From the IMG/VR virus record IMGVR_UViG_3300024352_000021: a stretch of 64,000 bases of DNA. One strand, given 5' to 3'. The position numbers and the translations under genes are program-made. Under the pieces are notes generated by a model. The model did no database searches. It was not told the DNA's origin and saw only the letters and a program-made list of their open reading frames with translations. Below, piece by piece: positions 1 to 64,000 of the stretch. The stretch's first letter is position 1; each line of letters opens with the position of its first letter. Source of the DNA: an uncultured virus (IMG/VR IMGVR_UViG_3300024352_000021). Its lineage: Duplodnaviria; Heunggongvirae; Uroviricota; Caudoviricetes.

Positions 1-98
1 GAGTTTCGCCGCACTGACCCCGTGACAGTGGTGATGGGGTAGTACCAGTTGAGGTCCCACCCCATCACCACTGTCACGGGGTCAGTGCGGCGAAACTC
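1..98. repeat. Perfect 40-bp inverted repeat (1-40 / 59-98) at window start; probable fold-back artefact
   Basis: 1-40 is the exact reverse complement of 59-98 with an 18-nt loop; it interrupts the primase-helicase reading frame. Confidence 0.9.
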
Positions 99-1541
99 CA
101 GATCCCGCATCTGCTGCTGAACCTGAACCTCGGACTGGTCGCCATTAAGGATCAACACAGATCCCGCCTGCACTGGAACGAGATCGCCGCGCACAGAGAA
201 CGGAATCCCCCGCGCCACGTGCTTAGCGATGGTCCACGCGGACATGGATTTGCCATCCCCACCAGCGCCGTGAATCATCACGGTTCCAGGGCAAGGCAAC
301 AGATCCGGGATCAGGTACTCAAAGTTGAGGTCCTTGTCGAGCAGATGAGACATGGCCATCTCGTCATCTTGCTGCTCAAACTGCATCTGAGCGATCAGCA
401 ACCGCTCCAGAGCCCCAGCGTCCCGGTAGCCAGCTTCGAGCGCCAACACGTTCATCGCGTGCGCAGCTTCAGCCGGGTTTTGAATCTGCTGGATCTCTTT
501 CGCCCGGCGAATCACCTCGGCGTAGGTGATGACGACTTGCCGAATCCGGGTGACGTTATCGGCCTCAACGGCCATAACAACTTTTCGCAAACCGGGTGAA
601 AGCCACATGCGCCCCGGCATCTGCTCATCAGCCATCCAGAACAGGGTTCCGAGGCTTACAGGCCCTTTGCGAAAACTTTTCCAGACCTCTTCACAGGGAT
701 TGTGGTTTGAATCTCCCCACTCCTCTGCGTACTCAGGATCATCGGCAGACCATGCCGACCACAACATCAAGCCAAGATCATTCGGCAACTCCGAGTGGAT
801 CGCCATCCCCACCTTGACCCAGTGATCGCGGCTACCACTGCCCTGCCCAGGAATAACTCGCAAGGCGGATTGAATGATCTCGGCAACCTCAGCTGGGTCT
901 CGATCTGAGAAATCAAGAGATTTACGGTTTTTGATAAAGCCGCCGTCTTGAACGTCCTTTCCGGCTGCATCCCGCATCTCCGCAAGCAGCCATTCAGGAG
1001 CATCAGGAATGACATCCAGATCGCCTTCAAAGCCGTACTGACCAGCTGGAGCCTTCCCATCACTGGAGCCCGGATAAGCGCCATAGAGGACGCCCTGACG
1101 GCCCCAGAGCACCTCATACCCAGCGCCGGTATCCGACAACCCAAAACCCTTCACCGAGGCCCACAGAGCCTCTGGGACGCGAAAGAGATACTTAGCGGCG
1201 TTGGCTTTGGTCGACGTGATGACTGGAGCACCTTCCAGCGACTCGCCCCACTTCTTTTTGAGACGACTGAGATTGCGATCCACATCAAGGATCACAAGCC
1301 CGCCACTACGGGCACCAGTGAACGCCCCCACCGCCTGGAACACATCAGGCTTGCGCTCAATCTGCAGCGCCACATCCGAAGGCGCCATCACCGTGTGATG
1401 ACTGCGCTCTAAGGGCGTCTTGCCCTTGCTGATTTTCCCGGACTGGATCGCCTTGCCCTTGGCGTAAATCGGGGCATAAGCGATTCCTGCAGGCAGCTGG
1501 CGCACAAACGCCAACAGCTCCTGCGTCTTACTTTGAGACAT
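41..1541 (-). CDS. Primase-polymerase/PriCT-2/AAA helicase, copy 1 (3' truncated)
   Basis: ATG at 1541 (MSQSKTQELLAFVRQLP); colinear with 45945-48362 including the GDGKS Walker A; runs off the window. Confidence 0.85.
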
Positions 1542-1681
1542 GCTAGACTCTCACACGAGAATGTTCATCACGCCCTACAGCCTTCTGGCCGTAGGGCGTT
1601 TTCTCATGCTAGCCAGCTCGTCAATCCCGTGTTACTGTATTAGACGTTGCCCTCGGGCGACCACCAAAACGCACCAAACAA

Positions 1682-2263
1682 ATGCCTTTCCTGTCCAAAA
1701 CCGCTTCGGCCGCAGTCAGCTCTAATGCCACAGGCGGCGGATACCTCAGCCTTAGCAAACTGCCCGATGGCGGCAGCGTCCGCTTCGCCCTACTCACTGA
1801 CGAACCTCTGGAGTTCTACGAATCCTGGGGCCAGTCCAACGGAGCTTCTAAACCCTTCCGCTTTGAATACGAGCCAACTTACGAAGATGTCGTGGCTGAA
1901 ATGGGCGATTTCGAGCCCCGAGAAGGCCGAGGAGGCCCCGGAACAGCCGACGTAAAGTTTGCCATCGCTGTCCCTATTTATTCATACGACACGGGTAAAG
2001 TTCAGGTTCTGCAAATCACTCAAAAGTCCATTCTTAAGGAGATTGATTCTATCTCCCAGATGGAAGATTACTCTGATTTGCTTAACTGGGATTTCACAAT
2101 CAGCAAGAAAGGTTCAGGTCTTTTGACCGAATATACGGTTCGTCCTGTACCTCGTAAGAAAGGTTCGCAAGAACACATTGACGCGGCTTGGCTTGAGGCT
2201 AAAGCCGAGGGCTTCGACATTTCGCGCCTACTCACAGGCGGGAACCCTTTCAAGGCCGCTTAA
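1682..2263 (+). CDS. Putative ssDNA-binding/recombination protein
   Basis: 193 aa; lies between primase and exonuclease; strongly conserved in the copy at 48504; function inferred from context. Confidence 0.55.
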   Translation: MPFLSKTASAAVSSNATGGGYLSLSKLPDGGSVRFALLTDEPLEFYESWGQSNGASKPFRFEYEPTYEDVVAEMGDFEPREGRGGPGTADVKFAIAVPIYSYDTGKVQVLQITQKSILKEIDSISQMEDYSDLLNWDFTISKKGSGLLTEYTVRPVPRKKGSQEHIDAAWLEAKAEGFDISRLLTGGNPFKAA

Positions 2264-2329
2264 GTCGGTATAGTGGTTGGGCAGCGGTGCTTACAACACC
2301 CTGCCCACGACCAACCGCACTACCGGCTG

Positions 2330-2842
2330 ATGGCACGAGCTTATCGCTTGCTCCCTAGCGCAGAACTGCTTTGGGAGCTTTTCGAGTACAGACCCTTGAC
2401 CGGCGAACTCGTGTGGCGCAAAGCCCCGAGCAACCGTGTTCGAGTTGGCTCAACAACAGGTTCAACCCACATGCAGGGGTATGTATCGACACGCTTAAAC
2501 GGAACTAGCTACCTGACGCATCGCCTTGTGTGGCTCTGGTTGCACGGCGAAGATCCCAAAAATTTTCAAGTGGATCACATCGACGGCAATCGGTTGAACA
2601 ACACGTGGAGCAATCTGCGTCTTGCTACTGCCTCACAGAACGCTTTCAACAGCAAGACACGCAAGCACAACACATCAAAGGTCAAAGGTGTTCGCCTAAT
2701 GCCTAACGGGCGCTTTCAAGCACGTATCCGAAAAGCCGGTGTTACCCACCACCTCGGAACTTTTGACACTGCCGAGCAAGCTGCACTGGCCTACGAAAAA
2801 GCCGCCGTGCAGTTGCACGGGGAATTTTCTCGTGTAAGGTAA
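2330..2842 (+). CDS. HNH homing endonuclease with AP2-like C-terminus
   Basis: HRLVW..VDHIDGNRLNNTWSNL motif; C-terminal HLGTFDTAEQAALAY. Confidence 0.9.
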   Translation: MARAYRLLPSAELLWELFEYRPLTGELVWRKAPSNRVRVGSTTGSTHMQGYVSTRLNGTSYLTHRLVWLWLHGEDPKNFQVDHIDGNRLNNTWSNLRLATASQNAFNSKTRKHNTSKVKGVRLMPNGRFQARIRKAGVTHHLGTFDTAEQAALAYEKAAVQLHGEFSRVR

Positions 2843-2862
2843 ATTCGGGAAAAAGTAACTAA

Positions 2863-3705
2863 ATGGCCTCCAACACCCAAGACACGCTGGCAGGACTGCG
2901 TAAATGGAGGCTGGAACAAGACAATTCAGGCCCCTTCCGGGTCTACCGAGACATTAACGGTAATATCTACCATAGTGTTACACACATCCTAAAGGAAACA
3001 AGCGACAAAACCGGATTGGAACGCTGGGAAGCTCGCCTGGGACCCGTTGAGGCAAGTTGCCAGCGGAATGTTGCAGCAACCCGAGGCAACATGGCCCACG
3101 GTCAAGCGGAATACCTATTGAAAACGGCAATGCAGCTGGCACGATCCACTGCAAACAAGCGCAACTCCATCCGCTGGGACGAACAGGGATTGGCACGCAT
3201 CCCGGCCCCCATCACGCAATGGGCATTGAAGAGGGTCCGGCCAAATGTTCCAAGGGTTGGCTGGAGCGCATCAGGCTACGCCCGAGGCTTATCCGACTGG
3301 ATCGCCGAGAACGTCACCGAAATTTTTGCCAGCGAATTTTCCATTCACCACCCCGCCGGCTTCGCCGGCACTTGTGACGCATTGGTGGGAATGAAGAATA
3401 ACGAGCTGGTACTAGCGGACTGGAAAACCAGCGTGGGCCGCAAAACCAAGCTCGACGATGAAGGACTGGAACGCCTCCCGCCGGGCCATTCCTATATCGA
3501 TCAGTGCGGTGCCTACAGCCTCGGCCTCACCCACCTCACCGGCCTCAAACCAACTGGAGCAGCCATCGTATTGGCACGCCGCTGCGGCAACCCCAACATT
3601 CACACGATGACTAGGGCAGAACTAGACGACGCTGAAAAGTCATTCATGGCCAGGGTGGAGCTTTACTTCGACCAGCTGCAAAACGCCATTCATGTCTCGG
3701 CCTAA
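2863..3705 (+). CDS. PD-(D/E)XK exonuclease
   Basis: HSVTHIL, FAGTCD, ADWKTS and Q..AY motifs. Confidence 0.8.
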   Translation: MASNTQDTLAGLRKWRLEQDNSGPFRVYRDINGNIYHSVTHILKETSDKTGLERWEARLGPVEASCQRNVAATRGNMAHGQAEYLLKTAMQLARSTANKRNSIRWDEQGLARIPAPITQWALKRVRPNVPRVGWSASGYARGLSDWIAENVTEIFASEFSIHHPAGFAGTCDALVGMKNNELVLADWKTSVGRKTKLDDEGLERLPPGHSYIDQCGAYSLGLTHLTGLKPTGAAIVLARRCGNPNIHTMTRAELDDAEKSFMARVELYFDQLQNAIHVSA

Positions 3706-3762
3706 CGGCCTCGACGAAAAGCCATTCATAACTGCCATTCATGTATTGTTTCGGCCATTCAT
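3685..3762 (+). repeat. GCCATTCAT direct repeats x4
   Basis: Copies at 3685, 3721, 3734 and 3754; similar cluster at 50532-50637. Confidence 0.9.
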
Positions 3763-3973
3763 AGCCTCAATACCTGGTACGTATTGGTACTTTTGCCGAT
3801 ACCTGTAGGCGCCCGATCCTCCCACGGTGGGAGGTCTGCTGGTGCTCAGCCCTCCGGGCTTCGCACACTGCGTCTCATGAGTCTCACTGAGAAGGGGAAT
3901 GAGAATCATTCTCAAGGCAAGGACAGCAGAAAGGCTCCCATGGTGGGAGCCCGTTAGGTCAACTGGAGCGTGC

Positions 3974-4396
3974 TCACCCCTGCGGGGTTCGCACTTTTCT
4001 AGAGGGCTGAGCTTTTCCCGCATCGCTCCGCTTTTTCCGGGGGGATCCGGAAGATGCTTTGACCCTCACAGCTGGAGCGGCTGGAGCTTTTTCTGGTGTG
4101 CGCGGAAAAAGTCCCGTAGCTTGTGGAAAACAATCAGCGGGAATGTCAGCCCCGCCATTGATGCGCTGGCAGTCTCGCCAGTACGGGATCAGCTCCCGGA
4201 ATAGTTGGAGCGGGCCTTCTTTACCGTGCTGTTGCTGGAGCGTTAAAAGGTCAGCCCAGTCCGAAGCCTCGATGCTGGAGCGTTCAATGGCCCATCGCAG
4301 ATCGCGTAGGTGGCGCTTCTCAAGGCGCAGCTGTTCGCGCTCAGCCTCTCGGCTCTCGCGCTGGCGTCCCTTGGTGGTCCACTCACCCCCGGTCAT
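3974..4396 (-). CDS. Hypothetical protein with basic C-terminal RKKRSDAGK motif
   Basis: Homolog at 50790-51185. Confidence 0.75.
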   Translation of the reverse strand: MTGGEWTTKGRQRESREAEREQLRLEKRHLRDLRWAIERSSIEASDWADLLTLQQQHGKEGPLQLFRELIPYWRDCQRINGGADIPADCFPQATGLFPRTPEKAPAAPAVRVKASSGSPRKKRSDAGKAQPSRKVRTPQG

Positions 4397-4665
4397 TCTT
4401 GGGGCTCCGCGTAGGCCGACTCGATGCGAGCACCGCAGCAGTCACAGTAGAGGGCTGGATCTTCCCAGTTAGCCTCAACCGCCACCAGACCCCAGCCGTC
4501 TGTGCCGGTTGTGGTTGCGATTGATTCGCGCTCAGCGCTGGCGCACCTATGGCAGCAGGCGCCGCCATCGTGAAAGATGCCAAACAGCGGGTAACCGCCT
4601 GGCCAAGCGTACGGGCTGGCACTGAGCTGATCAGCAAGCCGTAGGCTGCGAGATTGTGTGGTCAT
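4393..4665 (-). CDS. Hypothetical Cys-rich (Zn-binding) protein
   Basis: YAWPGGYP plus two CxxC pairs; overlaps the next gene's start. Confidence 0.7.
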   Translation of the reverse strand: MTTQSRSLRLADQLSASPYAWPGGYPLFGIFHDGGACCHRCASAERESIATTTGTDGWGLVAVEANWEDPALYCDCCGARIESAYAEPQE

Positions 4666-4810
4666 GGTGCCCTATGGGTGAGGGTTACCCTCTAACACTA
4701 CCACCAAGGGCAAGCGGCGCCGACCGTTTGAAGAAGTGTAACAGTAGGGAGGGTTATGGCTGGCGCTGGAGCGATGATGGGGGCTGAACACCTAGGGAGA
4801 CAATCCCACC

Positions 4811-5665
4811 ATGGCAACCACACCCAAGGCCAGCCCCGCTCTGCTGGAGCGTATTGATCGTCTCGCCGGATGCTCCGGCCACTGGCTGCTAATTCGAGAT
4901 GGCGAACCCGAGCGCGATGGTTTCGGCTCTTGGCACCAAAGCCCGGAGCGCCATCTCGAAACCTGCCTAGCCGAGCACTGGCGCGACGTGTCTCTCGGTT
5001 TCGTGCCCACCTATTGCGGCTGGAGCGATTACGCGAGCACCGGCCTTGTGGGTAAGGCTAATTACAACGTGCTCATCGATCCCTCCAGCACGCCGGACCC
5101 GCTCGGTGGAATCCTCACCGTTGGTTACGGCTGGAACGGTTCCGGCGTTGTGCTCGATCTGTTGCGGGTTTCTGCTGACGTGCTGGAGACTGTTGAAGCG
5201 CTGGAGTCCTACCCGCTGATCAGTGAAGACGAGCACTCCAGCTTGGAGCTGGAGGAGATTGAACGGGCTTGGCAAGACTCCTACGCGTCAGACTGGCGCG
5301 ATCTCGTGCGAGATCAGCTGGCCGCATACTGCCCAACCGACGTGCTGGAGCGTAACGCTTACGGCCCGAGCACCGCTAAGTTCTGGGCTGATGACCAGCT
5401 GGACTCACTGTTTGAAGACAAGCTGGAACGGGAACTGCAGGAACTGTTCCAGCTTTGCCTGGAGTGGAGCGGTGAAGGTTGGGTAGTGGAGGATCTCAGT
5501 AGCGGCGCGTATCTCAAGCTTGAGAAGGTTGCACGCGGAATCGACCGCTCAGACCTAGTGGCGCTCACTGGCTTGGCACTGCTGCCAGCGGATCATGAGT
5601 GGCGCCGGGAGTCCTACCCCTGGCCGGATGGTTCCGGCGGTGCTCTGGCTCCCGCGCTTGCCTAG
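4811..5665 (+). CDS. Acidic hypothetical protein (early region)
   Basis: 284 aa; near-identical copy at 51555-52409. Confidence 0.8.
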   Translation: MATTPKASPALLERIDRLAGCSGHWLLIRDGEPERDGFGSWHQSPERHLETCLAEHWRDVSLGFVPTYCGWSDYASTGLVGKANYNVLIDPSSTPDPLGGILTVGYGWNGSGVVLDLLRVSADVLETVEALESYPLISEDEHSSLELEEIERAWQDSYASDWRDLVRDQLAAYCPTDVLERNAYGPSTAKFWADDQLDSLFEDKLERELQELFQLCLEWSGEGWVVEDLSSGAYLKLEKVARGIDRSDLVALTGLALLPADHEWRRESYPWPDGSGGALAPALA

Positions 5666-5718
5666 TGGCGCGATCTGCTGTAATGTATTTCACGAGACCC
5701 AACCCATAGGCTCACACG

Positions 5719-6372
5719 ATGACTCGCTACACCACCGAACAGCTGGCGTCCTTCCCCTGGATCGTCAGCACTGACACGTTGCGCACCGATCACTTGGCGG
5801 ATGCCTACCTTGGCGCTTTTGACCGCTTGGAGCAAGACATACCGGAACCGTTCCGCTCAGATCTGCAGCAATGCGCCGCTTACGCTTCGGACCTTACCGG
5901 CCCGGAACCGTGCGACGCCTGGGATGAGGCTACTGCCTGGGCTTTCGACCGCCTGAAAGATCTGGCGCCGACTGGTTTCTACTTTGGCGCGTCCGAAGGC
6001 GATGGCTCTTGTTTCGGATTCTGGTTGCAGGAAGAATGGGCAGAGTGCCTGGAGCATTGCGGCTTTGCTGCAGACTCTGACCCTGCGGCTTTGGTGCCGA
6101 TCATCTCTGAGCTGTGCAGTTCTGGCGTTGATCCCGATACCTACCAAGACTGCTACCAAGGCGAGGCAGAAGGCTACACCTCAGAACAGGCCGGGGCAGA
6201 TTACGCTCAGCAGTTGGCCGATGAGTTAGGACTGCCCCCCAAGCTTGACGGCGCCAGCTGGCCAATGAGTTGTATTGACTGGCAGGCTGCTTGGCGCGAA
6301 CTAGAGCTTGGCGATGCCTACTGGTTACAGCGTATTAACGGGAGCCAATGGGCAGTATTCCGGCCTTGCTAA
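5719..6372 (+). CDS. ArdA-like antirestriction (DNA mimic) protein
   Basis: Very acidic; C-terminal YQGE..DYAQQLADE..IDWQAAWRELELGDAY resembles the ArdA C-terminus. Confidence 0.5.
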   Translation: MTRYTTEQLASFPWIVSTDTLRTDHLADAYLGAFDRLEQDIPEPFRSDLQQCAAYASDLTGPEPCDAWDEATAWAFDRLKDLAPTGFYFGASEGDGSCFGFWLQEEWAECLEHCGFAADSDPAALVPIISELCSSGVDPDTYQDCYQGEAEGYTSEQAGADYAQQLADELGLPPKLDGASWPMSCIDWQAAWRELELGDAYWLQRINGSQWAVFRPC

Positions 6373-6393
6373 CTGGCGTTCTTACCGATCAAC

Positions 6394-6420
6394 GGCCCGG
6401 CCAGTAGGTCGGGCTTTTTT
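6394..6420 (+). terminator. Intrinsic terminator
   Basis: ggcccggcc-agta-ggtcgggct followed by a T run. Confidence 0.75.
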
Positions 6421-6488
6421 CGCGGCGCTCGCTACGCTCGCTTGCGAAACGTGAGACCAAAGAGGTTACCATAAGAGCACAGCAGTTT

Positions 6489-6953
6489 GTGACATTAACC
6501 GTGGAAGAATCCGCTTCCCACGAAGTAGAAAAGCCCACCACCGTCGCAAACGATGAGGCAAAGCGCTGGCGCGGTGGGCGCGGCCCTGCAGACAAGGTGG
6601 AAGAGCGCGTGAACTGGTGTTATGCGGAAATCTTGCGCGGTGGAACACGTCGCCAGGTGACCGCTCGCCTTACTGAACGCTTCGGAACGTCCCTGAGAAC
6701 GGCAGACTCTGACTATTCGCGTGCTTTGGAGCTTTTAAAGGTTGAGCAAAGTGCTACAAGGTCGGATCTGCTGAACCAAATACAAGCGCTCCGCCTTGCG
6801 ACGGTGAGAAAAGCCCTAGCGAAGGGTCAACTGCAGACCGTAGCAATGCTGCTCAAGGACATGGGCGCGGTGATTGGAGAGGCTGCACCAGAGCAACAGG
6901 CCGCCGCTGCACCCACGCTGAACATCACGGTGGAAGACAAGCGCCAGGGCTAG
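6489..6953 (+). CDS. Putative terminase small subunit (HTH)
   Basis: HTH-like helical protein upstream of terL; C-terminus AAAPTLNITVEDKRQG shared with 53076-53546. Confidence 0.6.
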   Translation: MTLTVEESASHEVEKPTTVANDEAKRWRGGRGPADKVEERVNWCYAEILRGGTRRQVTARLTERFGTSLRTADSDYSRALELLKVEQSATRSDLLNQIQALRLATVRKALAKGQLQTVAMLLKDMGAVIGEAAPEQQAAAAPTLNITVEDKRQG

Positions 6954-7007
6954 CCATCTGGCCGATAGTGTGCAACAATGGGAGGCAAGCTAACCCCGCT
7001 CCCCACC

Positions 7008-7151
7008 ATGGATCGCCTCCTTACCCTCGCCGCACTGCTCACCGCTTGCGGTGTGCTCGCGATGGGCGCCGACAATGCGAACCAGCTGGCACGCTGCGAG
7101 TCTGCCGGACGCTCCGCTGCCGAGTGCCGCCTGGTGGTGCTCGGTCGCTGA
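7008..7151 (+). CDS. Small membrane/secreted protein with two conserved Cys
   Basis: MDRLLTLAALLTACGVLAMGADNANQLARCESAGRSAAECRLVVLGR; homolog at 53598. Confidence 0.7.
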   Translation: MDRLLTLAALLTACGVLAMGADNANQLARCESAGRSAAECRLVVLGR

Positions 7152-7342
7152 TCCGCGCGGTTAATACCGCCAGCCGCCCCGGGACTGAGAATCATTCTCA
7201 CCCGGGGTAGGGTTCGGGATCGGCAAAGGGCAGGTGCGGCCCAGGGAACCTACTGACATATCCTCAATTTCTTCTTCTGTACTACACCGGGGGCAGGGTA
7301 GCGATTCCTGTAATACCCTAGAAAGTACCCATACCACCAAAA

Positions 7343-8593
7343 ATGCCCGATTCTGCTGGAGCACTCACCCTTCGCTACGCCCAAGGCGAGGTGTTTTCCA
7401 GCCGAAAACGCTTCAGAGTATTGGTAGCTGGCCGAAGATTTGGCAAAAGTTATCTGTCATGTATCGAGTTATTGCGTGGGGCGATCGAAAGGCCGGGCGA
7501 AACCTTTTTCTATGCCGCCCCTACATACCGAATGGCGAAAGACATTGCCTGGAAGGTAATGAAACGCCTCGTCCCAAAAGCCTGGATCAAATCCAAGAAC
7601 GAAACGGACCTCAAGATCGAGTTAGTGAACGGCTCGACGATCGAACTAAAGGGCACTGAAAACGCCATGGCCCTGCGAGGCCGCAGTTTGGCTGGCGTCG
7701 TACTCGACGAAGCCGCATTTATGGACGCCGAGGTCTGGTTCGAGGTGATCCGCCCCGCCCTCGCGGATAAACAAGGCTGGGCATTGTTCATCTCAACGCC
7801 CGACGGCACCGCCAGCTGGTTCTACGAACTCTGGCAATACGCCGACAGCGGCGACAAGGACTGGAGCCGCTGGCAATTCACCACGATCGACGGCGATAAC
7901 GTCCCCCCGGAAGAAATCGAAGCCGCCCGTGCCCAACTCGACCCCCGCACCTTCCGCCAAGAGTTCGAGGCTAGCTTCGAGAATCTCAGCGGTCTCGTTG
8001 CCGTCTCATTCGGCGACGACAACATCGACAAACAAGTCCAAGACCTTCCGATTTTGCCCTTGCTGCTAGGCCTCGACTTCAACGTGGAGTTTATGGCGGG
8101 CGTGTTTGCGGTCAAAAAAGGCGAAGACCTGTGGGTATTTGACGAACTGATCCTTACAGGTGGAGCGACAACCTGGGATTTCTGCGAGGCTGTCCAGCAA
8201 AAGTTCGGAATTGAGCGCCGCATCATCGCGTGCCCCGATCCGACCGGCGGCGCTCGTAAAACAGCCGGCGTCGGCCAAACAGACCACTCAATTCTCCGCA
8301 AATCAGGCTTTACGGTGTCTAGCCCTCGCGCACCATGGAAAATTCGAGACAAAATCAACGCCGTAAATATGGGTTTGCTTGACGCCACAGGTCGCCGCCG
8401 CATCCATATCCATCCCCGCTGCAAAGAACTAATCAAGTCCCTACGAACCCTTACATACGCACCAAACACGGGTCTACCTAACAAAAACTTGGGAGTTGAC
8501 CATGCTTTCGATGCGCTGGGCTATCTCTGCCTACAGAGCTTCAACCTCGCCAAACCAGAAAGCCTCGGCAAAACGTCCTATCGTGTGTGGTAG
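7343..8593 (+). CDS. terL: Terminase large subunit
   Basis: Walker A AGRRFGKS, Walker B VVLDEAA, ISTP, nuclease LGLDFN and DHAFDALGY. Confidence 0.95.
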   Translation: MPDSAGALTLRYAQGEVFSSRKRFRVLVAGRRFGKSYLSCIELLRGAIERPGETFFYAAPTYRMAKDIAWKVMKRLVPKAWIKSKNETDLKIELVNGSTIELKGTENAMALRGRSLAGVVLDEAAFMDAEVWFEVIRPALADKQGWALFISTPDGTASWFYELWQYADSGDKDWSRWQFTTIDGDNVPPEEIEAARAQLDPRTFRQEFEASFENLSGLVAVSFGDDNIDKQVQDLPILPLLLGLDFNVEFMAGVFAVKKGEDLWVFDELILTGGATTWDFCEAVQQKFGIERRIIACPDPTGGARKTAGVGQTDHSILRKSGFTVSSPRAPWKIRDKINAVNMGLLDATGRRRIHIHPRCKELIKSLRTLTYAPNTGLPNKNLGVDHAFDALGYLCLQSFNLAKPESLGKTSYRVW

Positions 8594-8611
8594 CACCCTC
8601 CCTGGCACACA

Positions 8612-8779
8612 ATGGCGGCAAAAAAGCCCACCAAAGGCCAAAAGAAGGTCGAGAAAGTGATGTCAGAGTATAAATCTGGCGCACTCAAGTCCAGCTCGGG
8701 CAAAAAAGTAACTAGCCGCAAGCAAGCCATCGCCATTGCGATGAGCGAGGCTGGCATGAGCAAGAAAAAGAGGAAGTAA
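8612..8779 (+). CDS. Small Lys-rich basic protein (DUF6496-like)
   Basis: MAAKKPTKGQKKVEKVMSEYKSGALKSSSGKKVTSRKQAIAIAMSEAG; homolog at 55258. Confidence 0.75.
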   Translation: MAAKKPTKGQKKVEKVMSEYKSGALKSSSGKKVTSRKQAIAIAMSEAGMSKKKRK

Positions 8780-8781
8780 CC

Positions 8782-9132
8782 ATGGCCGCCGTAGCAACTA
8801 CAAAAATTAACCGTTACACCAATACAGTCGAGTACTACGGCGCTGCAATGACCGCTGTAGACGACTGGTTTGAAGTAGGTGCTCACTCTAGTGAGTACAC
8901 GTTTGCGGTACTTGTTACCGGCGGCGCAAACTTTAAGCTTGCCTTGGAATGTGGCTGCGCTGAAAGCGCCGCGTGGTTTACCATCGAAACCAGCAAAACA
9001 ATTAGCTCAAACGGCGCCTACACCTACCCATACACAGGACGAGCATCTTCTCGCATCCGCGTACGCATTGAAGAAATTAGCTCTGGTACTCCTAGCGTTA
9101 CACCTCTTATTGCAGTCGCATATCACGGCTAA
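8782..9132 (+). CDS. Hypothetical beta-rich virion-type protein
   Basis: Tightly coupled ORF; positional counterpart 55608-55976. Confidence 0.65.
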   Translation: MAAVATTKINRYTNTVEYYGAAMTAVDDWFEVGAHSSEYTFAVLVTGGANFKLALECGCAESAAWFTIETSKTISSNGAYTYPYTGRASSRIRVRIEEISSGTPSVTPLIAVAYHG

Positions 9133-9329
9133 TGGCAATCCAAACCGTCAACGGAGGCTGTGTTCACATCGAAATTGATGCTGAAGATGGTCTCACCCAC
9201 GCCACTTTTGTATTCAAATCTCCTCAAAACCCCGAAATCCTCGGCGGCTTCGTATCAATGCTTGCCCAAGGCATCGAAGTGCTGGTTCCTATTTCAGATC
9301 CCGACGACGAGGAAGACGACGATGATTGA
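9132..9329 (+). CDS. Hypothetical protein with acidic tail
   Basis: Nearly identical protein at 55976-56173. Confidence 0.75.
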   Translation: MAIQTVNGGCVHIEIDAEDGLTHATFVFKSPQNPEILGGFVSMLAQGIEVLVPISDPDDEEDDDD

Positions 9330-9361
9330 TGCCAAAATAAGTACACAGTAGGAGCCTAGCC

Positions 9362-10804
9362 GTGGTCTACAGCGCCAACGTCCCGCCAACTGGAGCTGTA
9401 GTCAGCGAATCCCCGTTCGTCCGCAGCCTCGAAGTCATCGGCATGATGCCGGACTGGGGCGTAATGGCAGCTGTCACGCGCGGCACGAACTACATCCGCG
9501 ACATGAGCGAGACTTACCTCCCTCAAGAACCGCGTGAAGACGACGACGCGTACCAAACCCGCGTAGATCGCAGCGTCCTCAGCCCGTACACCAGCCGCCT
9601 GATCGAAACCGCTGCTGGCGCCATCCTGCGCAAGCCTATCCACATCGAAGGCGACCCCTACTGGCTGGAGCTTGCACAAAACATCGACGGTATCGGCTCC
9701 AACATCAACGAATACGCCCGCCGTGCGCTTGTAAGCAGCCTTACCTATGGCCACAGCGCGATCTTGGTGGACTATCCCGCAGCAATGGGAGCGCGAAATC
9801 TTGCTGAAGAACGCGCCCAGGGCCGCCGCCCCTACTTCGTGCACGTCGACGCCCCCCAGATCTGGGGGTGGCGCAAGGAATCCGGCACCAACCGGCTACT
9901 ACAAGTCCGCATCCACGACTACGACGTTCGCCCGCTGAACGAATTCGGCGAGGAACAGGTCGAAGAAATGCGCGTCATCTACCCCGGCCGCTACGACCTC
10001 TACACACTGGGCCAAGAACTGGTCGAGTTCACCGCCACGGGCGGCTACAGCCTCGACGAAATCCCCCTAGTCCCGATCTACAGCAACCGCCGTGGCCTGC
10101 TGGTATCCCAGCCCCCGCTGCTGGACATTGCAAATCTGAATATCACCCACTACCAACGCCAAGCCGACCTGATCCACGCCCTTCACATCGCCGCCATGCC
10201 CACCCTCGTCCTAGAGGGCTGGGACGACACCACCGGCTCCGCAACGATGGGCGTCAACTACGCCATCGCCATGCAACCGGGCAACAAGGCGTACTACGTG
10301 CAGGCCGACGCCACCAGCTTCGACGCGCAGATGCAGGAACTCCAGTCCCTGGAGAGCCAAATGTCCACACTGGGCGTTACCAAACTCTTCGGCCAGAAGT
10401 TTGTCGCTGAGTCCGCCGAGGCCAAGCGCATCGACCAAGCCCAATCCAACAGTGTGCTCTCGATTATCAGCCAAGAACTGGAAAGCGCCCTCAACCAAGC
10501 CTTTGCGTTTGCCGCCCAATACGTGGGCATGGAACCCCCCGAGATCACAATTGACCGCGACTTCGACTACTACCGCCTAATCGGCCAAGACGTGTCTGTG
10601 CTGACGCAACTGAACCTGATGGGCAAGATTAGCGACGCGATGCTGCTGGAGATCCTGCGTCGCGGCGAAGTCCTGCCTGACAACATCAACATCGAAGACG
10701 AAGTTGAGGCCGCCGGCAAAACCGCAACTGCCCTCACAGAAGAACCAGAAACAGAGGAAGAACCCGACTCCAGCGACAGCAGGAATGAATCTGCTATGTC
10801 TTAA
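9362..10804 (+). CDS. Portal protein (DUF4055 type)
   Basis: Size and position; YLPQEPRE, PPLLDIANLNITHYQRQAD motifs. Confidence 0.85.
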   Translation: MVYSANVPPTGAVVSESPFVRSLEVIGMMPDWGVMAAVTRGTNYIRDMSETYLPQEPREDDDAYQTRVDRSVLSPYTSRLIETAAGAILRKPIHIEGDPYWLELAQNIDGIGSNINEYARRALVSSLTYGHSAILVDYPAAMGARNLAEERAQGRRPYFVHVDAPQIWGWRKESGTNRLLQVRIHDYDVRPLNEFGEEQVEEMRVIYPGRYDLYTLGQELVEFTATGGYSLDEIPLVPIYSNRRGLLVSQPPLLDIANLNITHYQRQADLIHALHIAAMPTLVLEGWDDTTGSATMGVNYAIAMQPGNKAYYVQADATSFDAQMQELQSLESQMSTLGVTKLFGQKFVAESAEAKRIDQAQSNSVLSIISQELESALNQAFAFAAQYVGMEPPEITIDRDFDYYRLIGQDVSVLTQLNLMGKISDAMLLEILRRGEVLPDNINIEDEVEAAGKTATALTEEPETEEEPDSSDSRNESAMS

Positions 10805-10839
10805 CTGCTAATCTATAAGTGTCCAAGTAACACATAACT

Positions 10840-11547
10840 GTGCCCGAAGAACAGCAAGCACCAGTGACTCTTGTGGAGCCTGTTGCCCCTCAGCCTGTGG
10901 CTGAAAGCTCCGATCTGGCCGCCCAACTCGAAGCGCTTCGTGCGAAAAACCAAGAGTTGATCGCCGAGCGCCGCAAGGACCGCGAAAACCGCGAAACCCT
11001 TCAAAAACAAATCGAGGATCTGCGCATCGCGCAAGAATCCGCAAAAACCGCAAAGTTGGCGGAATCCGGCGAGTTCAAAACTCTCTGGGAGCAAGCCCAA
11101 GAAACAGTCGCCGAGCTCAAGCAAAAGCTCGCAGCAAAAGAATCCGAAGTGGAACAAATCCGCCAAGGATTCACACAAGAACAAGTGAAGTCCGCTGCGA
11201 TAGCACAACTCTCCCAAGCTGGTGCACTGGCACCTGATCAGCTGTATCGTTTACTTCAGGAGAACCTACGCGCTAAAGAAGGACAGCCTGTGGCTGTTGT
11301 CGGCGGCGTCGAAGTTCCAGTTGGTGAATACATCGCCAACTTAAAGAACCCCGGCAGCGGTTACGAGCATCATTTTGCAGCTACGAACCGTGCCGGCATG
11401 GGTGTTACGGGTAGTGCCCGCAATACCTCCCTCCCCGGCCAAGCCAACCCCTGGTCTAAGGACAGCTGGAACGTCACTCAGCAAATGATGATGTTGAACA
11501 GCGACCCCGACAAAGCCCGGTTGTTGAAAGCTGAGGCCGGCCTCTAG
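10840..11547 (+). CDS. Capsid scaffolding protein
   Basis: Coiled coil with C-terminal NPW motif; lies between portal and capsid genes. Confidence 0.75.
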   Translation: MPEEQQAPVTLVEPVAPQPVAESSDLAAQLEALRAKNQELIAERRKDRENRETLQKQIEDLRIAQESAKTAKLAESGEFKTLWEQAQETVAELKQKLAAKESEVEQIRQGFTQEQVKSAAIAQLSQAGALAPDQLYRLLQENLRAKEGQPVAVVGGVEVPVGEYIANLKNPGSGYEHHFAATNRAGMGVTGSARNTSLPGQANPWSKDSWNVTQQMMMLNSDPDKARLLKAEAGL

Positions 11548-11594
11548 CCCCTGTGGGGCAACCTCCCCAACCTTGACTCCACTGGAGCTACCAA

Positions 11595-12701
11595 ATGTCT
11601 GCTTCTAACAGCAACTTCGGGGGAACTTTTCTCTCGAACCTTGTAACTCGTCCCGAGTTTCTTCAGTACACCGCTGAGGGCATCTTCGAGCAGTCGAAGT
11701 GGATCCAGAGCGGCATCGTGCAGCGCAACGCTGCCCTCGACGCCCGCGCTGGCGGCACCCGCGTGCGCGTGCCTTTCTTCGACCCCATCGCCCCTAGCGA
11801 AACCCAAATCCTCTCCACCTCCAGCTGGAACGGTGGCTTGGGTTATCTGACCGCCCAGAACGTCACTGCCGACGAGCAGATCATGACGATTCTGCACCGT
11901 GGCTTTGCCTACGCCGCAGACGACCTCAGCAAGCTCGGCTCTGGCGCCGATCCTTTGGCCCACGTCCGCAACCAGCTGACCGCCGCCATCAACAAACTGA
12001 AGACCGCCACCCTGTCTGCTCAACTGCTGGGTCTGTTCGGTGGTATCTCTGGCGCTGGCGTGCTTGGTCCCAACCAGACCGACAAATCGTTCGCTGGTGT
12101 CCCCGGTTCAATGACCGAGGCCAACTTCCTGAACGTTGCCAACGTGGTGGCCGCCAAGGCCAAGCTGGGCGAGCGAGGCGACAACTTCGACTCCATCGCC
12201 ATGCACTCCAACGTTGCGTATTACCTCCAGCAGGTGGGGATGCTGACCTTCAGCACCTCTGCACTGTCTGCAGGTGGCGCCGTTGTGTGGGGCGGCGGCG
12301 GTGTGGGCGTGACCCAAACCGAAGTGGCGACCTTCGCCGGTCTCCGCGTGGTGATCGACGACCAGCTGACCGCCCTGACCGGCGGCACCTCGACTCACGC
12401 CAAGAAGTACCCCGTGTACCTCTTCCAGAGCGGCGTCGTTTCCGAGGGCATCCAACAGGATCTGCGTCTGGCTGCAGACCGCAACATCCTGTCGATGCAG
12501 GACATCCTGGCCGTGGATTACCACTACGGTTACCACGTGACCGGCACCAAGTGGAACGTGGCTGGCGACAACCCGACCAACGCTGCCACCACCGGCAACC
12601 TGGCCGACACCGCCTCCTGGAGCCTGGTGTACAGCAGCACCAAGCAAGTGCCCATCGCTCGCTTGCTCTGCAATACGCCCTTCGACACAACGGCGTACTG
12701 A
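11595..12701 (+). CDS. Major capsid protein
   Basis: 368 aa, strong codon bias, followed by a terminator; homolog at 58978. Confidence 0.85.
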   Translation: MSASNSNFGGTFLSNLVTRPEFLQYTAEGIFEQSKWIQSGIVQRNAALDARAGGTRVRVPFFDPIAPSETQILSTSSWNGGLGYLTAQNVTADEQIMTILHRGFAYAADDLSKLGSGADPLAHVRNQLTAAINKLKTATLSAQLLGLFGGISGAGVLGPNQTDKSFAGVPGSMTEANFLNVANVVAAKAKLGERGDNFDSIAMHSNVAYYLQQVGMLTFSTSALSAGGAVVWGGGGVGVTQTEVATFAGLRVVIDDQLTALTGGTSTHAKKYPVYLFQSGVVSEGIQQDLRLAADRNILSMQDILAVDYHYGYHVTGTKWNVAGDNPTNAATTGNLADTASWSLVYSSTKQVPIARLLCNTPFDTTAY

Positions 12702-12728
12702 CAAACAGCTTTACTTGCTGTACGATAC

Positions 12729-12753
12729 GGGCTCCTTACGGGAGCCCTTTTTT
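12729..12753 (+). terminator. Intrinsic terminator after capsid gene
   Basis: gggctcc-ttacg-ggagccc then T run. Confidence 0.85.
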
Positions 12754-12754
12754 C

Positions 12755-13264
12755 ATGGAATTACGTCGGATCCCTTCGGTAATCGGTTACAGCGCAACAA
12801 AAACAGGAGAAATTTACAGCCACCATCGGTTTGAACCTTTTCCCTTAAAGCAGACTTTGCATACTCAGGGGTATAGACAGGTCAACTTAAAAACAACTAA
12901 GGGTTTTAGAACTCGATTAGTCCACGTTTTGGTTCTTGAGGCATGGGTAGGTCCACGCCCAGAAAAAATGGTTACAAACCATAAGAACGGAGACAAAACC
13001 GATAACAGACTTGAAAATCTTGAGTATGTAACGCAAACGGAAAATATGAAGCACTCCTACGCAATGGGGCTAAGCCCAAAACCACCAACGCGCTACGGGG
13101 AACAGCTGACGCACCTTACAAAAATGACAACAGAAAAAGTCCTGGCTCTACGAGCCGAAAACGACCGCGAACCAGGCTATCTACAGCGTATGGCAAGTAA
13201 GTACGGAATTACTGCCGCAACAGTGTCAAAAATCCTGCTGCGCCAAACGTGGAAACACCTTTAA
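12755..13264 (+). CDS. HNH homing endonuclease (NUMOD4-HNH type)
   Basis: VHVLVLEAW..NHKNGDKTDNRLENLEYVT; AT-rich; absent from the second copy. Confidence 0.85.
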   Translation: MELRRIPSVIGYSATKTGEIYSHHRFEPFPLKQTLHTQGYRQVNLKTTKGFRTRLVHVLVLEAWVGPRPEKMVTNHKNGDKTDNRLENLEYVTQTENMKHSYAMGLSPKPPTRYGEQLTHLTKMTTEKVLALRAENDREPGYLQRMASKYGITAATVSKILLRQTWKHL

Positions 13265-13536
13265 CCCTCAATCTCACCAATCCGAATCCGCTCCTGATAC
13301 TCAAAAATCACTGGAGCACGACCCACCATCTTGTAAGAGTGGCTGAGCAGTTCACGAAATACATGCGGACTGACGGCCAGCTCCTGCTGGATAGTCTCTG
13401 CATCTTTACCGGCAGCGAACATTTCGCGGATTGCCTCAGCAACAGGCTCCAGTGCGCGAACGGTGTCACCGGGCAGCGCGGACGGTGCGGATTTCTCCTT
13501 TACTTCTAGGCTGTCAGCAGCTTTGCGAGCAGGCAT
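13261..13536 (-). CDS. Hypothetical protein, possible HTH
   Basis: 91-aa ORF antisense to the structural operon. Confidence 0.55.
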   Translation of the reverse strand: MPARKAADSLEVKEKSAPSALPGDTVRALEPVAEAIREMFAAGKDAETIQQELAVSPHVFRELLSHSYKMVGRAPVIFEYQERIRIGEIEG

Positions 13537-13729
13537 GAGTACAGTGCGTCTCTTCGTACTACAGGATAACTGTCGCAGCTTTGTTGACGTTCAGTACGGC
13601 CAACACCTAGAAGCCCAAGCCGAACTCGAAATGTTTGGCGCCAAGGTTTATCACTCAATGGTGCTACGTGACCCACCCAAACAGAGGAAATCACGCACTG
13701 GCGCTAGACTCAAACAAAGGATGTACTGA
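13535..13729 (+). CDS. Hypothetical protein
   Basis: MSTVRLFVLQDN...; start codon overlaps the divergent ORF's start. Confidence 0.55.
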   Translation: MSTVRLFVLQDNCRSFVDVQYGQHLEAQAELEMFGAKVYHSMVLRDPPKQRKSRTGARLKQRMY

Positions 13730-13731
13730 TT

Positions 13732-14262
13732 GTGGCTGCCGTCATTGATGCCACTGTTGCCGGCGCGTCAGCCAATAGCTACGTGACGCTGGCCGCCGCA
13801 AACACATACTTCGAGACCGTCCCAGACTCGGCCACTTGGACCGATAAGACTGACGACCAAAAAAACCGCGCCCTCATCAGCGCCACCCGCTGGATCGACG
13901 CCCTCAGCTTTTACGGCGACCGCTGCACCACAACCCAAGCTTTGAAGTGGCCCCGCGAGGACTTCGAGGTTGACGGCATCGAACTGGTCTGCACCATCAT
14001 CCCGACAGAAATCAAAGTCGCCACCTACGAACTGGCACGCGCCCTCGCCAACGACACAGACGCCATCACGGGCAGCACCGGCACAACCGGCCTCTACGAC
14101 CAAGTGGAACTGGGCGAACTGAAGGTCAAATACAAGTCCAGCTCGACAACACCAGGCATGGTGAACAACGTCTTCGACCTATACCCCTGGCTGCAGACTT
14201 ACCTTGGCGCTTACTGCATGGGCGGCGCCACCAACTACGCCGTCCGTCTACGTCGAGGCTGA
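13732..14262 (+). CDS. Head-tail adaptor (DnaT-like family)
   Basis: ANSYVTLA, ALISATRWID and QALKWPR motifs. Confidence 0.75.
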   Translation: MAAVIDATVAGASANSYVTLAAANTYFETVPDSATWTDKTDDQKNRALISATRWIDALSFYGDRCTTTQALKWPREDFEVDGIELVCTIIPTEIKVATYELARALANDTDAITGSTGTTGLYDQVELGELKVKYKSSSTTPGMVNNVFDLYPWLQTYLGAYCMGGATNYAVRLRRG

Positions 14263-14263
14263 C

Positions 14264-14641
14264 ATGGGCCTGATCGACACCACTTTCGCCCCAATTCCCA
14301 CCTCAGTCCTCGCCGACTGGGGCCAAAACATCACGTACATCAAAACCGCAACACCCCGCACCTACAACCCCACCACCGGAGCGGTCACTGGTTCCGACAC
14401 TACCGTCACGGTCAAAGGTGTTATTACGCGCGTAAGTCCTCGTGAGGCCGAGGGTCTTTACCAAACAACCGATCTCAAAGTCATCATCGGCGTCAGTGAA
14501 CTTGGCACCTACTACCCAACCGAAGCCGACCGCATCCAGTACCAACAGGCTGGAGCAACTCGTGAGGCAAAGATCATCGCCATCACCACTTATCGCGGCG
14601 ACAACCCGGTCTACCACTCCCTAATCGTGAGGCCCCAATAA
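14264..14641 (+). CDS. Head closure/stopper protein
   Basis: YNPTTG motif; position; homolog at 60676. Confidence 0.65.
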   Translation: MGLIDTTFAPIPTSVLADWGQNITYIKTATPRTYNPTTGAVTGSDTTVTVKGVITRVSPREAEGLYQTTDLKVIIGVSELGTYYPTEADRIQYQQAGATREAKIIAITTYRGDNPVYHSLIVRPQ

Positions 14642-15189
14642 TGGCACGTAAAGGAAATTTTCTAAACGAACTGGATCGCTTAGGACAAAATCTGGATCGT
14701 CTTGCTGTTGCAGCTTTTAGTCGAGGACCAGCTCGCGCCGCAGAAGAAATTGTCGTAGATCTACAAGAAGCAGGCCCTGTGTGGTCAGGTAAGTTTTCAA
14801 ACTCTTGGCAAATTGAAACCACTGACGGACGCCGGACTGCAGGTGATGGGGCCCCTGGTGTTCCACGGCGTGTACCTGCACCACTGCTTAGCGGGCGCGG
14901 TTTTGCCTTCGATGATGTTAAGTACACCATCTCAAATTTCGCATCTTACGCAGACGAAGCACGCGACTTAGCAGAAGGCATTTTTATCGACCCCGGTACA
15001 ACTCCGCTAAAGGAATATGATCGCGGCACTCGTGTAAGTGGCTATCGCGGCGACTTGATAGGGGATGATGAAGGCCCTAACCGCAGCACAGCCCCACTTG
15101 ACTGGTACACAACCTATGCCCGTGGCGGTGCTATAGATAGGCGGATACGGATTGAAATGGACGAAGAACTGGGACGCATCCGTTTATGA
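14641..15189 (+). CDS. Neck protein (HK97 gp10-like)
   Basis: GPVWSGKFSNSW motif; position. Confidence 0.55.
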   Translation: MARKGNFLNELDRLGQNLDRLAVAAFSRGPARAAEEIVVDLQEAGPVWSGKFSNSWQIETTDGRRTAGDGAPGVPRRVPAPLLSGRGFAFDDVKYTISNFASYADEARDLAEGIFIDPGTTPLKEYDRGTRVSGYRGDLIGDDEGPNRSTAPLDWYTTYARGGAIDRRIRIEMDEELGRIRL

Positions 15190-15617
15190 ACTACCAAGCA
15201 ATCCGCGCCGCTGTCGAAAATCCGCTTCTTACAGCGTTTGGTGCACTGGTGCCACCAGTACCCGTGTATTTCGACAACATCACAGCGGTCCCGCCTAACA
15301 CCACCACTGAGTACGTTCGCGTCAATGTTACTTTCGGTATTACCAACGAACCCACGCTTACCAGCAGCGTTGACAACGCCCGTGGCGCTGTTGTTATCCG
15401 CATTTTCACCGAAAAAGGCAAAGGCCCAGCCCGCAACCAAGCATTGATCACCACAGCAGTCAATGCATTGGAAACACTAAACAACACCGCCAAAACAACA
15501 AGCGGCGTGTTTTTCCGCGTCGGCGAAATCAATGGGCCGACATTTTCAGCGACAGAGGAAGCCCCACACTTTGTAGGAAGGATTGATACCTCTTACGTCG
15601 CAACTGTTTTGTCGTAG
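15186..15617 (+). CDS. Tail terminator/completion protein
   Basis: PVYFDN motif; directly upstream of the tail tube gene. Confidence 0.6.
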   Translation: MNYQAIRAAVENPLLTAFGALVPPVPVYFDNITAVPPNTTTEYVRVNVTFGITNEPTLTSSVDNARGAVVIRIFTEKGKGPARNQALITTAVNALETLNNTAKTTSGVFFRVGEINGPTFSATEEAPHFVGRIDTSYVATVLS

Positions 15618-15693
15618 GTGATGCTTAACAACAGGCGCTAACCTGTATTAAGCCGGGCAGTGCCCGCCCAACAACGTTCACTTGGTACGCCCT

Positions 15694-16464
15694 ATGGCCA
15701 CCACCGTTCTGTCCGGCACGTCCGGCGCTCTTTACTACAAACCCGCCGGCACCACCGGCACTTTCGGCGAAGCCGGCGTCAACACCGGCACCGATGTAAT
15801 CACTGTTGCTCCCTACCTGAACTTCAAGGCAGGCGACCCGGTGAAATTCCGCGTGGTGAACAGCCAGACCGGCGGCTCCGGCACCGGCACCCTGCCTGCG
15901 CCCATCTCTGACGCCACCACCTACTACGTCCTGAGCTACACCGCTGCAACTGGTGCGCTCACCGTATCGACTTCTGTTGGCGGCACCATCTTGGCCATCA
16001 CCGACGATGGTACTGCGGCTGCCCCCAACGAGTTCGAGGTGTACTACGCCGATTTCGCCGTTGTCGGCCAAGTCCGCGACTGGAGCTTCGAGATCAGCCG
16101 CGCTGAGATCGACGTAACCACCATCGGTCAAACCCCTGGCCAGTACGTGCCCTTCCGCAGCTACATCAGCGGCTTTGGCGATGGCACCGGCACCGCAACG
16201 GTCTACATGACCAACGAGGACGCCGCCCTGTCCAACCGCATGATCGAGGACGTGCTCCAGCGCCAGCAAAACGGCGCTGCCTTCAAGCTGTACACCGACC
16301 GCGTGTATAGCGGCGGCACCCTGAGCGATACCCTTAGCCGTTCGATCAGCTTTGATGCCGTGCTGACCTCTGCCAGCCTGAACATCAACCCCGACGACGC
16401 CCAATCGGTGACCGTCAACTTCCGTCCCGCCGGCACCCCTACCTTCGACTTCTCCAAGTCCTGA
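15694..16464 (+). CDS. Major tail tube protein
   Basis: VRDWSFEISRAEIDVTT motif; followed by terminator and chaperones. Confidence 0.8.
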   Translation: MATTVLSGTSGALYYKPAGTTGTFGEAGVNTGTDVITVAPYLNFKAGDPVKFRVVNSQTGGSGTGTLPAPISDATTYYVLSYTAATGALTVSTSVGGTILAITDDGTAAAPNEFEVYYADFAVVGQVRDWSFEISRAEIDVTTIGQTPGQYVPFRSYISGFGDGTGTATVYMTNEDAALSNRMIEDVLQRQQNGAAFKLYTDRVYSGGTLSDTLSRSISFDAVLTSASLNINPDDAQSVTVNFRPAGTPTFDFSKS

Positions 16465-16491
16465 TAGGCTGCTGGAGCAGTTGGATTCAGC

Positions 16492-16520
16492 ACCCCGGCC
16501 TAACCGCCGGGGTTTTTTAT
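16492..16520 (+). terminator. Intrinsic terminator
   Basis: ccccggc..gccgggg then T run. Confidence 0.8.
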
Positions 16521-16560
16521 TTCTAGTCCGCTACAGTAGTCCGAGAAAGACCAGGACTTC

Positions 16561-16908
16561 ATGCCTGCCTCAATTCCAGTCCGCGCTATTGATCGCCTGC
16601 GCAAAGCAGCCAATCTGGAGCCGGTCAAAAAACAAGTTGAACTGTCTGACGGCAGCACATTTGAAATGTGGGTGGCACCATTGACGATGGCTGAGCGCGA
16701 ACGCGCCCAAAAACAAGCCAAGTCCGACGACGCCAACGCCTTCGCACTTCAACTGCTGATCGCCAAGGCCCTCGACGAAAACGGCACCAAGCTGTTCAGC
16801 GCCGGTGAAATCGACGTCCTTAAAAACGAAGTCAAGGACAAAGACCTCCAAGCTCTGATGCTGGCGATCTTGACTGACGACGCCGAGCCCATCGACCCCA
16901 AGAACTAG
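16561..16908 (+). CDS. Tail assembly chaperone (gpG-like)
   Basis: Between tail tube and tape measure; homolog at 62985. Confidence 0.75.
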   Translation: MPASIPVRAIDRLRKAANLEPVKKQVELSDGSTFEMWVAPLTMAERERAQKQAKSDDANAFALQLLIAKALDENGTKLFSAGEIDVLKNEVKDKDLQALMLAILTDDAEPIDPKN

Positions 16909-17093
16909 CCAAGGAGCTTCGCCAGGACAACTGGCTCATGCTCCAGTTCGGCGTCGCCAAAGAGCTGGGACTAAGCCTCGGCCAAGTCCGCAGCATGATG
17001 ACCGCCGAAGAACTCCTTGGCTGGAGCGCGTACTTCCAGATCCTGAACGAGGACCAGCAAAAGGAAATCGAAAAGGCCAAACGCCGCCGCTAA
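16902..17093 (+). CDS. Tail chaperone extension (gpT-like), -1 frame
   Basis: ELAKELRQDNWLMLQFGVAKELG..MTAEELLGWSAYF..KRRR; homolog at 63325. Confidence 0.65.
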   Translation, partial: ELAKELRQDNWLMLQFGVAKELGLSLGQVRSMMTAEELLGWSAYFQILNEDQQKEIEKAKRRR

Positions 17094-17146
17094 CCCGGTG
17101 GCTTTTTTGTCGCGTAAACTGAAGTACCAGAGTGTGACGCAGCGCC

Positions 17147-20100
17147 GTGGCTTACAGAGCCGATATCGAAATTGCGGTACGCGGCGCCCAAGATCTGAAG
17201 CGCTTACAGAATGAAATATCGACTGCTTCAAAGCTAGTCAATCAACTTAATCAGTACATTGAAACTTTTGGCGGACCTTCTATTGTCCGTAGTATTCGTA
17301 ACTTAAAAGATGTTGTAGGTGAAGCCGCTACAGCGTTTAATAAAGCAGCTCTAGGTACTGATGAAGCGACTATTGCAGCCAAGAAATATATTGAAGCTAC
17401 GGCAGAACTTAATGCAGGGTTACGTGAACGTAAAGAATTACTTTCAAGCATCACAGAGCAAGAACGTAAAGCCCGACTGGCCCGTTCTGGTATTGTCGAA
17501 GTAACTCAGTACGGAGGTCCAATTGGACCGGGACAAGCTAGTCCTGTGGCCTTGCGTTCAGAATTGCGTGGGCGTACACAACAAATTCTCGATGAGCGTA
17601 AAGGCGCAAAAGAACTTGAATTAGCTCTACTGGAACTTGAAGAAAGGCGTAGAACAGAAACAAATGCCATGCTGGACGCTAAAGCTGCGTCGGTAGCTCT
17701 GCGTGCTGAAAGGGAAAAAGAAGTATTTCTTGCAGGTAAAACACAATTTGCAGAACCGATTGGTCCTGGCCAAGTCTCCCCGGTGGCACTTAGCAGCAGA
17801 GTAGAAGGGCGCATACAAAGTATTCTTCAAGAACGACAAGGCCGCAAAGAATTAAATGCAGTTCTTGAAGACCAGTTTGAGAAAGAAAGACAACTGCAAA
17901 ACAATCGTCTTGACGAAAAAGCTGCACAAGTACAGGCAGCCCTAGACAAACAAACTGCTGCCACTGCTGAGACAGCCGCACAAACAGCAAAGTTAAATGA
18001 GAGAACTCTAGAATTTACAGCGCGTACAGACCAAGCAGCTCGTGCTGCGCGAGCGCAAACAGCTGAGTATCTGCGCCAGCAGCGCATTCTCAAAGAACTA
18101 CGAAAAACACAAGCAACTGCTCCTGCAGGAGGTTTCCCCGTAGAAGGACCTATGGCAAGTCCGGGTTTCCGGGGTATGCAGCGCAACGTAGGTAAATTCG
18201 GAGAAAACCTAGCCCTTGGCGCAGGTTTTCCTTTGCTTTTTGGGGGTGGCCCCGGTGCTGTTGCTGGTTCTGTGCTTGGTTCATTCGTAGGCACAGGTTT
18301 TGGTGGTCAAATTCTTGGCGGGGCTATTGGACAAGTTTTGGACCAAACGCTGATAAAAATTAAAGACATAGGTAATGCAATTAAGCAGTTAAATTTTGAC
18401 ACTCTTACCGAGTCAGGAATTAAATTTTCAGCTGAAGTACAATCACAGCTAGACTTACTTCTGCAAGTCGGAGATGCGTTAACAGCACAAAAAATTGTAA
18501 GCCAAGAAGTTGCTCGTGAGACAGGAACACTACCTGGTGTAACTGAAGATGTAGCCAATAGTGTGAACATACTGAATGACTCTTGGCGTAAAACAATAAA
18601 TGCCGTAAGCACCACAGCAGGGATTATCGCTGCCCCCTTAGCAGTCGCGCTAGCCGGTGTACTAGAAACAGTAAATAGTATCTTTAGAGTTTTAAATGGA
18701 GTGCTTAGTTTAATCGGTACAGGAATTAAAACAGCTGCAGAATTTGTTATCGAGTTGATCGGAGGTAAGGATGCTATTGAATTTATCAATAACGGTATAG
18801 ATAAATTGAACAGCGGTCTTAGTGAAGCTACTGCCCGAGCTGCTGAATTTCGTAACACTATTAACCAAGCCGTAGTGCAATCAAGTATTGAGTTACGGGC
18901 CACTAAAGCGCTTACACCTGGTGTAACAACAGAGGATAAGCTTACAAATATAAATGTTCAAAAGCAAAAAGAACTCGATCTTTTGTTTCAGGATGAAATA
19001 GATGCCCGCATTAAAATTCGCCAAGAAAATGCAAAAGCCTCAATAGAAACTGTAGAAGGGTTAATAAAACAAAATACATTGCTGTTTAAAAACAAACGGG
19101 AAAACATCGAGATAAATGCGCAGAGACAAATTACGGCTGAAATTCAACGCAACCAAGCTGAACTGGATCGCAGGGCCGCGCAGGAATTAGAGCGTCAACG
19201 TAAAGAGCTAGAGCGTATAGCTAAAAAACGTATGGAGCAGATGGACACTGCTCAACGTAACTATGTCCTAGCTGAAGCCGAAATAGGCATACTTACAGCC
19301 GTAAATGACGAGGCAAAAGCACAAGCGGAATACGATAAAGCACGCGTAGAGCGTATGTACTCATTTTCCGAACTGCTTAAAAACGCGCTAAGTGACGAAG
19401 AGCGTGAGAGTTATTTGCAAACTCAGTACCTTAATGCGTTAGGTGCACAGGTTGTCTTAGACAAAAAACTACTAGACATACAGAAAGAGCAGACCGCAGA
19501 GCTATACAAACAACTAGATGCTTCGGGCATTTTGAATGACCAAGTACAAAAACGCTTAAAGCGTGGTGCTATGCCCGAAGGTGGCGCAGATAGACGCATT
19601 GGGATTATGGGTTTTACGTCTGGACTTAACCTAGACCCCAACGATAAAGCAGCGCAAAAATATGAAGAAATGAAGCAACGCTTAAAAGAATTATCTGACC
19701 CAATCAACATGGCTGAACAAGGTGCATTAGCGATCGGTGATGCTTTTAGCACTGCTTTCCAAGGAATTATCAGTGGTACGCAGACTACCCAAGAAGCCTT
19801 AAGTAATTTCTTCAAAGGTGTCGGTGATGCGTTTATAAGCATGGCCACCGAAATTATTGCCCAGATGGTTGTTATGTTTGCCTTTAAACAACTACTTGGT
19901 TTGTTTGGAGGTGGCGGTAACGGTGGAATGTTCAAAGGCGCTGGACCGTACGCTATGCCGAAAGGCCCAGGTTTTGCGGAAGGCTTCTCGTTACCTAAAC
20001 TTTACGCGGAAGGCGGCTTTGTCACTGGACCCACCAATGCCCTAATTGGCGAAGGCGGCGAGCCAGAGTACGTCATCCCCGCCAGCAAGATGCGTTCTGC

Positions 20101-20374
20101 AATGGGACGCTACGCATCCGGTGCTCGTGGTTCCAGTGTTATCCCGACAGGCAGCGATGGCGGCGAAATGGGCGGCACCGCCACAATGGCACCAGCAGCC
20201 ATCGACGTTCGCTACACCGTGGAACGCATCAACTCGGTGGATTACGTCACCGCCGATCAATTCCGTCAGGGGATGCAGCAGGCTGCCGCACAGGGTGCCG
20301 CTCGCGGTGAGCAAGCCACAATCCGCCGCCTGCAACAGTCCCGTTCTACCCGTAGCCGCTTAGGTATCAGCTAA
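17147..20374 (+). CDS. Tape measure protein
   Basis: 1075 aa, helical, Ala/Gln-rich; C-terminal AEGGFVTGPT..GEGGEPE motif. Confidence 0.85.
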   Translation: MAYRADIEIAVRGAQDLKRLQNEISTASKLVNQLNQYIETFGGPSIVRSIRNLKDVVGEAATAFNKAALGTDEATIAAKKYIEATAELNAGLRERKELLSSITEQERKARLARSGIVEVTQYGGPIGPGQASPVALRSELRGRTQQILDERKGAKELELALLELEERRRTETNAMLDAKAASVALRAEREKEVFLAGKTQFAEPIGPGQVSPVALSSRVEGRIQSILQERQGRKELNAVLEDQFEKERQLQNNRLDEKAAQVQAALDKQTAATAETAAQTAKLNERTLEFTARTDQAARAARAQTAEYLRQQRILKELRKTQATAPAGGFPVEGPMASPGFRGMQRNVGKFGENLALGAGFPLLFGGGPGAVAGSVLGSFVGTGFGGQILGGAIGQVLDQTLIKIKDIGNAIKQLNFDTLTESGIKFSAEVQSQLDLLLQVGDALTAQKIVSQEVARETGTLPGVTEDVANSVNILNDSWRKTINAVSTTAGIIAAPLAVALAGVLETVNSIFRVLNGVLSLIGTGIKTAAEFVIELIGGKDAIEFINNGIDKLNSGLSEATARAAEFRNTINQAVVQSSIELRATKALTPGVTTEDKLTNINVQKQKELDLLFQDEIDARIKIRQENAKASIETVEGLIKQNTLLFKNKRENIEINAQRQITAEIQRNQAELDRRAAQELERQRKELERIAKKRMEQMDTAQRNYVLAEAEIGILTAVNDEAKAQAEYDKARVERMYSFSELLKNALSDEERESYLQTQYLNALGAQVVLDKKLLDIQKEQTAELYKQLDASGILNDQVQKRLKRGAMPEGGADRRIGIMGFTSGLNLDPNDKAAQKYEEMKQRLKELSDPINMAEQGALAIGDAFSTAFQGIISGTQTTQEALSNFFKGVGDAFISMATEIIAQMVVMFAFKQLLGLFGGGGNGGMFKGAGPYAMPKGPGFAEGFSLPKLYAEGGFVTGPTNALIGEGGEPEYVIPASKMRSAMGRYASGARGSSVIPTGSDGGEMGGTATMAPAAIDVRYTVERINSVDYVTADQFRQGMQQAAAQGAARGEQATIRRLQQSRSTRSRLGIS

Positions 20375-20868
20375 TGAGTACCGGACCCGAGTTTGACGAC
20401 AACATTGCCTACGGTTGCCTGCTAAGCATCTCCGAAAAAGGCGCCGGCCCCCGCTACACACTGCAGAACTTCTTTTCGACCGACAACATCGACCACAATG
20501 GCGGCGTGTACGGCTTCGCACCATTTGGATGGAGCGGCGTCACGGTCAACCGCAACGGCGACAACCAAACCACCAACCTGATTTTCCCGAACAACGGCCT
20601 GACGCAGACGATTGCCGCCAAGATCCTGAACCAGGCCGGATGGCGCGTCGAAGTCGAGACCATGCTGTTTGACCCAGACGACCGCACCAAATTCCGATCA
20701 CTAAGCAGCTACACCGGCATGGTCGTCGGCGGCATCTTCTCCGGTCCCACAATTGAGCTCGAGCTGGGCAACATCCTCGACGCCGTCGGGGCCGACGTCC
20801 CTCGTCGACGGCTTACGGAAGATCTCTTCGGTCCACTGCCCACCACCGCCAATGTGCGACTGCAGTGA
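20374..20868 (+). CDS. Minor tail protein
   Basis: Coupled to tape measure gene; position. Confidence 0.6.
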   Translation: MSTGPEFDDNIAYGCLLSISEKGAGPRYTLQNFFSTDNIDHNGGVYGFAPFGWSGVTVNRNGDNQTTNLIFPNNGLTQTIAAKILNQAGWRVEVETMLFDPDDRTKFRSLSSYTGMVVGGIFSGPTIELELGNILDAVGADVPRRRLTEDLFGPLPTTANVRLQ

Positions 20869-21220
20869 CCTCGTTGGCAAGCCGTACCGCCTTGGCGCAG
20901 ATGGCAGCGATGGCGCAATCGACTGCATCCATTTGGTCTACACAGTATTGGGCAGATTAGGCATCCCCACGCCTGAGTTCCAAGCTGACTGGTACACCGC
21001 CGACATTAAAACGGTCTTACGCGACATCCACAAATGGGGTCGTCGTGTTGCACAGCCGCAGTACGATGGTGACGTGGTAATGCTTGCCCACGACAACTGG
21101 GCTTTTGGGGTTACGTGGCAAGACGGCATTTTCTACATCAATCGGGATCTGCTGAAGGTGGCTTGGCTCCCTTTGTGCGCAGCACCCAAATGCCGCTGTT
21201 ACCGTATGAAAAAGATCTAA
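20852..21220 (+). CDS. NlpC/P60-like tail assembly protein
   Basis: GKPYRLGADG..IDCIHLV, GDVV motifs. Confidence 0.65.
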   Translation: MCDCSDLVGKPYRLGADGSDGAIDCIHLVYTVLGRLGIPTPEFQADWYTADIKTVLRDIHKWGRRVAQPQYDGDVVMLAHDNWAFGVTWQDGIFYINRDLLKVAWLPLCAAPKCRCYRMKKI

Positions 21221-24200
21221 TTGAACTTCTCGGGCTTACGGAGGAAGAGTATAAAGCGCACAAAAAAGAATTACTTTGGCAAAACAGAGAGCGTTCGGCT
21301 GAATATGCGCATATACCAGATATTCGATGCGATCCCCTAACAATCAGCATCATCAGCCTAGTTGTAGGTGTTTTGTCAACAGCTGCTAGTTATCTTTTAA
21401 CACCCAAACCAGCCCAAGCCAATCAAGCTCGCATCCGCAACCGCCAGCTCGACAACATTGTTGGCCGCGATCGTTTCGCCCCGACCTACGGGTTTCAAGC
21501 TGGGCAGGACATCAGCCGCTACGGCGAAAGCATCCCCATCGTTTTCACCAAACAAATTCCCGGCTGGCGCCCGAACGAATACATCGGCGGCGTGATGATC
21601 AGCCCCAAGCTGGTTTGGTCTCGTCTCTTTAGCTGGGGCAACTACCAATCTGCTGACCTTGTATTCCTCGTCGGCCAAGGTCGCATGGGGCGTGGTCCGT
21701 ACAACACCGCAGCCGACATTGCAGCCGACCGCGCTGGCTTGTACATCGGTCAAACCCCGCTCGATACCTTCAACGAAAACGATTACCGCTGGTACTACTA
21801 CCAAGGCGGCGAACCAAACGCCAACGGCATTGGGTACAGCAGCGATAGCCGCCTACTCGGCATCCATGGTCGCTACGGCGGTTTTGGTCCTGTAATAGCC
21901 GACACTAACAACGCTTTTTACGCTCCGACGTTTGCCGGCGGCGACAGCGAAGCCTTTTCCCACAGCTACTCGCCTAGCAACCAACTGCGCTTTGGCGCAT
22001 ACAACGCCATCCCTAACGGCACCCCGTTACGCCTGAATTGGGAGGTTATCTCTCGCCCCCATGACGCACAGGACGACGTAAAAGAAGATGCCAACGCCAG
22101 GCGCCTACAGATCGCGGGTAACTTCGGGATGCGTGGCACAGGACGCAACTACCCCCGCTTCATCGGCATCACCGAATACATAAATACCAAATTTAACGAC
22201 ATTGTTGATAACGGCTTAAAAATCGACACCGTTACAAAAGGCGAGAAGATTACCCTTGTTTTCGGCAATGTTATTTTAGACAAAACAGATCTTCAATCCC
22301 AAGGCTTCAATCACGACCCCGATCGCTTTAGAACCGGGAGTGTTGATAACGAAGGAGTCATTTCGGAAATTATCAGCGAACTAGAAAAAGTTGACGAACT
22401 TCTCCAGGTAAACGAACGCTTCGTAATCGGAAACTGTTTGTACCGAGTGGTTAAACGTGAATCTTCTCCCGCTAACGAGGAGACATTTTCTCGTTCCAAC
22501 AAGCGCACCCTCTTCACCGTAACGCTTGAGTGCGAAGAAGTCTTTGACGATGGTTACGTACCCAATGGAAAAGGAAGCATTGGCATCGTCAACCGGGCTC
22601 TAATCATTAACGACAAAGCCCTCCAAGAAAACCTTAACGGCCCGCGTGTCGATATCGGACAAGCTTGGTATCCCATCTGCCAGCAGGACATCGCCACGTT
22701 CCAGAACGTCCGCTCGTGCTCGTACACCGAGATCGGCATCCGCTCGCAGGTCTGGCTGCGTTTCAACGGTCTTGCCAATTTCATTTCAATCCCTGGTCCA
22801 GAAAAGCTGGCGGACCTCGATGACCGCAACATCCAAGTGCGCGGCGGCACCATCCAGAGCTATTCCACGCGCTACAGCTTTTTCTCGGTCTACATCCGTT
22901 CCGCCACTGCTGCCCCCAGCGATAGCTGGATTCGCCTGAACGACAAGCCTCTGGCTGTCAAAGGCAACGCACCACGCGACCTGTTCAATTACTTACGCAT
23001 CGGTCACCCACTCGGTCAGTGGGAGTTCCGCATCCGCCCGATCAATTCCGGCGAACTGGTGCAGATCGTTGGACGTGACTCAATGTTTGTCCGCTTGGAC
23101 ACCAACGAAAATTTCATCCAGATCAAAACAAACGCCCAACAGCAAGTTTTTACGCTCTACACCAAAGGCGTAGAAGAGCGCATTGCAGATATTGCGGTCA
23201 ATGCCGAGATGATTAACGGGAGACGCAGTGATCCCGTCAACTCTGTGGACGTTGATTTCAATGTCAACCTAGTCAAAGCAGAAGTTGAAGGCCGGGATGC
23301 GAACGACAAAGAAGTCAGCAACGGTATTACCAAGGCAATCAACAACGATCCCGACCAAGATGCCAGTGAAAGTCCTTATGCCAACGCACCGTGGCGCTCG
23401 CAAACACCCGAGGGTGGGACATACGTTTTTACTGACGCCGAGGCTGCGCTGTTTAAGGTCACCAATGGCGCCAAGGAAATGAAACTGAAAATGAAGCTTC
23501 AGTCTCAGAAGTTCCTCGGACCCTATAACAACAACCGCGAGTGGTGGTGGCGCATCATCGAGATTGAACCCATCGACATTTCCCCTGCCAAAACAAACAA
23601 GACCTGGAATGATGGCGAAACCTTCCAAGTCAAGAAAGAACTATTTGACGGTCGCCAGATCACTTACACGTTCCGTCTGAACATCACAAAGAAAAACCAG
23701 CAAACCAACGTAGATGACGCCGATCGTATTTTTGAGGGCAACTCAGCCATTTCGGAAGTCTCGCACTATGGCGGTTTGATCACCCGCAGTTGCGACAACA
23801 ACGCTGAGCACGAAATCGTCTACGTCAACGAAAGCATCGATCCCGGCACCAACGCCTCATACGAGGGCTGTGCAATGGCGGGCTTAAAAATCCGCAGTTC
23901 CCGCAACCTCACCTCGCTGGAGCAACTGCACATCTACCAAAAGAACGGAATCCAAGTTCCGATCCGTCGCTTCACGCAGTTCAACAACTTCATCGACAGC
24001 GCCCCCGCCGCATCCAACATCTTCACCGACCTAGTGCGCTACCTGCTGATGAACAGGCAAGCAGGTCTTGGCGAGTTGTTCAGCTCTGACCTGATCGACG
24101 AAGCGGCGATGGCAACCACAGCCCGCTACTTGGAGATCAACGGTTTTTACTACGACGACGTAATCACCGAGCCCGTCAACATCCGCGATTTTGTCGCCGG

Positions 24201-25038
24201 CATCGCCCCCTCGTTGCTGTGCAACATGGTGACCAAGAACGGCAAGTTTGCACTGGAGCCTGCGCTGCCGTATCACAGCAACGGTTTGATCAGCAACCCG
24301 GTCCTAGCTGACGTACCCATCAAAGCCATCTTCACCGAGGGCAACATCCTCGAAGACACCTTCGAACTGCGCTACCTAAACGCGGAAGAACGCAAGCCCA
24401 TGAAGGTGGCACTTCGCTACCGCAGCGAATACCCCGATCGTTTCCCGGAAGAGCGCACCATCGTTGTCGGCTACAACAACGCACCGGAGTGGAACAACGC
24501 TCCAATCGAAGAGTTCAATTACACCCACATCACCAGCTACGACCACGCCCTGACCGTGGCTCGTTACTTCCTTGCCATCCGCCGCTACGTCACCCACACG
24601 ATCAGCTTCAAGACCACCCCCTACGGCATCTCGCTGGCACCGGGCAACTACATCCGCGTGATCACCGAGCAAAACATTTACAACGCCACCTACAACAACG
24701 GCATCATCTTGGGTGATGGCACCGTCGTCTCAGTCGAACCGCTGGCACTGAATCAGAACCACGACGTATATCTCTGGGAACGTCAGAACAGCAACGTCGA
24801 AGAAACCAGCATCTTTATTGATCTAGACGGCAAAGCATTTAGCAAGCAAGATGCCATCTTTGCTGTGCGTAACGCCACCACAAGCAACCAAACCTATGTC
24901 GTCGAATCACTGCAAATCGACGAAGACGGACTGGTGCAAATTGTCGCCAGTCACTTCCCGGTCACCAGCGGCAACAAGAGCTTGATTGCCGAGCAAGTCA
25001 CAGTGACTGCCCCCTTTACAATAGAAACGATGGCCTGA
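21190..25038 (+). CDS. Tail tip/host-specificity protein (lambda J-like)
   Basis: ~1280 aa; YGESIPIVF motif and C-terminal tail-tip-like region. Confidence 0.75.
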   Translation: MPLLPYEKDLIELLGLTEEEYKAHKKELLWQNRERSAEYAHIPDIRCDPLTISIISLVVGVLSTAASYLLTPKPAQANQARIRNRQLDNIVGRDRFAPTYGFQAGQDISRYGESIPIVFTKQIPGWRPNEYIGGVMISPKLVWSRLFSWGNYQSADLVFLVGQGRMGRGPYNTAADIAADRAGLYIGQTPLDTFNENDYRWYYYQGGEPNANGIGYSSDSRLLGIHGRYGGFGPVIADTNNAFYAPTFAGGDSEAFSHSYSPSNQLRFGAYNAIPNGTPLRLNWEVISRPHDAQDDVKEDANARRLQIAGNFGMRGTGRNYPRFIGITEYINTKFNDIVDNGLKIDTVTKGEKITLVFGNVILDKTDLQSQGFNHDPDRFRTGSVDNEGVISEIISELEKVDELLQVNERFVIGNCLYRVVKRESSPANEETFSRSNKRTLFTVTLECEEVFDDGYVPNGKGSIGIVNRALIINDKALQENLNGPRVDIGQAWYPICQQDIATFQNVRSCSYTEIGIRSQVWLRFNGLANFISIPGPEKLADLDDRNIQVRGGTIQSYSTRYSFFSVYIRSATAAPSDSWIRLNDKPLAVKGNAPRDLFNYLRIGHPLGQWEFRIRPINSGELVQIVGRDSMFVRLDTNENFIQIKTNAQQQVFTLYTKGVEERIADIAVNAEMINGRRSDPVNSVDVDFNVNLVKAEVEGRDANDKEVSNGITKAINNDPDQDASESPYANAPWRSQTPEGGTYVFTDAEAALFKVTNGAKEMKLKMKLQSQKFLGPYNNNREWWWRIIEIEPIDISPAKTNKTWNDGETFQVKKELFDGRQITYTFRLNITKKNQQTNVDDADRIFEGNSAISEVSHYGGLITRSCDNNAEHEIVYVNESIDPGTNASYEGCAMAGLKIRSSRNLTSLEQLHIYQKNGIQVPIRRFTQFNNFIDSAPAASNIFTDLVRYLLMNRQAGLGELFSSDLIDEAAMATTARYLEINGFYYDDVITEPVNIRDFVAGIAPSLLCNMVTKNGKFALEPALPYHSNGLISNPVLADVPIKAIFTEGNILEDTFELRYLNAEERKPMKVALRYRSEYPDRFPEERTIVVGYNNAPEWNNAPIEEFNYTHITSYDHALTVARYFLAIRRYVTHTISFKTTPYGISLAPGNYIRVITEQNIYNATYNNGIILGDGTVVSVEPLALNQNHDVYLWERQNSNVEETSIFIDLDGKAFSKQDAIFAVRNATTSNQTYVVESLQIDEDGLVQIVASHFPVTSGNKSLIAEQVTVTAPFTIETMA

Positions 25039-25042
25039 TCCA

Positions 25043-25423
25043 ATGGCTTTCCCCGACCTAAAACCAACCGCCCGCTCGGTCCGCCTTGGTGATTGGCCGG
25101 TCAAATCATTTCGCTCACAAAACGGCAAGGAATATCGCGTCGTTTACGGCGACAAGCGCGTCGGACAAGAACTGGAACTGACGTTTGAAAATATCTCAGA
25201 TTCCAACGCCAATGATTTCATCGGGCACTACAACTCATCGAAAGGCACCTACGACACGTTCACGATTGAGCCCAACACCCGCGCTGGCTGGGGCTTAGGT
25301 GGAACGACCCCCTTTGATGCACCAAACGCCAGCCTGTATCGCTATGCCGAGGCTCCACAAATCACTAGCGTGAGACCTGGGCGTAGCACTGTTACCGTTC
25401 GCCTAGTGAGCGTCCTCCGATGA
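25043..25423 (+). CDS. Tail protein
   Basis: Position within the tail module. Confidence 0.55.
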   Translation: MAFPDLKPTARSVRLGDWPVKSFRSQNGKEYRVVYGDKRVGQELELTFENISDSNANDFIGHYNSSKGTYDTFTIEPNTRAGWGLGGTTPFDAPNASLYRYAEAPQITSVRPGRSTVTVRLVSVLR

Positions 25424-25851
25424 GCAAGATCTATACAGGCCGCGACGGCAAAATGCTCGGACCTCGCGGTGCCGCTGCTGCGGTCGAATACGGCAAGGTC
25501 ACCAACTGGACGCTCCAAGCAGACCTTGAAACGCTGGAAACCACCAGCCTCGGAGACACGCAGCGCAGCTATACCCCTGGCGTGCAGTCTTTTAGCGGTA
25601 GCGCCACGCTTCTGTACTACAACGACGGCACCAACAACGACGCCAGCGCACTACTGCAGCAGATCATCAAAACCGGCGCAGTCACCACGCCTGTTCGTTT
25701 GACGTTGCGACTGACGGATGGTGCTGTCAATAGTGACGCCACCTTTGACGCCTACATCACCAGCGCCAGCATCGGCGCTTCCGTCGGCGAAGTTTCCTCG
25801 GCGCAGATCAGCTTCCAAGCCACTGGCGCCCTTGCCACTGCGACCTTGTAA
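25420..25851 (+). CDS. Tail-tube-fold protein
   Basis: VTNWTLQADLETLETTSLGD..FSGSATL resembles the tube protein core. Confidence 0.6.
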   Translation: MSKIYTGRDGKMLGPRGAAAAVEYGKVTNWTLQADLETLETTSLGDTQRSYTPGVQSFSGSATLLYYNDGTNNDASALLQQIIKTGAVTTPVRLTLRLTDGAVNSDATFDAYITSASIGASVGEVSSAQISFQATGALATATL

Positions 25852-26741
25852 TGAGCGTCTACCTCGGCACTTACGGTTACGTCGCGCTTCGCCGCAAATC
25901 CGGCGGCCAAAAGCTGCAGGTCTTGCTTCGCATCGGTGACGTAAACGCTGGCGCCAATCGGTTTGCACTGCAGGTCGACAACAACGCGATAGTCACAGGT
26001 GACCTGCTCTACATCCAAAACAACACCAACCAAGTCCTCGATTTCGTAGCAGCTAGCGGCTGGCAGGACAACCAACAACACCGTGACGGCAACTGGTACG
26101 TCAACGTTGACGACCTCGGCGGCATCCGCCTTTTCACGACCTACGCCAAGGCAGTTAGTGGTAATTCAGCCGATGCGGTTGACCTCGTTACCCCAGCAGC
26201 CGACCTCAGCATCAACCTCAGCATTGAGAACAGCAACTTTCTGACCCTCGGGAAAGTCACCAGCTACGAACTGAGCACACAACGCGAGGCGATCGACACC
26301 ACAGCTTTGAGCGATAGCTTCCGCTCGCAGTTCGGTGCGCTCATGTCCGGCTCGGGCAACATCCAAGCCCAGTGGAGCTATCAAAACGCCGGCGAGCAAG
26401 CCAACTACCTGCTGCAACTGGCGCTTCGCACCGAGATCGGCAGCGAGTTTGACGCGCAGTTCTTCCTCAAGACCGCCAACTATTCGCCTGAAATGGGTAT
26501 TGGCGACACCGATGACGAGATCTTTTACGAAGTTTCTGGCGTCATCACCCAAGCTGGCATCGCCTTTTCACCTGACTCGGTAGTACAAGTCAACGCCGAT
26601 TTCGTAACGACCGGTCCCATCCGATTGAAAGTACGTACGTTGAGTTACGACGAACTGCTGCAGGAAGACAGCTCTCGTTTGTTGCTTGACACGCTTCCTG
26701 CCGTGGCTGGTGGTTCGATTCTGCTGGAGTCATCTCAGTAG
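25851..26741 (+). CDS. Tail protein with C-terminal tube-like domain
   Basis: VTSYELSTQREAIDTTALSD..GSGNIQ. Confidence 0.6.
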   Translation: MSVYLGTYGYVALRRKSGGQKLQVLLRIGDVNAGANRFALQVDNNAIVTGDLLYIQNNTNQVLDFVAASGWQDNQQHRDGNWYVNVDDLGGIRLFTTYAKAVSGNSADAVDLVTPAADLSINLSIENSNFLTLGKVTSYELSTQREAIDTTALSDSFRSQFGALMSGSGNIQAQWSYQNAGEQANYLLQLALRTEIGSEFDAQFFLKTANYSPEMGIGDTDDEIFYEVSGVITQAGIAFSPDSVVQVNADFVTTGPIRLKVRTLSYDELLQEDSSRLLLDTLPAVAGGSILLESSQ

Positions 26742-26767
26742 ACTGACAATCAAGGGCTTTAGGTGCC

Positions 26768-29107
26768 GTGGCAGATCTCAAGATTTCTCAGCTAACGTCC
26801 CTGCCCGGCGGCAGTGTTGACGCTGCGGATGAATTACCGATCGTCCACCTCGCTGAGACCCGCAAGGTCACGGTCAAAAACCTGCTGGAAGGCGGTGTTG
26901 GCGACATGGACGCCGCCACAATCCCTAGCGCAAAGATTGATTTTGCCGCTGGTTCGATTGTTGCTGCCTCGTTGGCAACCGACGCTGTAACAACCGCCAA
27001 GATCCAAAACGACGCCGTAACTGGCGCCAAACTTGCCAACGACTCCGCTGCCGTTGTTAGTAGCACCCTGCCGGCTGCGGGTGATTTTGAAGGCCAACTC
27101 CATATTGATAGCGACGACAACAAGGCGTCCTACTGGAACGGCAGCACCTGGCTGGATCTCAAAGCCAAGGGTTCCGTCAACACCGTCACTGGCGACACCG
27201 CAGGCATCGTCAACCTGACGGCTACCGCCAACGGCGACACCATCGCCCTGACCACCTCGCTGGATAACACCAGCGCCGCCAACCAATTCCTCGCCGGTCC
27301 GACAAACGCCGCTGGTGCAGCCGCCTACCGGACCATTGATCCCAGTGACCTACCGGTAGCCAACACCTCGTTGCGTGGTGCGGTGATCGTCAACGGCAAT
27401 GGCCTGACGATGGATGCCGGCGTCATCGAGATCGACAACGCTGTTGCTGCGCAAAACAGCCCGGTCTTCCACAAGATCGCCTACAACGCCCAGGGTCTGA
27501 TCACCAGTAGCTCCTCGGTTGCTGGCGCTGATCTGCCGATTGCCACGGCTAGTAGCACGGGTGCAGTCCAGCCCGGAACTGGTTTAGCAGTCACAGGCGC
27601 TGGCGTCCTAAACCACGACAACGCGATTGCTGCCGGCACCACCAGCGGCATCAGTTACGACACCGAGGGGCACATCACCAACGCGGTGCCTTTGGTTGAG
27701 GCTGATATTCCCAACCTGCCCGCCACCAAGATCACCACCGGCTCGCTGGATATTGCGCGTATCGCCGCCAACACGGTGACCGGCGCCAAGTTGGCGAACT
27801 ACGCCATCACCAAGATCGGTGATACCCAGCCGACCGCCGACCAAATCGGTCAGTTCTTCTTTAACCCGCTGACCCGAGACCTGTATCTCTGGGACGGCAA
27901 CGTGTACCAGCCCATCGGCATCTCGGTGGGTGAGATCGTTTTTGCTGGCACGTTTGACGCATCGGCTGGTGGTGGCACCGGTCTTGTGGCGTCGGTGACG
28001 GATGAAGGAACCGCCATTGGTCTTGTTGTTGGGCAAGCACTGCCTGCCGCCGCTGCAGCCAACAACCGCTATTACCTCGTGGTTAGCGAGGCTGGCACGA
28101 TTACCAGCGGTAACGCCCCACAAGTTGCGCTAAGTCCACCGGACATTGTGTTGTCCAACGGCAACGAGTGGACTGAGGTTGACGTTTCCCAGACGATCAC
28201 CAGCGTCAGCGCCAACCAAGTCAGCTTTACCCCCGCTGGAAGCATTGCGGCCAGCAACGTCCAAGCTGCAATCGAAGAGCTGGACACTGAAAAACTGCCC
28301 AAGGCAGGTGGCACGGTCACTGGTGAACTGCTGATCGGGAATACAGGCAGCCTGGTCTTTGAAGGCTCAACTGATAACGCCTTTGAGACGACGGTTGCAG
28401 TCACTGATCCCACGGCTGACCGCACGATCACCCTGCCCAACGTATCCGGCACTGTCGTTACTACCGGCGATACGGGCAGTGTCACCAGCACAATGATTGC
28501 CGATGGCACGATCGTTGATGGTGACGTGAACGCCAGCGCCGCGATTGCCGGCAGCAAAATTCAAGCCGCCACTACCAGTAACGCTGGCGCAGTTCAACTC
28601 ACCGATTCCACCAGCAGCACCAGCACAAGCACGGCCGCCACACCCAATGCGGTGAAGTCGGCGTATGACCTAGCCAACGCTGCGCTGCCGAAAGCCGGCG
28701 GCACGATGACTGGCACGATCACCTTCGCTGCTGGTCAAACAATTAGCGGCTACGGCGCACTGGATACTGCGTCGACGTGGACAAAAGGACAACGCGGAGA
28801 AATTACAGCCCTGACGGATGGGGCAACGATTACACCCGATTTCGCTGACTCCAACAATTTCAGCGTGACACTCGGTGGTAACCGCACATTGGCCAACCCA
28901 AGTAACCTCGTGGCAGGTCAATCCGGTTGTATCTGGATCACACAGGATGGCACTGGATCACGCACCTTGGCTTATGGCAGCTACTGGGACTTCACCGGTG
29001 GTACGGCACCGACATTGACGACAACGGCTAGTGCCCGCGATTGCCTGGTGTACTCGGTGCAATCCACGACTCAGATCACTGCAACCCTGATTACCAACCT
29101 GAGCTGA
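26768..29107 (+). CDS. Tail fibre protein
   Basis: MADLKISQL start; Ala/Thr/Gly repeats; GAVQL..AATPNAVKSAYD fibre repeat. Confidence 0.8.
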   Translation: MADLKISQLTSLPGGSVDAADELPIVHLAETRKVTVKNLLEGGVGDMDAATIPSAKIDFAAGSIVAASLATDAVTTAKIQNDAVTGAKLANDSAAVVSSTLPAAGDFEGQLHIDSDDNKASYWNGSTWLDLKAKGSVNTVTGDTAGIVNLTATANGDTIALTTSLDNTSAANQFLAGPTNAAGAAAYRTIDPSDLPVANTSLRGAVIVNGNGLTMDAGVIEIDNAVAAQNSPVFHKIAYNAQGLITSSSSVAGADLPIATASSTGAVQPGTGLAVTGAGVLNHDNAIAAGTTSGISYDTEGHITNAVPLVEADIPNLPATKITTGSLDIARIAANTVTGAKLANYAITKIGDTQPTADQIGQFFFNPLTRDLYLWDGNVYQPIGISVGEIVFAGTFDASAGGGTGLVASVTDEGTAIGLVVGQALPAAAAANNRYYLVVSEAGTITSGNAPQVALSPPDIVLSNGNEWTEVDVSQTITSVSANQVSFTPAGSIAASNVQAAIEELDTEKLPKAGGTVTGELLIGNTGSLVFEGSTDNAFETTVAVTDPTADRTITLPNVSGTVVTTGDTGSVTSTMIADGTIVDGDVNASAAIAGSKIQAATTSNAGAVQLTDSTSSTSTSTAATPNAVKSAYDLANAALPKAGGTMTGTITFAAGQTISGYGALDTASTWTKGQRGEITALTDGATITPDFADSNNFSVTLGGNRTLANPSNLVAGQSGCIWITQDGTGSRTLAYGSYWDFTGGTAPTLTTTASARDCLVYSVQSTTQITATLITNLS

Positions 29108-31854
29108 TGATTCCCGGAAGCGCCAATCCCCTGCTACTTCGTAGCGCCGCCGCCACTGGCTACCAGATCCAGAGAAGCCTCCGCTTCAACAGTAGTGACA
29201 GTGCCTACTTGTCCAGAACGCCTGCATCAGCGGGTAACAGGAAGACGTGGACCTGGGCGGGGTGGGTGAAGAGGAGTGCGCTTGGATCGAACCAAGCGCT
29301 TTTTGGTGCATTTGGGAGCGGCATTGTTCAGTGCATCTTTGCTTCATCAGATGTTCTGAGATTTCAAGTTTTTACCGGAAGTAACTATGTTCTAGATACG
29401 ACGCAGGTTTTTAGAGACTGTTCTGCCTGGTATCACATCGTTGTAGCGTTTGACTCCACACAGTCCACTGCTTCCGACAGGACAAAGCTCTACGTCAATG
29501 GCTCTCAGGTTACAGCGCTGACAGGCAGTTATGCGCCTCAGAATACGGATGGCGTATGGAATAATGCGATTGCAAATAACATCGGCCAAACAGGTGAAAG
29601 CGGATACAACTATTACCTCAACGGCTACCTCGCCGACATCTACTTCATCGACGGCCAAGCCCTAACCCCATCCAGCTTCACAGAAGTCAGTGCCACTACT
29701 GGGCAACTGATTCCTAAGGCGTACACCGGCAGTTACGGCACCAACGGATTCCGCCTTCCATTCAGCGATAACTCCACCGCCGCCGCACTAGGGACGGACA
29801 TTAGTGGGAATGGGAATAACTGGGTCGCTTACAATCTCAGTGTTTCTACAGGGGCATCCTTTAATGTCTTGGCACTGAGCACGTCCAGTGGTGCAAGCCT
29901 CACCAGCGTTGCATCGCTTTCTTCGTTGGGAAGTGGCGTTAAGTTCTTTACATCTCCATCTACACCCATAAACTGTCTAACTGCTGACTTCGGGGTTGTC
30001 AGCACGTATTCCATATACAGCTCGCTATATGACCCCGCATTTAATGGAGAGATAGCCGTCAGTAATGACGGGACAAATTGGACCAGCATAGCCAAAAACC
30101 AGCGCCCGTTTGTGTTTACAGGTCGTTATATTCAGTGGGCGAAGGCAGATGCCGGATACTCAAGCGCAAGATTAAATACGAGAATATTGCGGCACTTTTC
30201 AGACTCCACTGCCGATCACCCGCTCTCGAGCGGCGCTGACTCGGGCGCAGGCGGGCAGGTTGGCGGCAACTACGCCACATGGAATCCTTTGGTACCGTCT
30301 GGCGGGACAACACTATCCGATGGAAACACTAGGGTAGATTCAGATACAAATACAAACCCTAACGTTACAGCAACGATTGCTGTCTCATCCGGGAAATGGT
30401 ACTGGGAGCATGAGTTTGCTGGGTATAACGGATACCTTGGAGTTGGCATCATGAATATAACGGGTATTGCGGGAAACAACAATACATCTGCCTGGGCAGG
30501 CGCCGATCCCGCCAATACTACAACTCCAGTTTATGGGCTTGACTACCAGGGCCGGAAATGGAGCCCTTCCGGCAAAAGCCAAGCGTACACGACTGCTCCC
30601 TCTGCGCTTGACGCAATCGGTGTTGCGTTTGACGCAACTAATGGAACTCTTGAGTTCTTCTACAACGGCGTAAGTCAAGGTATCGCGTTTACAGGAATCC
30701 CCGCAGGTACTTATCTGCCAATTTTTACAGCAAGAGAGAATGGTGCACAATGGTGGGGTGCTGGTGAGTATTTTGTATCCTTCGGCCAACGCCCCTTCGC
30801 CTACGCGGCCCCCAGCGGCTTCAAGGCGCTGTGCGACACCAACCTTCCCGCCCCAGTAGTCGCCAAGCCTTCGACGGTGATGGATGTTGCCTTATGGACT
30901 GGCAACGGTTCAGCTCGCAGCATCACTGGCTTAGGTTTCTCGCCTGACTTTGTTTGGATTAAAGGAAGATCCGGTGCAACCGATCACGCTCTGTATGACG
31001 CAGTGCGTGGGGCAACTATTGATCTGGTCAGCAATAGTACAGCCGCTGAGACAACTCAAACTCAGGGTTTAACAGCCTTCAACAGCGACGGTTTCAGCCT
31101 TGGAACACTGGCCAAGGTCAACACCAACTCAGCCACCTATGCAGGGTGGGCCTGGGACGCCGGCACAACAACATCATCCAACGGATCAGGCTCCATCACT
31201 AGTCAGGTGAGAGCCAATGCTTCAAGCGGTTTTTCCGTAGTGAGCTGGAGCGGAGTGAATGGAGCCAATGGCACTATCGGTCACGGCCTTGGGGTGGCAC
31301 CACAGTTTGCGATTCTGAAGAATAGAGGAACCGCTGACAACTGGCGCGTCTATCACGTCAGCGTCGGTGCAACCGGCTTTTTGCAGCTTGCTAGCACCGG
31401 AGCAACTGTTACCTCCGATGAGTTTCAGAACACATCACCAACTTCCAGTGTGTTCTACTTGCGCGGCAATACTTGGAACGCTGCAAGTAACAATTACATC
31501 GGTTATTTCTTCGCCCCAGTAGCCGGGTACAGTAGTGGGTTCAGTTACACAGGCAACGGATCGACAGATGGCGTCTTCGTGTATCTCGGGCTGCGTGCCA
31601 AGTTGTTGTTAATTAAGCGCACGAATGCAACTGGTAACTGGTATCTCTGGGACACCGTTCGCAATACTTATAACGTCGTGGGCGAGGAACTGTACCCAAA
31701 CCTCTCCAACGCGGCGGCAACTGCAACTGACTTGGATATTTTGTCCAACGGTTTTAAGATGCGATCAACGGCAGCAGATTTCAACGCATCTGGCGGCACA
31801 TACATTGGTTTTGCTTGGGCAGAGGCGCCCTTTGCCTATAGCCGTGCTCGCTGA
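29107..31854 (+). CDS. Tail fibre/receptor-binding protein with LamG and SPRY-like domains
   Basis: SLRFNS..WTWAGWVKR, WYHIVVAFD (LamG-like); SSGKWYWE (SPRY-like). Confidence 0.75.
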   Translation: MIPGSANPLLLRSAAATGYQIQRSLRFNSSDSAYLSRTPASAGNRKTWTWAGWVKRSALGSNQALFGAFGSGIVQCIFASSDVLRFQVFTGSNYVLDTTQVFRDCSAWYHIVVAFDSTQSTASDRTKLYVNGSQVTALTGSYAPQNTDGVWNNAIANNIGQTGESGYNYYLNGYLADIYFIDGQALTPSSFTEVSATTGQLIPKAYTGSYGTNGFRLPFSDNSTAAALGTDISGNGNNWVAYNLSVSTGASFNVLALSTSSGASLTSVASLSSLGSGVKFFTSPSTPINCLTADFGVVSTYSIYSSLYDPAFNGEIAVSNDGTNWTSIAKNQRPFVFTGRYIQWAKADAGYSSARLNTRILRHFSDSTADHPLSSGADSGAGGQVGGNYATWNPLVPSGGTTLSDGNTRVDSDTNTNPNVTATIAVSSGKWYWEHEFAGYNGYLGVGIMNITGIAGNNNTSAWAGADPANTTTPVYGLDYQGRKWSPSGKSQAYTTAPSALDAIGVAFDATNGTLEFFYNGVSQGIAFTGIPAGTYLPIFTARENGAQWWGAGEYFVSFGQRPFAYAAPSGFKALCDTNLPAPVVAKPSTVMDVALWTGNGSARSITGLGFSPDFVWIKGRSGATDHALYDAVRGATIDLVSNSTAAETTQTQGLTAFNSDGFSLGTLAKVNTNSATYAGWAWDAGTTTSSNGSGSITSQVRANASSGFSVVSWSGVNGANGTIGHGLGVAPQFAILKNRGTADNWRVYHVSVGATGFLQLASTGATVTSDEFQNTSPTSSVFYLRGNTWNAASNNYIGYFFAPVAGYSSGFSYTGNGSTDGVFVYLGLRAKLLLIKRTNATGNWYLWDTVRNTYNVVGEELYPNLSNAAATATDLDILSNGFKMRSTAADFNASGGTYIGFAWAEAPFAYSRAR

Positions 31855-31923
31855 CACAAACCCTGCCCCACAAGTGAACACGACTACGCACCCCGCCTAA
31901 AGTAGTACCAACGCGCCACGCCC

Positions 31924-32448
31924 ATGTTTATCCTCGACGGCAAGCCACTGAGCCCAGACGTGGCGTTCACGGCAAACGGCATCCAATACCCTGCCAACTG
32001 GCTTCGCCTTTCCAGTCCTGAGGAGCGTGCCGCCATCGGCATCACCGAAGTACCAGATCCAGCTCCCTACGATCAGCGCTTTTACTGGGGCTACGACCAA
32101 AACAACCAACTAATCCCCAAAGATCACGGTCAACTGGTGGAGCAGTGGACACAGCAAACCCGCACCACAGCCAACACCCTGCTGCAGCCAACCGATTGGG
32201 TGATCATCCGCGAGGCCGATAACGGCAAAGCAGCAGATCCGCTGCTAAAAACTTGGCGCCAAGACGTGCGCTTCGCTGCCGGCGACAAAATTACTGCTAT
32301 CGAGGCAACGGTTTCTACCGCTGATCTAGCTGCCTACATTACTGGCATGGAATACCCCGTCTGGCCCGGTGATCCCTACACTCCTGTTGCTGATGCTCCT
32401 GCTGACGGGCTGGAGTTTTCTGGCAATGGCGTCACTGCAGGATTCTGA
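31924..32448 (+). CDS. Tail fibre assembly-like protein
   Basis: YPANWL, LLQPTDWVIIRE and WRQDVR motifs. Confidence 0.65.
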   Translation: MFILDGKPLSPDVAFTANGIQYPANWLRLSSPEERAAIGITEVPDPAPYDQRFYWGYDQNNQLIPKDHGQLVEQWTQQTRTTANTLLQPTDWVIIREADNGKAADPLLKTWRQDVRFAAGDKITAIEATVSTADLAAYITGMEYPVWPGDPYTPVADAPADGLEFSGNGVTAGF

Positions 32449-32585
32449 TGGCAACTAAATCCAAGACCGCACTGGGACGTATTGAGCACACAGCCGGACG
32501 CCCCAAAACGACAAGTCAGGGTTATGGGCAACACTCACGTCCTCGCCGCCGTGGCAAGAAAAAGCTAGTCGGGCAAGGGCGCTAA
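32448..32585 (+). CDS. Small basic protein
   Basis: MATKSKTALGRIEH..RRRGKKKLVGQGR; coupled start. Confidence 0.55.
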   Translation: MATKSKTALGRIEHTAGRPKTTSQGYGQHSRPRRRGKKKLVGQGR

Positions 32586-32616
32586 ATTAGAGAAAAGGTC
32601 GGCAGTATGCCTCGCA

Positions 32617-32871
32617 ATGGAACACAACGACGAGGCTTTTAACGCTGCTCCAGAACACCCCAACCCTTTCAACCAAGCCGTACCAGCTCTATTGACCGCA
32701 GCGGTCATGGGTCTGGGCGGCCTTTTTATGCAAGTTGCCAAGCTGGATCAGTCGGTTAGCACGGTTGCCGCAGATATACAAGAGCTTAAAAACGATAGTA
32801 AAGAGCGGCTAGCAGACCTAGAAAATAGAGTGCGTCAGATCGAAATGACCGTAGGCCGTTACAACAAATGA
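32617..32871 (+). CDS. Membrane protein with coiled coil (holin/spanin-like)
   Basis: One hydrophobic segment plus coiled coil, near the endolysin. Confidence 0.5.
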   Translation: MEHNDEAFNAAPEHPNPFNQAVPALLTAAVMGLGGLFMQVAKLDQSVSTVAADIQELKNDSKERLADLENRVRQIEMTVGRYNK

Positions 32872-33050
32872 GCGTCGTACACACCACCGATTTTGGAAAC
32901 GGCTACACGTTGGATCAGTTGGAAAACGAGCGCGGTGAGCTGTACTACCGCGCCTGCCTAAACAGCGTCTGCCGCTACGCCGAAGACCACTACATCGCGA
33001 TGATGTACCTCGAAGGTATGGGCTGGGATCCTAAAGCAGACCACCAGTAA
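32868..33050 (+). CDS. Hypothetical protein
   Basis: Coupled ORF. Confidence 0.5.
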   Translation: MSVVHTTDFGNGYTLDQLENERGELYYRACLNSVCRYAEDHYIAMMYLEGMGWDPKADHQ

Positions 33051-33348
33051 TCCACTGCACGATTGCATCTTCGCGATACGGCTCCCAAAAATCCTGCTGC
33101 CTGTACCATTCGATCCAGTCCTCCGCCGACTTCGAGATGTTGCAGGCAAAGCAGCAAGCCACCAAATTCTGCTGGTGCGTATGACCACCCCGCATCTTGG
33201 GGTGAACATGATCCAGCGTCGCCGACCTACCTAAATCAGCAGCACAGTATGCGCACTTATTTTCCCAATGTTTAAGGATTGATTGCCTAAATCGCGCCTT
33301 TGCTTCTTTTTTGTTTAAGTATTCGCCATCTTCAATGCGATGGTCCAT
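33031..33348 (-). CDS. HNH endonuclease (McrA-like Zn finger)
   Basis: CAYC..TLDHVHPK.RGG..NLVACCFACN. Confidence 0.85.
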   Translation of the reverse strand: MDHRIEDGEYLNKKEAKARFRQSILKHWENKCAYCAADLGRSATLDHVHPKMRGGHTHQQNLVACCFACNISKSAEDWIEWYRQQDFWEPYREDAIVQWITGGLL

Positions 33349-33446
33349 ACCCAGCAGTGGCTCCACAGAATGTAGCGGTAGAAACTATTACGCGCACTGG
33401 TCTTCTTTTCTAGTACAGCTAAACTCAAGAAAAGCCACAGCTTTTT

Positions 33447-33590
33447 ATGACTGACCAGCAAATCGCCGTTGCCGCAGTTGTCGTAGCCGCCGGCTCCGAA
33501 CTAATCGGCATGAGCAATCTGAAGTCCAACAGCTGGATTCAGCTTGGACTGCAGGCATTAAAACTGGCGTTCCCAAAGCGCCGCCGCTAA
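33447..33590 (+). CDS. Putative holin
   Basis: 47-aa hydrophobic ORF with basic tail, directly before the endolysin. Confidence 0.55.
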   Translation: MTDQQIAVAAVVVAAGSELIGMSNLKSNSWIQLGLQALKLAFPKRRR

Positions 33591-33609
33591 TCCACGCGAG
33601 GGCCTTGTT

Positions 33610-34737
33610 ATGGCAAACAACAAACTCCGCCTCAACGATTTGTTTCGGTTCTACAAAGGTCTGCCCCACCAAATGGCAGCCATCACCGAACTGGAGCAAG
33701 CCATCAACAAGGCCAACCCCCATATTCTTGGTCGCGACCAAGGCTGGTTCAAAACCTGGAGCGTCGCCGGCAAGCAAAGCAACTTCCCCAACAGCTGGGA
33801 AGGAATCCTTGAAGCAGCCCGTGTCGCCGGCGCAAAATTTCCAGAACTTGTAGCCGCGCAGTGGGCACTGGAATCCAACTACGGAAAGCTGGTTTCAGGC
33901 AGAAACAACTTTTTTGGTCTTAAGGGCGAAGGCAGCGACAAGAAAACCCAAGAATTTATTAACGGCCAATGGGTCACAATCACCGACAGTTTTATCGACT
34001 TTCCCGACTTACTGTCCTGCGTGATGTACCTAGTCGATCACTGGTACAAAGACTACAAATCGTATAAAGGCTGCAATAACGCTGCAACCCGCGACGAAGC
34101 CGCCAAGTGGTTACATAAAGAAGGATATGCAACGGATCCGAATTATCCAGGCAAGCTAATTGAGCTGATGAATCAGCACGCTGGAACACAACCGCTGGTT
34201 ACACCAAAAGAAAAAATCCTCAAGGTTGCCTACGAATATCAGCTTGGTGCGGATGACGGAGCGACCGGCTATCGCCAGTGCTTCAGCTCCAGCTGCGCAA
34301 TGGTGGCTCGGTACTACGGCAAGATCTCCGGCGACTACGAATACAACAAGATCCGCGCCCGCTTTGGCGATACAACCGATCCCAAAGCCCAGATTGCAGC
34401 ACTCAAATCACTGGGACTAACCGCCACCTTTGAGATGGATGGCACGGTGGAAGATCTAGAGACCGAAATCACCCACGGCCACCCCGTACCAGTCGGCTGG
34501 TTACACAAAGGACCGGTCAGCAACCCGAGCGGCACCGGCCACTGGAGCGTTGTAATCGGATTTACACCGACGCACTTCATCCACAACGATCCATTCGGCG
34601 AGGCAAATCTGACTGCTGGCGGCTACGTCAGTAACAAGGGAGGCGCTGGCATCGCGTATTCCCGCAAAAACTGGCTGCCTCGCTGGCTCATCGAAGGCAA
34701 CGACACCGGCTGGTTTATGAAAATTCGCCAGAGGTAA
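33610..34737 (+). CDS. Endolysin: GH73 glucosaminidase plus C39-like peptidase
   Basis: AQWALES, NNFFGLK, GYATDPNY; QCFSSSCAM, GHWSVV, HNDP. Confidence 0.85.
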   Translation: MANNKLRLNDLFRFYKGLPHQMAAITELEQAINKANPHILGRDQGWFKTWSVAGKQSNFPNSWEGILEAARVAGAKFPELVAAQWALESNYGKLVSGRNNFFGLKGEGSDKKTQEFINGQWVTITDSFIDFPDLLSCVMYLVDHWYKDYKSYKGCNNAATRDEAAKWLHKEGYATDPNYPGKLIELMNQHAGTQPLVTPKEKILKVAYEYQLGADDGATGYRQCFSSSCAMVARYYGKISGDYEYNKIRARFGDTTDPKAQIAALKSLGLTATFEMDGTVEDLETEITHGHPVPVGWLHKGPVSNPSGTGHWSVVIGFTPTHFIHNDPFGEANLTAGGYVSNKGGAGIAYSRKNWLPRWLIEGNDTGWFMKIRQR

Positions 34738-34739
34738 CG

Positions 34740-34961
34740 ATGCGCCCCATCGAGCATACCGCCGAATCCAGCTTCCACAAAGCCGCCACCGACAAATGGC
34801 TGGTGGATCTTTTCAACAAACAGGACTATCGCGGTCTACTGGAAGCCGCCCTTGTCTTGAACACGCTCCACCAGCTGGAACGAACAAAATCGGCCTGGGC
34901 TATCCGCGAAGCCGCCGATAACCTGGCCGATCAATTCGGACTAGACCGCGACTCGGCCTAG
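34740..34961 (+). CDS. Hypothetical protein
   Basis: Last + strand ORF before the convergence point. Confidence 0.6.
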   Translation: MRPIEHTAESSFHKAATDKWLVDLFNKQDYRGLLEAALVLNTLHQLERTKSAWAIREAADNLADQFGLDRDSA

Positions 34962-36421
34962 CGCTGGTTGTACTTCTGGTAGAGGCCGGTGTACGTGTGG
35001 TGATTTGGATGCTCTGGATTGGAGCGCCCATCCCATTCGTACAGCTTTTCGAGCAGATCCATCCGGGCGTGATCAACGATCACTTGGCCCCAGTTCTGCC
35101 GCGCCCAATCAGCGAGTTCAGGATTGCTCATTTTTACTCTCCACGAGTTTGAGACGACGCCGGGCCGATTCTTTCGGACCATTGTTCGAGCGCACCAGCT
35201 TAGGCTTTTTCGCCGCAGTTTCCGGCACCTCAATCTTGCAGTTGGGGTAACGGTTTGTAGCAAAAGTGATCGCTTGCTGGAGCGATTCCGCCCGCACCAA
35301 ATCGCGCATAGCGCCCTGACCGGGCAGCCAAATCTTCAATTCAAACAAAGACGTTTTTTCCGCACTGGTGCGAGAGCGTCCCTCACCTAAGCGCAGTTCC
35401 GGGTCTGTTTGTTGCTGGAACGGTACTACTTCCATGATCTGGGATAGGCGGGTTCGTCGATGCTATGAACAGCAACAGCGCTGTTAGTGCACTCAGCAAC
35501 AGTTCGCGCCGCAGCGATAGCTCGCTCGTACGTGACCCAACTGGATGCGTCTTCCTTGGATGCGGTGAGACCAATACCTTTGCCAGGGCCATAAACCGCC
35601 GTAACCCAGCGATCCTCGACCATGACGACATAGCGCGTCATTACCTTTGAATGAATTACTGTGTAAGCCTAGTAAGTTTAGCCTGCTGGAACCAGACTAT
35701 GAAGACATTTCACTGAGTCTCATGCGTCAGTTTCTGACACATCTTCTGATTGCTTGGAGCGCATCCTTCCCTGCACCCGCCGTTGCACCGACTCCGCCCA
35801 AGCCGCCTTATCAGCAGCTTCCGCAGCCTTGTAATCCGACGTTGGAACAGCCTTCTCCAAAGCGGCGTAAACCATATCCCTCAACATTCCAGTTACCCGC
35901 TTGCCTTCACTGGCTGCAAGCTGCTCGGCCAATTTGTAGCGATGGCTGTCAAGCAGCAACTGGCAATAAATTTTTGACCCGTGCTTCAGCGGCATTGCTG
36001 CTTCTCTAGTCTGCTACACAGTAGCATACTGCGACACACTAGACCCGCCACCGCACGTCATCATCCACATCCTTCCGCCAAGCATTGGACTGCGCCGCCC
36101 TTGCACTGGAGCGTTGCTTGGTACAACCCTTCCGAATCCCCCGCGCCCACTCCAAAAACGCGGCAGCCCGATGCAAATCCGCAGTCTTTGCCTGCCGAAT
36201 CTCCCGCATCAGCCACTCCATCACAAGTTCTCTACCTGTGCGGCTGCGACTCATAAGACTAAATCTGAGACTCGCAAGATCGACTGAACATGCTGATCAG
36301 GGCAAAGCTCCAGTGCCTTCATCCTTGCGGCGAAAGCATCTGGAGCGATGACGTACAGATCGTGAGTACCACCGTGACGCGGATGCATCCGCACGCGGTA
36401 CTCGACCTGCTCCTCGTTCAC
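34958..36421 (-). other. Six small hypothetical genes (34958-35131, 35118-35435, 35426-35641, 35720-35995, 36039-36254, 36251-36421)
   Basis: Co-oriented, mostly overlapping ORFs; 35720-35995 looks like a small DNA-binding protein. Confidence 0.55.
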
Positions 36422-38244
36422 TTTGCCTGATCCCAGCTATCTCCGACCTTAGCTTCGGCAAGCGGCGGAATATCACCTAACCACTTTTCTTCAGCATCCT
36501 CCATCACGGATTGGAGCTGGAGCGCCCATGTGTCTGCGTGTTCTTCAGCGACGAGCAAGATGATCTCGTCATGCACCACGCCGGCCAAGCGCACAACATC
36601 TTCCCCGTCTGCGTGAAGTAACGGCCACAATTTGCCGAGAGTAAGTTTGAGGACTGCTGCACCAGCCCCTTGGATTGGTGTATTACAGCGCGTGGTGAGT
36701 TTGTTGTTCTCGCCCGGTAGAAACCGCCGCAAGCCCGAGATGCGTATGCGGATAGATGGATTGTCCTTAGCCGCATCAGCATCGCGAGCATTTTTGCGCT
36801 GCCATGCGGAGATGCCTTTATATGCAGCGTGGAACTTTTCCCGCACTTCCGCAGCCTCAGCAAGATCCATCTGGATTCCAGTCGCTGCCGCATAGTTCCT
36901 GAGCCCTTTTGCGCCACTTCCATAGAGCAATCCGAAGTTTGCCGACTTACTGATCTGGCGCTGTTCCTTTGTAACTTCATCCTCCGCGACCCCATAAATC
37001 TGCGTCGCCGTAATCGTATGGAGGTCTTTCCCCTGCTGGAACACCTGAGTCATAAGAGAATCCTTAGCTTCAGCCGCCGCCAACCTCAACTCCATCTGCC
37101 CATAGTCCGCCACCACAAACTTCCACCCTTCTGGCGCCTGAACACAAGCCCTAAATCGCTGATCCCTCGGAATCTGTTGCAAGTTGGGACTCATGCAACT
37201 CATCCTTCCTGTATCAGCCCCCATCTGCATGTAACTGGCACGAATAAACCCATCCTTCGCCAGATTCTTCAACAATGTTTCAGCCATCTGCCGCTTCTTT
37301 TCAACTTTCTTCCAGCGCAGATAGTCAGCAACAATCCTGTGATCGCCCACATATTCCTGGAGCGCCATGCGACTGGCACTGGGCTTCCCGTTCTTGGCAT
37401 CAATCGGCGCCTCACCCAACAACGCAGTGAATTTTTTCAACAACTGCGCAGGACTATTGAGGTTAAACACATCGGGATCTACTTTTTTACCCTTCGGACC
37501 AGGCTTTGTCTGGTACAGCAACTTGCCATCAATACCACGGCAAAGTTTGTGACCGTCCGGCAAAGCGGCATCAAAATCCTCAATAAACTTTTCACCTACC
37601 TCGTAGTGCTCAATATCCAAATCCTCGATCAGCTGTTTTAAGTCTTTCTCGTTAAACGGCAAACCTGTACGCCACAACTGCGCCATCGCCGGCAACGCAT
37701 TGCACTCCAAGTACCAAGCTGGGTGGAGCGCAGCTGTCGCCATCCGCTGCTGGATCTGATCAAACAAATCCAACAACACCAACACATCCTTAGCCGCATA
37801 CTCCAGCTGGCTTTCGGTCAACTCACCCGACCAATCACTTTTTTGCTCTTCCTTAGAAATATCCTCGTGCAGGTAACGCTTTACCAAGTGCTGGAGCCCG
37901 TGCTTCACATTGGGCATCCCGTTAGTAAGAATCCGACTGGCCAGCATGGTGCATAGCACTTTGCCCGCCGGATAAATCTCGTGCTCCTGTAGCCAGCCAA
38001 GATCAAAAACAGCATTGTGCGCCACCCACGTGCGCTCCACGGTGAAAAATTCCTCAACAACGATCCAGTCGTTGTCATCCAAATCAAAGCAGTCGAGCAC
38101 CACAGGCGGTTTGCCTGGGGCACCCAACTGCAATAACCGCATCCCGCCCATCTTTGGCTGGAGCTGCGTTGTCTCCGAGTCAAACGCGATCAGCCGTTCA
38201 TCATCGAGCGTGTGGAGGTGCTCGATACCGAGAAGAAAGTCCAA
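36418..38244 (-). CDS. polA: Family A DNA polymerase with 3'-5' exonuclease
   Basis: FDSET, HNAVFD, YAAKD exonuclease motifs; ADYGQMELR, KSANFGLLYG, VHDE polymerase motifs. Confidence 0.95.
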   Translation of the reverse strand: MDFLLGIEHLHTLDDERLIAFDSETTQLQPKMGGMRLLQLGAPGKPPVVLDCFDLDDNDWIVVEEFFTVERTWVAHNAVFDLGWLQEHEIYPAGKVLCTMLASRILTNGMPNVKHGLQHLVKRYLHEDISKEEQKSDWSGELTESQLEYAAKDVLVLLDLFDQIQQRMATAALHPAWYLECNALPAMAQLWRTGLPFNEKDLKQLIEDLDIEHYEVGEKFIEDFDAALPDGHKLCRGIDGKLLYQTKPGPKGKKVDPDVFNLNSPAQLLKKFTALLGEAPIDAKNGKPSASRMALQEYVGDHRIVADYLRWKKVEKKRQMAETLLKNLAKDGFIRASYMQMGADTGRMSCMSPNLQQIPRDQRFRACVQAPEGWKFVVADYGQMELRLAAAEAKDSLMTQVFQQGKDLHTITATQIYGVAEDEVTKEQRQISKSANFGLLYGSGAKGLRNYAAATGIQMDLAEAAEVREKFHAAYKGISAWQRKNARDADAAKDNPSIRIRISGLRRFLPGENNKLTTRCNTPIQGAGAAVLKLTLGKLWPLLHADGEDVVRLAGVVHDEIILLVAEEHADTWALQLQSVMEDAEEKWLGDIPPLAEAKVGDSWDQAK

Positions 38245-38269
38245 GCCTGGTAGGGCAACTTGTACCCTA

Positions 38270-38548
38270 CTACTCTAGCAGGCTGTCAACCTCCCGTGCC
38301 GAGCACAGCACCGCCGCCGCGAGTGTCCCACCCTCGGGAAGTCCCAGCAAACACCGCTTTCCCCAATGAACGCAGTGCTTGCAAGGCCCCCCATCCTCCT
38401 GGGGCTTGTAACTCTGGCGCAACCGATCCATCCGAGTCTCCTCAAGCCCAGCCGGACTGGAGCGATAACACCTCATACACATGACCGGGTTCGTCGTGTG
38501 TTTGCCACACTGTTGGCACGGCCTGCTGTTAATAGTGACTGCCATCAC
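38270..38548 (-). CDS. Cys-rich hypothetical protein
   Basis: Several CxxC pairs. Confidence 0.6.
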   Translation of the reverse strand: MMAVTINSRPCQQCGKHTTNPVMCMRCYRSSPAGLEETRMDRLRQSYKPQEDGGPCKHCVHWGKRCLLGLPEGGTLAAAVLCSAREVDSLLE

Positions 38549-39015
38549 TCAGAAAAAAGAGAACACTCGGTAAAAAATCCAGCCTCACCAGCTTCAGGAA
38601 TATCAAAACCGCACGTGTCTCTATGCCAGTGCTTGCATTTGACACAACCGTTTCCTTGCTGCTGGCGCTGCTTCAATCGACGGCGCGGGATCTCAGGACA
38701 GACATCTTTATACGTCCGTCCTGTCCGAATTGAATGAATTGACTGGCGCGATATACCTAAGGCATTAGCCAAGGTGTGGTCAAACCGCCAATCCTCCAAA
38801 ATCATTTTTACTTCTTTCGGTGTCATCCTGCGACGGTTGTTGGGCATATCCCGCAGAGACACTTGCACCTCTTTCTTGGCAACACGGTCAAAGTAAACAT
38901 TCCACCTGTGCCCACAACATTTGCACTTCAGCCTGTAGGTGTACAGGTTTGGCTTATGTTTCCACTGATGAGTGTTGGTGATTCGTCTGAAAGTGTGAGT
39001 GCAATGGTTAGCCAT
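38545..39015 (-). CDS. Zn-finger/HTH protein
   Basis: CxxC pairs plus LANALGISRQSIHSIRTG HTH-like segment. Confidence 0.6.
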   Translation of the reverse strand: MANHCTHTFRRITNTHQWKHKPNLYTYRLKCKCCGHRWNVYFDRVAKKEVQVSLRDMPNNRRRMTPKEVKMILEDWRFDHTLANALGISRQSIHSIRTGRTYKDVCPEIPRRRLKQRQQQGNGCVKCKHWHRDTCGFDIPEAGEAGFFTECSLFSE

Positions 39016-39202
39016 TCCAGTGCCTGATAACTCCTGCGCAAATGAAAATGTTTGTGATCATGTAAGCCGCCAAGATACAAAAGCGCACCAGTGCAACCTG
39101 ATCAGCAATCCGGTCGTGCTGGTGCGCCTTTTCTCCCAGGGCCTTGGCGACAACTCGCCACCAGTGTTTAAACGAGTTCGCCATCCTCCAGCTCAGATGC
39201 AA
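39008..39202 (-). CDS. Small membrane protein
   Basis: WRVVAKALGEKA..hydrophobic..GVIRHW. Confidence 0.6.
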   Translation of the reverse strand: MHLSWRMANSFKHWWRVVAKALGEKAHQHDRIADQVALVRFCILAAYMITNIFICAGVIRHWNG

Positions 39203-39395
39203 TAGCCAAAAGGCACGTGCGAATCAGAGCGCGGTTGTTGTGCTGGCGAACAGGTTGCCACCAACGTGGCTCCGGTTCAGTTGGCCACAGACTGTCGGCT
39301 AAAAGTCGGAGAGTACCGGCCAATCCGTCTTCAACAGTCGGTGCTTCGTCGTATGCCATGAGAATGGCGACGGCTAAAGCTTTAGCGCTTGTCAT
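39168..39395 (-). CDS. Hypothetical protein, distant member of the '..LAIASELE' paralog family
   Basis: Ends resemble 43718-43951. Confidence 0.55.
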   Translation of the reverse strand: MTSAKALAVAILMAYDEAPTVEDGLAGTLRLLADSLWPTEPEPRWWQPVRQHNNRALIRTCLLAIASELEDGELV

Positions 39396-39631
39396 TCCCG
39401 GTACGCCTCCATAGCCAAGGTATTGATGAGGCGGTTCAGATACCAGCGAGCCTTACAAAAATCCTCATACGGATCCTTCTTCAGCCACGCCCGACTGATG
39501 TACTTAATGACCTGCCAATGCAAGCCACCAACAATCGGGTCAGGTGCGTGCCGTACCCAATCTTCGATCACATCAATGACTTCAACCTTCCCAGCCGTGT
39601 AATGACTGGGGTGACTCACGTTGTCGTTCAT
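39392..39631 (-). CDS. DUF3310 family protein
   Basis: DNVSHPSHY..EVIDVIE..KYISR..EDFCKARWYL. Confidence 0.8.
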   Translation of the reverse strand: MNDNVSHPSHYTAGKVEVIDVIEDWVRHAPDPIVGGLHWQVIKYISRAWLKKDPYEDFCKARWYLNRLINTLAMEAYRE

Positions 39632-40140
39632 CCTTTTGACGCCTGAACAGCTTTGTCGCCTTGGTATCTCCCAGTGTGGGAGTAGTCCTTGCTGGGCAGC
39701 ATCGTCATCCGATGAAACACAATCTGCGCAATCCGCATCCCAGGCCACAAAGCAACCGGATGCATGGAACGCGCATTTTGCAGTTCCAGCGTTAGCCTCC
39801 CGCAGTAGCCAGGGTCGATATACCCAGCAAGCAAATGCTCGATACCTTCCCTAGCCCGACTGGATTTGAGCGCCAGTTGCCCAGCAATACAGTCGGGCAG
39901 CTTGAACTCCTCCAGCGTTTCAGAGAGGATAAATTCATGCGGATGGAGCATGAAAGGTTTTTCTGCCGTGTGCCCAGCAATGGAGTAAGGGACCAAAGTC
40001 GGAGAACTCGGTATTTCAACCAGTAAGTTTTTACCTAAGCGCACATCTAGCGAAGCAGGATTCACTAAATCCGCGTCAAAAGGCGTAACTAGCCCTCGTC
40101 TAGCCAGAGTGAAGATGTCGATGTCGGCAAGAATAGCCAT
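39628..40140 (-). CDS. dcd: dCTP deaminase
   Basis: VNPASLDVRLG, KSSRAREG, GYIDPGY.G.LTLE, RIAQIVF, YQG. Confidence 0.9.
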   Translation of the reverse strand: MAILADIDIFTLARRGLVTPFDADLVNPASLDVRLGKNLLVEIPSSPTLVPYSIAGHTAEKPFMLHPHEFILSETLEEFKLPDCIAGQLALKSSRAREGIEHLLAGYIDPGYCGRLTLELQNARSMHPVALWPGMRIAQIVFHRMTMLPSKDYSHTGRYQGDKAVQASKG

Positions 40141-40142
40141 AG

Positions 40143-40613
40143 CTACACATGCTCCCAAGCAACACCACTCACAGCCTTACCAAGAGTGCCCTTTCGGACA
40201 CCTAAGTCCTTAGCCATGTTGGATAGCGAGCACCCATTACGTTTGTGGCGAGTACCTGGCTCATACAACGCTCTGGCACACAAGACCTGTTCTTCACTAA
40301 GTTTTGCTTGATTGTTGCGTGATCCAGACTTGGCTTGCTCCTTAGAAGTTTGCCACGCGCAGTTTCCCGGTTCGTAATTGCCCTTGTCGCCAAAGCGCCC
40401 CAAGGTAGTTCCTGCAGGACGTTCGCCCATATCGGCAAGGAAGTTCTCAAATGAGTCCCACCTTGGACAGACGCGAACGCCAGCGCCACCGTAATTTTTG
40501 TACCCAGTAACTCCGGGTTTTTGGCAGCGCTGGCGCATTGCAACCCACGACTTATAGGTCGGCGTTTGGCCGGTTCTAGTCGCGTGTCCGTGCTGTAGTT
40601 CAGCCGCCATCAC
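40143..40613 (-). CDS. HNH-like homing endonuclease
   Basis: TYKSWVAMRQRC, YGG.G..VC.RW..FENFLADMG, NYEPGNC. Confidence 0.8.
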   Translation of the reverse strand: MMAAELQHGHATRTGQTPTYKSWVAMRQRCQKPGVTGYKNYGGAGVRVCPRWDSFENFLADMGERPAGTTLGRFGDKGNYEPGNCAWQTSKEQAKSGSRNNQAKLSEEQVLCARALYEPGTRHKRNGCSLSNMAKDLGVRKGTLGKAVSGVAWEHV

Positions 40614-41011
40614 GCCGCAACCTCAGCGGTCTCTTGCTGGATCGAGACGTGCTTCCAAGTTTTCCCCCATTTGATGCAATTCACCGTTGTGGAGTGCACG
40701 CCAAACTCCTTAGCGATCTTGGCCACCGACTTACCACCAGCAGCCAACTGGCGCTTAATTTCCAGCACCTTCGCCTCATCCAGCACCGACACACCCCGCT
40801 TTCCTTTGCCCTTGTGGCTGGACTTACGAGTCTTAGTTTGAGACTTCGCTTGGGCGCGAACGATCTTCTCGCCAGCAGGCAGTGGGATGGTCTGCTTGGG
40901 GTTAGTCAGATCCAGCGCTACGTGCTGGCAAGTGTCCAGAGCAAAGCGGGCAGCATCAAGCGCCTTATTGATCTGATCGAATTGAGCTTCAGAAAGGATG
41001 TACATGTTCAT
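40610..41011 (-). CDS. HTH DNA-binding protein
   Basis: SVAKIAKEFGVHSTTVNCIK; sigma70-like TTGACA-N17-TACTAC upstream. Confidence 0.65.
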   Translation of the reverse strand: MNMYILSEAQFDQINKALDAARFALDTCQHVALDLTNPKQTIPLPAGEKIVRAQAKSQTKTRKSSHKGKGKRGVSVLDEAKVLEIKRQLAAGGKSVAKIAKEFGVHSTTVNCIKWGKTWKHVSIQQETAEVAA

Positions 41012-41103
41012 CCGGTGGAACGGGTGCAGTGTAGTAGGGAAGAGCGGGTCTGTGTCAACTCCTAATTAGGCGGAAATTAGGAGATGCTTAGGAGTTGATC
41101 GGA

Positions 41104-41370
41104 CTACTGGGCTTCAAGCTGCTCTGCAGTCAGCGCGTCCAATTCGTCAGCAGCAGCGTAAATGTCGTCAACGTCAATTACCAAGCTGTACCAACCTTCA
41201 TCGCCCCCGGTCACCTCGTAAGCGTTACCCCCGACTAAACCACGAAGCGCAGAGGCAATTAGCGGGGCCACTTCAAGGGCAAACCCCGGCAGCCCTTCTG
41301 GTGGTACGTCGTACTTTTTCAGTGTTACGGCCTGCAGAACTGCTCTAGCAACGGGTGAAAGTTCTTTCAT
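41104..41370 (-). CDS. Hypothetical protein, 'LSP..AVL..LEAQ' paralog family
   Basis: Shares N- and C-termini with 43718-43951. Confidence 0.65.
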   Translation of the reverse strand: MKELSPVARAVLQAVTLKKYDVPPEGLPGFALEVAPLIASALRGLVGGNAYEVTGGDEGWYSLVIDVDDIYAAADELDALTAEQLEAQ

Positions 41371-41391
41371 GAGGAAGAGAAGTGATGTTGA

Positions 41392-41730
41392 CTAATCGGG
41401 CAGGGATTCCAGAGCGTGGCGAAGAGCGTCTATCTCGTCAGGCGTTAAATCACCACTCGGCCCGAAGACCTGCAAAGCAGCTAGCGCTTTGTCCCTCAAG
41501 CTCGGCGGCTTGGGGCGGCGGGCAAAAAGAAGCTCATCGGATTCATGGCGCGAATGTCTCCAGCTCACCCACTCTTTGCACGCCTCCAGCTCCTGATCAG
41601 CGCCCCAGCGGGCGGCTTGGGTAGCAATGAAAGTTACAAGTCCTTCGTGTTTAACCTTGGCATCAATCCAAGCTTCGTTCCATTGATCTACTAGTTCTTC
41701 TGGCGGAGTAATTGGGTGTTCTTGAGTCAT
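41392..41730 (-). CDS. Hypothetical protein, 'ITPP..WGADQELEAC..RRPKPPSL' paralog family
   Basis: Paralogs at 43944 and 45092. Confidence 0.75.
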   Translation of the reverse strand: MTQEHPITPPEELVDQWNEAWIDAKVKHEGLVTFIATQAARWGADQELEACKEWVSWRHSRHESDELLFARRPKPPSLRDKALAALQVFGPSGDLTPDEIDALRHALESLPD

Positions 41731-41754
41731 TGTTGAACCTCGTAGTGTGTAGAA

Positions 41755-42946
41755 CTAGCCGTTCTCCAGTTCAAGCTTGATCGCAGCCTGGAAATACCCA
41801 GCCACTTTCAACCGGCGGTAGGCAGGACCAGCCTCCTCGGACTGCTTGTTCTCGATGTTTTCGTACTCATGGCGTGCTTCCTGGAGCGCTGCCATGGTGT
41901 CGATATTGAGCATGTGCAGCTCGGTATCTGACAACTCCGAGAGCTTGTCCAAGTAAACCGTCCGCCCGTTCAGCAGATACGAGCGGTAGAACGGCACCAT
42001 TGAATTTTCAGTCATCAGCCGAAATAAAGTTTGCGTCGTTCATCGACCCAGGCATCGTAAGCAGCCCGGTCGGAGAACATGTGCTTGAACACGTCAGGCA
42101 CTTCCGTACTGGTACGCCGAGGCTGCCGGCGCAGCTCGTGCATATCGTGCCAGTTGTAGCCGCGTGACTGCCTGTAGTAGTCCTCGTGTGCGTCGTAATT
42201 CATGCAAAAAAATTGGGATCTTGCTGCCTCAACCGGGTGAGATCCGTGAGTCTCAACTTGAGAATCTCGTGGATGGCCAGGTTGGCTAAGCGGGTGGAGC
42301 TGATGGTGTCGCTGGTGGCGAACACGTAGATGAGGTGGCGATAAAGCTGGGTCAAGGTGCGAACCCGGACCCAGTGCGTATCCCCCGGAATGGGCTCTAG
42401 ACCTACTTCCCAGTCGTCGTAGTCGTCCTGGTTACGTAGGTCACGAGCTTCAGACGTCCCAATCAGACGTGTCGAGTGGAGTCCAGTCGTCGACCCGATC
42501 TGTGAGCATGGCCCGGAGTTCGGCATCTGTCGCTGGAATCAAGTCTTCATCTGAAAAGTAGAGGGTGCCTCGGCACAGGGCAGGCCCCCACTCGGGCGGG
42601 TCGAGCTGCGTCTGCGCATAGACCAGAACCATGTCGTCAACAACGGCATCGACAACAAGATGGTCGCCTTCAAATCGCAGCTCCTCAATGCTTTGTACCT
42701 GGCTCATTTGACCTCCTGTGCAGCTTGGCCGGTGGTGAGGGCTTCCATGCGCTCGTCCCAGGTCATTTTCAGAAACTGTTCTAGGTCGAGCAGACGCTCC
42801 AGCTGGATCTCGTCGTAGCTGGTGGTGAATCCCCAGTCTTTGAACTGCTCGATCTTTTGCTCAAGCTGGATGCGAGCCCAGCTAACGGCGAAGTACCAAG
42901 GGCTGAGCTTGGAGCGGTCGAAGTGGACTTGAAGTGGATCTTGCAT
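41755..42946 (-). other. Five small hypothetical genes (41755-42015, 42015-42203, 42200-42526, 42450-42707, 42704-42946)
   Basis: Co-oriented overlapping ORFs below a sigma70-like promoter near 42990-43020. Confidence 0.6.
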
Positions 42947-43078
42947 TGTTAATCAGTAATGGAGGGCTCGCCGGGGCGGGCTTGCCCTTAGTGTTGCACA
43001 CAAACAGCCCAACCGCAAGGCCAGGCTGTTGCATCTCTTCACAATCGCATTGGTGGGCTGGTGCTGGCTACGCTTTCG

Positions 43079-43167
43079 TCCTAGACCTTTTTCGAGGATC
43101 TAGGCGGTACCGCAGAGGCAGGCTGCGGTAAGGCCAGTGGTGCGTGAGCCCTGGCCACCTGCCACCT
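43079..43167 (+). ncRNA. Candidate structured small RNA (three hairpins plus pseudoknot)
   Basis: Stems cctaga/tctagg, taccgcag/ctgcggta, ggccag/ctggcc; loop ggcagg complements the 3' cctgcc; TACGCT -10-like box just upstream. Confidence 0.5.
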
Positions 43168-43169
43168 AC

Positions 43170-43655
43170 TTAGGTGATCCAGTGATGCTCTAGCCGGTGT
43201 GCTAGAGCTTGTTGGTGGGCAATACAGGGCTGGTCGTAGACCCCTACATAGATCTTCTTTTTGGTCAGCGGGTGTTTGTATTGGGCTTCAAAGCGCCCGG
43301 ACCGCCTACGCCTGACGTACCGATACGGTATTTCACCCGTTACTCGGCAGTTTCGAGTGTTTACCGAAGGCGTAGCCCACCTCAGATTGGTTAGGAGGTT
43401 GTTGCTGCGGTCTCGATCAATGTGGTCGACGAGCGTACAGCCCTCCTGCGGAAAGATCCCGTTCAACAACAAAACCAGCCGATGGCACATGTAGTGCCTA
43501 CCTTGAAATTGCAATTTGTAGTAGCCACGAGGATCTCGGCTGCCAGCTGGTTGACCAGCAGAAATTGACCTGCCAGAAGCCTTAACCCAGCGAAGCCCAC
43601 TGGGTAAGGCTGGGTCTGTTTGCAGGTACTCGCGCAGAAGCTCAAGTTCAGTCAT
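43170..43655 (-). CDS. HNH homing endonuclease with AP2-like C-terminus
   Basis: HRLV..VDHIDRDRSNNLLTNLRWAT. Confidence 0.88.
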   Translation of the reverse strand: MTELELLREYLQTDPALPSGLRWVKASGRSISAGQPAGSRDPRGYYKLQFQGRHYMCHRLVLLLNGIFPQEGCTLVDHIDRDRSNNLLTNLRWATPSVNTRNCRVTGEIPYRYVRRRRSGRFEAQYKHPLTKKKIYVGVYDQPCIAHQQALAHRLEHHWIT

Positions 43656-43717
43656 GTAGCGCAGGGCAATGTTTTGCGTGAGGACCCACCACCGGCTACC
43701 CCTATTAACGAAGGTGA

Positions 43718-43951
43718 CTACTGGGCTTCAAGTTCGGCAGCAAGAACGAGGAATTTACGCCGAATACGAATCCACTGCTCACGACGCGCGTCGTCGTGTT
43801 CGTCGCCAACAGCGTTGACCATTTCTGGCACCACCTGATCCGCAGCAGCTCGCAGGGCGGCGGCGGCAATATGGTGCAAGTCTGTGGGGTGTATGCAGTC
43901 GTCTTCAACGGCATCCAGCACCGCCTGCGCGGCGGGTAATAGGTCAGTCAT
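43718..43951 (-). CDS. Hypothetical protein, 'LLP..AVL..LEAQ' paralog family
   Basis: MTDLLPAAQAVLDA..LAAELEAQ; coupled start. Confidence 0.7.
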   Translation of the reverse strand: MTDLLPAAQAVLDAVEDDCIHPTDLHHIAAAALRAAADQVVPEMVNAVGDEHDDARREQWIRIRRKFLVLAAELEAQ

Positions 43952-44276
43952 CGGGCAGAGCCTCCAGGGCGCGGCGGATGGTGTCTGCACCAAGTTGAGT
44001 AGAGCTGTTATTGAGAATGTGAGCTAACGCCTCTAACGCCTGCTCCTTCAAACTCGGCGGCTTTGGGCGGCGGGCGGACTGCAGAAAGTCGCGGGCGTTG
44101 TTATCAGAAAGTTCCAGGAGCGCACAGCACGCCTCCAGCTCCTGGTCCGCGCCCCATTGGGCGGCGCGGGTGGCAATGTCCTGCTCGTAATCTTGCCAGC
44201 GGGGGTCATGCCCCCCATCAGCTTCATTGATCCACTGCTGCACCAGCTCCGGCGGTGGGGTGACGGGGTGGGTCAT
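43944..44276 (-). CDS. Hypothetical protein, 'TPP..WGADQELEAC' paralog family
   Basis: Paralog of 41392 and 45092. Confidence 0.75.
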   Translation of the reverse strand: MTHPVTPPPELVQQWINEADGGHDPRWQDYEQDIATRAAQWGADQELEACCALLELSDNNARDFLQSARRPKPPSLKEQALEALAHILNNSSTQLGADTIRRALEALPDD

Positions 44277-44548
44277 TCTTCAACCTCATAACGCTTGCCG
44301 ATGGCAGCAGCCCAAGCCACCAGATCACTGGCACGCACCAGTTGCACTCCATCTTCAGGGCCATCAGCAACGCGCCAGTGGCATGAGGCAGTGTCCCTGA
44401 GAGCGCACTCGATGGCAGCCTTGGCGCCCCATGTTGCAGCCTTTGCGGCGATGTAGAGGGCCTTGTCGCAGTGGGCTGCACCGTTGGTGTCCCATTCGGC
44501 TTCCCATTGGCGGATGATTTTGGCGGTTGGGGAAATAAGGCGTGTCAT
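44273..44548 (-). CDS. Hypothetical protein, divergent 'TPP' family member
   Basis: ISPT..QW..AATWGA. Confidence 0.6.
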   Translation of the reverse strand: MTRLISPTAKIIRQWEAEWDTNGAAHCDKALYIAAKAATWGAKAAIECALRDTASCHWRVADGPEDGVQLVRASDLVAWAAAIGKRYEVEE

Positions 44549-45099
44549 TGATCGGCCTCCTCTTGCAGCAGCTCGGCAAGCTCTTCAAAAGGTGCAAGCC
44601 AATCATCGTCGCGTCTTCGGTCAATCAACCACGCCGCCACCTCACGGATCGCGGCGCGGGCTTCGGATGCCCAATTTACGGCCTCCTCATCCAGCTCCAA
44701 TCCGTACTCAACGCCGCTGATAGCAAGTGCTACCCGGCGCACCAACGAACCATCTGGTTTTGCCGGATAGTTGGAACTTGTAAGCGGTGCTGATGAGTTG
44801 GGCGTGAGCAGGTCAGCAATCTGCTGCGCTTGTTCTGGAGTCAGCTTCAGCGGCTCACTGATTTCGTGGACCTTTGACGCTGGGCGCTTGACGGACTCCA
44901 GCGCCTCGACTCGGCTGGCCAAGGCCAAAATGTTGGCACTGGTTTCGACGATATGCTTGTGAACTGCATCCTCCAGTAACTGGATCCTGTCGCGGAGTTC
45001 GAGAAGGCAAGCCGCAGTAGCCCACGTGACTTGGTGTTTTATACCGGCGCAAATGTGTACATGCTCCCACTGTTCGGGTGTTGCTTTGTAATCAGTCAT
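44545..45099 (-). CDS. Hypothetical modular protein
   Basis: Coupled ORF; coiled coil plus ARAAIREVAAWL module. Confidence 0.65.
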   Translation of the reverse strand: MTDYKATPEQWEHVHICAGIKHQVTWATAACLLELRDRIQLLEDAVHKHIVETSANILALASRVEALESVKRPASKVHEISEPLKLTPEQAQQIADLLTPNSSAPLTSSNYPAKPDGSLVRRVALAISGVEYGLELDEEAVNWASEARAAIREVAAWLIDRRRDDDWLAPFEELAELLQEEADQ

Positions 45100-45445
45100 C
45101 GAGTTGCTCCAGTGCGCGGCGGATGGTGGCGAAATCGTCGCTGTTGTCTGGGTTGTAGTTGCGACGCATGGCTTCCAGCGCCTGCTCCTTCAAGCTCGGT
45201 GCCTTGGGGCGGCGGGCGGCGCGGAGCGAAGGGATCAGTTCGGGATGTGTGGCCAGGTTTTGCCAGTGAAGCCACTCACAACACGCCTCCAGTTCCTGGT
45301 CGGCGCCCCATTGTGCGGCGCGTTCTACCAGCCGAAGCGTGATGGGGTGAAGGGGAACATCGAAGCCAAAACCGTCATCGCCGTAGATCTCGTTGACCCA
45401 CCTGGCAGCAAGCTCGGGCGGTGGGGTGATTGGATGCTGTGTCAT
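45092..45445 (-). CDS. Hypothetical protein, 'ITPP..WGADQELEAC' paralog family
   Basis: Paralog of 41392 and 43944. Confidence 0.75.
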   Translation of the reverse strand: MTQHPITPPPELAARWVNEIYGDDGFGFDVPLHPITLRLVERAAQWGADQELEACCEWLHWQNLATHPELIPSLRAARRPKAPSLKEQALEAMRRNYNPDNSDDFATIRRALEQLDD

Positions 45446-45603
45446 TACATAAAAATTTTTACGTTAGGTACGAAAGCTAGTCGTACCAGTGGATTTGGGG
45501 TGAGGGGCGTACAAAGGTTTATGGGCGAGTCGCGTTTAATGCAGCCCCGACCGAGCTGCACCCCTCGTGCCCGATGCGAACGAGGCGCAGAGCGGGAACC
45601 CTT

Positions 45604-45954
45604 CTATTGTTGCACACCTAAGGCTTCTGGCTCGTACTGCGTGAGCACGCAGACGTCAGCGCCTTGGCGGAGTGCCGTGCCAACGATGTAGGTGAACTGT
45701 TTCGGGGCGTCGTCCGACTCCTCGATCTGGTACTCCTCCACCTCGTAGGCCATGCCCTTGCGGAACCATGAGACCCGGACCACGGCGAGCAGTTCGTAGG
45801 GAATGTCGCCAACGGTGTACCCCAGGGTGGGCTTCCTGGGGCGTTTCGGCTGGGGCGGTTCCGACTTCACGGGATCTCTCCAAAACACCCACGCGGCAAC
45901 CCGCATGAGCCCTAGGAAAAAGTTAGGCGGGGTGAACTGGCCCATCAGTCCCAC
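45604..45954 (-). CDS. Hypothetical protein
   Basis: Overlaps the primase stop codon. Confidence 0.6.
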   Translation of the reverse strand: MGLMGQFTPPNFFLGLMRVAAWVFWRDPVKSEPPQPKRPRKPTLGYTVGDIPYELLAVVRVSWFRKGMAYEVEEYQIEESDDAPKQFTYIVGTALRQGADVCVLTQYEPEALGVQQ

Positions 45955-48362
45955 ATCCGTGCGGCTTCCTGCATCAGCTGCTCCAGCTCAGCCTCCGACC
46001 TTTCCTCACGCGCGTGGGGATATGTCCCAGAGGTGTCCCATTGATCAGATCCCTTGGTATCACAGGGTTTCAAAGTGGGACACCCCTCCGTTTCAGGCTC
46101 GGTTTGTCCCACATTCGATTTAAGTGGGACAACTTCCTGAATTTCGGGCTGTTGTCCCACTTTAGATTCGTTGGTATCACAGGGTTTTTCCTTAGTGGGA
46201 CAGGTATTTCCTACCTCTCCCCGCGAGGGAGAGAGAACAGCTTGGTAGACCTTGCTGGCACTACCGCGCTTTCCATCTGCTTTGCGCTCCTCCATCACGT
46301 GGATCAGCCCACGCTTTTCCAAGCGCTGGAGTGCCTTCCTGATTCCGGCGACGCTGCCCCCGCAGATCGGATCAGAGTTCAGTTCATCGCGGGTCTTACC
46401 TGCCGGGTAAACGACACGAAGCCTCTGGAGCACGCGGTCTATGACCCCTGAAGGGGTTGTTTCGGTCGGGTCGACCTCTGGGGTCCAATCTGCCAGCGTG
46501 AAGCTCAGGTCGGCTTCCTGACGCAACAGCAGACTGGTGCCACCACGACCGGAGCGGGATTTTTCAACGGTGATGATCCGGGCATTAGCTCCGGTCTGCT
46601 CCAGCTGCTTATCGCTGGGTCGCCGCAGGCTCCAGGTCTCATCCACAGCGTCCCGGATAGCACTGGTGCCCCTAAAGCCGCCGGTCTTGTTGGCGTGGTG
46701 AATGATCAGGATCGTTGTGGCCGGGAACAGCACCCCGTTATTGCGGGTGAGCCAATACAGCGGAGTAGCAAAGTCGGACTTGTTCTCGTCGAACGCCCGA
46801 CCGCCAGAGCAGCCGATCAGCGAGTCGATTACCACCAGCTTTGGCCGCACCCGCTCCATGAGTTTTTGGAAGCGTGCATAGGACTGGAGCGTCCAATCCG
46901 TCCGCAACGTCACCGGAGCATCCGCAGGCATCTCGATCTCCAGTAGCTGCTCCTGCATTTGCACCAGCGGCTGATCGCCGTTGAGTAGGAGCACCGGCCC
47001 CTGCTGCACTGGAACGTGCTGGCCGCGAATCACAAAGGGCGCCCCTGTCGCAATGTGCTTCGCAAGAGTCCAAGCCGCCATGGACTTGCCATCACCACCA
47101 GCGCCGTAGATCAGGACGACTGCGGGATTGGGAAGGAGATCAGGAATCAGGTAGCTGCGCTCAAAGTCCTGCTGGAGCAGCTCCTTCACAGTCATCGTCT
47201 CAGACTGAGACTCATATTGGACTTGATCGACATACATCTTCTCCAGCTCAAAGGCGTCGCGCATCTTTGCCTTGTACGCGATCTTGTGCAGCTCGTATTT
47301 CTGCTCAGCCGGATTTTCAAGCTGGAGCGCCTCCCTAGTGGCCAGCATGATCTCGGAAAAGCGAGGCAGATGCTCTGGCGCAACGTCCGCCTCCAGCTGC
47401 ATCACCACTTTCCGCAGATCCTCCGCAAGCCACAGCCGCCCAGGCATCTGCTGGTCCGCCATCCAGAAGAGCGTCCCGAGGCTTACAGGCCCCTTCCTGA
47501 AGCTCCTCCAAGCGGCTTCGCAGGGATTGCCCTCCTCCCATTCCTGTGAAAACTCCGGATCTTCCGCAGACCACGCAGACCACAGCGTTAGCCCTAGGTC
47601 AGTCGGCAACTCCGAGTGGATCGCCATCCCCACCTTGACCCAGTGGTCCCGGCTACCAGCCCCCTGCCCCGGAATGACCTTCAGTGCCGACTGAATGATC
47701 TCAGCCACCTCAGCTGGATCTCGATCCGAGAAATCAAGCGCCTTGCGGTTCCTGATGAAGCCGGCATCCTCAACACCTTTGCCAGCCCGCTCCTTCATCT
47801 CAGCGATCAGCCACGCAGGAGCCTCTGGAATCGCCTCCAAGTCCCCTTCAAAGCCATACGAGCCCTCCGGCGCCTTCCCATCACTGGAGCCCGGATAAGC
47901 CCCGTAGATGACGCCCTGACGGCCCCAGAGCACCTCGTAACCAGCACCGGTATCGGACAGCCCAAAACCCTGCACCGAGCCCCACAGAGCCTCAGGGATG
48001 CGGAACAGGTACTTCGCCGCGTTCGCCTTGGTCGAGGTAACGACTGGAGCACCCTCCAGCGACTCGCCCCATTTCTTTTTGAGACGACTGAGATTCCGAT
48101 CCACATCAAGAATCACGAGTCCCATGCTGCGACCGCCCGTAAAGACGCCCACCGCTTGGAACACCTTCGGCTGGCGCTCAATCTGCAGAGCGACGTCAGC
48201 CGGGCTCATCACCTCGTCATGACTGCGCTTTGTGGGCGTCTTGCCCTTGCTTACCGACCCTGAGGGCAGTTTCTCGCCTTTGGCGTAGATCGGTGCATAC
48301 GCCATCCCCACAGGCAACTGGCGCACAAAAGCCAGCAGATCCTGCGTCTTACCTTGCGACAT
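45945..48362 (-). CDS. Primase-polymerase/PriCT-2/AAA_25 helicase
   Basis: VILDVD primase motif; W.KVGMAIH..W..WS PriCT-2 motif; GAGGDGKS, VVIDS, IIHHANK. Confidence 0.9.
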   Translation of the reverse strand: MSQGKTQDLLAFVRQLPVGMAYAPIYAKGEKLPSGSVSKGKTPTKRSHDEVMSPADVALQIERQPKVFQAVGVFTGGRSMGLVILDVDRNLSRLKKKWGESLEGAPVVTSTKANAAKYLFRIPEALWGSVQGFGLSDTGAGYEVLWGRQGVIYGAYPGSSDGKAPEGSYGFEGDLEAIPEAPAWLIAEMKERAGKGVEDAGFIRNRKALDFSDRDPAEVAEIIQSALKVIPGQGAGSRDHWVKVGMAIHSELPTDLGLTLWSAWSAEDPEFSQEWEEGNPCEAAWRSFRKGPVSLGTLFWMADQQMPGRLWLAEDLRKVVMQLEADVAPEHLPRFSEIMLATREALQLENPAEQKYELHKIAYKAKMRDAFELEKMYVDQVQYESQSETMTVKELLQQDFERSYLIPDLLPNPAVVLIYGAGGDGKSMAAWTLAKHIATGAPFVIRGQHVPVQQGPVLLLNGDQPLVQMQEQLLEIEMPADAPVTLRTDWTLQSYARFQKLMERVRPKLVVIDSLIGCSGGRAFDENKSDFATPLYWLTRNNGVLFPATTILIIHHANKTGGFRGTSAIRDAVDETWSLRRPSDKQLEQTGANARIITVEKSRSGRGGTSLLLRQEADLSFTLADWTPEVDPTETTPSGVIDRVLQRLRVVYPAGKTRDELNSDPICGGSVAGIRKALQRLEKRGLIHVMEERKADGKRGSASKVYQAVLSPSRGEVGNTCPTKEKPCDTNESKVGQQPEIQEVVPLKSNVGQTEPETEGCPTLKPCDTKGSDQWDTSGTYPHAREERSEAELEQLMQEAARMWD

Positions 48363-48503
48363 GTTAGAGTCTCACATGAGAATGTTCCACACGCCCTGCA
48401 GCTTTTCCGCTGTGGGGCGTTTTTTCAGCCTAGCCATCGGTGTCAAGGCGTGTTAGTGTGTTACTCGTTGGCACTCAGCCGACCACACCAAACACCTACA
48501 CAA

Positions 48504-49085
48504 ATGGCTTTCCTTTCAAAATCCGCATCTGCAAACGTCAACGGCGGCAACAGCGGCGGCGGTTACCTGAGCCTCAGCAAACTCCCCGATGGTGGTTCCG
48601 TCCGCTTCGCCCTACTCACTGACGAACCTCTGGAATTTCACGAGTGCTGGGGGCAAGCAAACGGGGTCAACAAACCTTTCCGGTTTTCATACGAGCCCAC
48701 TTATGAGGACGTGGTTGCCGAAATGGGCGAGTTCGAGCCCCGCGAAGGACGCGGTGGCCCTGGAACAGCAGATGTGAAGTTTGCTATAGCAATCCCCGTG
48801 TACGTATATGACGCTGGAAAAGTTCAAGTACTACAGATTACCCAAAAATCAATTTTGAAAGAAATTGATGCGATTAGTCAGCTTGATGACTATAGCAACT
48901 TGCTTGATTGGGATTTTTCCGTATCAAAAAAAGGCTCAGGTTTAACGACTGAGTATTCAGTTCGTCCGGTACCTAGAAAGAAAGGATCTCAAGAATTTAT
49001 TGACGCAGCATGGCTGGAAGCGAAGTCTGACGGCTTCGATATTTCGAGGCTCCTGGAGGGAACAAACCCCTTTAAGCCTGCCTGA
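48504..49085 (+). CDS. Putative ssDNA-binding/recombination protein, copy 2
   Basis: Homolog of 1682-2263. Confidence 0.55.
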   Translation: MAFLSKSASANVNGGNSGGGYLSLSKLPDGGSVRFALLTDEPLEFHECWGQANGVNKPFRFSYEPTYEDVVAEMGEFEPREGRGGPGTADVKFAIAIPVYVYDAGKVQVLQITQKSILKEIDAISQLDDYSNLLDWDFSVSKKGSGLTTEYSVRPVPRKKGSQEFIDAAWLEAKSDGFDISRLLEGTNPFKPA

Positions 49086-49151
49086 TAGGTAAAATGGTGG
49101 GGCAGCGGTGCTTCCAACACCCTGCCCCCGACCACCTACCAGGAATAGGCG

Positions 49152-49706
49152 ATGGCGAAAGCTTACAAGCCCCTACCGGCTGCGGAAGAGCTGTGGGAGC
49201 TGTTTTCACTAGATCCATTTACTGGGACGCTTTACTGGCGCACCCACAAGAATCCCTACCGCATAGGTAAACCGTTTGGTTGCCGATTCACAAAGGGTTA
49301 CATAGTCGGCGAAATTCGCCACGACAAATTTTCAGCCCATCGTCTTGTCTGGAAGTGGGTCACAGGTACGGAGCCCCTGGAGATAGACCACATAGACCGC
49401 AACAGAGCCAACAACAGCCCCTGGAACCTGCGTTCGACCACCCGTTCCGGCAATCACTGCAACCGCAGCAACGTAAAGGGCTACACGAGGACCCCAAGCG
49501 GCACCTACAGGGCTTTAATCGGGATTGATGGCGTGCAGTACTACCTGGGGCACTACGCAACAGAGCAAGAGGCTCGGGAGGCTTACTTAGCCGCAGCGGC
49601 CCTGCTGCACGGGGAACACACGCCTGAAAAAGGCTTACCACAGGCATCCCCTGGTGCAATCAAGCGTTTTCACGCAAAGGCCACCAGCAAAATTTTCAAG
49701 TGTTGA
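49152..49706 (+). CDS. HNH-AP2 homing endonuclease (different allele from 2330)
   Basis: AHRLVW..IDHIDRNRANNSPWNL; YLGHYATEQEA. Confidence 0.88.
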   Translation: MAKAYKPLPAAEELWELFSLDPFTGTLYWRTHKNPYRIGKPFGCRFTKGYIVGEIRHDKFSAHRLVWKWVTGTEPLEIDHIDRNRANNSPWNLRSTTRSGNHCNRSNVKGYTRTPSGTYRALIGIDGVQYYLGHYATEQEAREAYLAAAALLHGEHTPEKGLPQASPGAIKRFHAKATSKIFKC

Positions 49707-49744
49707 CACCTGTACTAGAATCCAGAAGGGAAATAGTACCTTCA

Positions 49745-50581
49745 ATGCCTAATACACAAGACACACTTGCTGGATTAAGGCGTTGGAAGCTGGAACGTGA
49801 TGACGAATCCGACCCCGGCGGCAGGATCTACCGGGACATTAACGGTAACGTGTATCACAGTGTAACTAGAATACTAAAAGAGACAAGCGACACCACCGGA
49901 CTGGAACGCTGGGCTGCCCGCCTCGGGGAAGCTGAAGCTACCTGCCAGCGAAATGTTGCAGCAAATAGAGGCAACATGACACACAATCAAGCAGAGTATT
50001 TATTAAAAACTTCAATGCAATTAGCACGTTCTACAGCAAACAAAAGAAACTCTATTCGCTGGGACGAACAAGGCCTGGCGCGTATTCCTGCTCCCATCAC
50101 ACAATGGGCACTCAAAAGGGTACGCCCCAATGTTCCCCCCGTAGGATTCAGTGCAAAAGGTTACGCTCGTTCACTATCTGACTGGATCGCCGAAAACGTC
50201 ACGGAGATTTTTGCGTCCGAATTTTCCATTCACCACCCGGCAGGTTTTGCTGGAACAGCAGACGCCTTACTCACCGTAAAAGGAAAACAAGGCATCCATG
50301 TTGTCGACTGGAAGACTAGCGTGGGACGTAAAACCGACCGCGACGACAGGCTTCCCAGCGGCCATTCATACATTGACCAGTGTGGAGCCTATTCACTGGG
50401 ACTCAAACATTTAACCGGCCTAAAAGCATCCGGCGCCGTGATTGTGCTGGCACGTCGATGCGGCACCCCCAACGTCCACTACATGGATGCAGCAGAACTG
50501 GAACAGGCAGAAAAGTCATTCATGGAACGCTGCCATTCATACTTTGAGAACCTACAAACGGCCATTCATGTCTCGGCCTAA
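49745..50581 (+). CDS. PD-(D/E)XK exonuclease, copy 2
   Basis: HSVTRIL, AGTAD, VDWKTS. Confidence 0.8.
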   Translation: MPNTQDTLAGLRRWKLERDDESDPGGRIYRDINGNVYHSVTRILKETSDTTGLERWAARLGEAEATCQRNVAANRGNMTHNQAEYLLKTSMQLARSTANKRNSIRWDEQGLARIPAPITQWALKRVRPNVPPVGFSAKGYARSLSDWIAENVTEIFASEFSIHHPAGFAGTADALLTVKGKQGIHVVDWKTSVGRKTDRDDRLPSGHSYIDQCGAYSLGLKHLTGLKASGAVIVLARRCGTPNVHYMDAAELEQAEKSFMERCHSYFENLQTAIHVSA

Positions 50582-50637
50582 CGGCCTCGACGAAAACCCA
50601 TTCATAGCCTGGAACGCCATTCATAATTGCCATTCAT
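50532..50637 (+). repeat. (G/C)CCATTCAT direct repeats x5
   Basis: Copies at 50532, 50561, 50597, 50616 and 50629. Confidence 0.9.
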
Positions 50638-50789
50638 GTATTGGGAATCCTGCCAATACCTCCCATAGTGGGAGGTCTGCTGGGGCGTGGTCGGTATCTC
50701 CGCCTACGGCTGTCTCGTGGCGTGTCTCGTGAGTCTCACTTGCAAGGGCAGTAGAAAAGCCCCGACCTTGTGGCCAGAGCTGGAGCGTA

Positions 50790-51185
50790 TCAACTGGAGC
50801 GCTTCCGGCTGGGCTGGGCTTTGCCTTTATTGGAGCGAACCTTACGGGCTGCCCCCGGCGATGCCTTAATCCGTGCCGCTGGAGCGCTGCGCGTTAAAAG
50901 TCCCGGAACTTGTGGAAAACTATCCGCTGGGATGTCGGCGCCACCATTAACGCGCTGGCAGTCTCGCCAGTAGGGCACAAGCTCCCGCCACAGCTGGAGC
51001 GGCCCCTCCTTGCCGTGGGCCTGCTGGAGCGCTAGTAGGTCTGCCCAGTCTGAGGCTTCAATGCTGGAGCGTTCCACTGCCCAGCGCAGGTCGCGTAGGT
51101 GGCGCTTGCTCAGCCGGAGCGCTTCGCGCTCGGCTTCGCGGGCTTCGCGCTGGCGTCCCTTGGTGGTCCATTCGCCGCCGCTCAC
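50790..51185 (-). CDS. Hypothetical protein, copy 2
   Basis: Homolog of 3974-4396. Confidence 0.75.
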   Translation of the reverse strand: MSGGEWTTKGRQREAREAEREALRLSKRHLRDLRWAVERSSIEASDWADLLALQQAHGKEGPLQLWRELVPYWRDCQRVNGGADIPADSFPQVPGLLTRSAPAARIKASPGAARKVRSNKGKAQPSRKRSS

Positions 51186-51409
51186 GGCTCTCTCCTGTCG
51201 CCGTTTGCAATAAAAACGACTTCATCTTGCCGCCAGAATCCCCAGCGGCTGTAGTCGGATAGCTTGCCAAGAATCAACGGCCGATAGTCAGCAGTGCGGC
51301 TGGAGCGCTTACGGCCCCAGTTGGAGCGCTCTGGCGTGAAACCACCCCACCAGAACTCTGCCCCTATGGGCACGTCTTGAAAGGTGACGCGTATGTAGTG
51401 GTTTTGCAT
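51182..51409 (-). CDS. Hypothetical protein (non-homologous replacement of 4393-4665)
   Basis: Same slot and same upstream sequence, unrelated protein. Confidence 0.65.
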   Translation of the reverse strand: MQNHYIRVTFQDVPIGAEFWWGGFTPERSNWGRKRSSRTADYRPLILGKLSDYSRWGFWRQDEVVFIANGDRREP

Positions 51410-51554
51410 GGTTCCCTATGGGTTGGGGATACCCTCTAACACTACCACCAAGGGCAAGCGGCGCCGACCGATTGAAGAACTGTAACAGTAAGGGCAGATA
51501 CGGCTGGGGCTGCTGCCATGCTTGGGGCTGATCACCTAGGGAGACGATCCCACC

Positions 51555-52409
51555 ATGGCAACCACACCCAAAGCCAGCCCCGCACTGCTGGAGCGTATTG
51601 ACCGTCTCGCCGGATGCTCCGGGCACTGGCTGCTGATTCGAGACGGCGAACCGGAGCGCGACGGTTTCGGCTCTTGGCACCAAAGCCCGGAGCGCCATCT
51701 CGAAACCTGCCTAGCTGAGCGCTGGCGCGACGTGTCACTCGGTTTCGTGCCGACCTACTGCGGCTGGAGCGATTATGCCAGCACCGGCCTAGTGGGTAAG
51801 GCTAATTACAACGTGCTCACCGATTCCGCCAGCACACCCGACCCCCACGACGGCATTCTTACCGTTGGTTATGGCTGGAACGGGTCCGGTGTTGTGCTGG
51901 ATCTGCTGCGAGTCCCGGCTGACGTGATCGAAACCGTAGCAGCGCTGGAGTCCTATCCGCTCATCTCTGAAGACGAACACTCCACGCTGGAGCTGGAGGA
52001 GATTGAACGGGCTTGGCAAGACTCCTACGCGTCAGACTGGCGCGATCTCGTGCGAGATCAGCTGGCCGCATACTGCCCAACCGACGTGCTGGAGCGTAAC
52101 GCGTACGGCCCGAGCACCGCTAAGTTCTGGGCTGATGACCAGCTGGACTCACTGCCTGAAGACAAGCTGGAGCGGGAACTGCAGGAACTGTTTCAGGTGT
52201 GCGTGGAGTGGAGCGGTGAAGGTTGGGTAGTGGAGGATCTCAGCAGCGGCGCGTATCTCAAGCTTGAGAAGGTTGCACGCGGAATCGACCGCTCAGACCT
52301 AGTGGCGCTCACTGGCTTGGCACTGCTGCCGGCTGATCAGGAATGGCGCCGGGAGTCCTACCCCTGGCCGGACGGTTCCAGCGGTGCTCTGGCTCCCGCG
52401 CTTGCCTAA
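51555..52409 (+). CDS. Acidic hypothetical protein, copy 2
   Basis: Near-identical to 4811-5665. Confidence 0.8.
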   Translation: MATTPKASPALLERIDRLAGCSGHWLLIRDGEPERDGFGSWHQSPERHLETCLAERWRDVSLGFVPTYCGWSDYASTGLVGKANYNVLTDSASTPDPHDGILTVGYGWNGSGVVLDLLRVPADVIETVAALESYPLISEDEHSTLELEEIERAWQDSYASDWRDLVRDQLAAYCPTDVLERNAYGPSTAKFWADDQLDSLPEDKLERELQELFQVCVEWSGEGWVVEDLSSGAYLKLEKVARGIDRSDLVALTGLALLPADQEWRRESYPWPDGSSGALAPALA

Positions 52410-52462
52410 TGGCGCGATCTGCTGTAGTGTATTTCACGAGACCCAACCCATAGGCTCACACC

Positions 52463-52732
52463 ATGGCTCACACTTTCCATTGGACCGGAACCCACGTAGA
52501 CGGCTCTCGGGCTTGTGCGGTGGTTCGCTACTCAGGCCCTACCGCTGGTGGCCGCGGTTCCCGCTGGCTCGCCACAATCAAACGCGATGCAGACACTACC
52601 TGGCGTGGGTCGGCCACGTTTGAGGAAGGCCCCATAACTGCCGCACTGCGCGCAGCCGGTAAGGCCGGTGTTGAGTGGCAGGCTCTCACTTGCCACAGTA
52701 TCGACGCCGATACTTACGCCGTGGGGTTCTGA
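52463..52732 (+). CDS. Hypothetical protein
   Basis: Occupies the slot of the ArdA-like gene behind the same leader. Confidence 0.65.
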   Translation: MAHTFHWTGTHVDGSRACAVVRYSGPTAGGRGSRWLATIKRDADTTWRGSATFEEGPITAALRAAGKAGVEWQALTCHSIDADTYAVGF

Positions 52733-52735
52733 GCG

Positions 52736-52984
52736 ATGCTGGAGACTCTGACCGTTTGGGACGTTGAGCTGACCGATACGTTCGGCGGCGAGGCCAATTA
52801 CAGCTGGGTACGGCGTGATCAGCTGGCACTGCCACAGGATGCCAGCCGGCGAAGCGTGATCATGGCGGCGAAGGCTGCGTTAGGTCTGACCGGCTGCCGG
52901 TGCCGGACGTTTGAGCACGGCGAAGGGTTCGAGCTACGGCCCGTTGGCAGTTGCACCGTTGCTTTTGTCTTGCCGTCTTACTGA
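52736..52984 (+). CDS. Hypothetical protein
   Basis: ELTDTFGGEANYSWVRR. Confidence 0.65.
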   Translation: MLETLTVWDVELTDTFGGEANYSWVRRDQLALPQDASRRSVIMAAKAALGLTGCRCRTFEHGEGFELRPVGSCTVAFVLPSY

Positions 52985-53007
52985 GCGCTCGCTACGCTCG
53001 CGCACTT

Positions 53008-53031
53008 GCGGCCTTACGGGGTCGCTTTTTT
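53008..53031 (+). terminator. Intrinsic terminator
   Basis: gcggcct-tacg-gggtcgc then T run. Confidence 0.7.
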
Positions 53032-53075
53032 GTGCGCTGACCTAAGATTGAACCAAACGGCCAGAGATTCTAACA

Positions 53076-53546
53076 ATGTCGGACGCACCGGAACCTATCG
53101 AGCAGGCGCCGGAAGTTGCGCCGGAAGTGGAAGACAAAAAGGCGAAACATCCGCTGGGTTGTTATGGCAAACGCAACCCCAACGCCGTTATAGAGGAGCG
53201 CCAGAAGCGTTTGTATCGCCGCCAGTTGGAAGGTCTCACAACTCGCCAGCTGGTGCTAGATCACGCTTCAAGAGAAAGTATCAGCGAAAAGACCGCCTGG
53301 ATGGATTGGCGAGTTGTCACAAAGTGGAATGAGGAGGACTGGCAGAAGGATCGTGAGGCCATGCTTTCGCGTCTTCAAGCGATGCGCCTGCGGTTGATCA
53401 ACAAAGCGATAAGCAAGGGGAACTTGCAAGTGGCCATGCTGGGGCTAAAAGACCTTGGCGCTCATTTGGGCGAGGCGGCGATCGAAACTCAGGCAGCCGC
53501 TGCGCCCACGCTGAACATCACGGTGGAAGACAAGCGGCAAGGCTAG
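53076..53546 (+). CDS. Putative terminase small subunit, copy 2
   Basis: Diverged homolog of 6489-6953. Confidence 0.6.
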   Translation: MSDAPEPIEQAPEVAPEVEDKKAKHPLGCYGKRNPNAVIEERQKRLYRRQLEGLTTRQLVLDHASRESISEKTAWMDWRVVTKWNEEDWQKDREAMLSRLQAMRLRLINKAISKGNLQVAMLGLKDLGAHLGEAAIETQAAAAPTLNITVEDKRQG

Positions 53547-53597
53547 GCAGCCGGCGATCCTGTGATACAATGGGGGCTAGTCACACCAAGACTCCCC

Positions 53598-53759
53598 ATG
53601 ACCAACACTGAACGCGGATCCCTCGGCTACCTGCTGGCCTGCGGTGCCATCGTTGCCGCTCTCGTGGCAATGGGCTTCGACAACAGCCGCCAGCTGGCAC
53701 GTTGCGAGTCTGCCGGTCGCTCGGCTGCCGAGTGTCGGCTGGTGGTGCTCGGTCGCTAG
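53598..53759 (+). CDS. Small membrane protein, copy 2
   Basis: QLARCESAGRSAAECRLVVLGR shared with 7008. Confidence 0.7.
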   Translation: MTNTERGSLGYLLACGAIVAALVAMGFDNSRQLARCESAGRSAAECRLVVLGR

Positions 53760-53974
53760 GTGGCATAACACCTACACAAAAGGCCGGTGCTGTGTTGCTG
53801 GCCTACTGCTGCTATACAGTATAACGCTAGTGTGATGGGGGCAGGGTTGCGATTCTGTTCGTGCGGGGCTTGGCGTAGGGAACTTACTGATGCATTCGCA
53901 ATTCCTTCCTCTGTTACACACGGGGGAGGGGTTGCGATTCCTGCAATACACTAGAATGTACCCCCCAGATAAAA

Positions 53975-55225
53975 ATGCCCGAATCCGCTGGAGCGGTCAG
54001 TCTCCGTTACGCCCAGGGCCAAGTTTTTTCGAGCCGCAAACGCTTCCGCGTCCTCGTCGCAGGCCGCCGCTTCGGCAAAAGCTATCTTTCCTGCGTCGAA
54101 CTACTCCGTGGAGCAATCGAACGCCCCGGAGAAACATTCTTTTATTGTGCCCCGACATATCGCATGAGTAAGGATATTGTGTGGAAATTGTTGAAAAAGT
54201 TAGTCCCTAAAGCATGGATTAAGGCCAAAAATGAGACGGATTTGAAGATCGAACTCGTAAACGGCTCAACAATCGAACTGAAGGGCACTGAAAACGCAAT
54301 GGCCCTCCGAGGCCGCAGTCTGGCTGGCGTGGTGCTGGACGAAGCCGCGTTCATGTCCAGCGAAGTCTGGTTCGAGGTGATCCGCCCAGCCCTTGCGGAC
54401 AAACAAGGCTGGGCATTATTCATCTCCACCCCGGACGGCACGGCCAGCTGGTTCTACGAACTCTGGCAATACGCGGATAGCGGCGACGAGAACTGGAGCC
54501 GCTGGCAATTCACGACGATTGAGGGCGACAACGTCCCACCAGAAGAAATCGAAGCCGCGAGAGGCCAACTCGACGCCCGCACCTTTCGCCAAGAATTCGA
54601 GGCCAGCTTCGAAAACCTCAGCGGCCTCGTTGCAATATCATTCGGCGACGAAAACATTTCAACCGAAGCATCAGATATTTCTGTCCTACCGCTACTGCTT
54701 GGCGTCGACTTTAATGTTAGCCCGATGTCAGGAATTTGCGCTGTAAAAGATAATGAAACACTCTATGTTTTCGACGAAATTATCCTCACTGGCGGCGCCA
54801 CCACCTGGGACTTCGCCGAGGAAGTCACCCGCCGTTTCGGCGTGGATCGCCGCGTGATCGCCTGCCCGGACCCCACTGGTGGCGCCCGCAAAACCAGCGG
54901 CGTGGGCCTAACGGACCACAACATCCTCCGCCGAAGCGGCTTCAACGTCTCCAGTCCCAAAGCCCCCTGGAAAATCCGCGACAAGATCACCGCCGTCAAC
55001 ACCGCCCTTCTCGATGCGACTGGAACCCGCCGCACCTACATCCACCCCCGCTGCAAGGAACTAATCAAGTCCCTCCGCACCCTCACCTACGCCCCAGGCA
55101 CTGGCCTTCCCAACAAAAACCTGGGCGTCGACCACGCCTTCGACGCCTTTGGGTATTTATGCCTACAACAATTCAACCTCGCCAAAGCGGGCAGCATGGG
55201 CCAAACCAACTATCGCCTCTACTAA
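53975..55225 (+). CDS. terL: Terminase large subunit, copy 2
   Basis: Same motifs as 7343-8593. Confidence 0.95.
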   Translation: MPESAGAVSLRYAQGQVFSSRKRFRVLVAGRRFGKSYLSCVELLRGAIERPGETFFYCAPTYRMSKDIVWKLLKKLVPKAWIKAKNETDLKIELVNGSTIELKGTENAMALRGRSLAGVVLDEAAFMSSEVWFEVIRPALADKQGWALFISTPDGTASWFYELWQYADSGDENWSRWQFTTIEGDNVPPEEIEAARGQLDARTFRQEFEASFENLSGLVAISFGDENISTEASDISVLPLLLGVDFNVSPMSGICAVKDNETLYVFDEIILTGGATTWDFAEEVTRRFGVDRRVIACPDPTGGARKTSGVGLTDHNILRRSGFNVSSPKAPWKIRDKITAVNTALLDATGTRRTYIHPRCKELIKSLRTLTYAPGTGLPNKNLGVDHAFDAFGYLCLQQFNLAKAGSMGQTNYRLY

Positions 55226-55257
55226 CCCGCCTTACACTGGTACAAAGCCCTCGTGCC

Positions 55258-55440
55258 ATGGCCAAAAAACCAACAAAGGCCCAGAAAAAGGTCGAAAAGG
55301 TCATGTCCGAATACTCTACTGGCACTCTTAAGTCCAGTTCAGGCCAGAAGGTGACAAATCGGAAGCAAGCAATCGCCATTGCACTATCCGAAGCCGGCAA
55401 AACCCGCAAAAAACCCACCAAAAAGGGAGGCAAAAAGTAA
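55258..55440 (+). CDS. Small Lys-rich protein (DUF6496-like)
   Basis: Homolog of 8612-8779. Confidence 0.75.
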   Translation: MAKKPTKAQKKVEKVMSEYSTGTLKSSSGQKVTNRKQAIAIALSEAGKTRKKPTKKGGKK

Positions 55441-55604
55441 TGGCCGCCAAGAAACAGGGTCTATACGCAAATATCAACGCCAAACGCAAGCGCATCGCCG
55501 CTGGATCCGGCGAAAAGATGCGCAAACCCGGCAGCAAAGGCGCCCCAACAGCCGCCGACTTCAAAGCAGCGGCCAAAACCGCCAAGAAACCCCGCAAAAA
55601 GTAA
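55440..55604 (+). CDS. Small Lys/Arg-rich protein
   Basis: MAAKKQGLYANINAKRKRIAAGSGEKMRKPGSKGAPT; absent from copy 1. Confidence 0.7.
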   Translation: MAAKKQGLYANINAKRKRIAAGSGEKMRKPGSKGAPTAADFKAAAKTAKKPRKK

Positions 55605-55607
55605 CCC

Positions 55608-55976
55608 ATGGCCACTGGAACCGGCACCGTCTACGACGGCGAATTAACGATCTACCCAAGCCAGAGCACTACATCCGTAGGCGCATTGTTCTTCACCAAT
55701 GTGACTGCTGGGCATAGCTGCTTTCAGGTAAAAGTGACAGGTTTTGTTGCAGGCCACATCGACATCTCCTTTGACGGCAGCCTTACAGGCAATTCTGACT
55801 ACGGAGAAATTAACGCCACAACAAAACATGCTGGCGCTCAACGTATCAGTGCTAATGGTACTTATTTGTACTTCGTGCAAGACAGGCCCGTACGCGACTA
55901 TAGCTTTAACGTTTTAACTATTACCCATCCTGGTCCTACTATCACCGTAACGCTTGGAGCACTGTCGGATAGCTAA
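55608..55976 (+). CDS. Hypothetical protein
   Basis: Positional counterpart of 8782-9132. Confidence 0.65.
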   Translation: MATGTGTVYDGELTIYPSQSTTSVGALFFTNVTAGHSCFQVKVTGFVAGHIDISFDGSLTGNSDYGEINATTKHAGAQRISANGTYLYFVQDRPVRDYSFNVLTITHPGPTITVTLGALSDS

Positions 55977-56173
55977 TGGCGATCCAAACCGTCAACGGAG
56001 GCTGCATTCACATCGAAATCGACGCTGAAGACGGCCTCACGCACGCCACATTCGTCTTCAAATCCCCCCAAAACCCCGAAATCTTGGGCGGATTTGTGTC
56101 AATGTTGGCCCAAGGCATCGAAGTGCTGGTGCCAATCAATGATCCCGACGACGAGGAGGACGACGATGATTGA
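55976..56173 (+). CDS. Hypothetical protein with acidic tail, copy 2
   Basis: Nearly identical to 9132-9329. Confidence 0.75.
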   Translation: MAIQTVNGGCIHIEIDAEDGLTHATFVFKSPQNPEILGGFVSMLAQGIEVLVPINDPDDEEDDDD

Positions 56174-56438
56174 GTATCGCGGCGAAAAATTTGACGGCTA
56201 CAACAAACCAAAACGCACCCCAAAACACCCCACTAAATCACACGTAGTCCTCGCAAAAGAAGGCGACCAAGTAAAACTAATCCGCTTCGGCCAACAAGGC
56301 GTCTCTGGATCCCCCAAGAAGGCCGGCGAAAGCGAAGCCGACCGCAAACGCCGCGAGGCGTTCCTTGCTAGGCACGCCGCTAACATAAAGAAGGGCAAAA
56401 TGTCTGCCGCTTTCTGGGCGGCACGCGAAAAATGGTAG
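56166..56438 (+). CDS. Basic hypothetical protein
   Basis: GYNKPKRTP.HPTKSHVVLAK..KLIRFGQQG; absent from copy 1. Confidence 0.7.
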   Translation: MIEYRGEKFDGYNKPKRTPKHPTKSHVVLAKEGDQVKLIRFGQQGVSGSPKKAGESEADRKRREAFLARHAANIKKGKMSAAFWAAREKW

Positions 56439-56442
56439 CTAA

Positions 56443-57951
56443 ATGACCTACTCAGTTCCCGGTCGCATCCGCACCCATCTAGTCAGTTCCACCTACATGG
56501 GTGGTTCTGACAACCCCTTCACGCGCACCGCCGCCGTGATGGACCAGATGAAGGGCTGGGAAATCATGAAAGCGGTGACACTCGGCACCGAGTATCTCCG
56601 CGAGAACAGCGAAGCCTTCCTCCCCCTGGAACCCCGAGAGGATTACACCGCCTATTTAGCCCGCGTAAACCGCGCCGTATTTTCTCCTTACACGCAACGT
56701 CTCATCCGCGCAGCAGCCGGCCTGATCCTGCGCAAACCGATCACTCTTGAAGGCGACCCCTACTGGAGCGAGGTCTTCGCCAAGAACGTAGACGGCTGCG
56801 GCTCTGACCTAGACGAATACGCCCGCCGCAACCTGATTTGCGCACTGACCTACGGCCACTGCCACACGCTGGTTGATTTCCCAGCGCCGACAGACGCCCG
56901 CAGCCTTGCGGAAGAACGCGCCTTGGGCCGCCGCCCCTACTGGATCGAAGTAGACCCCGCCAACGTCTACGGCTGGCGCCTGGACCGCGAAGTCAACTAC
57001 GGCAACCTGATCCAAGTCCGCATCGCAGAAAAAGCTGTTCTCCCCGAAGGCGAGTTCGGCGAAGCGGTGTACGACCAAGTCCGCGTGATCGAACCGGGCC
57101 GTTACCGCATCTACCGCCAGACCGAAACCAAGAAGATCCAAGCCGGCGGCTTCCCTTACCCCAACAGCTTCGACGCCACCAGCAGCACCTCCGACTACGA
57201 ACTGGTCGAATCGGGCGCCTACAGCTTGGGCGAAATCCCCCTCGTCACGCTGTATTCAAACAAGGTCGACACGCTCGTCAGCAAGCCCCCACTGCTGGAC
57301 ATTGCCTACCTCAACCTGGCGCACTTCCAGCGCCAAGCCGACCTCATCCACAGCCTCCACATCGCCTCCCAGCCAATGCTCGTCCTTGAGGGCTGGGACG
57401 ACCAGACCAAGGACCTGGCGGTGAGTGTGAACTACGGCATCGCCACCCAACCGGGCAACAAGATCTACTACGTGGAGCCTGCGGCCAACGCATTTGAAGC
57501 CCAAACCAACGAAATCCGCGAGTTGCAGCAGCAGATGGCAACGCTCGGCATTAGCACGCTGAGCCAGCAGAAATTCGTCGCCGAATCCGCCGACGCCCGC
57601 CGCTTGGACCGCGTGGACACCAACTCCATGCTGTCCATGGTTTCAATGGACCTCCAGCAAACCCTGCAGCAATCCTTCAATCTGGCTGCCCGCTACCTCC
57701 AGCTGGAACCTCCGAAGGTCTATATCAGCCGCGACTTCGACATTGACCGCCTGATCGGCCAAGACATTACGGCGCTGACCTCCTTGTTCGCGCAGCAGGT
57801 GATCGACCGAGAGGAATTCCGCGACATTCTCCGCCAAGGCGAAATCCTAAGCACTGGCACTATGTCCCACAACGACGACGACGAGCAGCTGGAACCTGCC
57901 GAATCCGCCGAAGAAGAATCTATGGAAGAAGAACAGGAAGATCTCACCTAA
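56443..57951 (+). CDS. Portal protein, copy 2
   Basis: FLPLEPRE, PPLLDIAYLNLAHFQRQAD. Confidence 0.85.
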   Translation: MTYSVPGRIRTHLVSSTYMGGSDNPFTRTAAVMDQMKGWEIMKAVTLGTEYLRENSEAFLPLEPREDYTAYLARVNRAVFSPYTQRLIRAAAGLILRKPITLEGDPYWSEVFAKNVDGCGSDLDEYARRNLICALTYGHCHTLVDFPAPTDARSLAEERALGRRPYWIEVDPANVYGWRLDREVNYGNLIQVRIAEKAVLPEGEFGEAVYDQVRVIEPGRYRIYRQTETKKIQAGGFPYPNSFDATSSTSDYELVESGAYSLGEIPLVTLYSNKVDTLVSKPPLLDIAYLNLAHFQRQADLIHSLHIASQPMLVLEGWDDQTKDLAVSVNYGIATQPGNKIYYVEPAANAFEAQTNEIRELQQQMATLGISTLSQQKFVAESADARRLDRVDTNSMLSMVSMDLQQTLQQSFNLAARYLQLEPPKVYISRDFDIDRLIGQDITALTSLFAQQVIDREEFRDILRQGEILSTGTMSHNDDDEQLEPAESAEEESMEEEQEDLT

Positions 57952-57994
57952 TTCTTCTGTTCTATACTAGAACGGTCCTACCCGTTATCCGCCG

Positions 57995-58183
57995 GTGAAA
58001 AGCCTGGATTACGTGCAGCAACCGGACGGCAGTTTCCGCTGGGAAATGGTCGAACTGGATGAGATTGCACGCGCCCGCGATGCAGCCGCAGCCCCTGCAC
58101 CCGAAGAACCCAAGCCTGCCCGCCCCAAACGCCGCAGCGCCATCGAAGAAACCATTTCCCAAACCGCTGAGTACGAATTTTGA
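57995..58183 (+). CDS. Hypothetical protein
   Basis: Between portal and scaffold; copy 2 only. Confidence 0.5.
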   Translation: MKSLDYVQQPDGSFRWEMVELDEIARARDAAAAPAPEEPKPARPKRRSAIEETISQTAEYEF

Positions 58184-58185
58184 GC

Positions 58186-58908
58186 ATGGAAGAGCAAGTC
58201 ATCCAGGAGACACCCGTGGTGACTCCTGCCCAGCCCGTGGCTGGAGCCGACACCGCTCCCCAACCTGACAATTCAGCCGCCCTCAAAGCGGAATACGAAA
58301 GTCAGCTTGCTGCGTTGAAAGCACAGGCCGTCGAAGCCGAGGAAAAATTCCAAGGTATCAAGGCCAAACTCGACGAGGTCTACAAGAAGCAGGACGACCA
58401 GCGCAAGAAAACGCTGGAAGACCAAGGCCAATGGAAAGACCTCTGGGAGGAAGCCAACAAGACCGCCCAAGAAAAAGACCAAGTCATCACTGACCTCCAC
58501 CGCCAGCTGGAGGACCTGCGTACATCCAACGAACAAGCCGCCGTAAAAACAACCGCTCTCTCGGCAATCAGCCAGGCTGGAGCAATTAACGCAGAGCAAA
58601 TGCTCCAGTTGTTGCAAAACAACCTGCGTAAAAACGACAGCGGCAGTGTCGTTGTCCTCAACGGCGGCGTCGAACAGGACATCAACACCTACCTCGCCAA
58701 CCTAAAGAATCCCGGCTCGGGATTCGAGCACCATTTCAAACCAAGCAGCGCCGCTGGAATGGGTGCCAAACCGACACCTAATTCCACGATTGCCCCTGGA
58801 ATGGCTAACCCATGGAAGGAAGGTAGTATTAACTTAACGAGGCAAATGGCCTTGGAAGCCTCCGACCCTGATCTCGCAGCCGTGCTGAAGAGAGAAGCGG
58901 GCCGGTAA
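58186..58908 (+). CDS. Capsid scaffolding protein, copy 2
   Basis: NLKNPGSG.EHHF and NPW shared with 10840. Confidence 0.75.
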   Translation: MEEQVIQETPVVTPAQPVAGADTAPQPDNSAALKAEYESQLAALKAQAVEAEEKFQGIKAKLDEVYKKQDDQRKKTLEDQGQWKDLWEEANKTAQEKDQVITDLHRQLEDLRTSNEQAAVKTTALSAISQAGAINAEQMLQLLQNNLRKNDSGSVVVLNGGVEQDINTYLANLKNPGSGFEHHFKPSSAAGMGAKPTPNSTIAPGMANPWKEGSINLTRQMALEASDPDLAAVLKREAGR

Positions 58909-58977
58909 GTCCCCGTGGGACACCCCCAACTCAGGTCTGTGACTTGAACCCCCACCCACCAACCTGGAGATCTTGAA

Positions 58978-60057
58978 GTGGCCGCACCATTTCAGAACTA
59001 TTCGGGCGGTGTCCTTCTCGCGGACATCGTCAAGCGCAATAATCTCAGCACCTACGTGTCTGAGGCGATCAAGGATCGCAGCCTCTTCCTGAAGAGCGGC
59101 GCCGTTGTTCGCAACTCCCTGCTGGATGCCCGCGAAGGCGGCACCCGCATCCAAGTGCCCGAGTTCAACCCCGTGGCTCCCACCGAGGAGATCATGAACG
59201 GGACGGCCACCTGGGGCACCAGCAACGCCGGCTATCTGACCCCTCAGAAGATCGGCACCGCCACCCAGATCGCCACCATCTGCCATCGCGGTTTTGCGTA
59301 TGCAGTGGACGACGTTGCGATGCTCGCCGCTGGGGAAGACCCCATGCTGCACATCCGCAACCAACTCGCCGACGCGATCAACAAACTGAACAGCGCCCGC
59401 CTGTTCAGCCAACTGGCTGGTCTGTTTGGCACCGCTCTCAGCGCTAACGCACTGGACCTCGGCGTCGCTGCTGCCTCCGGCGCAGCCGAAGCCAACTTCC
59501 TGACTGGTGCGTCTGTGGCTCGTGCCCGCAACCTGCTGGGTGAGCGCGGCGACGAACTGGACACCCTGGTGGTTCACCCCTCGGTGGGCTTCTACCTGTA
59601 CCAGGTCGGTCTCCTGACCTTCTCGACCTCTGCCCTGGCCGCCTCTGGCGCCGTGGTGTGGGGCGGCGGCGGTGTGGGCGTTGGTGCCCGCGCCATCGGC
59701 GAGTTTGCCGGCTGCCGCGTGATCATGGATCCCCTGGTCAACACCGTTGCCCCTGGCACGGCTGGCCACCAGCGCGAGTTCTACTGCTATCTCACCAAGT
59801 CGGGCACCATCCTGGAAGGTGTGCAGCAGGACCTCCGCATCGAGGCCGACCGCAACATTCTGTCCAAGCAGGACGTGCTCTCGGTGGATTACCACGGCGC
59901 CTACCACGTGATGGGCACCAAGTGGGGCGACGCTGGCGACAACCCGACCAACGCCGCACTGGCCACCGCCGGCAACTGGACTGCCACCTACGACATTGAC
60001 CTGATCCCCCTGGTTCAGCTCACCGTCAACAGCCCCCTCGACACCAGCACCATCTGA
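58978..60057 (+). CDS. Major capsid protein, copy 2
   Basis: Diverged homolog of 11595-12701. Confidence 0.85.
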   Translation: MAAPFQNYSGGVLLADIVKRNNLSTYVSEAIKDRSLFLKSGAVVRNSLLDAREGGTRIQVPEFNPVAPTEEIMNGTATWGTSNAGYLTPQKIGTATQIATICHRGFAYAVDDVAMLAAGEDPMLHIRNQLADAINKLNSARLFSQLAGLFGTALSANALDLGVAAASGAAEANFLTGASVARARNLLGERGDELDTLVVHPSVGFYLYQVGLLTFSTSALAASGAVVWGGGGVGVGARAIGEFAGCRVIMDPLVNTVAPGTAGHQREFYCYLTKSGTILEGVQQDLRIEADRNILSKQDVLSVDYHGAYHVMGTKWGDAGDNPTNAALATAGNWTATYDIDLIPLVQLTVNSPLDTSTI

Positions 60058-60078
60058 TAATCAGAGTGCGTGTGAATC

Positions 60079-60104
60079 GGCCCCACCTCCGGGTGGGGCT
60101 TTTT
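60079..60104 (+). terminator. Intrinsic terminator
   Basis: gccccacc-tccg-ggtggggc then T run. Confidence 0.85.
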
Positions 60105-60143
60105 CATTGCCGCTACACTGAGACAAAAGCTCTGTAAGTAACT

Positions 60144-60674
60144 GTGCCAGCCGCAATCAACGCTACTTTGAGCAGCGCGACGGCCAACAGTTACGTGACG
60201 CTGGCTGACGCAAACACCTATTTCGAGACCGTCCCCAACTCCTCAACATGGACGGACAAGACCGACGACCAGAAAAACCGCGCTCTAATCAGCGCCACCC
60301 GCTGGATCGACAGCCTGAACTTCCTCGGCGACCGCTGCGACAACGGCCAAGCCCTTAAGTGGCCCCGCAATAACTACGAAATCGACCGCGTGGAGCTGAC
60401 CTGCAGCGTCATCCCCGCCGACATTAAGTACGCCACCTACGAGCTGGCACGCGCCCTCGCCAACGACACCGACGCGATCACCAACACCGAAAGCGACCCT
60501 GACGAGCTGTACCAAGAAGTCACCCTCGGCGACCTCAAGGTCCGCTACAAGGACGACAAGACCAACAACGTCATCAACAACGTCTTCGACGTTTATCCCT
60601 GGCTCCAGTCATACCTGGGCGCCTACACGCTGGGTGGCGCGAACGGCTACCAGATCCGCGTGATGCGAGGTTGA
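60144..60674 (+). CDS. Head-tail adaptor, copy 2
   Basis: Homolog of 13732. Confidence 0.75.
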   Translation: MPAAINATLSSATANSYVTLADANTYFETVPNSSTWTDKTDDQKNRALISATRWIDSLNFLGDRCDNGQALKWPRNNYEIDRVELTCSVIPADIKYATYELARALANDTDAITNTESDPDELYQEVTLGDLKVRYKDDKTNNVINNVFDVYPWLQSYLGAYTLGGANGYQIRVMRG

Positions 60675-60675
60675 T

Positions 60676-61053
60676 ATGAGCCTTGTAGATACCACTTTTG
60701 CCGCCATCCCGGCCCGCCTCCTAGCGGACTGGGGCCAAAACATCACCTATCTCAAATCCAACGCCACCCCCACCTACAACGCAACCACCGGCACCGTCAC
60801 TGGAGCGGACACCAGCCTCACCGTTCGCGCCCTGATCTTCGAGGCCAAACCCGAAGAATTTGAGGGCGCCTACCAAACCACCGATCTCAAGGTGATCATC
60901 GGCAACGCCGAGCTTGGTACATACGTTCCAAGCGTCCGCGACCGTATCCAGTACAGCCAAAACGGATCGACCAAAACGGGGCGCATCATCATGTGCAAAA
61001 CCTCCCGTGGCGAAAACCCGGTTGTCCACTCGATCCTCCTGAGGCCCCAATAA
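60676..61053 (+). CDS. Head closure protein, copy 2
   Basis: Homolog of 14264. Confidence 0.65.
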   Translation: MSLVDTTFAAIPARLLADWGQNITYLKSNATPTYNATTGTVTGADTSLTVRALIFEAKPEEFEGAYQTTDLKVIIGNAELGTYVPSVRDRIQYSQNGSTKTGRIIMCKTSRGENPVVHSILLRPQ

Positions 61054-61571
61054 TGGCCCGCGATATTAAATTCTTAGTAAAAGACATCGAAGACGCTACT
61101 CGCAGAGCTGCACAATCAGCTGCCGTTCAAATAATGAACGGTTTAGCAAAGGCCGGGCCAGCTTATACAGGCAAGTTTTCTTCCGCCTGGTACGCCGTAC
61201 CCAAAGGTTCAAGTGTCGGAGGCCCTAGAGGTTCTGGACGTATATACACATACACAAAGCGAAATGTACCATTGGCCCGATTTAAAGCCGGAACTTGGTA
61301 CGAAATAAAAAATGGCTCAGATTATGCCGCTGAAGCTATGGACCTAGTGCCGTATATACCAGAGGTATTTAGGCGTCAAGCTCCTGTAAAGCCTCAGCAG
61401 TACGGTTCTAGACCTGAAGGCGGTCGTAGAGGTGAGGTAAGTGGATCTGGCGGTAATACGAGCACTGCTCCTCTGGACTGGTGGGCTCGGTACAATGCAG
61501 CAGGTCAGCTACAGGCCGACTTAGCGCAAGGTTTCCGTGCCGGGTTCGGTTCAGCCAAAGGATTCGGGTAA
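61053..61571 (+). CDS. Neck protein, copy 2
   Basis: GPAYTGKFSSAW and STAPLDW shared with 14641. Confidence 0.55.
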   Translation: MARDIKFLVKDIEDATRRAAQSAAVQIMNGLAKAGPAYTGKFSSAWYAVPKGSSVGGPRGSGRIYTYTKRNVPLARFKAGTWYEIKNGSDYAAEAMDLVPYIPEVFRRQAPVKPQQYGSRPEGGRRGEVSGSGGNTSTAPLDWWARYNAAGQLQADLAQGFRAGFGSAKGFG

Positions 61572-62038
61572 TGAACTACCAAGCCGTCCGTGCCGTTTTT
61601 GAGTCGCCGCTACTTTCGGCGTACAACAACTTGACCCCGCCTGTACCTGTTTACTTCGACAACGTGATGAACGACGACGCAGATAGCGCCGAAGAGTTCG
61701 TTCACGTCAATATCCAGTTCGGCCTTACCACCGAACTGGCACTTACTACAAACCCGGACAACATCCGAGGTGTCATTGTCATCCGCACTTACACACCAAA
61801 GGATCGCGGTCCTTCCCGCAACCAGACCCTGGTGAATGTAGCCGCGACAGTCCTTCAGACAATCAACGCCACCGCTAAACCAGCGACAGGCGTTTATGCC
61901 CGTACCGGCCCTATCGACGGCCCTACATTTAGCCCCAGTTTCGGCGGCACTACCCCAGATCAACAATCCCGTCGTGCATTTACGCCATTTTTTATCTCAA
62001 GAATTGAAGCAGGATTCCAGGCACAAGTGCTCTCTTAA
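61571..62038 (+). CDS. Tail terminator protein, copy 2
   Basis: Homolog of 15186. Confidence 0.6.
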   Translation: MNYQAVRAVFESPLLSAYNNLTPPVPVYFDNVMNDDADSAEEFVHVNIQFGLTTELALTTNPDNIRGVIVIRTYTPKDRGPSRNQTLVNVAATVLQTINATAKPATGVYARTGPIDGPTFSPSFGGTTPDQQSRRAFTPFFISRIEAGFQAQVLS

Positions 62039-62114
62039 TAACTAACAGCACTGGCGCTAACCTGTATTAAGCCGGGCTGTGCCCGCAACATTGTCCACCA
62101 CTAGGTAACTACCG

Positions 62115-62882
62115 ATGGCCACCGTTCTGTCGGGCACCTCCGGCGCCCTCTACTACTCCCCTGCTGGCACTACCGCCACGTTCGGCGAATCCGACGTGAA
62201 TGACACCACTGATGTCATCACGATCGACACCTACCTGAACCTCAAGGTCGGCGACCCTGTGAAGTTCAGCATCGTCAACACCGAAACTGGCGCTGCTGGT
62301 ACCGGCACCCTGCCCGCCGGATTGTCTGCAGGCACCACCTACTACGTGATCGGCTACACCGCCGCCACTGGCGCACTGACTGTTTCCGCCACCCTGGGCG
62401 GTTCTTCGGTTGCGATCACCGATAACGGCACTGCTGTTTCCCCCAACGCCTTCAAAGTTGCTTACGCCGCCCCCGCCGCTGTGGGTTCCGTGCGTGAGTG
62501 GAGCTTTGAAATCACCCGCTCCGAGATCGACGTGACCACCATTGGTCAGACTCTCGGCCAGTACGCTCCTTTCCGCAGCTACATCACCGGCTTCGCCGAT
62601 GGTTCTGGCTCGGCCACCGTTTACACCACCGACGACGACACCAACCTGTCTAACCGGATGGTGGAAGACGTGCTGCAGCGCCAGCAAGTGGGCGCCACGA
62701 TGAAGCTCTACATCGACCGCGTTGTGAGCGGCGGCACTGTGGACGACACCCTGAGCCGTTCGATCACCGTCCCCGTGATCCTGACCTCGGCCAGCCTCAC
62801 CGTGAACCCTGACGACGGCCAGAGCGTGGAAATCGCTTTCCGCCCCAGTGACACCCCCACCTTCGACCTCACCAAGTCCTGA
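62115..62882 (+). CDS. Major tail tube protein, copy 2
   Basis: Homolog of 15694. Confidence 0.8.
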   Translation: MATVLSGTSGALYYSPAGTTATFGESDVNDTTDVITIDTYLNLKVGDPVKFSIVNTETGAAGTGTLPAGLSAGTTYYVIGYTAATGALTVSATLGGSSVAITDNGTAVSPNAFKVAYAAPAAVGSVREWSFEITRSEIDVTTIGQTLGQYAPFRSYITGFADGSGSATVYTTDDDTNLSNRMVEDVLQRQQVGATMKLYIDRVVSGGTVDDTLSRSITVPVILTSASLTVNPDDGQSVEIAFRPSDTPTFDLTKS

Positions 62883-62984
62883 TACGCTGCTACAGCAGTC
62901 AGTTCAGCAACCCCCAGCTCCTAACCGGGCTGGGGTTTTTCTTTTCTAGTCCGCTACACTATTGCCGTAACAGGCTGCCGATTT

Positions 62985-63335
62985 ATGCCCACCCCAACTC
63001 AAATGAGTGCCCTGGATCGCCTGCGCAAAGCAGCGAATCTGGAGCCCTCGAAAAAAGAAGTTGAGCTTAGCGATGGCTCCATCTTCGAGATGTGGGTCAC
63101 GCCTCTGACGATGGCTGAGCGCGAACGCGCCCAGAAACAAGCCAAATCAGACGATGCCACTGCCTTTGCCCTGCAGCTGCTGATCTCAAAAGCCTGCGAC
63201 GAAAGTGGGCAGAAGATGTTCAAGATCGGCGAAATCGACATCCTCAAGAACGAAGTTAAGGACAAGGATCTCCAGTCGCTGATGCTGGCAATTCTGACCG
63301 ACGACTCGGACCAGCTCGACAACAAAAGCGCTTGA
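62985..63335 (+). CDS. Tail assembly chaperone, copy 2
   Basis: Homolog of 16561. Confidence 0.75.
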   Translation: MPTPTQMSALDRLRKAANLEPSKKEVELSDGSIFEMWVTPLTMAERERAQKQAKSDDATAFALQLLISKACDESGQKMFKIGEIDILKNEVKDKDLQSLMLAILTDDSDQLDNKSA

Positions 63336-63519
63336 GCGCGAGCTGGAGAAAGACAGCTACGTCTTCCTGCAGTTTTACGTCGCTAAGGAGTTGGGCATGA
63401 CGCTGAGCGAACTCCGCTCCCGCATGACCGACATGGAACTACTCGGCTGGAACGCTTACTTCACCGTTCGAGCCGAACAAGAGCGCAAAGCCTACGAATC
63501 CGCCAAACGCCGCCGCTAA
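63325..63519 (+). CDS. Tail chaperone extension, +1 frame
   Basis: KALERELEKDSYVFLQFYVAKELGMTL..KRRR. Confidence 0.65.
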   Translation, partial: KALERELEKDSYVFLQFYVAKELGMTLSELRSRMTDMELLGWNAYFTVRAEQERKAYESAKRRR

Positions 63520-63569
63520 CCCCGGCGGCTTTTTGCCGTCTACACTGGTGAAACGAACCAGGCAGTGCT

Positions 63570-64000
63570 GTGGCCAGTTACGACGCAGTAGTAAACCTAA
63601 ACGTAGTCGGCACTAACCGTCTGGAGCGTGTAAACGCAGCTGTAGGACAACTTAACGATTTAACTAGACAATTAAACAGTAATTTTAATCTGCTTGCTCC
63701 CGGAGGCGGCAAGCTCGGCGATAAATTACGACAAGCATTTGAACCAATTAGTAATTTTGCTCGTGAAGCCTCTAATGGAACAGCTAAATTAGCGAATACG
63801 CTTGCCGGAGCTGCTGCACAAGCTCAAGTATTTGCCACAGTTCTAGATAATGTAAAAATCCAAGCCGGAGGGTTAAGCGCACAAGAGGCGAGAGTAAAAA
63901 ACCTTAGTGCTGCGTGGTTAGAGACGACATTAAATGCTCAGCGTTATCAAAAAATACAAGACGAACTTAAAGCAAGCCAGCTTGCTGCTAAAGGCTTAAT
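63570..64000 (+). CDS. Tape measure protein, copy 2 (5' part)
   Basis: GTG start MASYDAVVNLNVVG; position; open to the window end. Confidence 0.75.
   Translation, partial: MASYDAVVNLNVVGTNRLERVNAAVGQLNDLTRQLNSNFNLLAPGGGKLGDKLRQAFEPISNFAREASNGTAKLANTLAGAAAQAQVFATVLDNVKIQAGGLSAQEARVKNLSAAWLETTLNAQRYQKIQDELKASQLAAKGL

Follow-up and report, generated by a model that had tools for sequence, protein, structure and literature searches.

The window, i.e., the whole stretch of 64,000 nucleotides that was analysed, belongs to a large family of tailed, uncultured freshwater phages with genomes of about 42-47 kb and more than 500 relatives in IMG/VR. The locus of interest is situated upstream of the packaging genes, and its features, together with two further motif-bearing regions of the window, are the following:

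2863..3705, plus strand: PD-(D/E)XK exonuclease gene, immediately upstream of the cluster
3964..5471, plus strand: cluster copy 1, ten TGGAGCG, nine of them with the core CTGGAGC
3974..4396, minus strand: p140 gene (140 aa), product with basic coiled-coil-like N-terminus; four antisense motif copies in three frames
4393..4665, minus strand: p90 gene (90 aa), product cysteine-rich; phrog_18452, E 5.9e-19
4811..5665, plus strand: p284 gene (284 aa); phrog_3906; four sense motif copies in two frames
5719..6953, plus strand: variable cassette (p217, hairpin, p154), motif-free in the window
5719-6372, plus strand: p217, often absent in relatives
6394-6425: terminator-like hairpin between p217 and p154
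6489-6953, plus strand: p154, putative small terminase subunit (TerS), a weak lead; nearest named clusters score 0.88
7343..8593, plus strand: large terminase subunit (TerL); phrog_2, E 6.7e-47; Terminase_6N
33757..38464, plus strand: second, looser motif zone, lysis genes to DNA polymerase gene; TGGAGCG 12 plus, 2 minus
50781..52215, plus strand: cluster copy 2, 14 TGGAGCG; orthologous locus of the window's second phage strain

The reading frame of p140 is counted as a real gene because tblastn found homologues on the same strand in most relatives; its product had no match in Pfam, PHROGs or PADLOC. For p284 the Atlas search gave no usable match and the structure model was of low confidence (mean pLDDT 53). 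No match was returned by blastn of positions 3000-7000 against GenBank phages, by PADLOC on nine neighbouring proteins, or by tRNA and Rfam scans of the window. The exonuclease gene, into which the motif cluster reaches in some relatives, and a weak SSB-like match adjoin the cluster; no annealing protein or RecBCD inhibitor was recognised. TerL opens the packaging/structural module, has the motif strand as its sense strand, and is the most conserved protein across motif-bearing relatives (75-100% identity). Identity of p154 among relatives ranges from 31 to 100% (31-80% in most), and contigs of four of the 24 public runs join 5725 to 6897, so that cassette 5726-6896 is replaced in co-occurring strains; apart from this, the four runs revealed variation between strains and neither molecule ends nor nicks. 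Five HNH endonuclease genes are present in the window, one with an AP2 DNA-binding domain; among relatives these are either absent or 29-100% identical, and their places differ.

A first-pass annotation had listed ten plus-strand copies of TGGAGCG and no reverse-strand copy for this interval. All ten were found (3964, 4073, 4206, 4236, 4276, 4767, 4845, 5021, 5346 and 5465), and the minus strand is free of the word between 403 and 24498. Spacings are irregular (109, 133, 30, 40, 491, 78, 176, 325 and 119 bp), GC precedes the word at seven of the ten sites, and the placement in different frames, in intergenic DNA and in a plus-strand gene was as described, the two intergenic sites being 3964 and 4767. 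No positional rule of the sites with respect to gene starts or ends was seen in the window. The cluster also covers a divergent promoter region (4666-4810). It is the G+C-richest 2 kb of the window (0.608), and its word is G-rich, yet carried by the C-rich strand.

Our own tally for the whole window amounted to 55 copies of TGGAGCG (48 plus, seven minus), compared with 11.42 expected on both strands from 100 dinucleotide shuffles (sd 3.34, maximum 23), none of which reached 55. That codon choice would be insufficient to account for the cluster had already been argued, and was borne out by synonymous-codon shuffling of the three genes at copy 1, where eight in-gene copies stand against 1.98 expected (sd 1.13, maximum 6; 0 of 2000 shuffles reaching eight) or 0.47 under codon-order permutation, as well as at copy 2, with 13 of its 14 copies in genes and 2.83 expected (0 of 2000 reaching 13); enrichment hence survives the codon-shuffled null that had been proposed as a check. 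Nine of the ten copy 1 sites are conserved in copy 2, as opposed to 716 of 1973 (36%) other 7-mers, and five sites of copy 2 have no counterpart in copy 1. Within the looser zone the plus-strand copies are mostly antisense to minus-strand genes. Spacings range from 14 to 491 bp.

The polarity extends over whole genomes. In six related genomes, 112 copies of CTGGAGCG were counted on the late-gene-sense strand, compared with 14 on the opposite strand. Relative to synonymous shuffles, the plus-strand counts were 52 vs 21.7 expected in plus-strand genes and 53 vs 6.2 (8.5-fold) antisense in minus-strand genes, with none of 200 shuffles per genome reaching the observed counts; the minus-strand counts were 6 vs 3.1 and 7 vs 3.9. 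The favoured orientation is thus enriched 2.4- to 8.5-fold, and the opposite one is not depleted. Intergenic CTGGARCG was counted 12 times on the plus and once on the minus strand, and when all 7-mers within minus-strand genes were scanned without bias, CTGGAGC ranked first (107 vs 17.5). The word is the commonest octamer in five of the six genomes, and whole relatives gave plus/minus counts of 23/2, 17/0, 18/1, 18/3 and 16/6. A second polar word, CTGGCAC, accompanies the main one and is unclustered.

Among 45 close relatives, the interval from -1000 to +900 around the p284 start holds at least two plus-strand copies in 44, so that the cluster is found at the same locus, as the survey of related phages suggested by the first-pass annotation required; our sum over this interval is 238 plus vs two minus copies, and upstream positions vary by lineage. 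In one rearranged clade with an inverted p284 homologue, the word still stands on the TerL-sense strand (7 vs 0 in one 6.2 kb locus), and 80 primase relatives with identities as low as 55% retain the strand polarity. Plus/minus counts of CTGGAGC, pooled in bins that run from -19% to +6% relative to the start of TerL, were 29/10, 39/0, 27/0 and 17/0, with the peak in the 12% of the map that directly precede TerL and the highest strand purity around the TerL start (83 vs 0 in three bins), although the lack of minus copies there is not a significant depletion (0 vs 2.8 expected; five of 100 shuffles also gave 0). Plus-strand copies in bins 9-15, the replication/recombination module, numbered 22, 20, 14, 6, 29, 39 and 27, and the tail-fibre region of 7-8 kb is nearly without the word (five and one in bins 6-7). 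About half of the copies lie 15-30 kb off, in early genes. Among the 120 matches listed by a scan of IMG/VR for three TGGAGCG at short gaps, coding repeats in tandem (modal spacings 9-42 bp) predominated, and one match came from the present phage family.

Shuffles, intergenic and antisense copies, conservation from copy to copy and the relatives agree with the earlier proposal of an oriented DNA-level signal beside the packaging region. The local cluster described at first is real; however, it does not stand alone, but is the densest part of a polar word of genome- and family-wide distribution with the core CTGGAGC. The DNA-level signal (R)CTGGAGC(G) of this tailed phage family is strand-specific and under positive selection; it is written via synonymous codons in plus- and minus-strand genes alike, as well as in intergenic DNA, always on the sense strand of the terminase and structural genes, and is densest in the 1.5-2 kb directly upstream of the packaging genes. 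Its polarity tracks the genome and not gene direction. Single sites are gained and lost and density is maintained; selection acts on the sites as well as on their density.

A reader of the word might be sought in the host. The phage endolysin shares 58.8% identity with its counterpart in Synechococcus phage S-CBS1, and among 208 endolysin-matching records there are 167 named Synechococcus phages; its best 80 loci in IMG/VR were all 88-100% identical and from the same phage family. Similarity of endolysin and portal makes a member of the picocyanobacteria the likely host; p284 had no relatives among 185,579 species genomes and therefore provided no prophage or bin link. Of 41 genomes sampled from the family to which a Vulcanococcus genome belongs, 37 had RecC (PF04257) scores above the curated cut-off, and recBCD is reported for marine picocyanobacteria in a comparative paper (PMC5101192). 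In two host-family genomes the octamer GCTGGAGC ranks 13th and 41st in abundance, and the 9-mer amounts to 58-666 copies per host-family genome vs 21-75 for a reversed control. This abundance seems largely codon-driven, since copies in one of these genomes (G031) are mostly sense-coded (sense 75 vs 49.4 expected, 1.5-fold; antisense 16 vs 13.2, 1.2-fold; synonymous shuffle).

The skewed over-representation in candidate host chromosomes for which the first-pass annotation had proposed to look did not appear. In the complete genome G018 (2.41 Mb, clear GC skew, 60 samples of 20 kb) no leading-strand bias was found for CTGGAGC (462 leading vs 565 lagging), CTGGAGCG (130 vs 178; skew rank 1563 of 15015 octamers) or GCTGGAGC (217 vs 269), nor for CTGGAGC in G031 (113 vs 118). 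The leading fractions of 0.42-0.45 and 0.49, respectively, refer to the two orientable host-family genomes; another, G048, a draft with a first contig of 321 kb, was left out. Leading-strand words of the host, such as GGTGTTG, are found on the phage minus strand, where they only mirror base composition. Enrichment of the word was found in none of five cultured Synechococcus phages (S-CBS1, S-EIVl, S-CBP1, DSL-LC07 and S-CRES1), which hold one to five copies each.

Three candidates had been named at first, a Chi-like end-protection site, a terminase or translocase loading signal and a primase/initiator site. The Chi-like one fits the anatomy best; variation or replacement of the putative TerS cassette alongside a constant word speaks against a TerS loading site. 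Our best candidate reading, held tentatively and at less than even probability, is therefore that the word is a Chi-type signal for the host RecBCD, the reader being putative. It would be read by an enzyme that tracks DNA one way from a free end, and since each site would be recognised with limited probability, many co-oriented copies would be stacked. RecBCD entering a right-hand DNA end would meet the plus-strand copies from their 3' side within 1-2 kb; such an end could have been left by a packaging cut, be the one packaged last and injected first, or belong to a rolling-circle tail. The copies would make RecBCD change over from degradation to the loading of RecA, so that the phage DNA would be protected and recombination for circles and concatemers favoured.

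GCTGGAGC shares seven of eight letters with the Pseudomonas Chi GCTGGCGC and six of eight with the E. coli Chi GCTGGTGG (both Chi sequences as given by Zheng et al., 2025, Genome Res, PMC12315714), and like these it is G-rich, asymmetric and eight letters long, although some Chi likeness is expected of any frequent word containing CTG. It also ranks high in abundance among the octamers of the presumed host family, which has RecBCD genes. In the same paper, a comparable scheme was proposed for the Chi-rich phages LLS of E. coli, MD8 of P. aeruginosa with its relatives, and P1, with which the present phages share the status of the word as most frequent octamer, a late-gene-sense (top) strand holding about 90-100% of copies, bunching just ahead of the map's terminase end with roughly one copy per 2 kb, a word starting with GCTGG and an abundance beyond codon usage (PMC12315714). 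The features that define this class, i.e., top octamer, co-orientation and a terminase-proximal right-end peak, were all found here, the peak being placed on the map and not on physical ends. By analogy, the co-oriented late-sense copies upstream of the terminase genes match what would be the right end of a lambda-type map, and RecC of the likely host family would be an available reader.

Several observations weigh against a Chi-like function. Chi sites are enriched on the leading strand in E. coli, which is unlike the leading fractions of the word given above; there is no leading-strand polarity in host-family chromosomes, and the five cultured Synechococcus phages are without enrichment. Moreover, the phage appears to encode its own PD-(D/E)XK exonuclease and an SSB-like gene adjoining the cluster, whereas Chi-rich phages are mostly without a Rec module (PMC12315714). 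The presumed host rests on endolysin and portal similarity, and the phage sequences covered are contigs. The differences from LLS, MD8 and P1 are accordingly those of a word that is not the proven Chi of any organism, an uncultured host presumed to be a picocyanobacterium, a lytic-looking phage with its own DNA polymerase, primase and cluster-adjoining exonuclease, and a second polar word, CTGGCAC, besides the lack of a host leading-strand bias. In its more specific form, namely that GCTGGAGC(G) is the RecBCD Chi of picocyanobacteria (the Synechococcus, Cyanobium and Prochlorococcus lineage), stacked by an abundant family of freshwater cyanophages at the first-exposed DNA end so that the main anti-phage nuclease of the host would be made a recombination helper, the proposal is slightly less probable still. 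Alternatively, the word may be read by a phage-encoded directional enzyme of an undescribed kind.

A phage-encoded reader could also belong to replication, with the word as start or loading site for the 805-aa primase-polymerase/helicase and the cluster as an origin-proximal array of one-directional replication, which we regard as unlikely, though the strongest of the rivals. The prim-pol of phage NrS-1 is said to initiate sequence-specifically. In keeping with a replication role, the word is, within the range of the tests, private to the phage family (none of five other Synechococcus phages enriched) and without polarity in host-family chromosomes, it is dense across the replication/recombination module, and it keeps its polarity in the primase relatives mentioned. 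A component of the four-fold-site skew tied to the DNA strand (GC about -0.21) would suggest one-directional replication, but is confounded with gene class and expression-linked codon bias. Short direct repeats clustered near replication or packaging genes likewise resemble origin iterons and pac/cosB arrays; unlike these, the array has an irregular, strain-variable spacing and extends over 1.5 kb of G+C-rich coding DNA, and half of the copies are dispersed genome-wide. The regular phasing beside an A+T-rich unwinding region that marks origin iterons was not found, the cluster being the window's G+C-richest part with spacings that vary by lineage. The tail-fibre region is nearly without copies and a role in general lagging-strand priming is therefore precluded. 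In addition, all primase relatives share TerL at at least 75% identity, and the replication module is therefore inseparable from the rest of the genome in this comparison.

It is improbable that the word is a packaging signal, be it a pac-type array recognised by the terminase or a cue that gives the packaging motor its direction, even though the peak lies just upstream of the packaging genes on what is their sense strand, strand purity is at its top around the start of TerL, and TerL is the most conserved protein. Against this, the putative TerS is only 31-80% identical in most relatives and its cassette is replaced in co-occurring strains with no change of the word, about half of the copies are remote from the packaging genes in early genes, site positions turn over, and the absence of minus copies near TerL is not significant. 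Neither co-variation with TerS nor confinement to the packaging start, as expected of pac or cosB, was observed, with p154 as TerS being a lead only.

Still less probable are targets of a phage nicking endonuclease. Phages T5, tf and phiKMV-like phages carry strand-specific nicks, the consensus of which is an asymmetric word on one strand. The present word resembles such sites, and the five HNH genes of the window, including the one with the AP2 domain, would offer enzymes; these genes, however, are inconstant among relatives and the word is constant, and we know of no nick-site precedent for an eight-fold enrichment with a cluster of 10-14 copies. A likeness also exists to T7, in which the EcoP15I sites CAGCAG are all in one orientation: in both, a short asymmetric word is nearly confined to one orientation genome-wide. 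In T7, though, this is avoidance without enrichment, and the bias of type III restriction sites, with one orientation depleted and the other not enriched, is the reverse of what was found here, where the favoured orientation is enriched and the other not depleted.

A signal linked to transcription has a very slight chance of being correct, whether as a stoperator-like site, a non-template antitermination or pause element, or pairing of late CUGGAGCG with early CGCUCCAG RNA. Rightward genes have the word in sense and leftward genes in antisense, and their two kinds of transcript would therefore be complementary at the sites; the cluster moreover spans the divergent promoter region. The orientation of stoperators in cluster A mycobacteriophages follows the direction of transcription, whereas the word keeps to the same DNA strand in plus and minus genes, without a positional rule relative to gene starts or ends and without any Rfam match in the window.

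A by-product of coding, through Leu-Glu-Arg codons or base composition, has next to no standing: the codon run CTG-GAG-CGN is common, one host-family genome has the word mostly in sense at about 1.5-fold over expectation, and CTGGAACG, which encodes the same residues, is also enriched, but this explanation is contradicted by the synonymous shuffles (0 of 200 per genome, 0 of 2000 per cluster), the intergenic counts (12 vs 1) and the 7-mer scan of minus-strand genes, by enrichment that is strongest in antisense (53 vs 6.2) and spread over several frames, and by a G-rich word on a C-rich strand.

To our knowledge, no Chi sequence is known for any cyanobacterium, and our literature search yielded nothing on the word CTGGAGC(G) or on Chi in cyanophages. 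In the sections seen, the comparative paper names only the Chi sites of E. coli and B. subtilis together with HIP1 (PMC5101192). If the Chi reading is true, the word would thus be a candidate sequence directly testable with picocyanobacterial RecBCD, and the Chi-rich strategy of exploiting host recombination would extend from proteobacterial lambdoid phages to lytic phages of globally important phototrophs. For P. syringae, work on its RecBCD, expressed in an E. coli recBCD deletion strain or purified, is reported (PMC12315714). If, on the other hand, the reader is phage-encoded, the more than 500 relatives in IMG/VR would represent a clean, abundant and directional genome-wide signal of a novel kind.

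The window combines two related genomes of tailed phages, which follow one another head to tail at a period of roughly 46.8 kb. Repeats in direct orientation, of 72-91% identity, pair positions 1-17000 with 46800-64000, and 44545-64000 is 98.8% identical to G002, a complete related IMG/VR record of 42.5 kb, whereas the sequence before 44545 belongs to another strain, with the switch near 44545. With one strain in 1-44545 and another in 44545-64000, the window thus covers about 1.37 turns of a circular map of about 46.8 kb, the assembler having probably continued round a genome that was circular or concatemeric and came from a mixed population. The gene map was drawn from PHROGs and Pfam; genes of the cluster locus are named by their length in amino acids.

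Gene map of the window
1682-2260, SSB-like gene (PHROGs/Pfam)
2273-2839, HNH+AP2 endonuclease (PHROGs/Pfam)
2863-3702, PD-(D/E)XK exonuclease (PHROGs/Pfam)
3974-4396, - strand, small gene p140
4393-4665, - strand, small gene p90
4811-5665, p284, no function assigned
between p284 and TerL, variable cassette of p217 and p154 (putative TerS)
from 7343, TerL (PHROGs/Pfam)
from 9362, portal, followed by head, tail and fibre genes
from 33610, endolysin (PHROGs/Pfam)
leftward early block, holding DNA polymerase A (36421-38244) and dCTP deaminase
45948-48362, - strand, primase-polymerase/helicase (PHROGs/Pfam)

The cluster interval (3964..5471) is accordingly flanked by recombination/replication genes and packaging genes, and cluster copy 2 (50781-52215) is the counterpart of this interval in the second strain. 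Most relatives have same-strand homologues of p140, which marks it as a genuine gene. Contigs from all four of four public runs joined 5725 directly to 6897, omitting 1171 bases, which marks the p217/p154 stretch before TerL, with the putative TerS, as a swappable cassette with highly conserved flanks; identity of p154 among relatives ranged from 31 to 100%. Five HNH endonuclease genes were located (2273-2839, 33034-33366, 40146-40613, 43173-43655 and 49152-49703), one with an AP2 DNA-binding domain, and their presence and position differ among relatives, as for homing endonucleases. A family of 52-nt repeats, 67-87% identical, lies within small early genes (41578-41629, 44127-44178, 45281-45332), two of which are paralogues (phrog_32006). 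Within the tape-measure gene, at 18001-20000, G+C drops to 0.44; the rest of the window has about 0.55.

All ten + strand copies of TGGAGCG reported for the cluster by the first-pass annotation were recovered and, as it had stated, none was found there on the reverse strand. In the whole window 55 copies were counted (48 +, 7 -), where dinucleotide shuffles of the window predict 11.4 and none of 100 reached 55. The reported occurrence in several frames holds as well, with four antisense copies in three frames in p140 and four sense copies in two in p284, and two copies of cluster copy 1 are intergenic. Under the codon-preserving null proposed with the annotation, three genes contained 8 copies against 1.98 expected, a number reached in 0 of 2000 synonymous-codon shuffles; for cluster copy 2 the figures were 13 and 2.83 (0 of 2000). 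A coding artefact is excluded, and the core proposal of an oriented DNA-level signal not due to codon choice is borne out by the shuffles, the antisense and intergenic copies and the relatives alike.

The cluster marks the maximum of a polar word that runs through the whole genome. No other family of 6- to 9-mers in the window was as strand-skewed as that of CTGGAGCG (37 +, 2 -) and GCTGGAGCG (24 and 1). Five whole relatives and the first 46.8 kb of the window, pooled to 268 kb with late genes oriented to +, gave 112 against 14 and 63 against 8 copies, respectively, in genomes that are related and hence not independent samples. The null was also rejected in each genome singly, antisense copies in minus-strand genes numbering 5-12 against 0.7-1.4 expected, with the observed count reached in 0 of 200 shuffles in every genome. 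Judged by its single-letter variants, the word reads R-CTGGAGC-G, being strict at positions 2-5 and 8 and tolerating A at position 7 (GCTGGAACG, 31/2).

Polar word in the six genomes, by strand of word and gene
+ strand in + genes: 52 observed, 21.7 expected
+ strand in - genes: 53 observed, 6.2 expected
minus strand in + genes: 6 observed, 3.1 expected
minus strand in - genes: 7 observed, 3.9 expected

Intergenic CTGGARCG occurred 12 times on + against once on -, and six control words differing by 1-2 letters stayed near expectation. In an unbiased ranking CTGGAGC was the first of all 7-mers within minus-strand genes (107 observed, 17.5 expected), and TGGAGCG came next. With the map divided into sixteenths from the TerL start, pooled CTGGAGC amounted to 29/10, 39/0 and 27/0 (+/-) in the last three and 17/0 in the first, with moderate enrichment over early genes and almost none in fibre genes. 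Map fraction 0.75-0.81 (about window 42400-45300) is the only bin in which the core word is commoner on the opposite strand (6 copies on +; 17 on -, where 7.4 are expected), these - copies being sense in leftward early genes.

Other words showed patterns of their own. CTGGCAC(G) is a second polar word on the same strand, spread evenly and unclustered in the window and six genomes; CTGGCAC was observed 39 times against 9.5 expected in minus-strand genes (reverse complement 5 against 5.6) and 95 times against 39.7 in plus-strand genes. The degenerate CTGGNRC has the same, weaker bias, and one related locus, L044, lacks CTGGAGCG but has CTGGCAC at 8 against 0. Depletion of CTCGAGCG in the six genomes (plus-strand genes 1 against 6.1 expected, minus-strand genes 0 against 2.8) suggests that the palindrome CTCGAG, possibly a restriction site, is avoided.

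The aligned locus is 80.6% identical between the two strains of the window; 9 of 10 sites were kept, against 716 of 1973 (36%) other 7-mers, and the second strain has five cluster sites absent from the first. A relative of p284 is encoded in 58 IMG/VR loci, 45 of them (L001-L045) with an identity of 59% or more across part or most of the protein. The cluster recurs at the same locus, as anticipated in the annotation: 44 of these 45 have at least two + copies from -1000 to +900 of the p284 start, summing over the 45 to 238 + against 2 -, and among p284 loci upstream site positions vary by lineage. Any copy in the region was found in 2 of the remaining 13 loci, which are more distant or truncated. 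One distant clade (L048-L055) has its p284 homologue in the opposite orientation with respect to TerL and exonuclease; the word still lies on the TerL-sense strand, one 6.2 kb stretch having it 7 times against 0, plus TGGAACG 9 against 0. Among primase relatives (best 80 of 556 loci, 55-100% identity) polarity is kept in nearly all. The signal is thus old, family-wide and tied to genome polarity, not to one gene.

As the most likely mechanism we tentatively propose a Chi-type, end-proximal, direction-dependent signal read by host RecBCD. Chi in phages is the known precedent, with three cases, phages LLS, MD8 and P1, described by Zheng et al. (2025, PMC12315714): the 32 Pseudomonas Chi sites (GCTGGCGC) of MD8 all lie on the top strand, most densely at its right end, and P1 carries 50. 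As in Chi-rich phages, the word lies here on the late-sense strand and peaks directly before the terminase genes; of its 8 letters, 7 agree with Pseudomonas Chi and 6 with E. coli Chi. At 58.8% identity the endolysin resembles that of Synechococcus phage S-CBS1, Synechococcus phages account for 167 of 208 matching phage records, the nearest portals (33-37% identity) are those of cyanosiphoviruses, and the runs containing the sequence are riverine and freshwater metagenomes. RecC was found in 37 of 41 sampled genomes of the family of a Vulcanococcus genome, in agreement with PMC5101192, where recBCD is reported in marine picocyanobacteria, and RecBCD is a possible candidate reader in the likely host.

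In eight host-family genomes the 9-mer had 666, 324, 133, 555, 452, 58, 291 and 71 copies, against 65, 24, 36, 75, 23, 21, 36 and 22 of its reversed control, and GCTGGAGC is the 13th and 41st commonest octamer in two host-family genomes. In a 400 kb sample of G031, a presumed host-family genome, the word is mostly sense-coded (sense 75 against 49.4 expected, antisense 16 against 13.2). The skewed over-representation that the annotation had suggested looking for in candidate host chromosomes, a Chi-like hallmark, was not found in G031 (113/118 leading/lagging) or in G018, a complete 2.41 Mb picocyanobacterial genome of the same presumed family with a clean GC-skew switch. There CTGGAGC gave 462/565 and CTGGAGCG 130/178, a slight lagging bias (rank 1563 of 15015 by skew), in a chromosome where the test is weak because any Chi-like word shows little polarity beyond composition. 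The most leading-biased words of G018 are GTTG-rich (GTTGGGTG 52 against 5, GGAGTTGG 99 against 23) and may be its own polar chromosome signals. Two further points count against the Chi-type reading: five cultured Synechococcus phages have the word at only 1-5 copies, and an exonuclease gene of the phage itself sits next to the cluster, whereas a Rec module is mostly absent from Chi-rich lambdoids (PMC12315714).

A directional reader encoded by the phage itself ranks next, with a lower probability; in this class the primase-polymerase/helicase, as a replication reader, is a serious rival, favoured by a word private to the phage family as far as tested and by a replication module dense in it. 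A TerS recognition array, or the terminase loading signal considered in the annotation, is unlikely, for the word stays invariant where the cassette of the putative TerS varies strongly or is replaced, and half of the copies lie well away from the packaging genes. That the sites are nicked by a phage HNH enzyme is very improbable. The irregular, drifting spacing and high G+C of the cluster speak against origin iterons, and transcription-linked models fail because word orientation is independent of gene direction.

The word's existence, the selection on it, its polarity, family-wide conservation and map position are established; what reads the word, where the DNA end lies and which organism is the host are presumed. 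The layout suggests a reader that would move one way along the DNA, recognising each site with limited probability, and such a reader would account for the co-oriented copies, drifting positions, conserved density and the peak beside the presumed packaging end.
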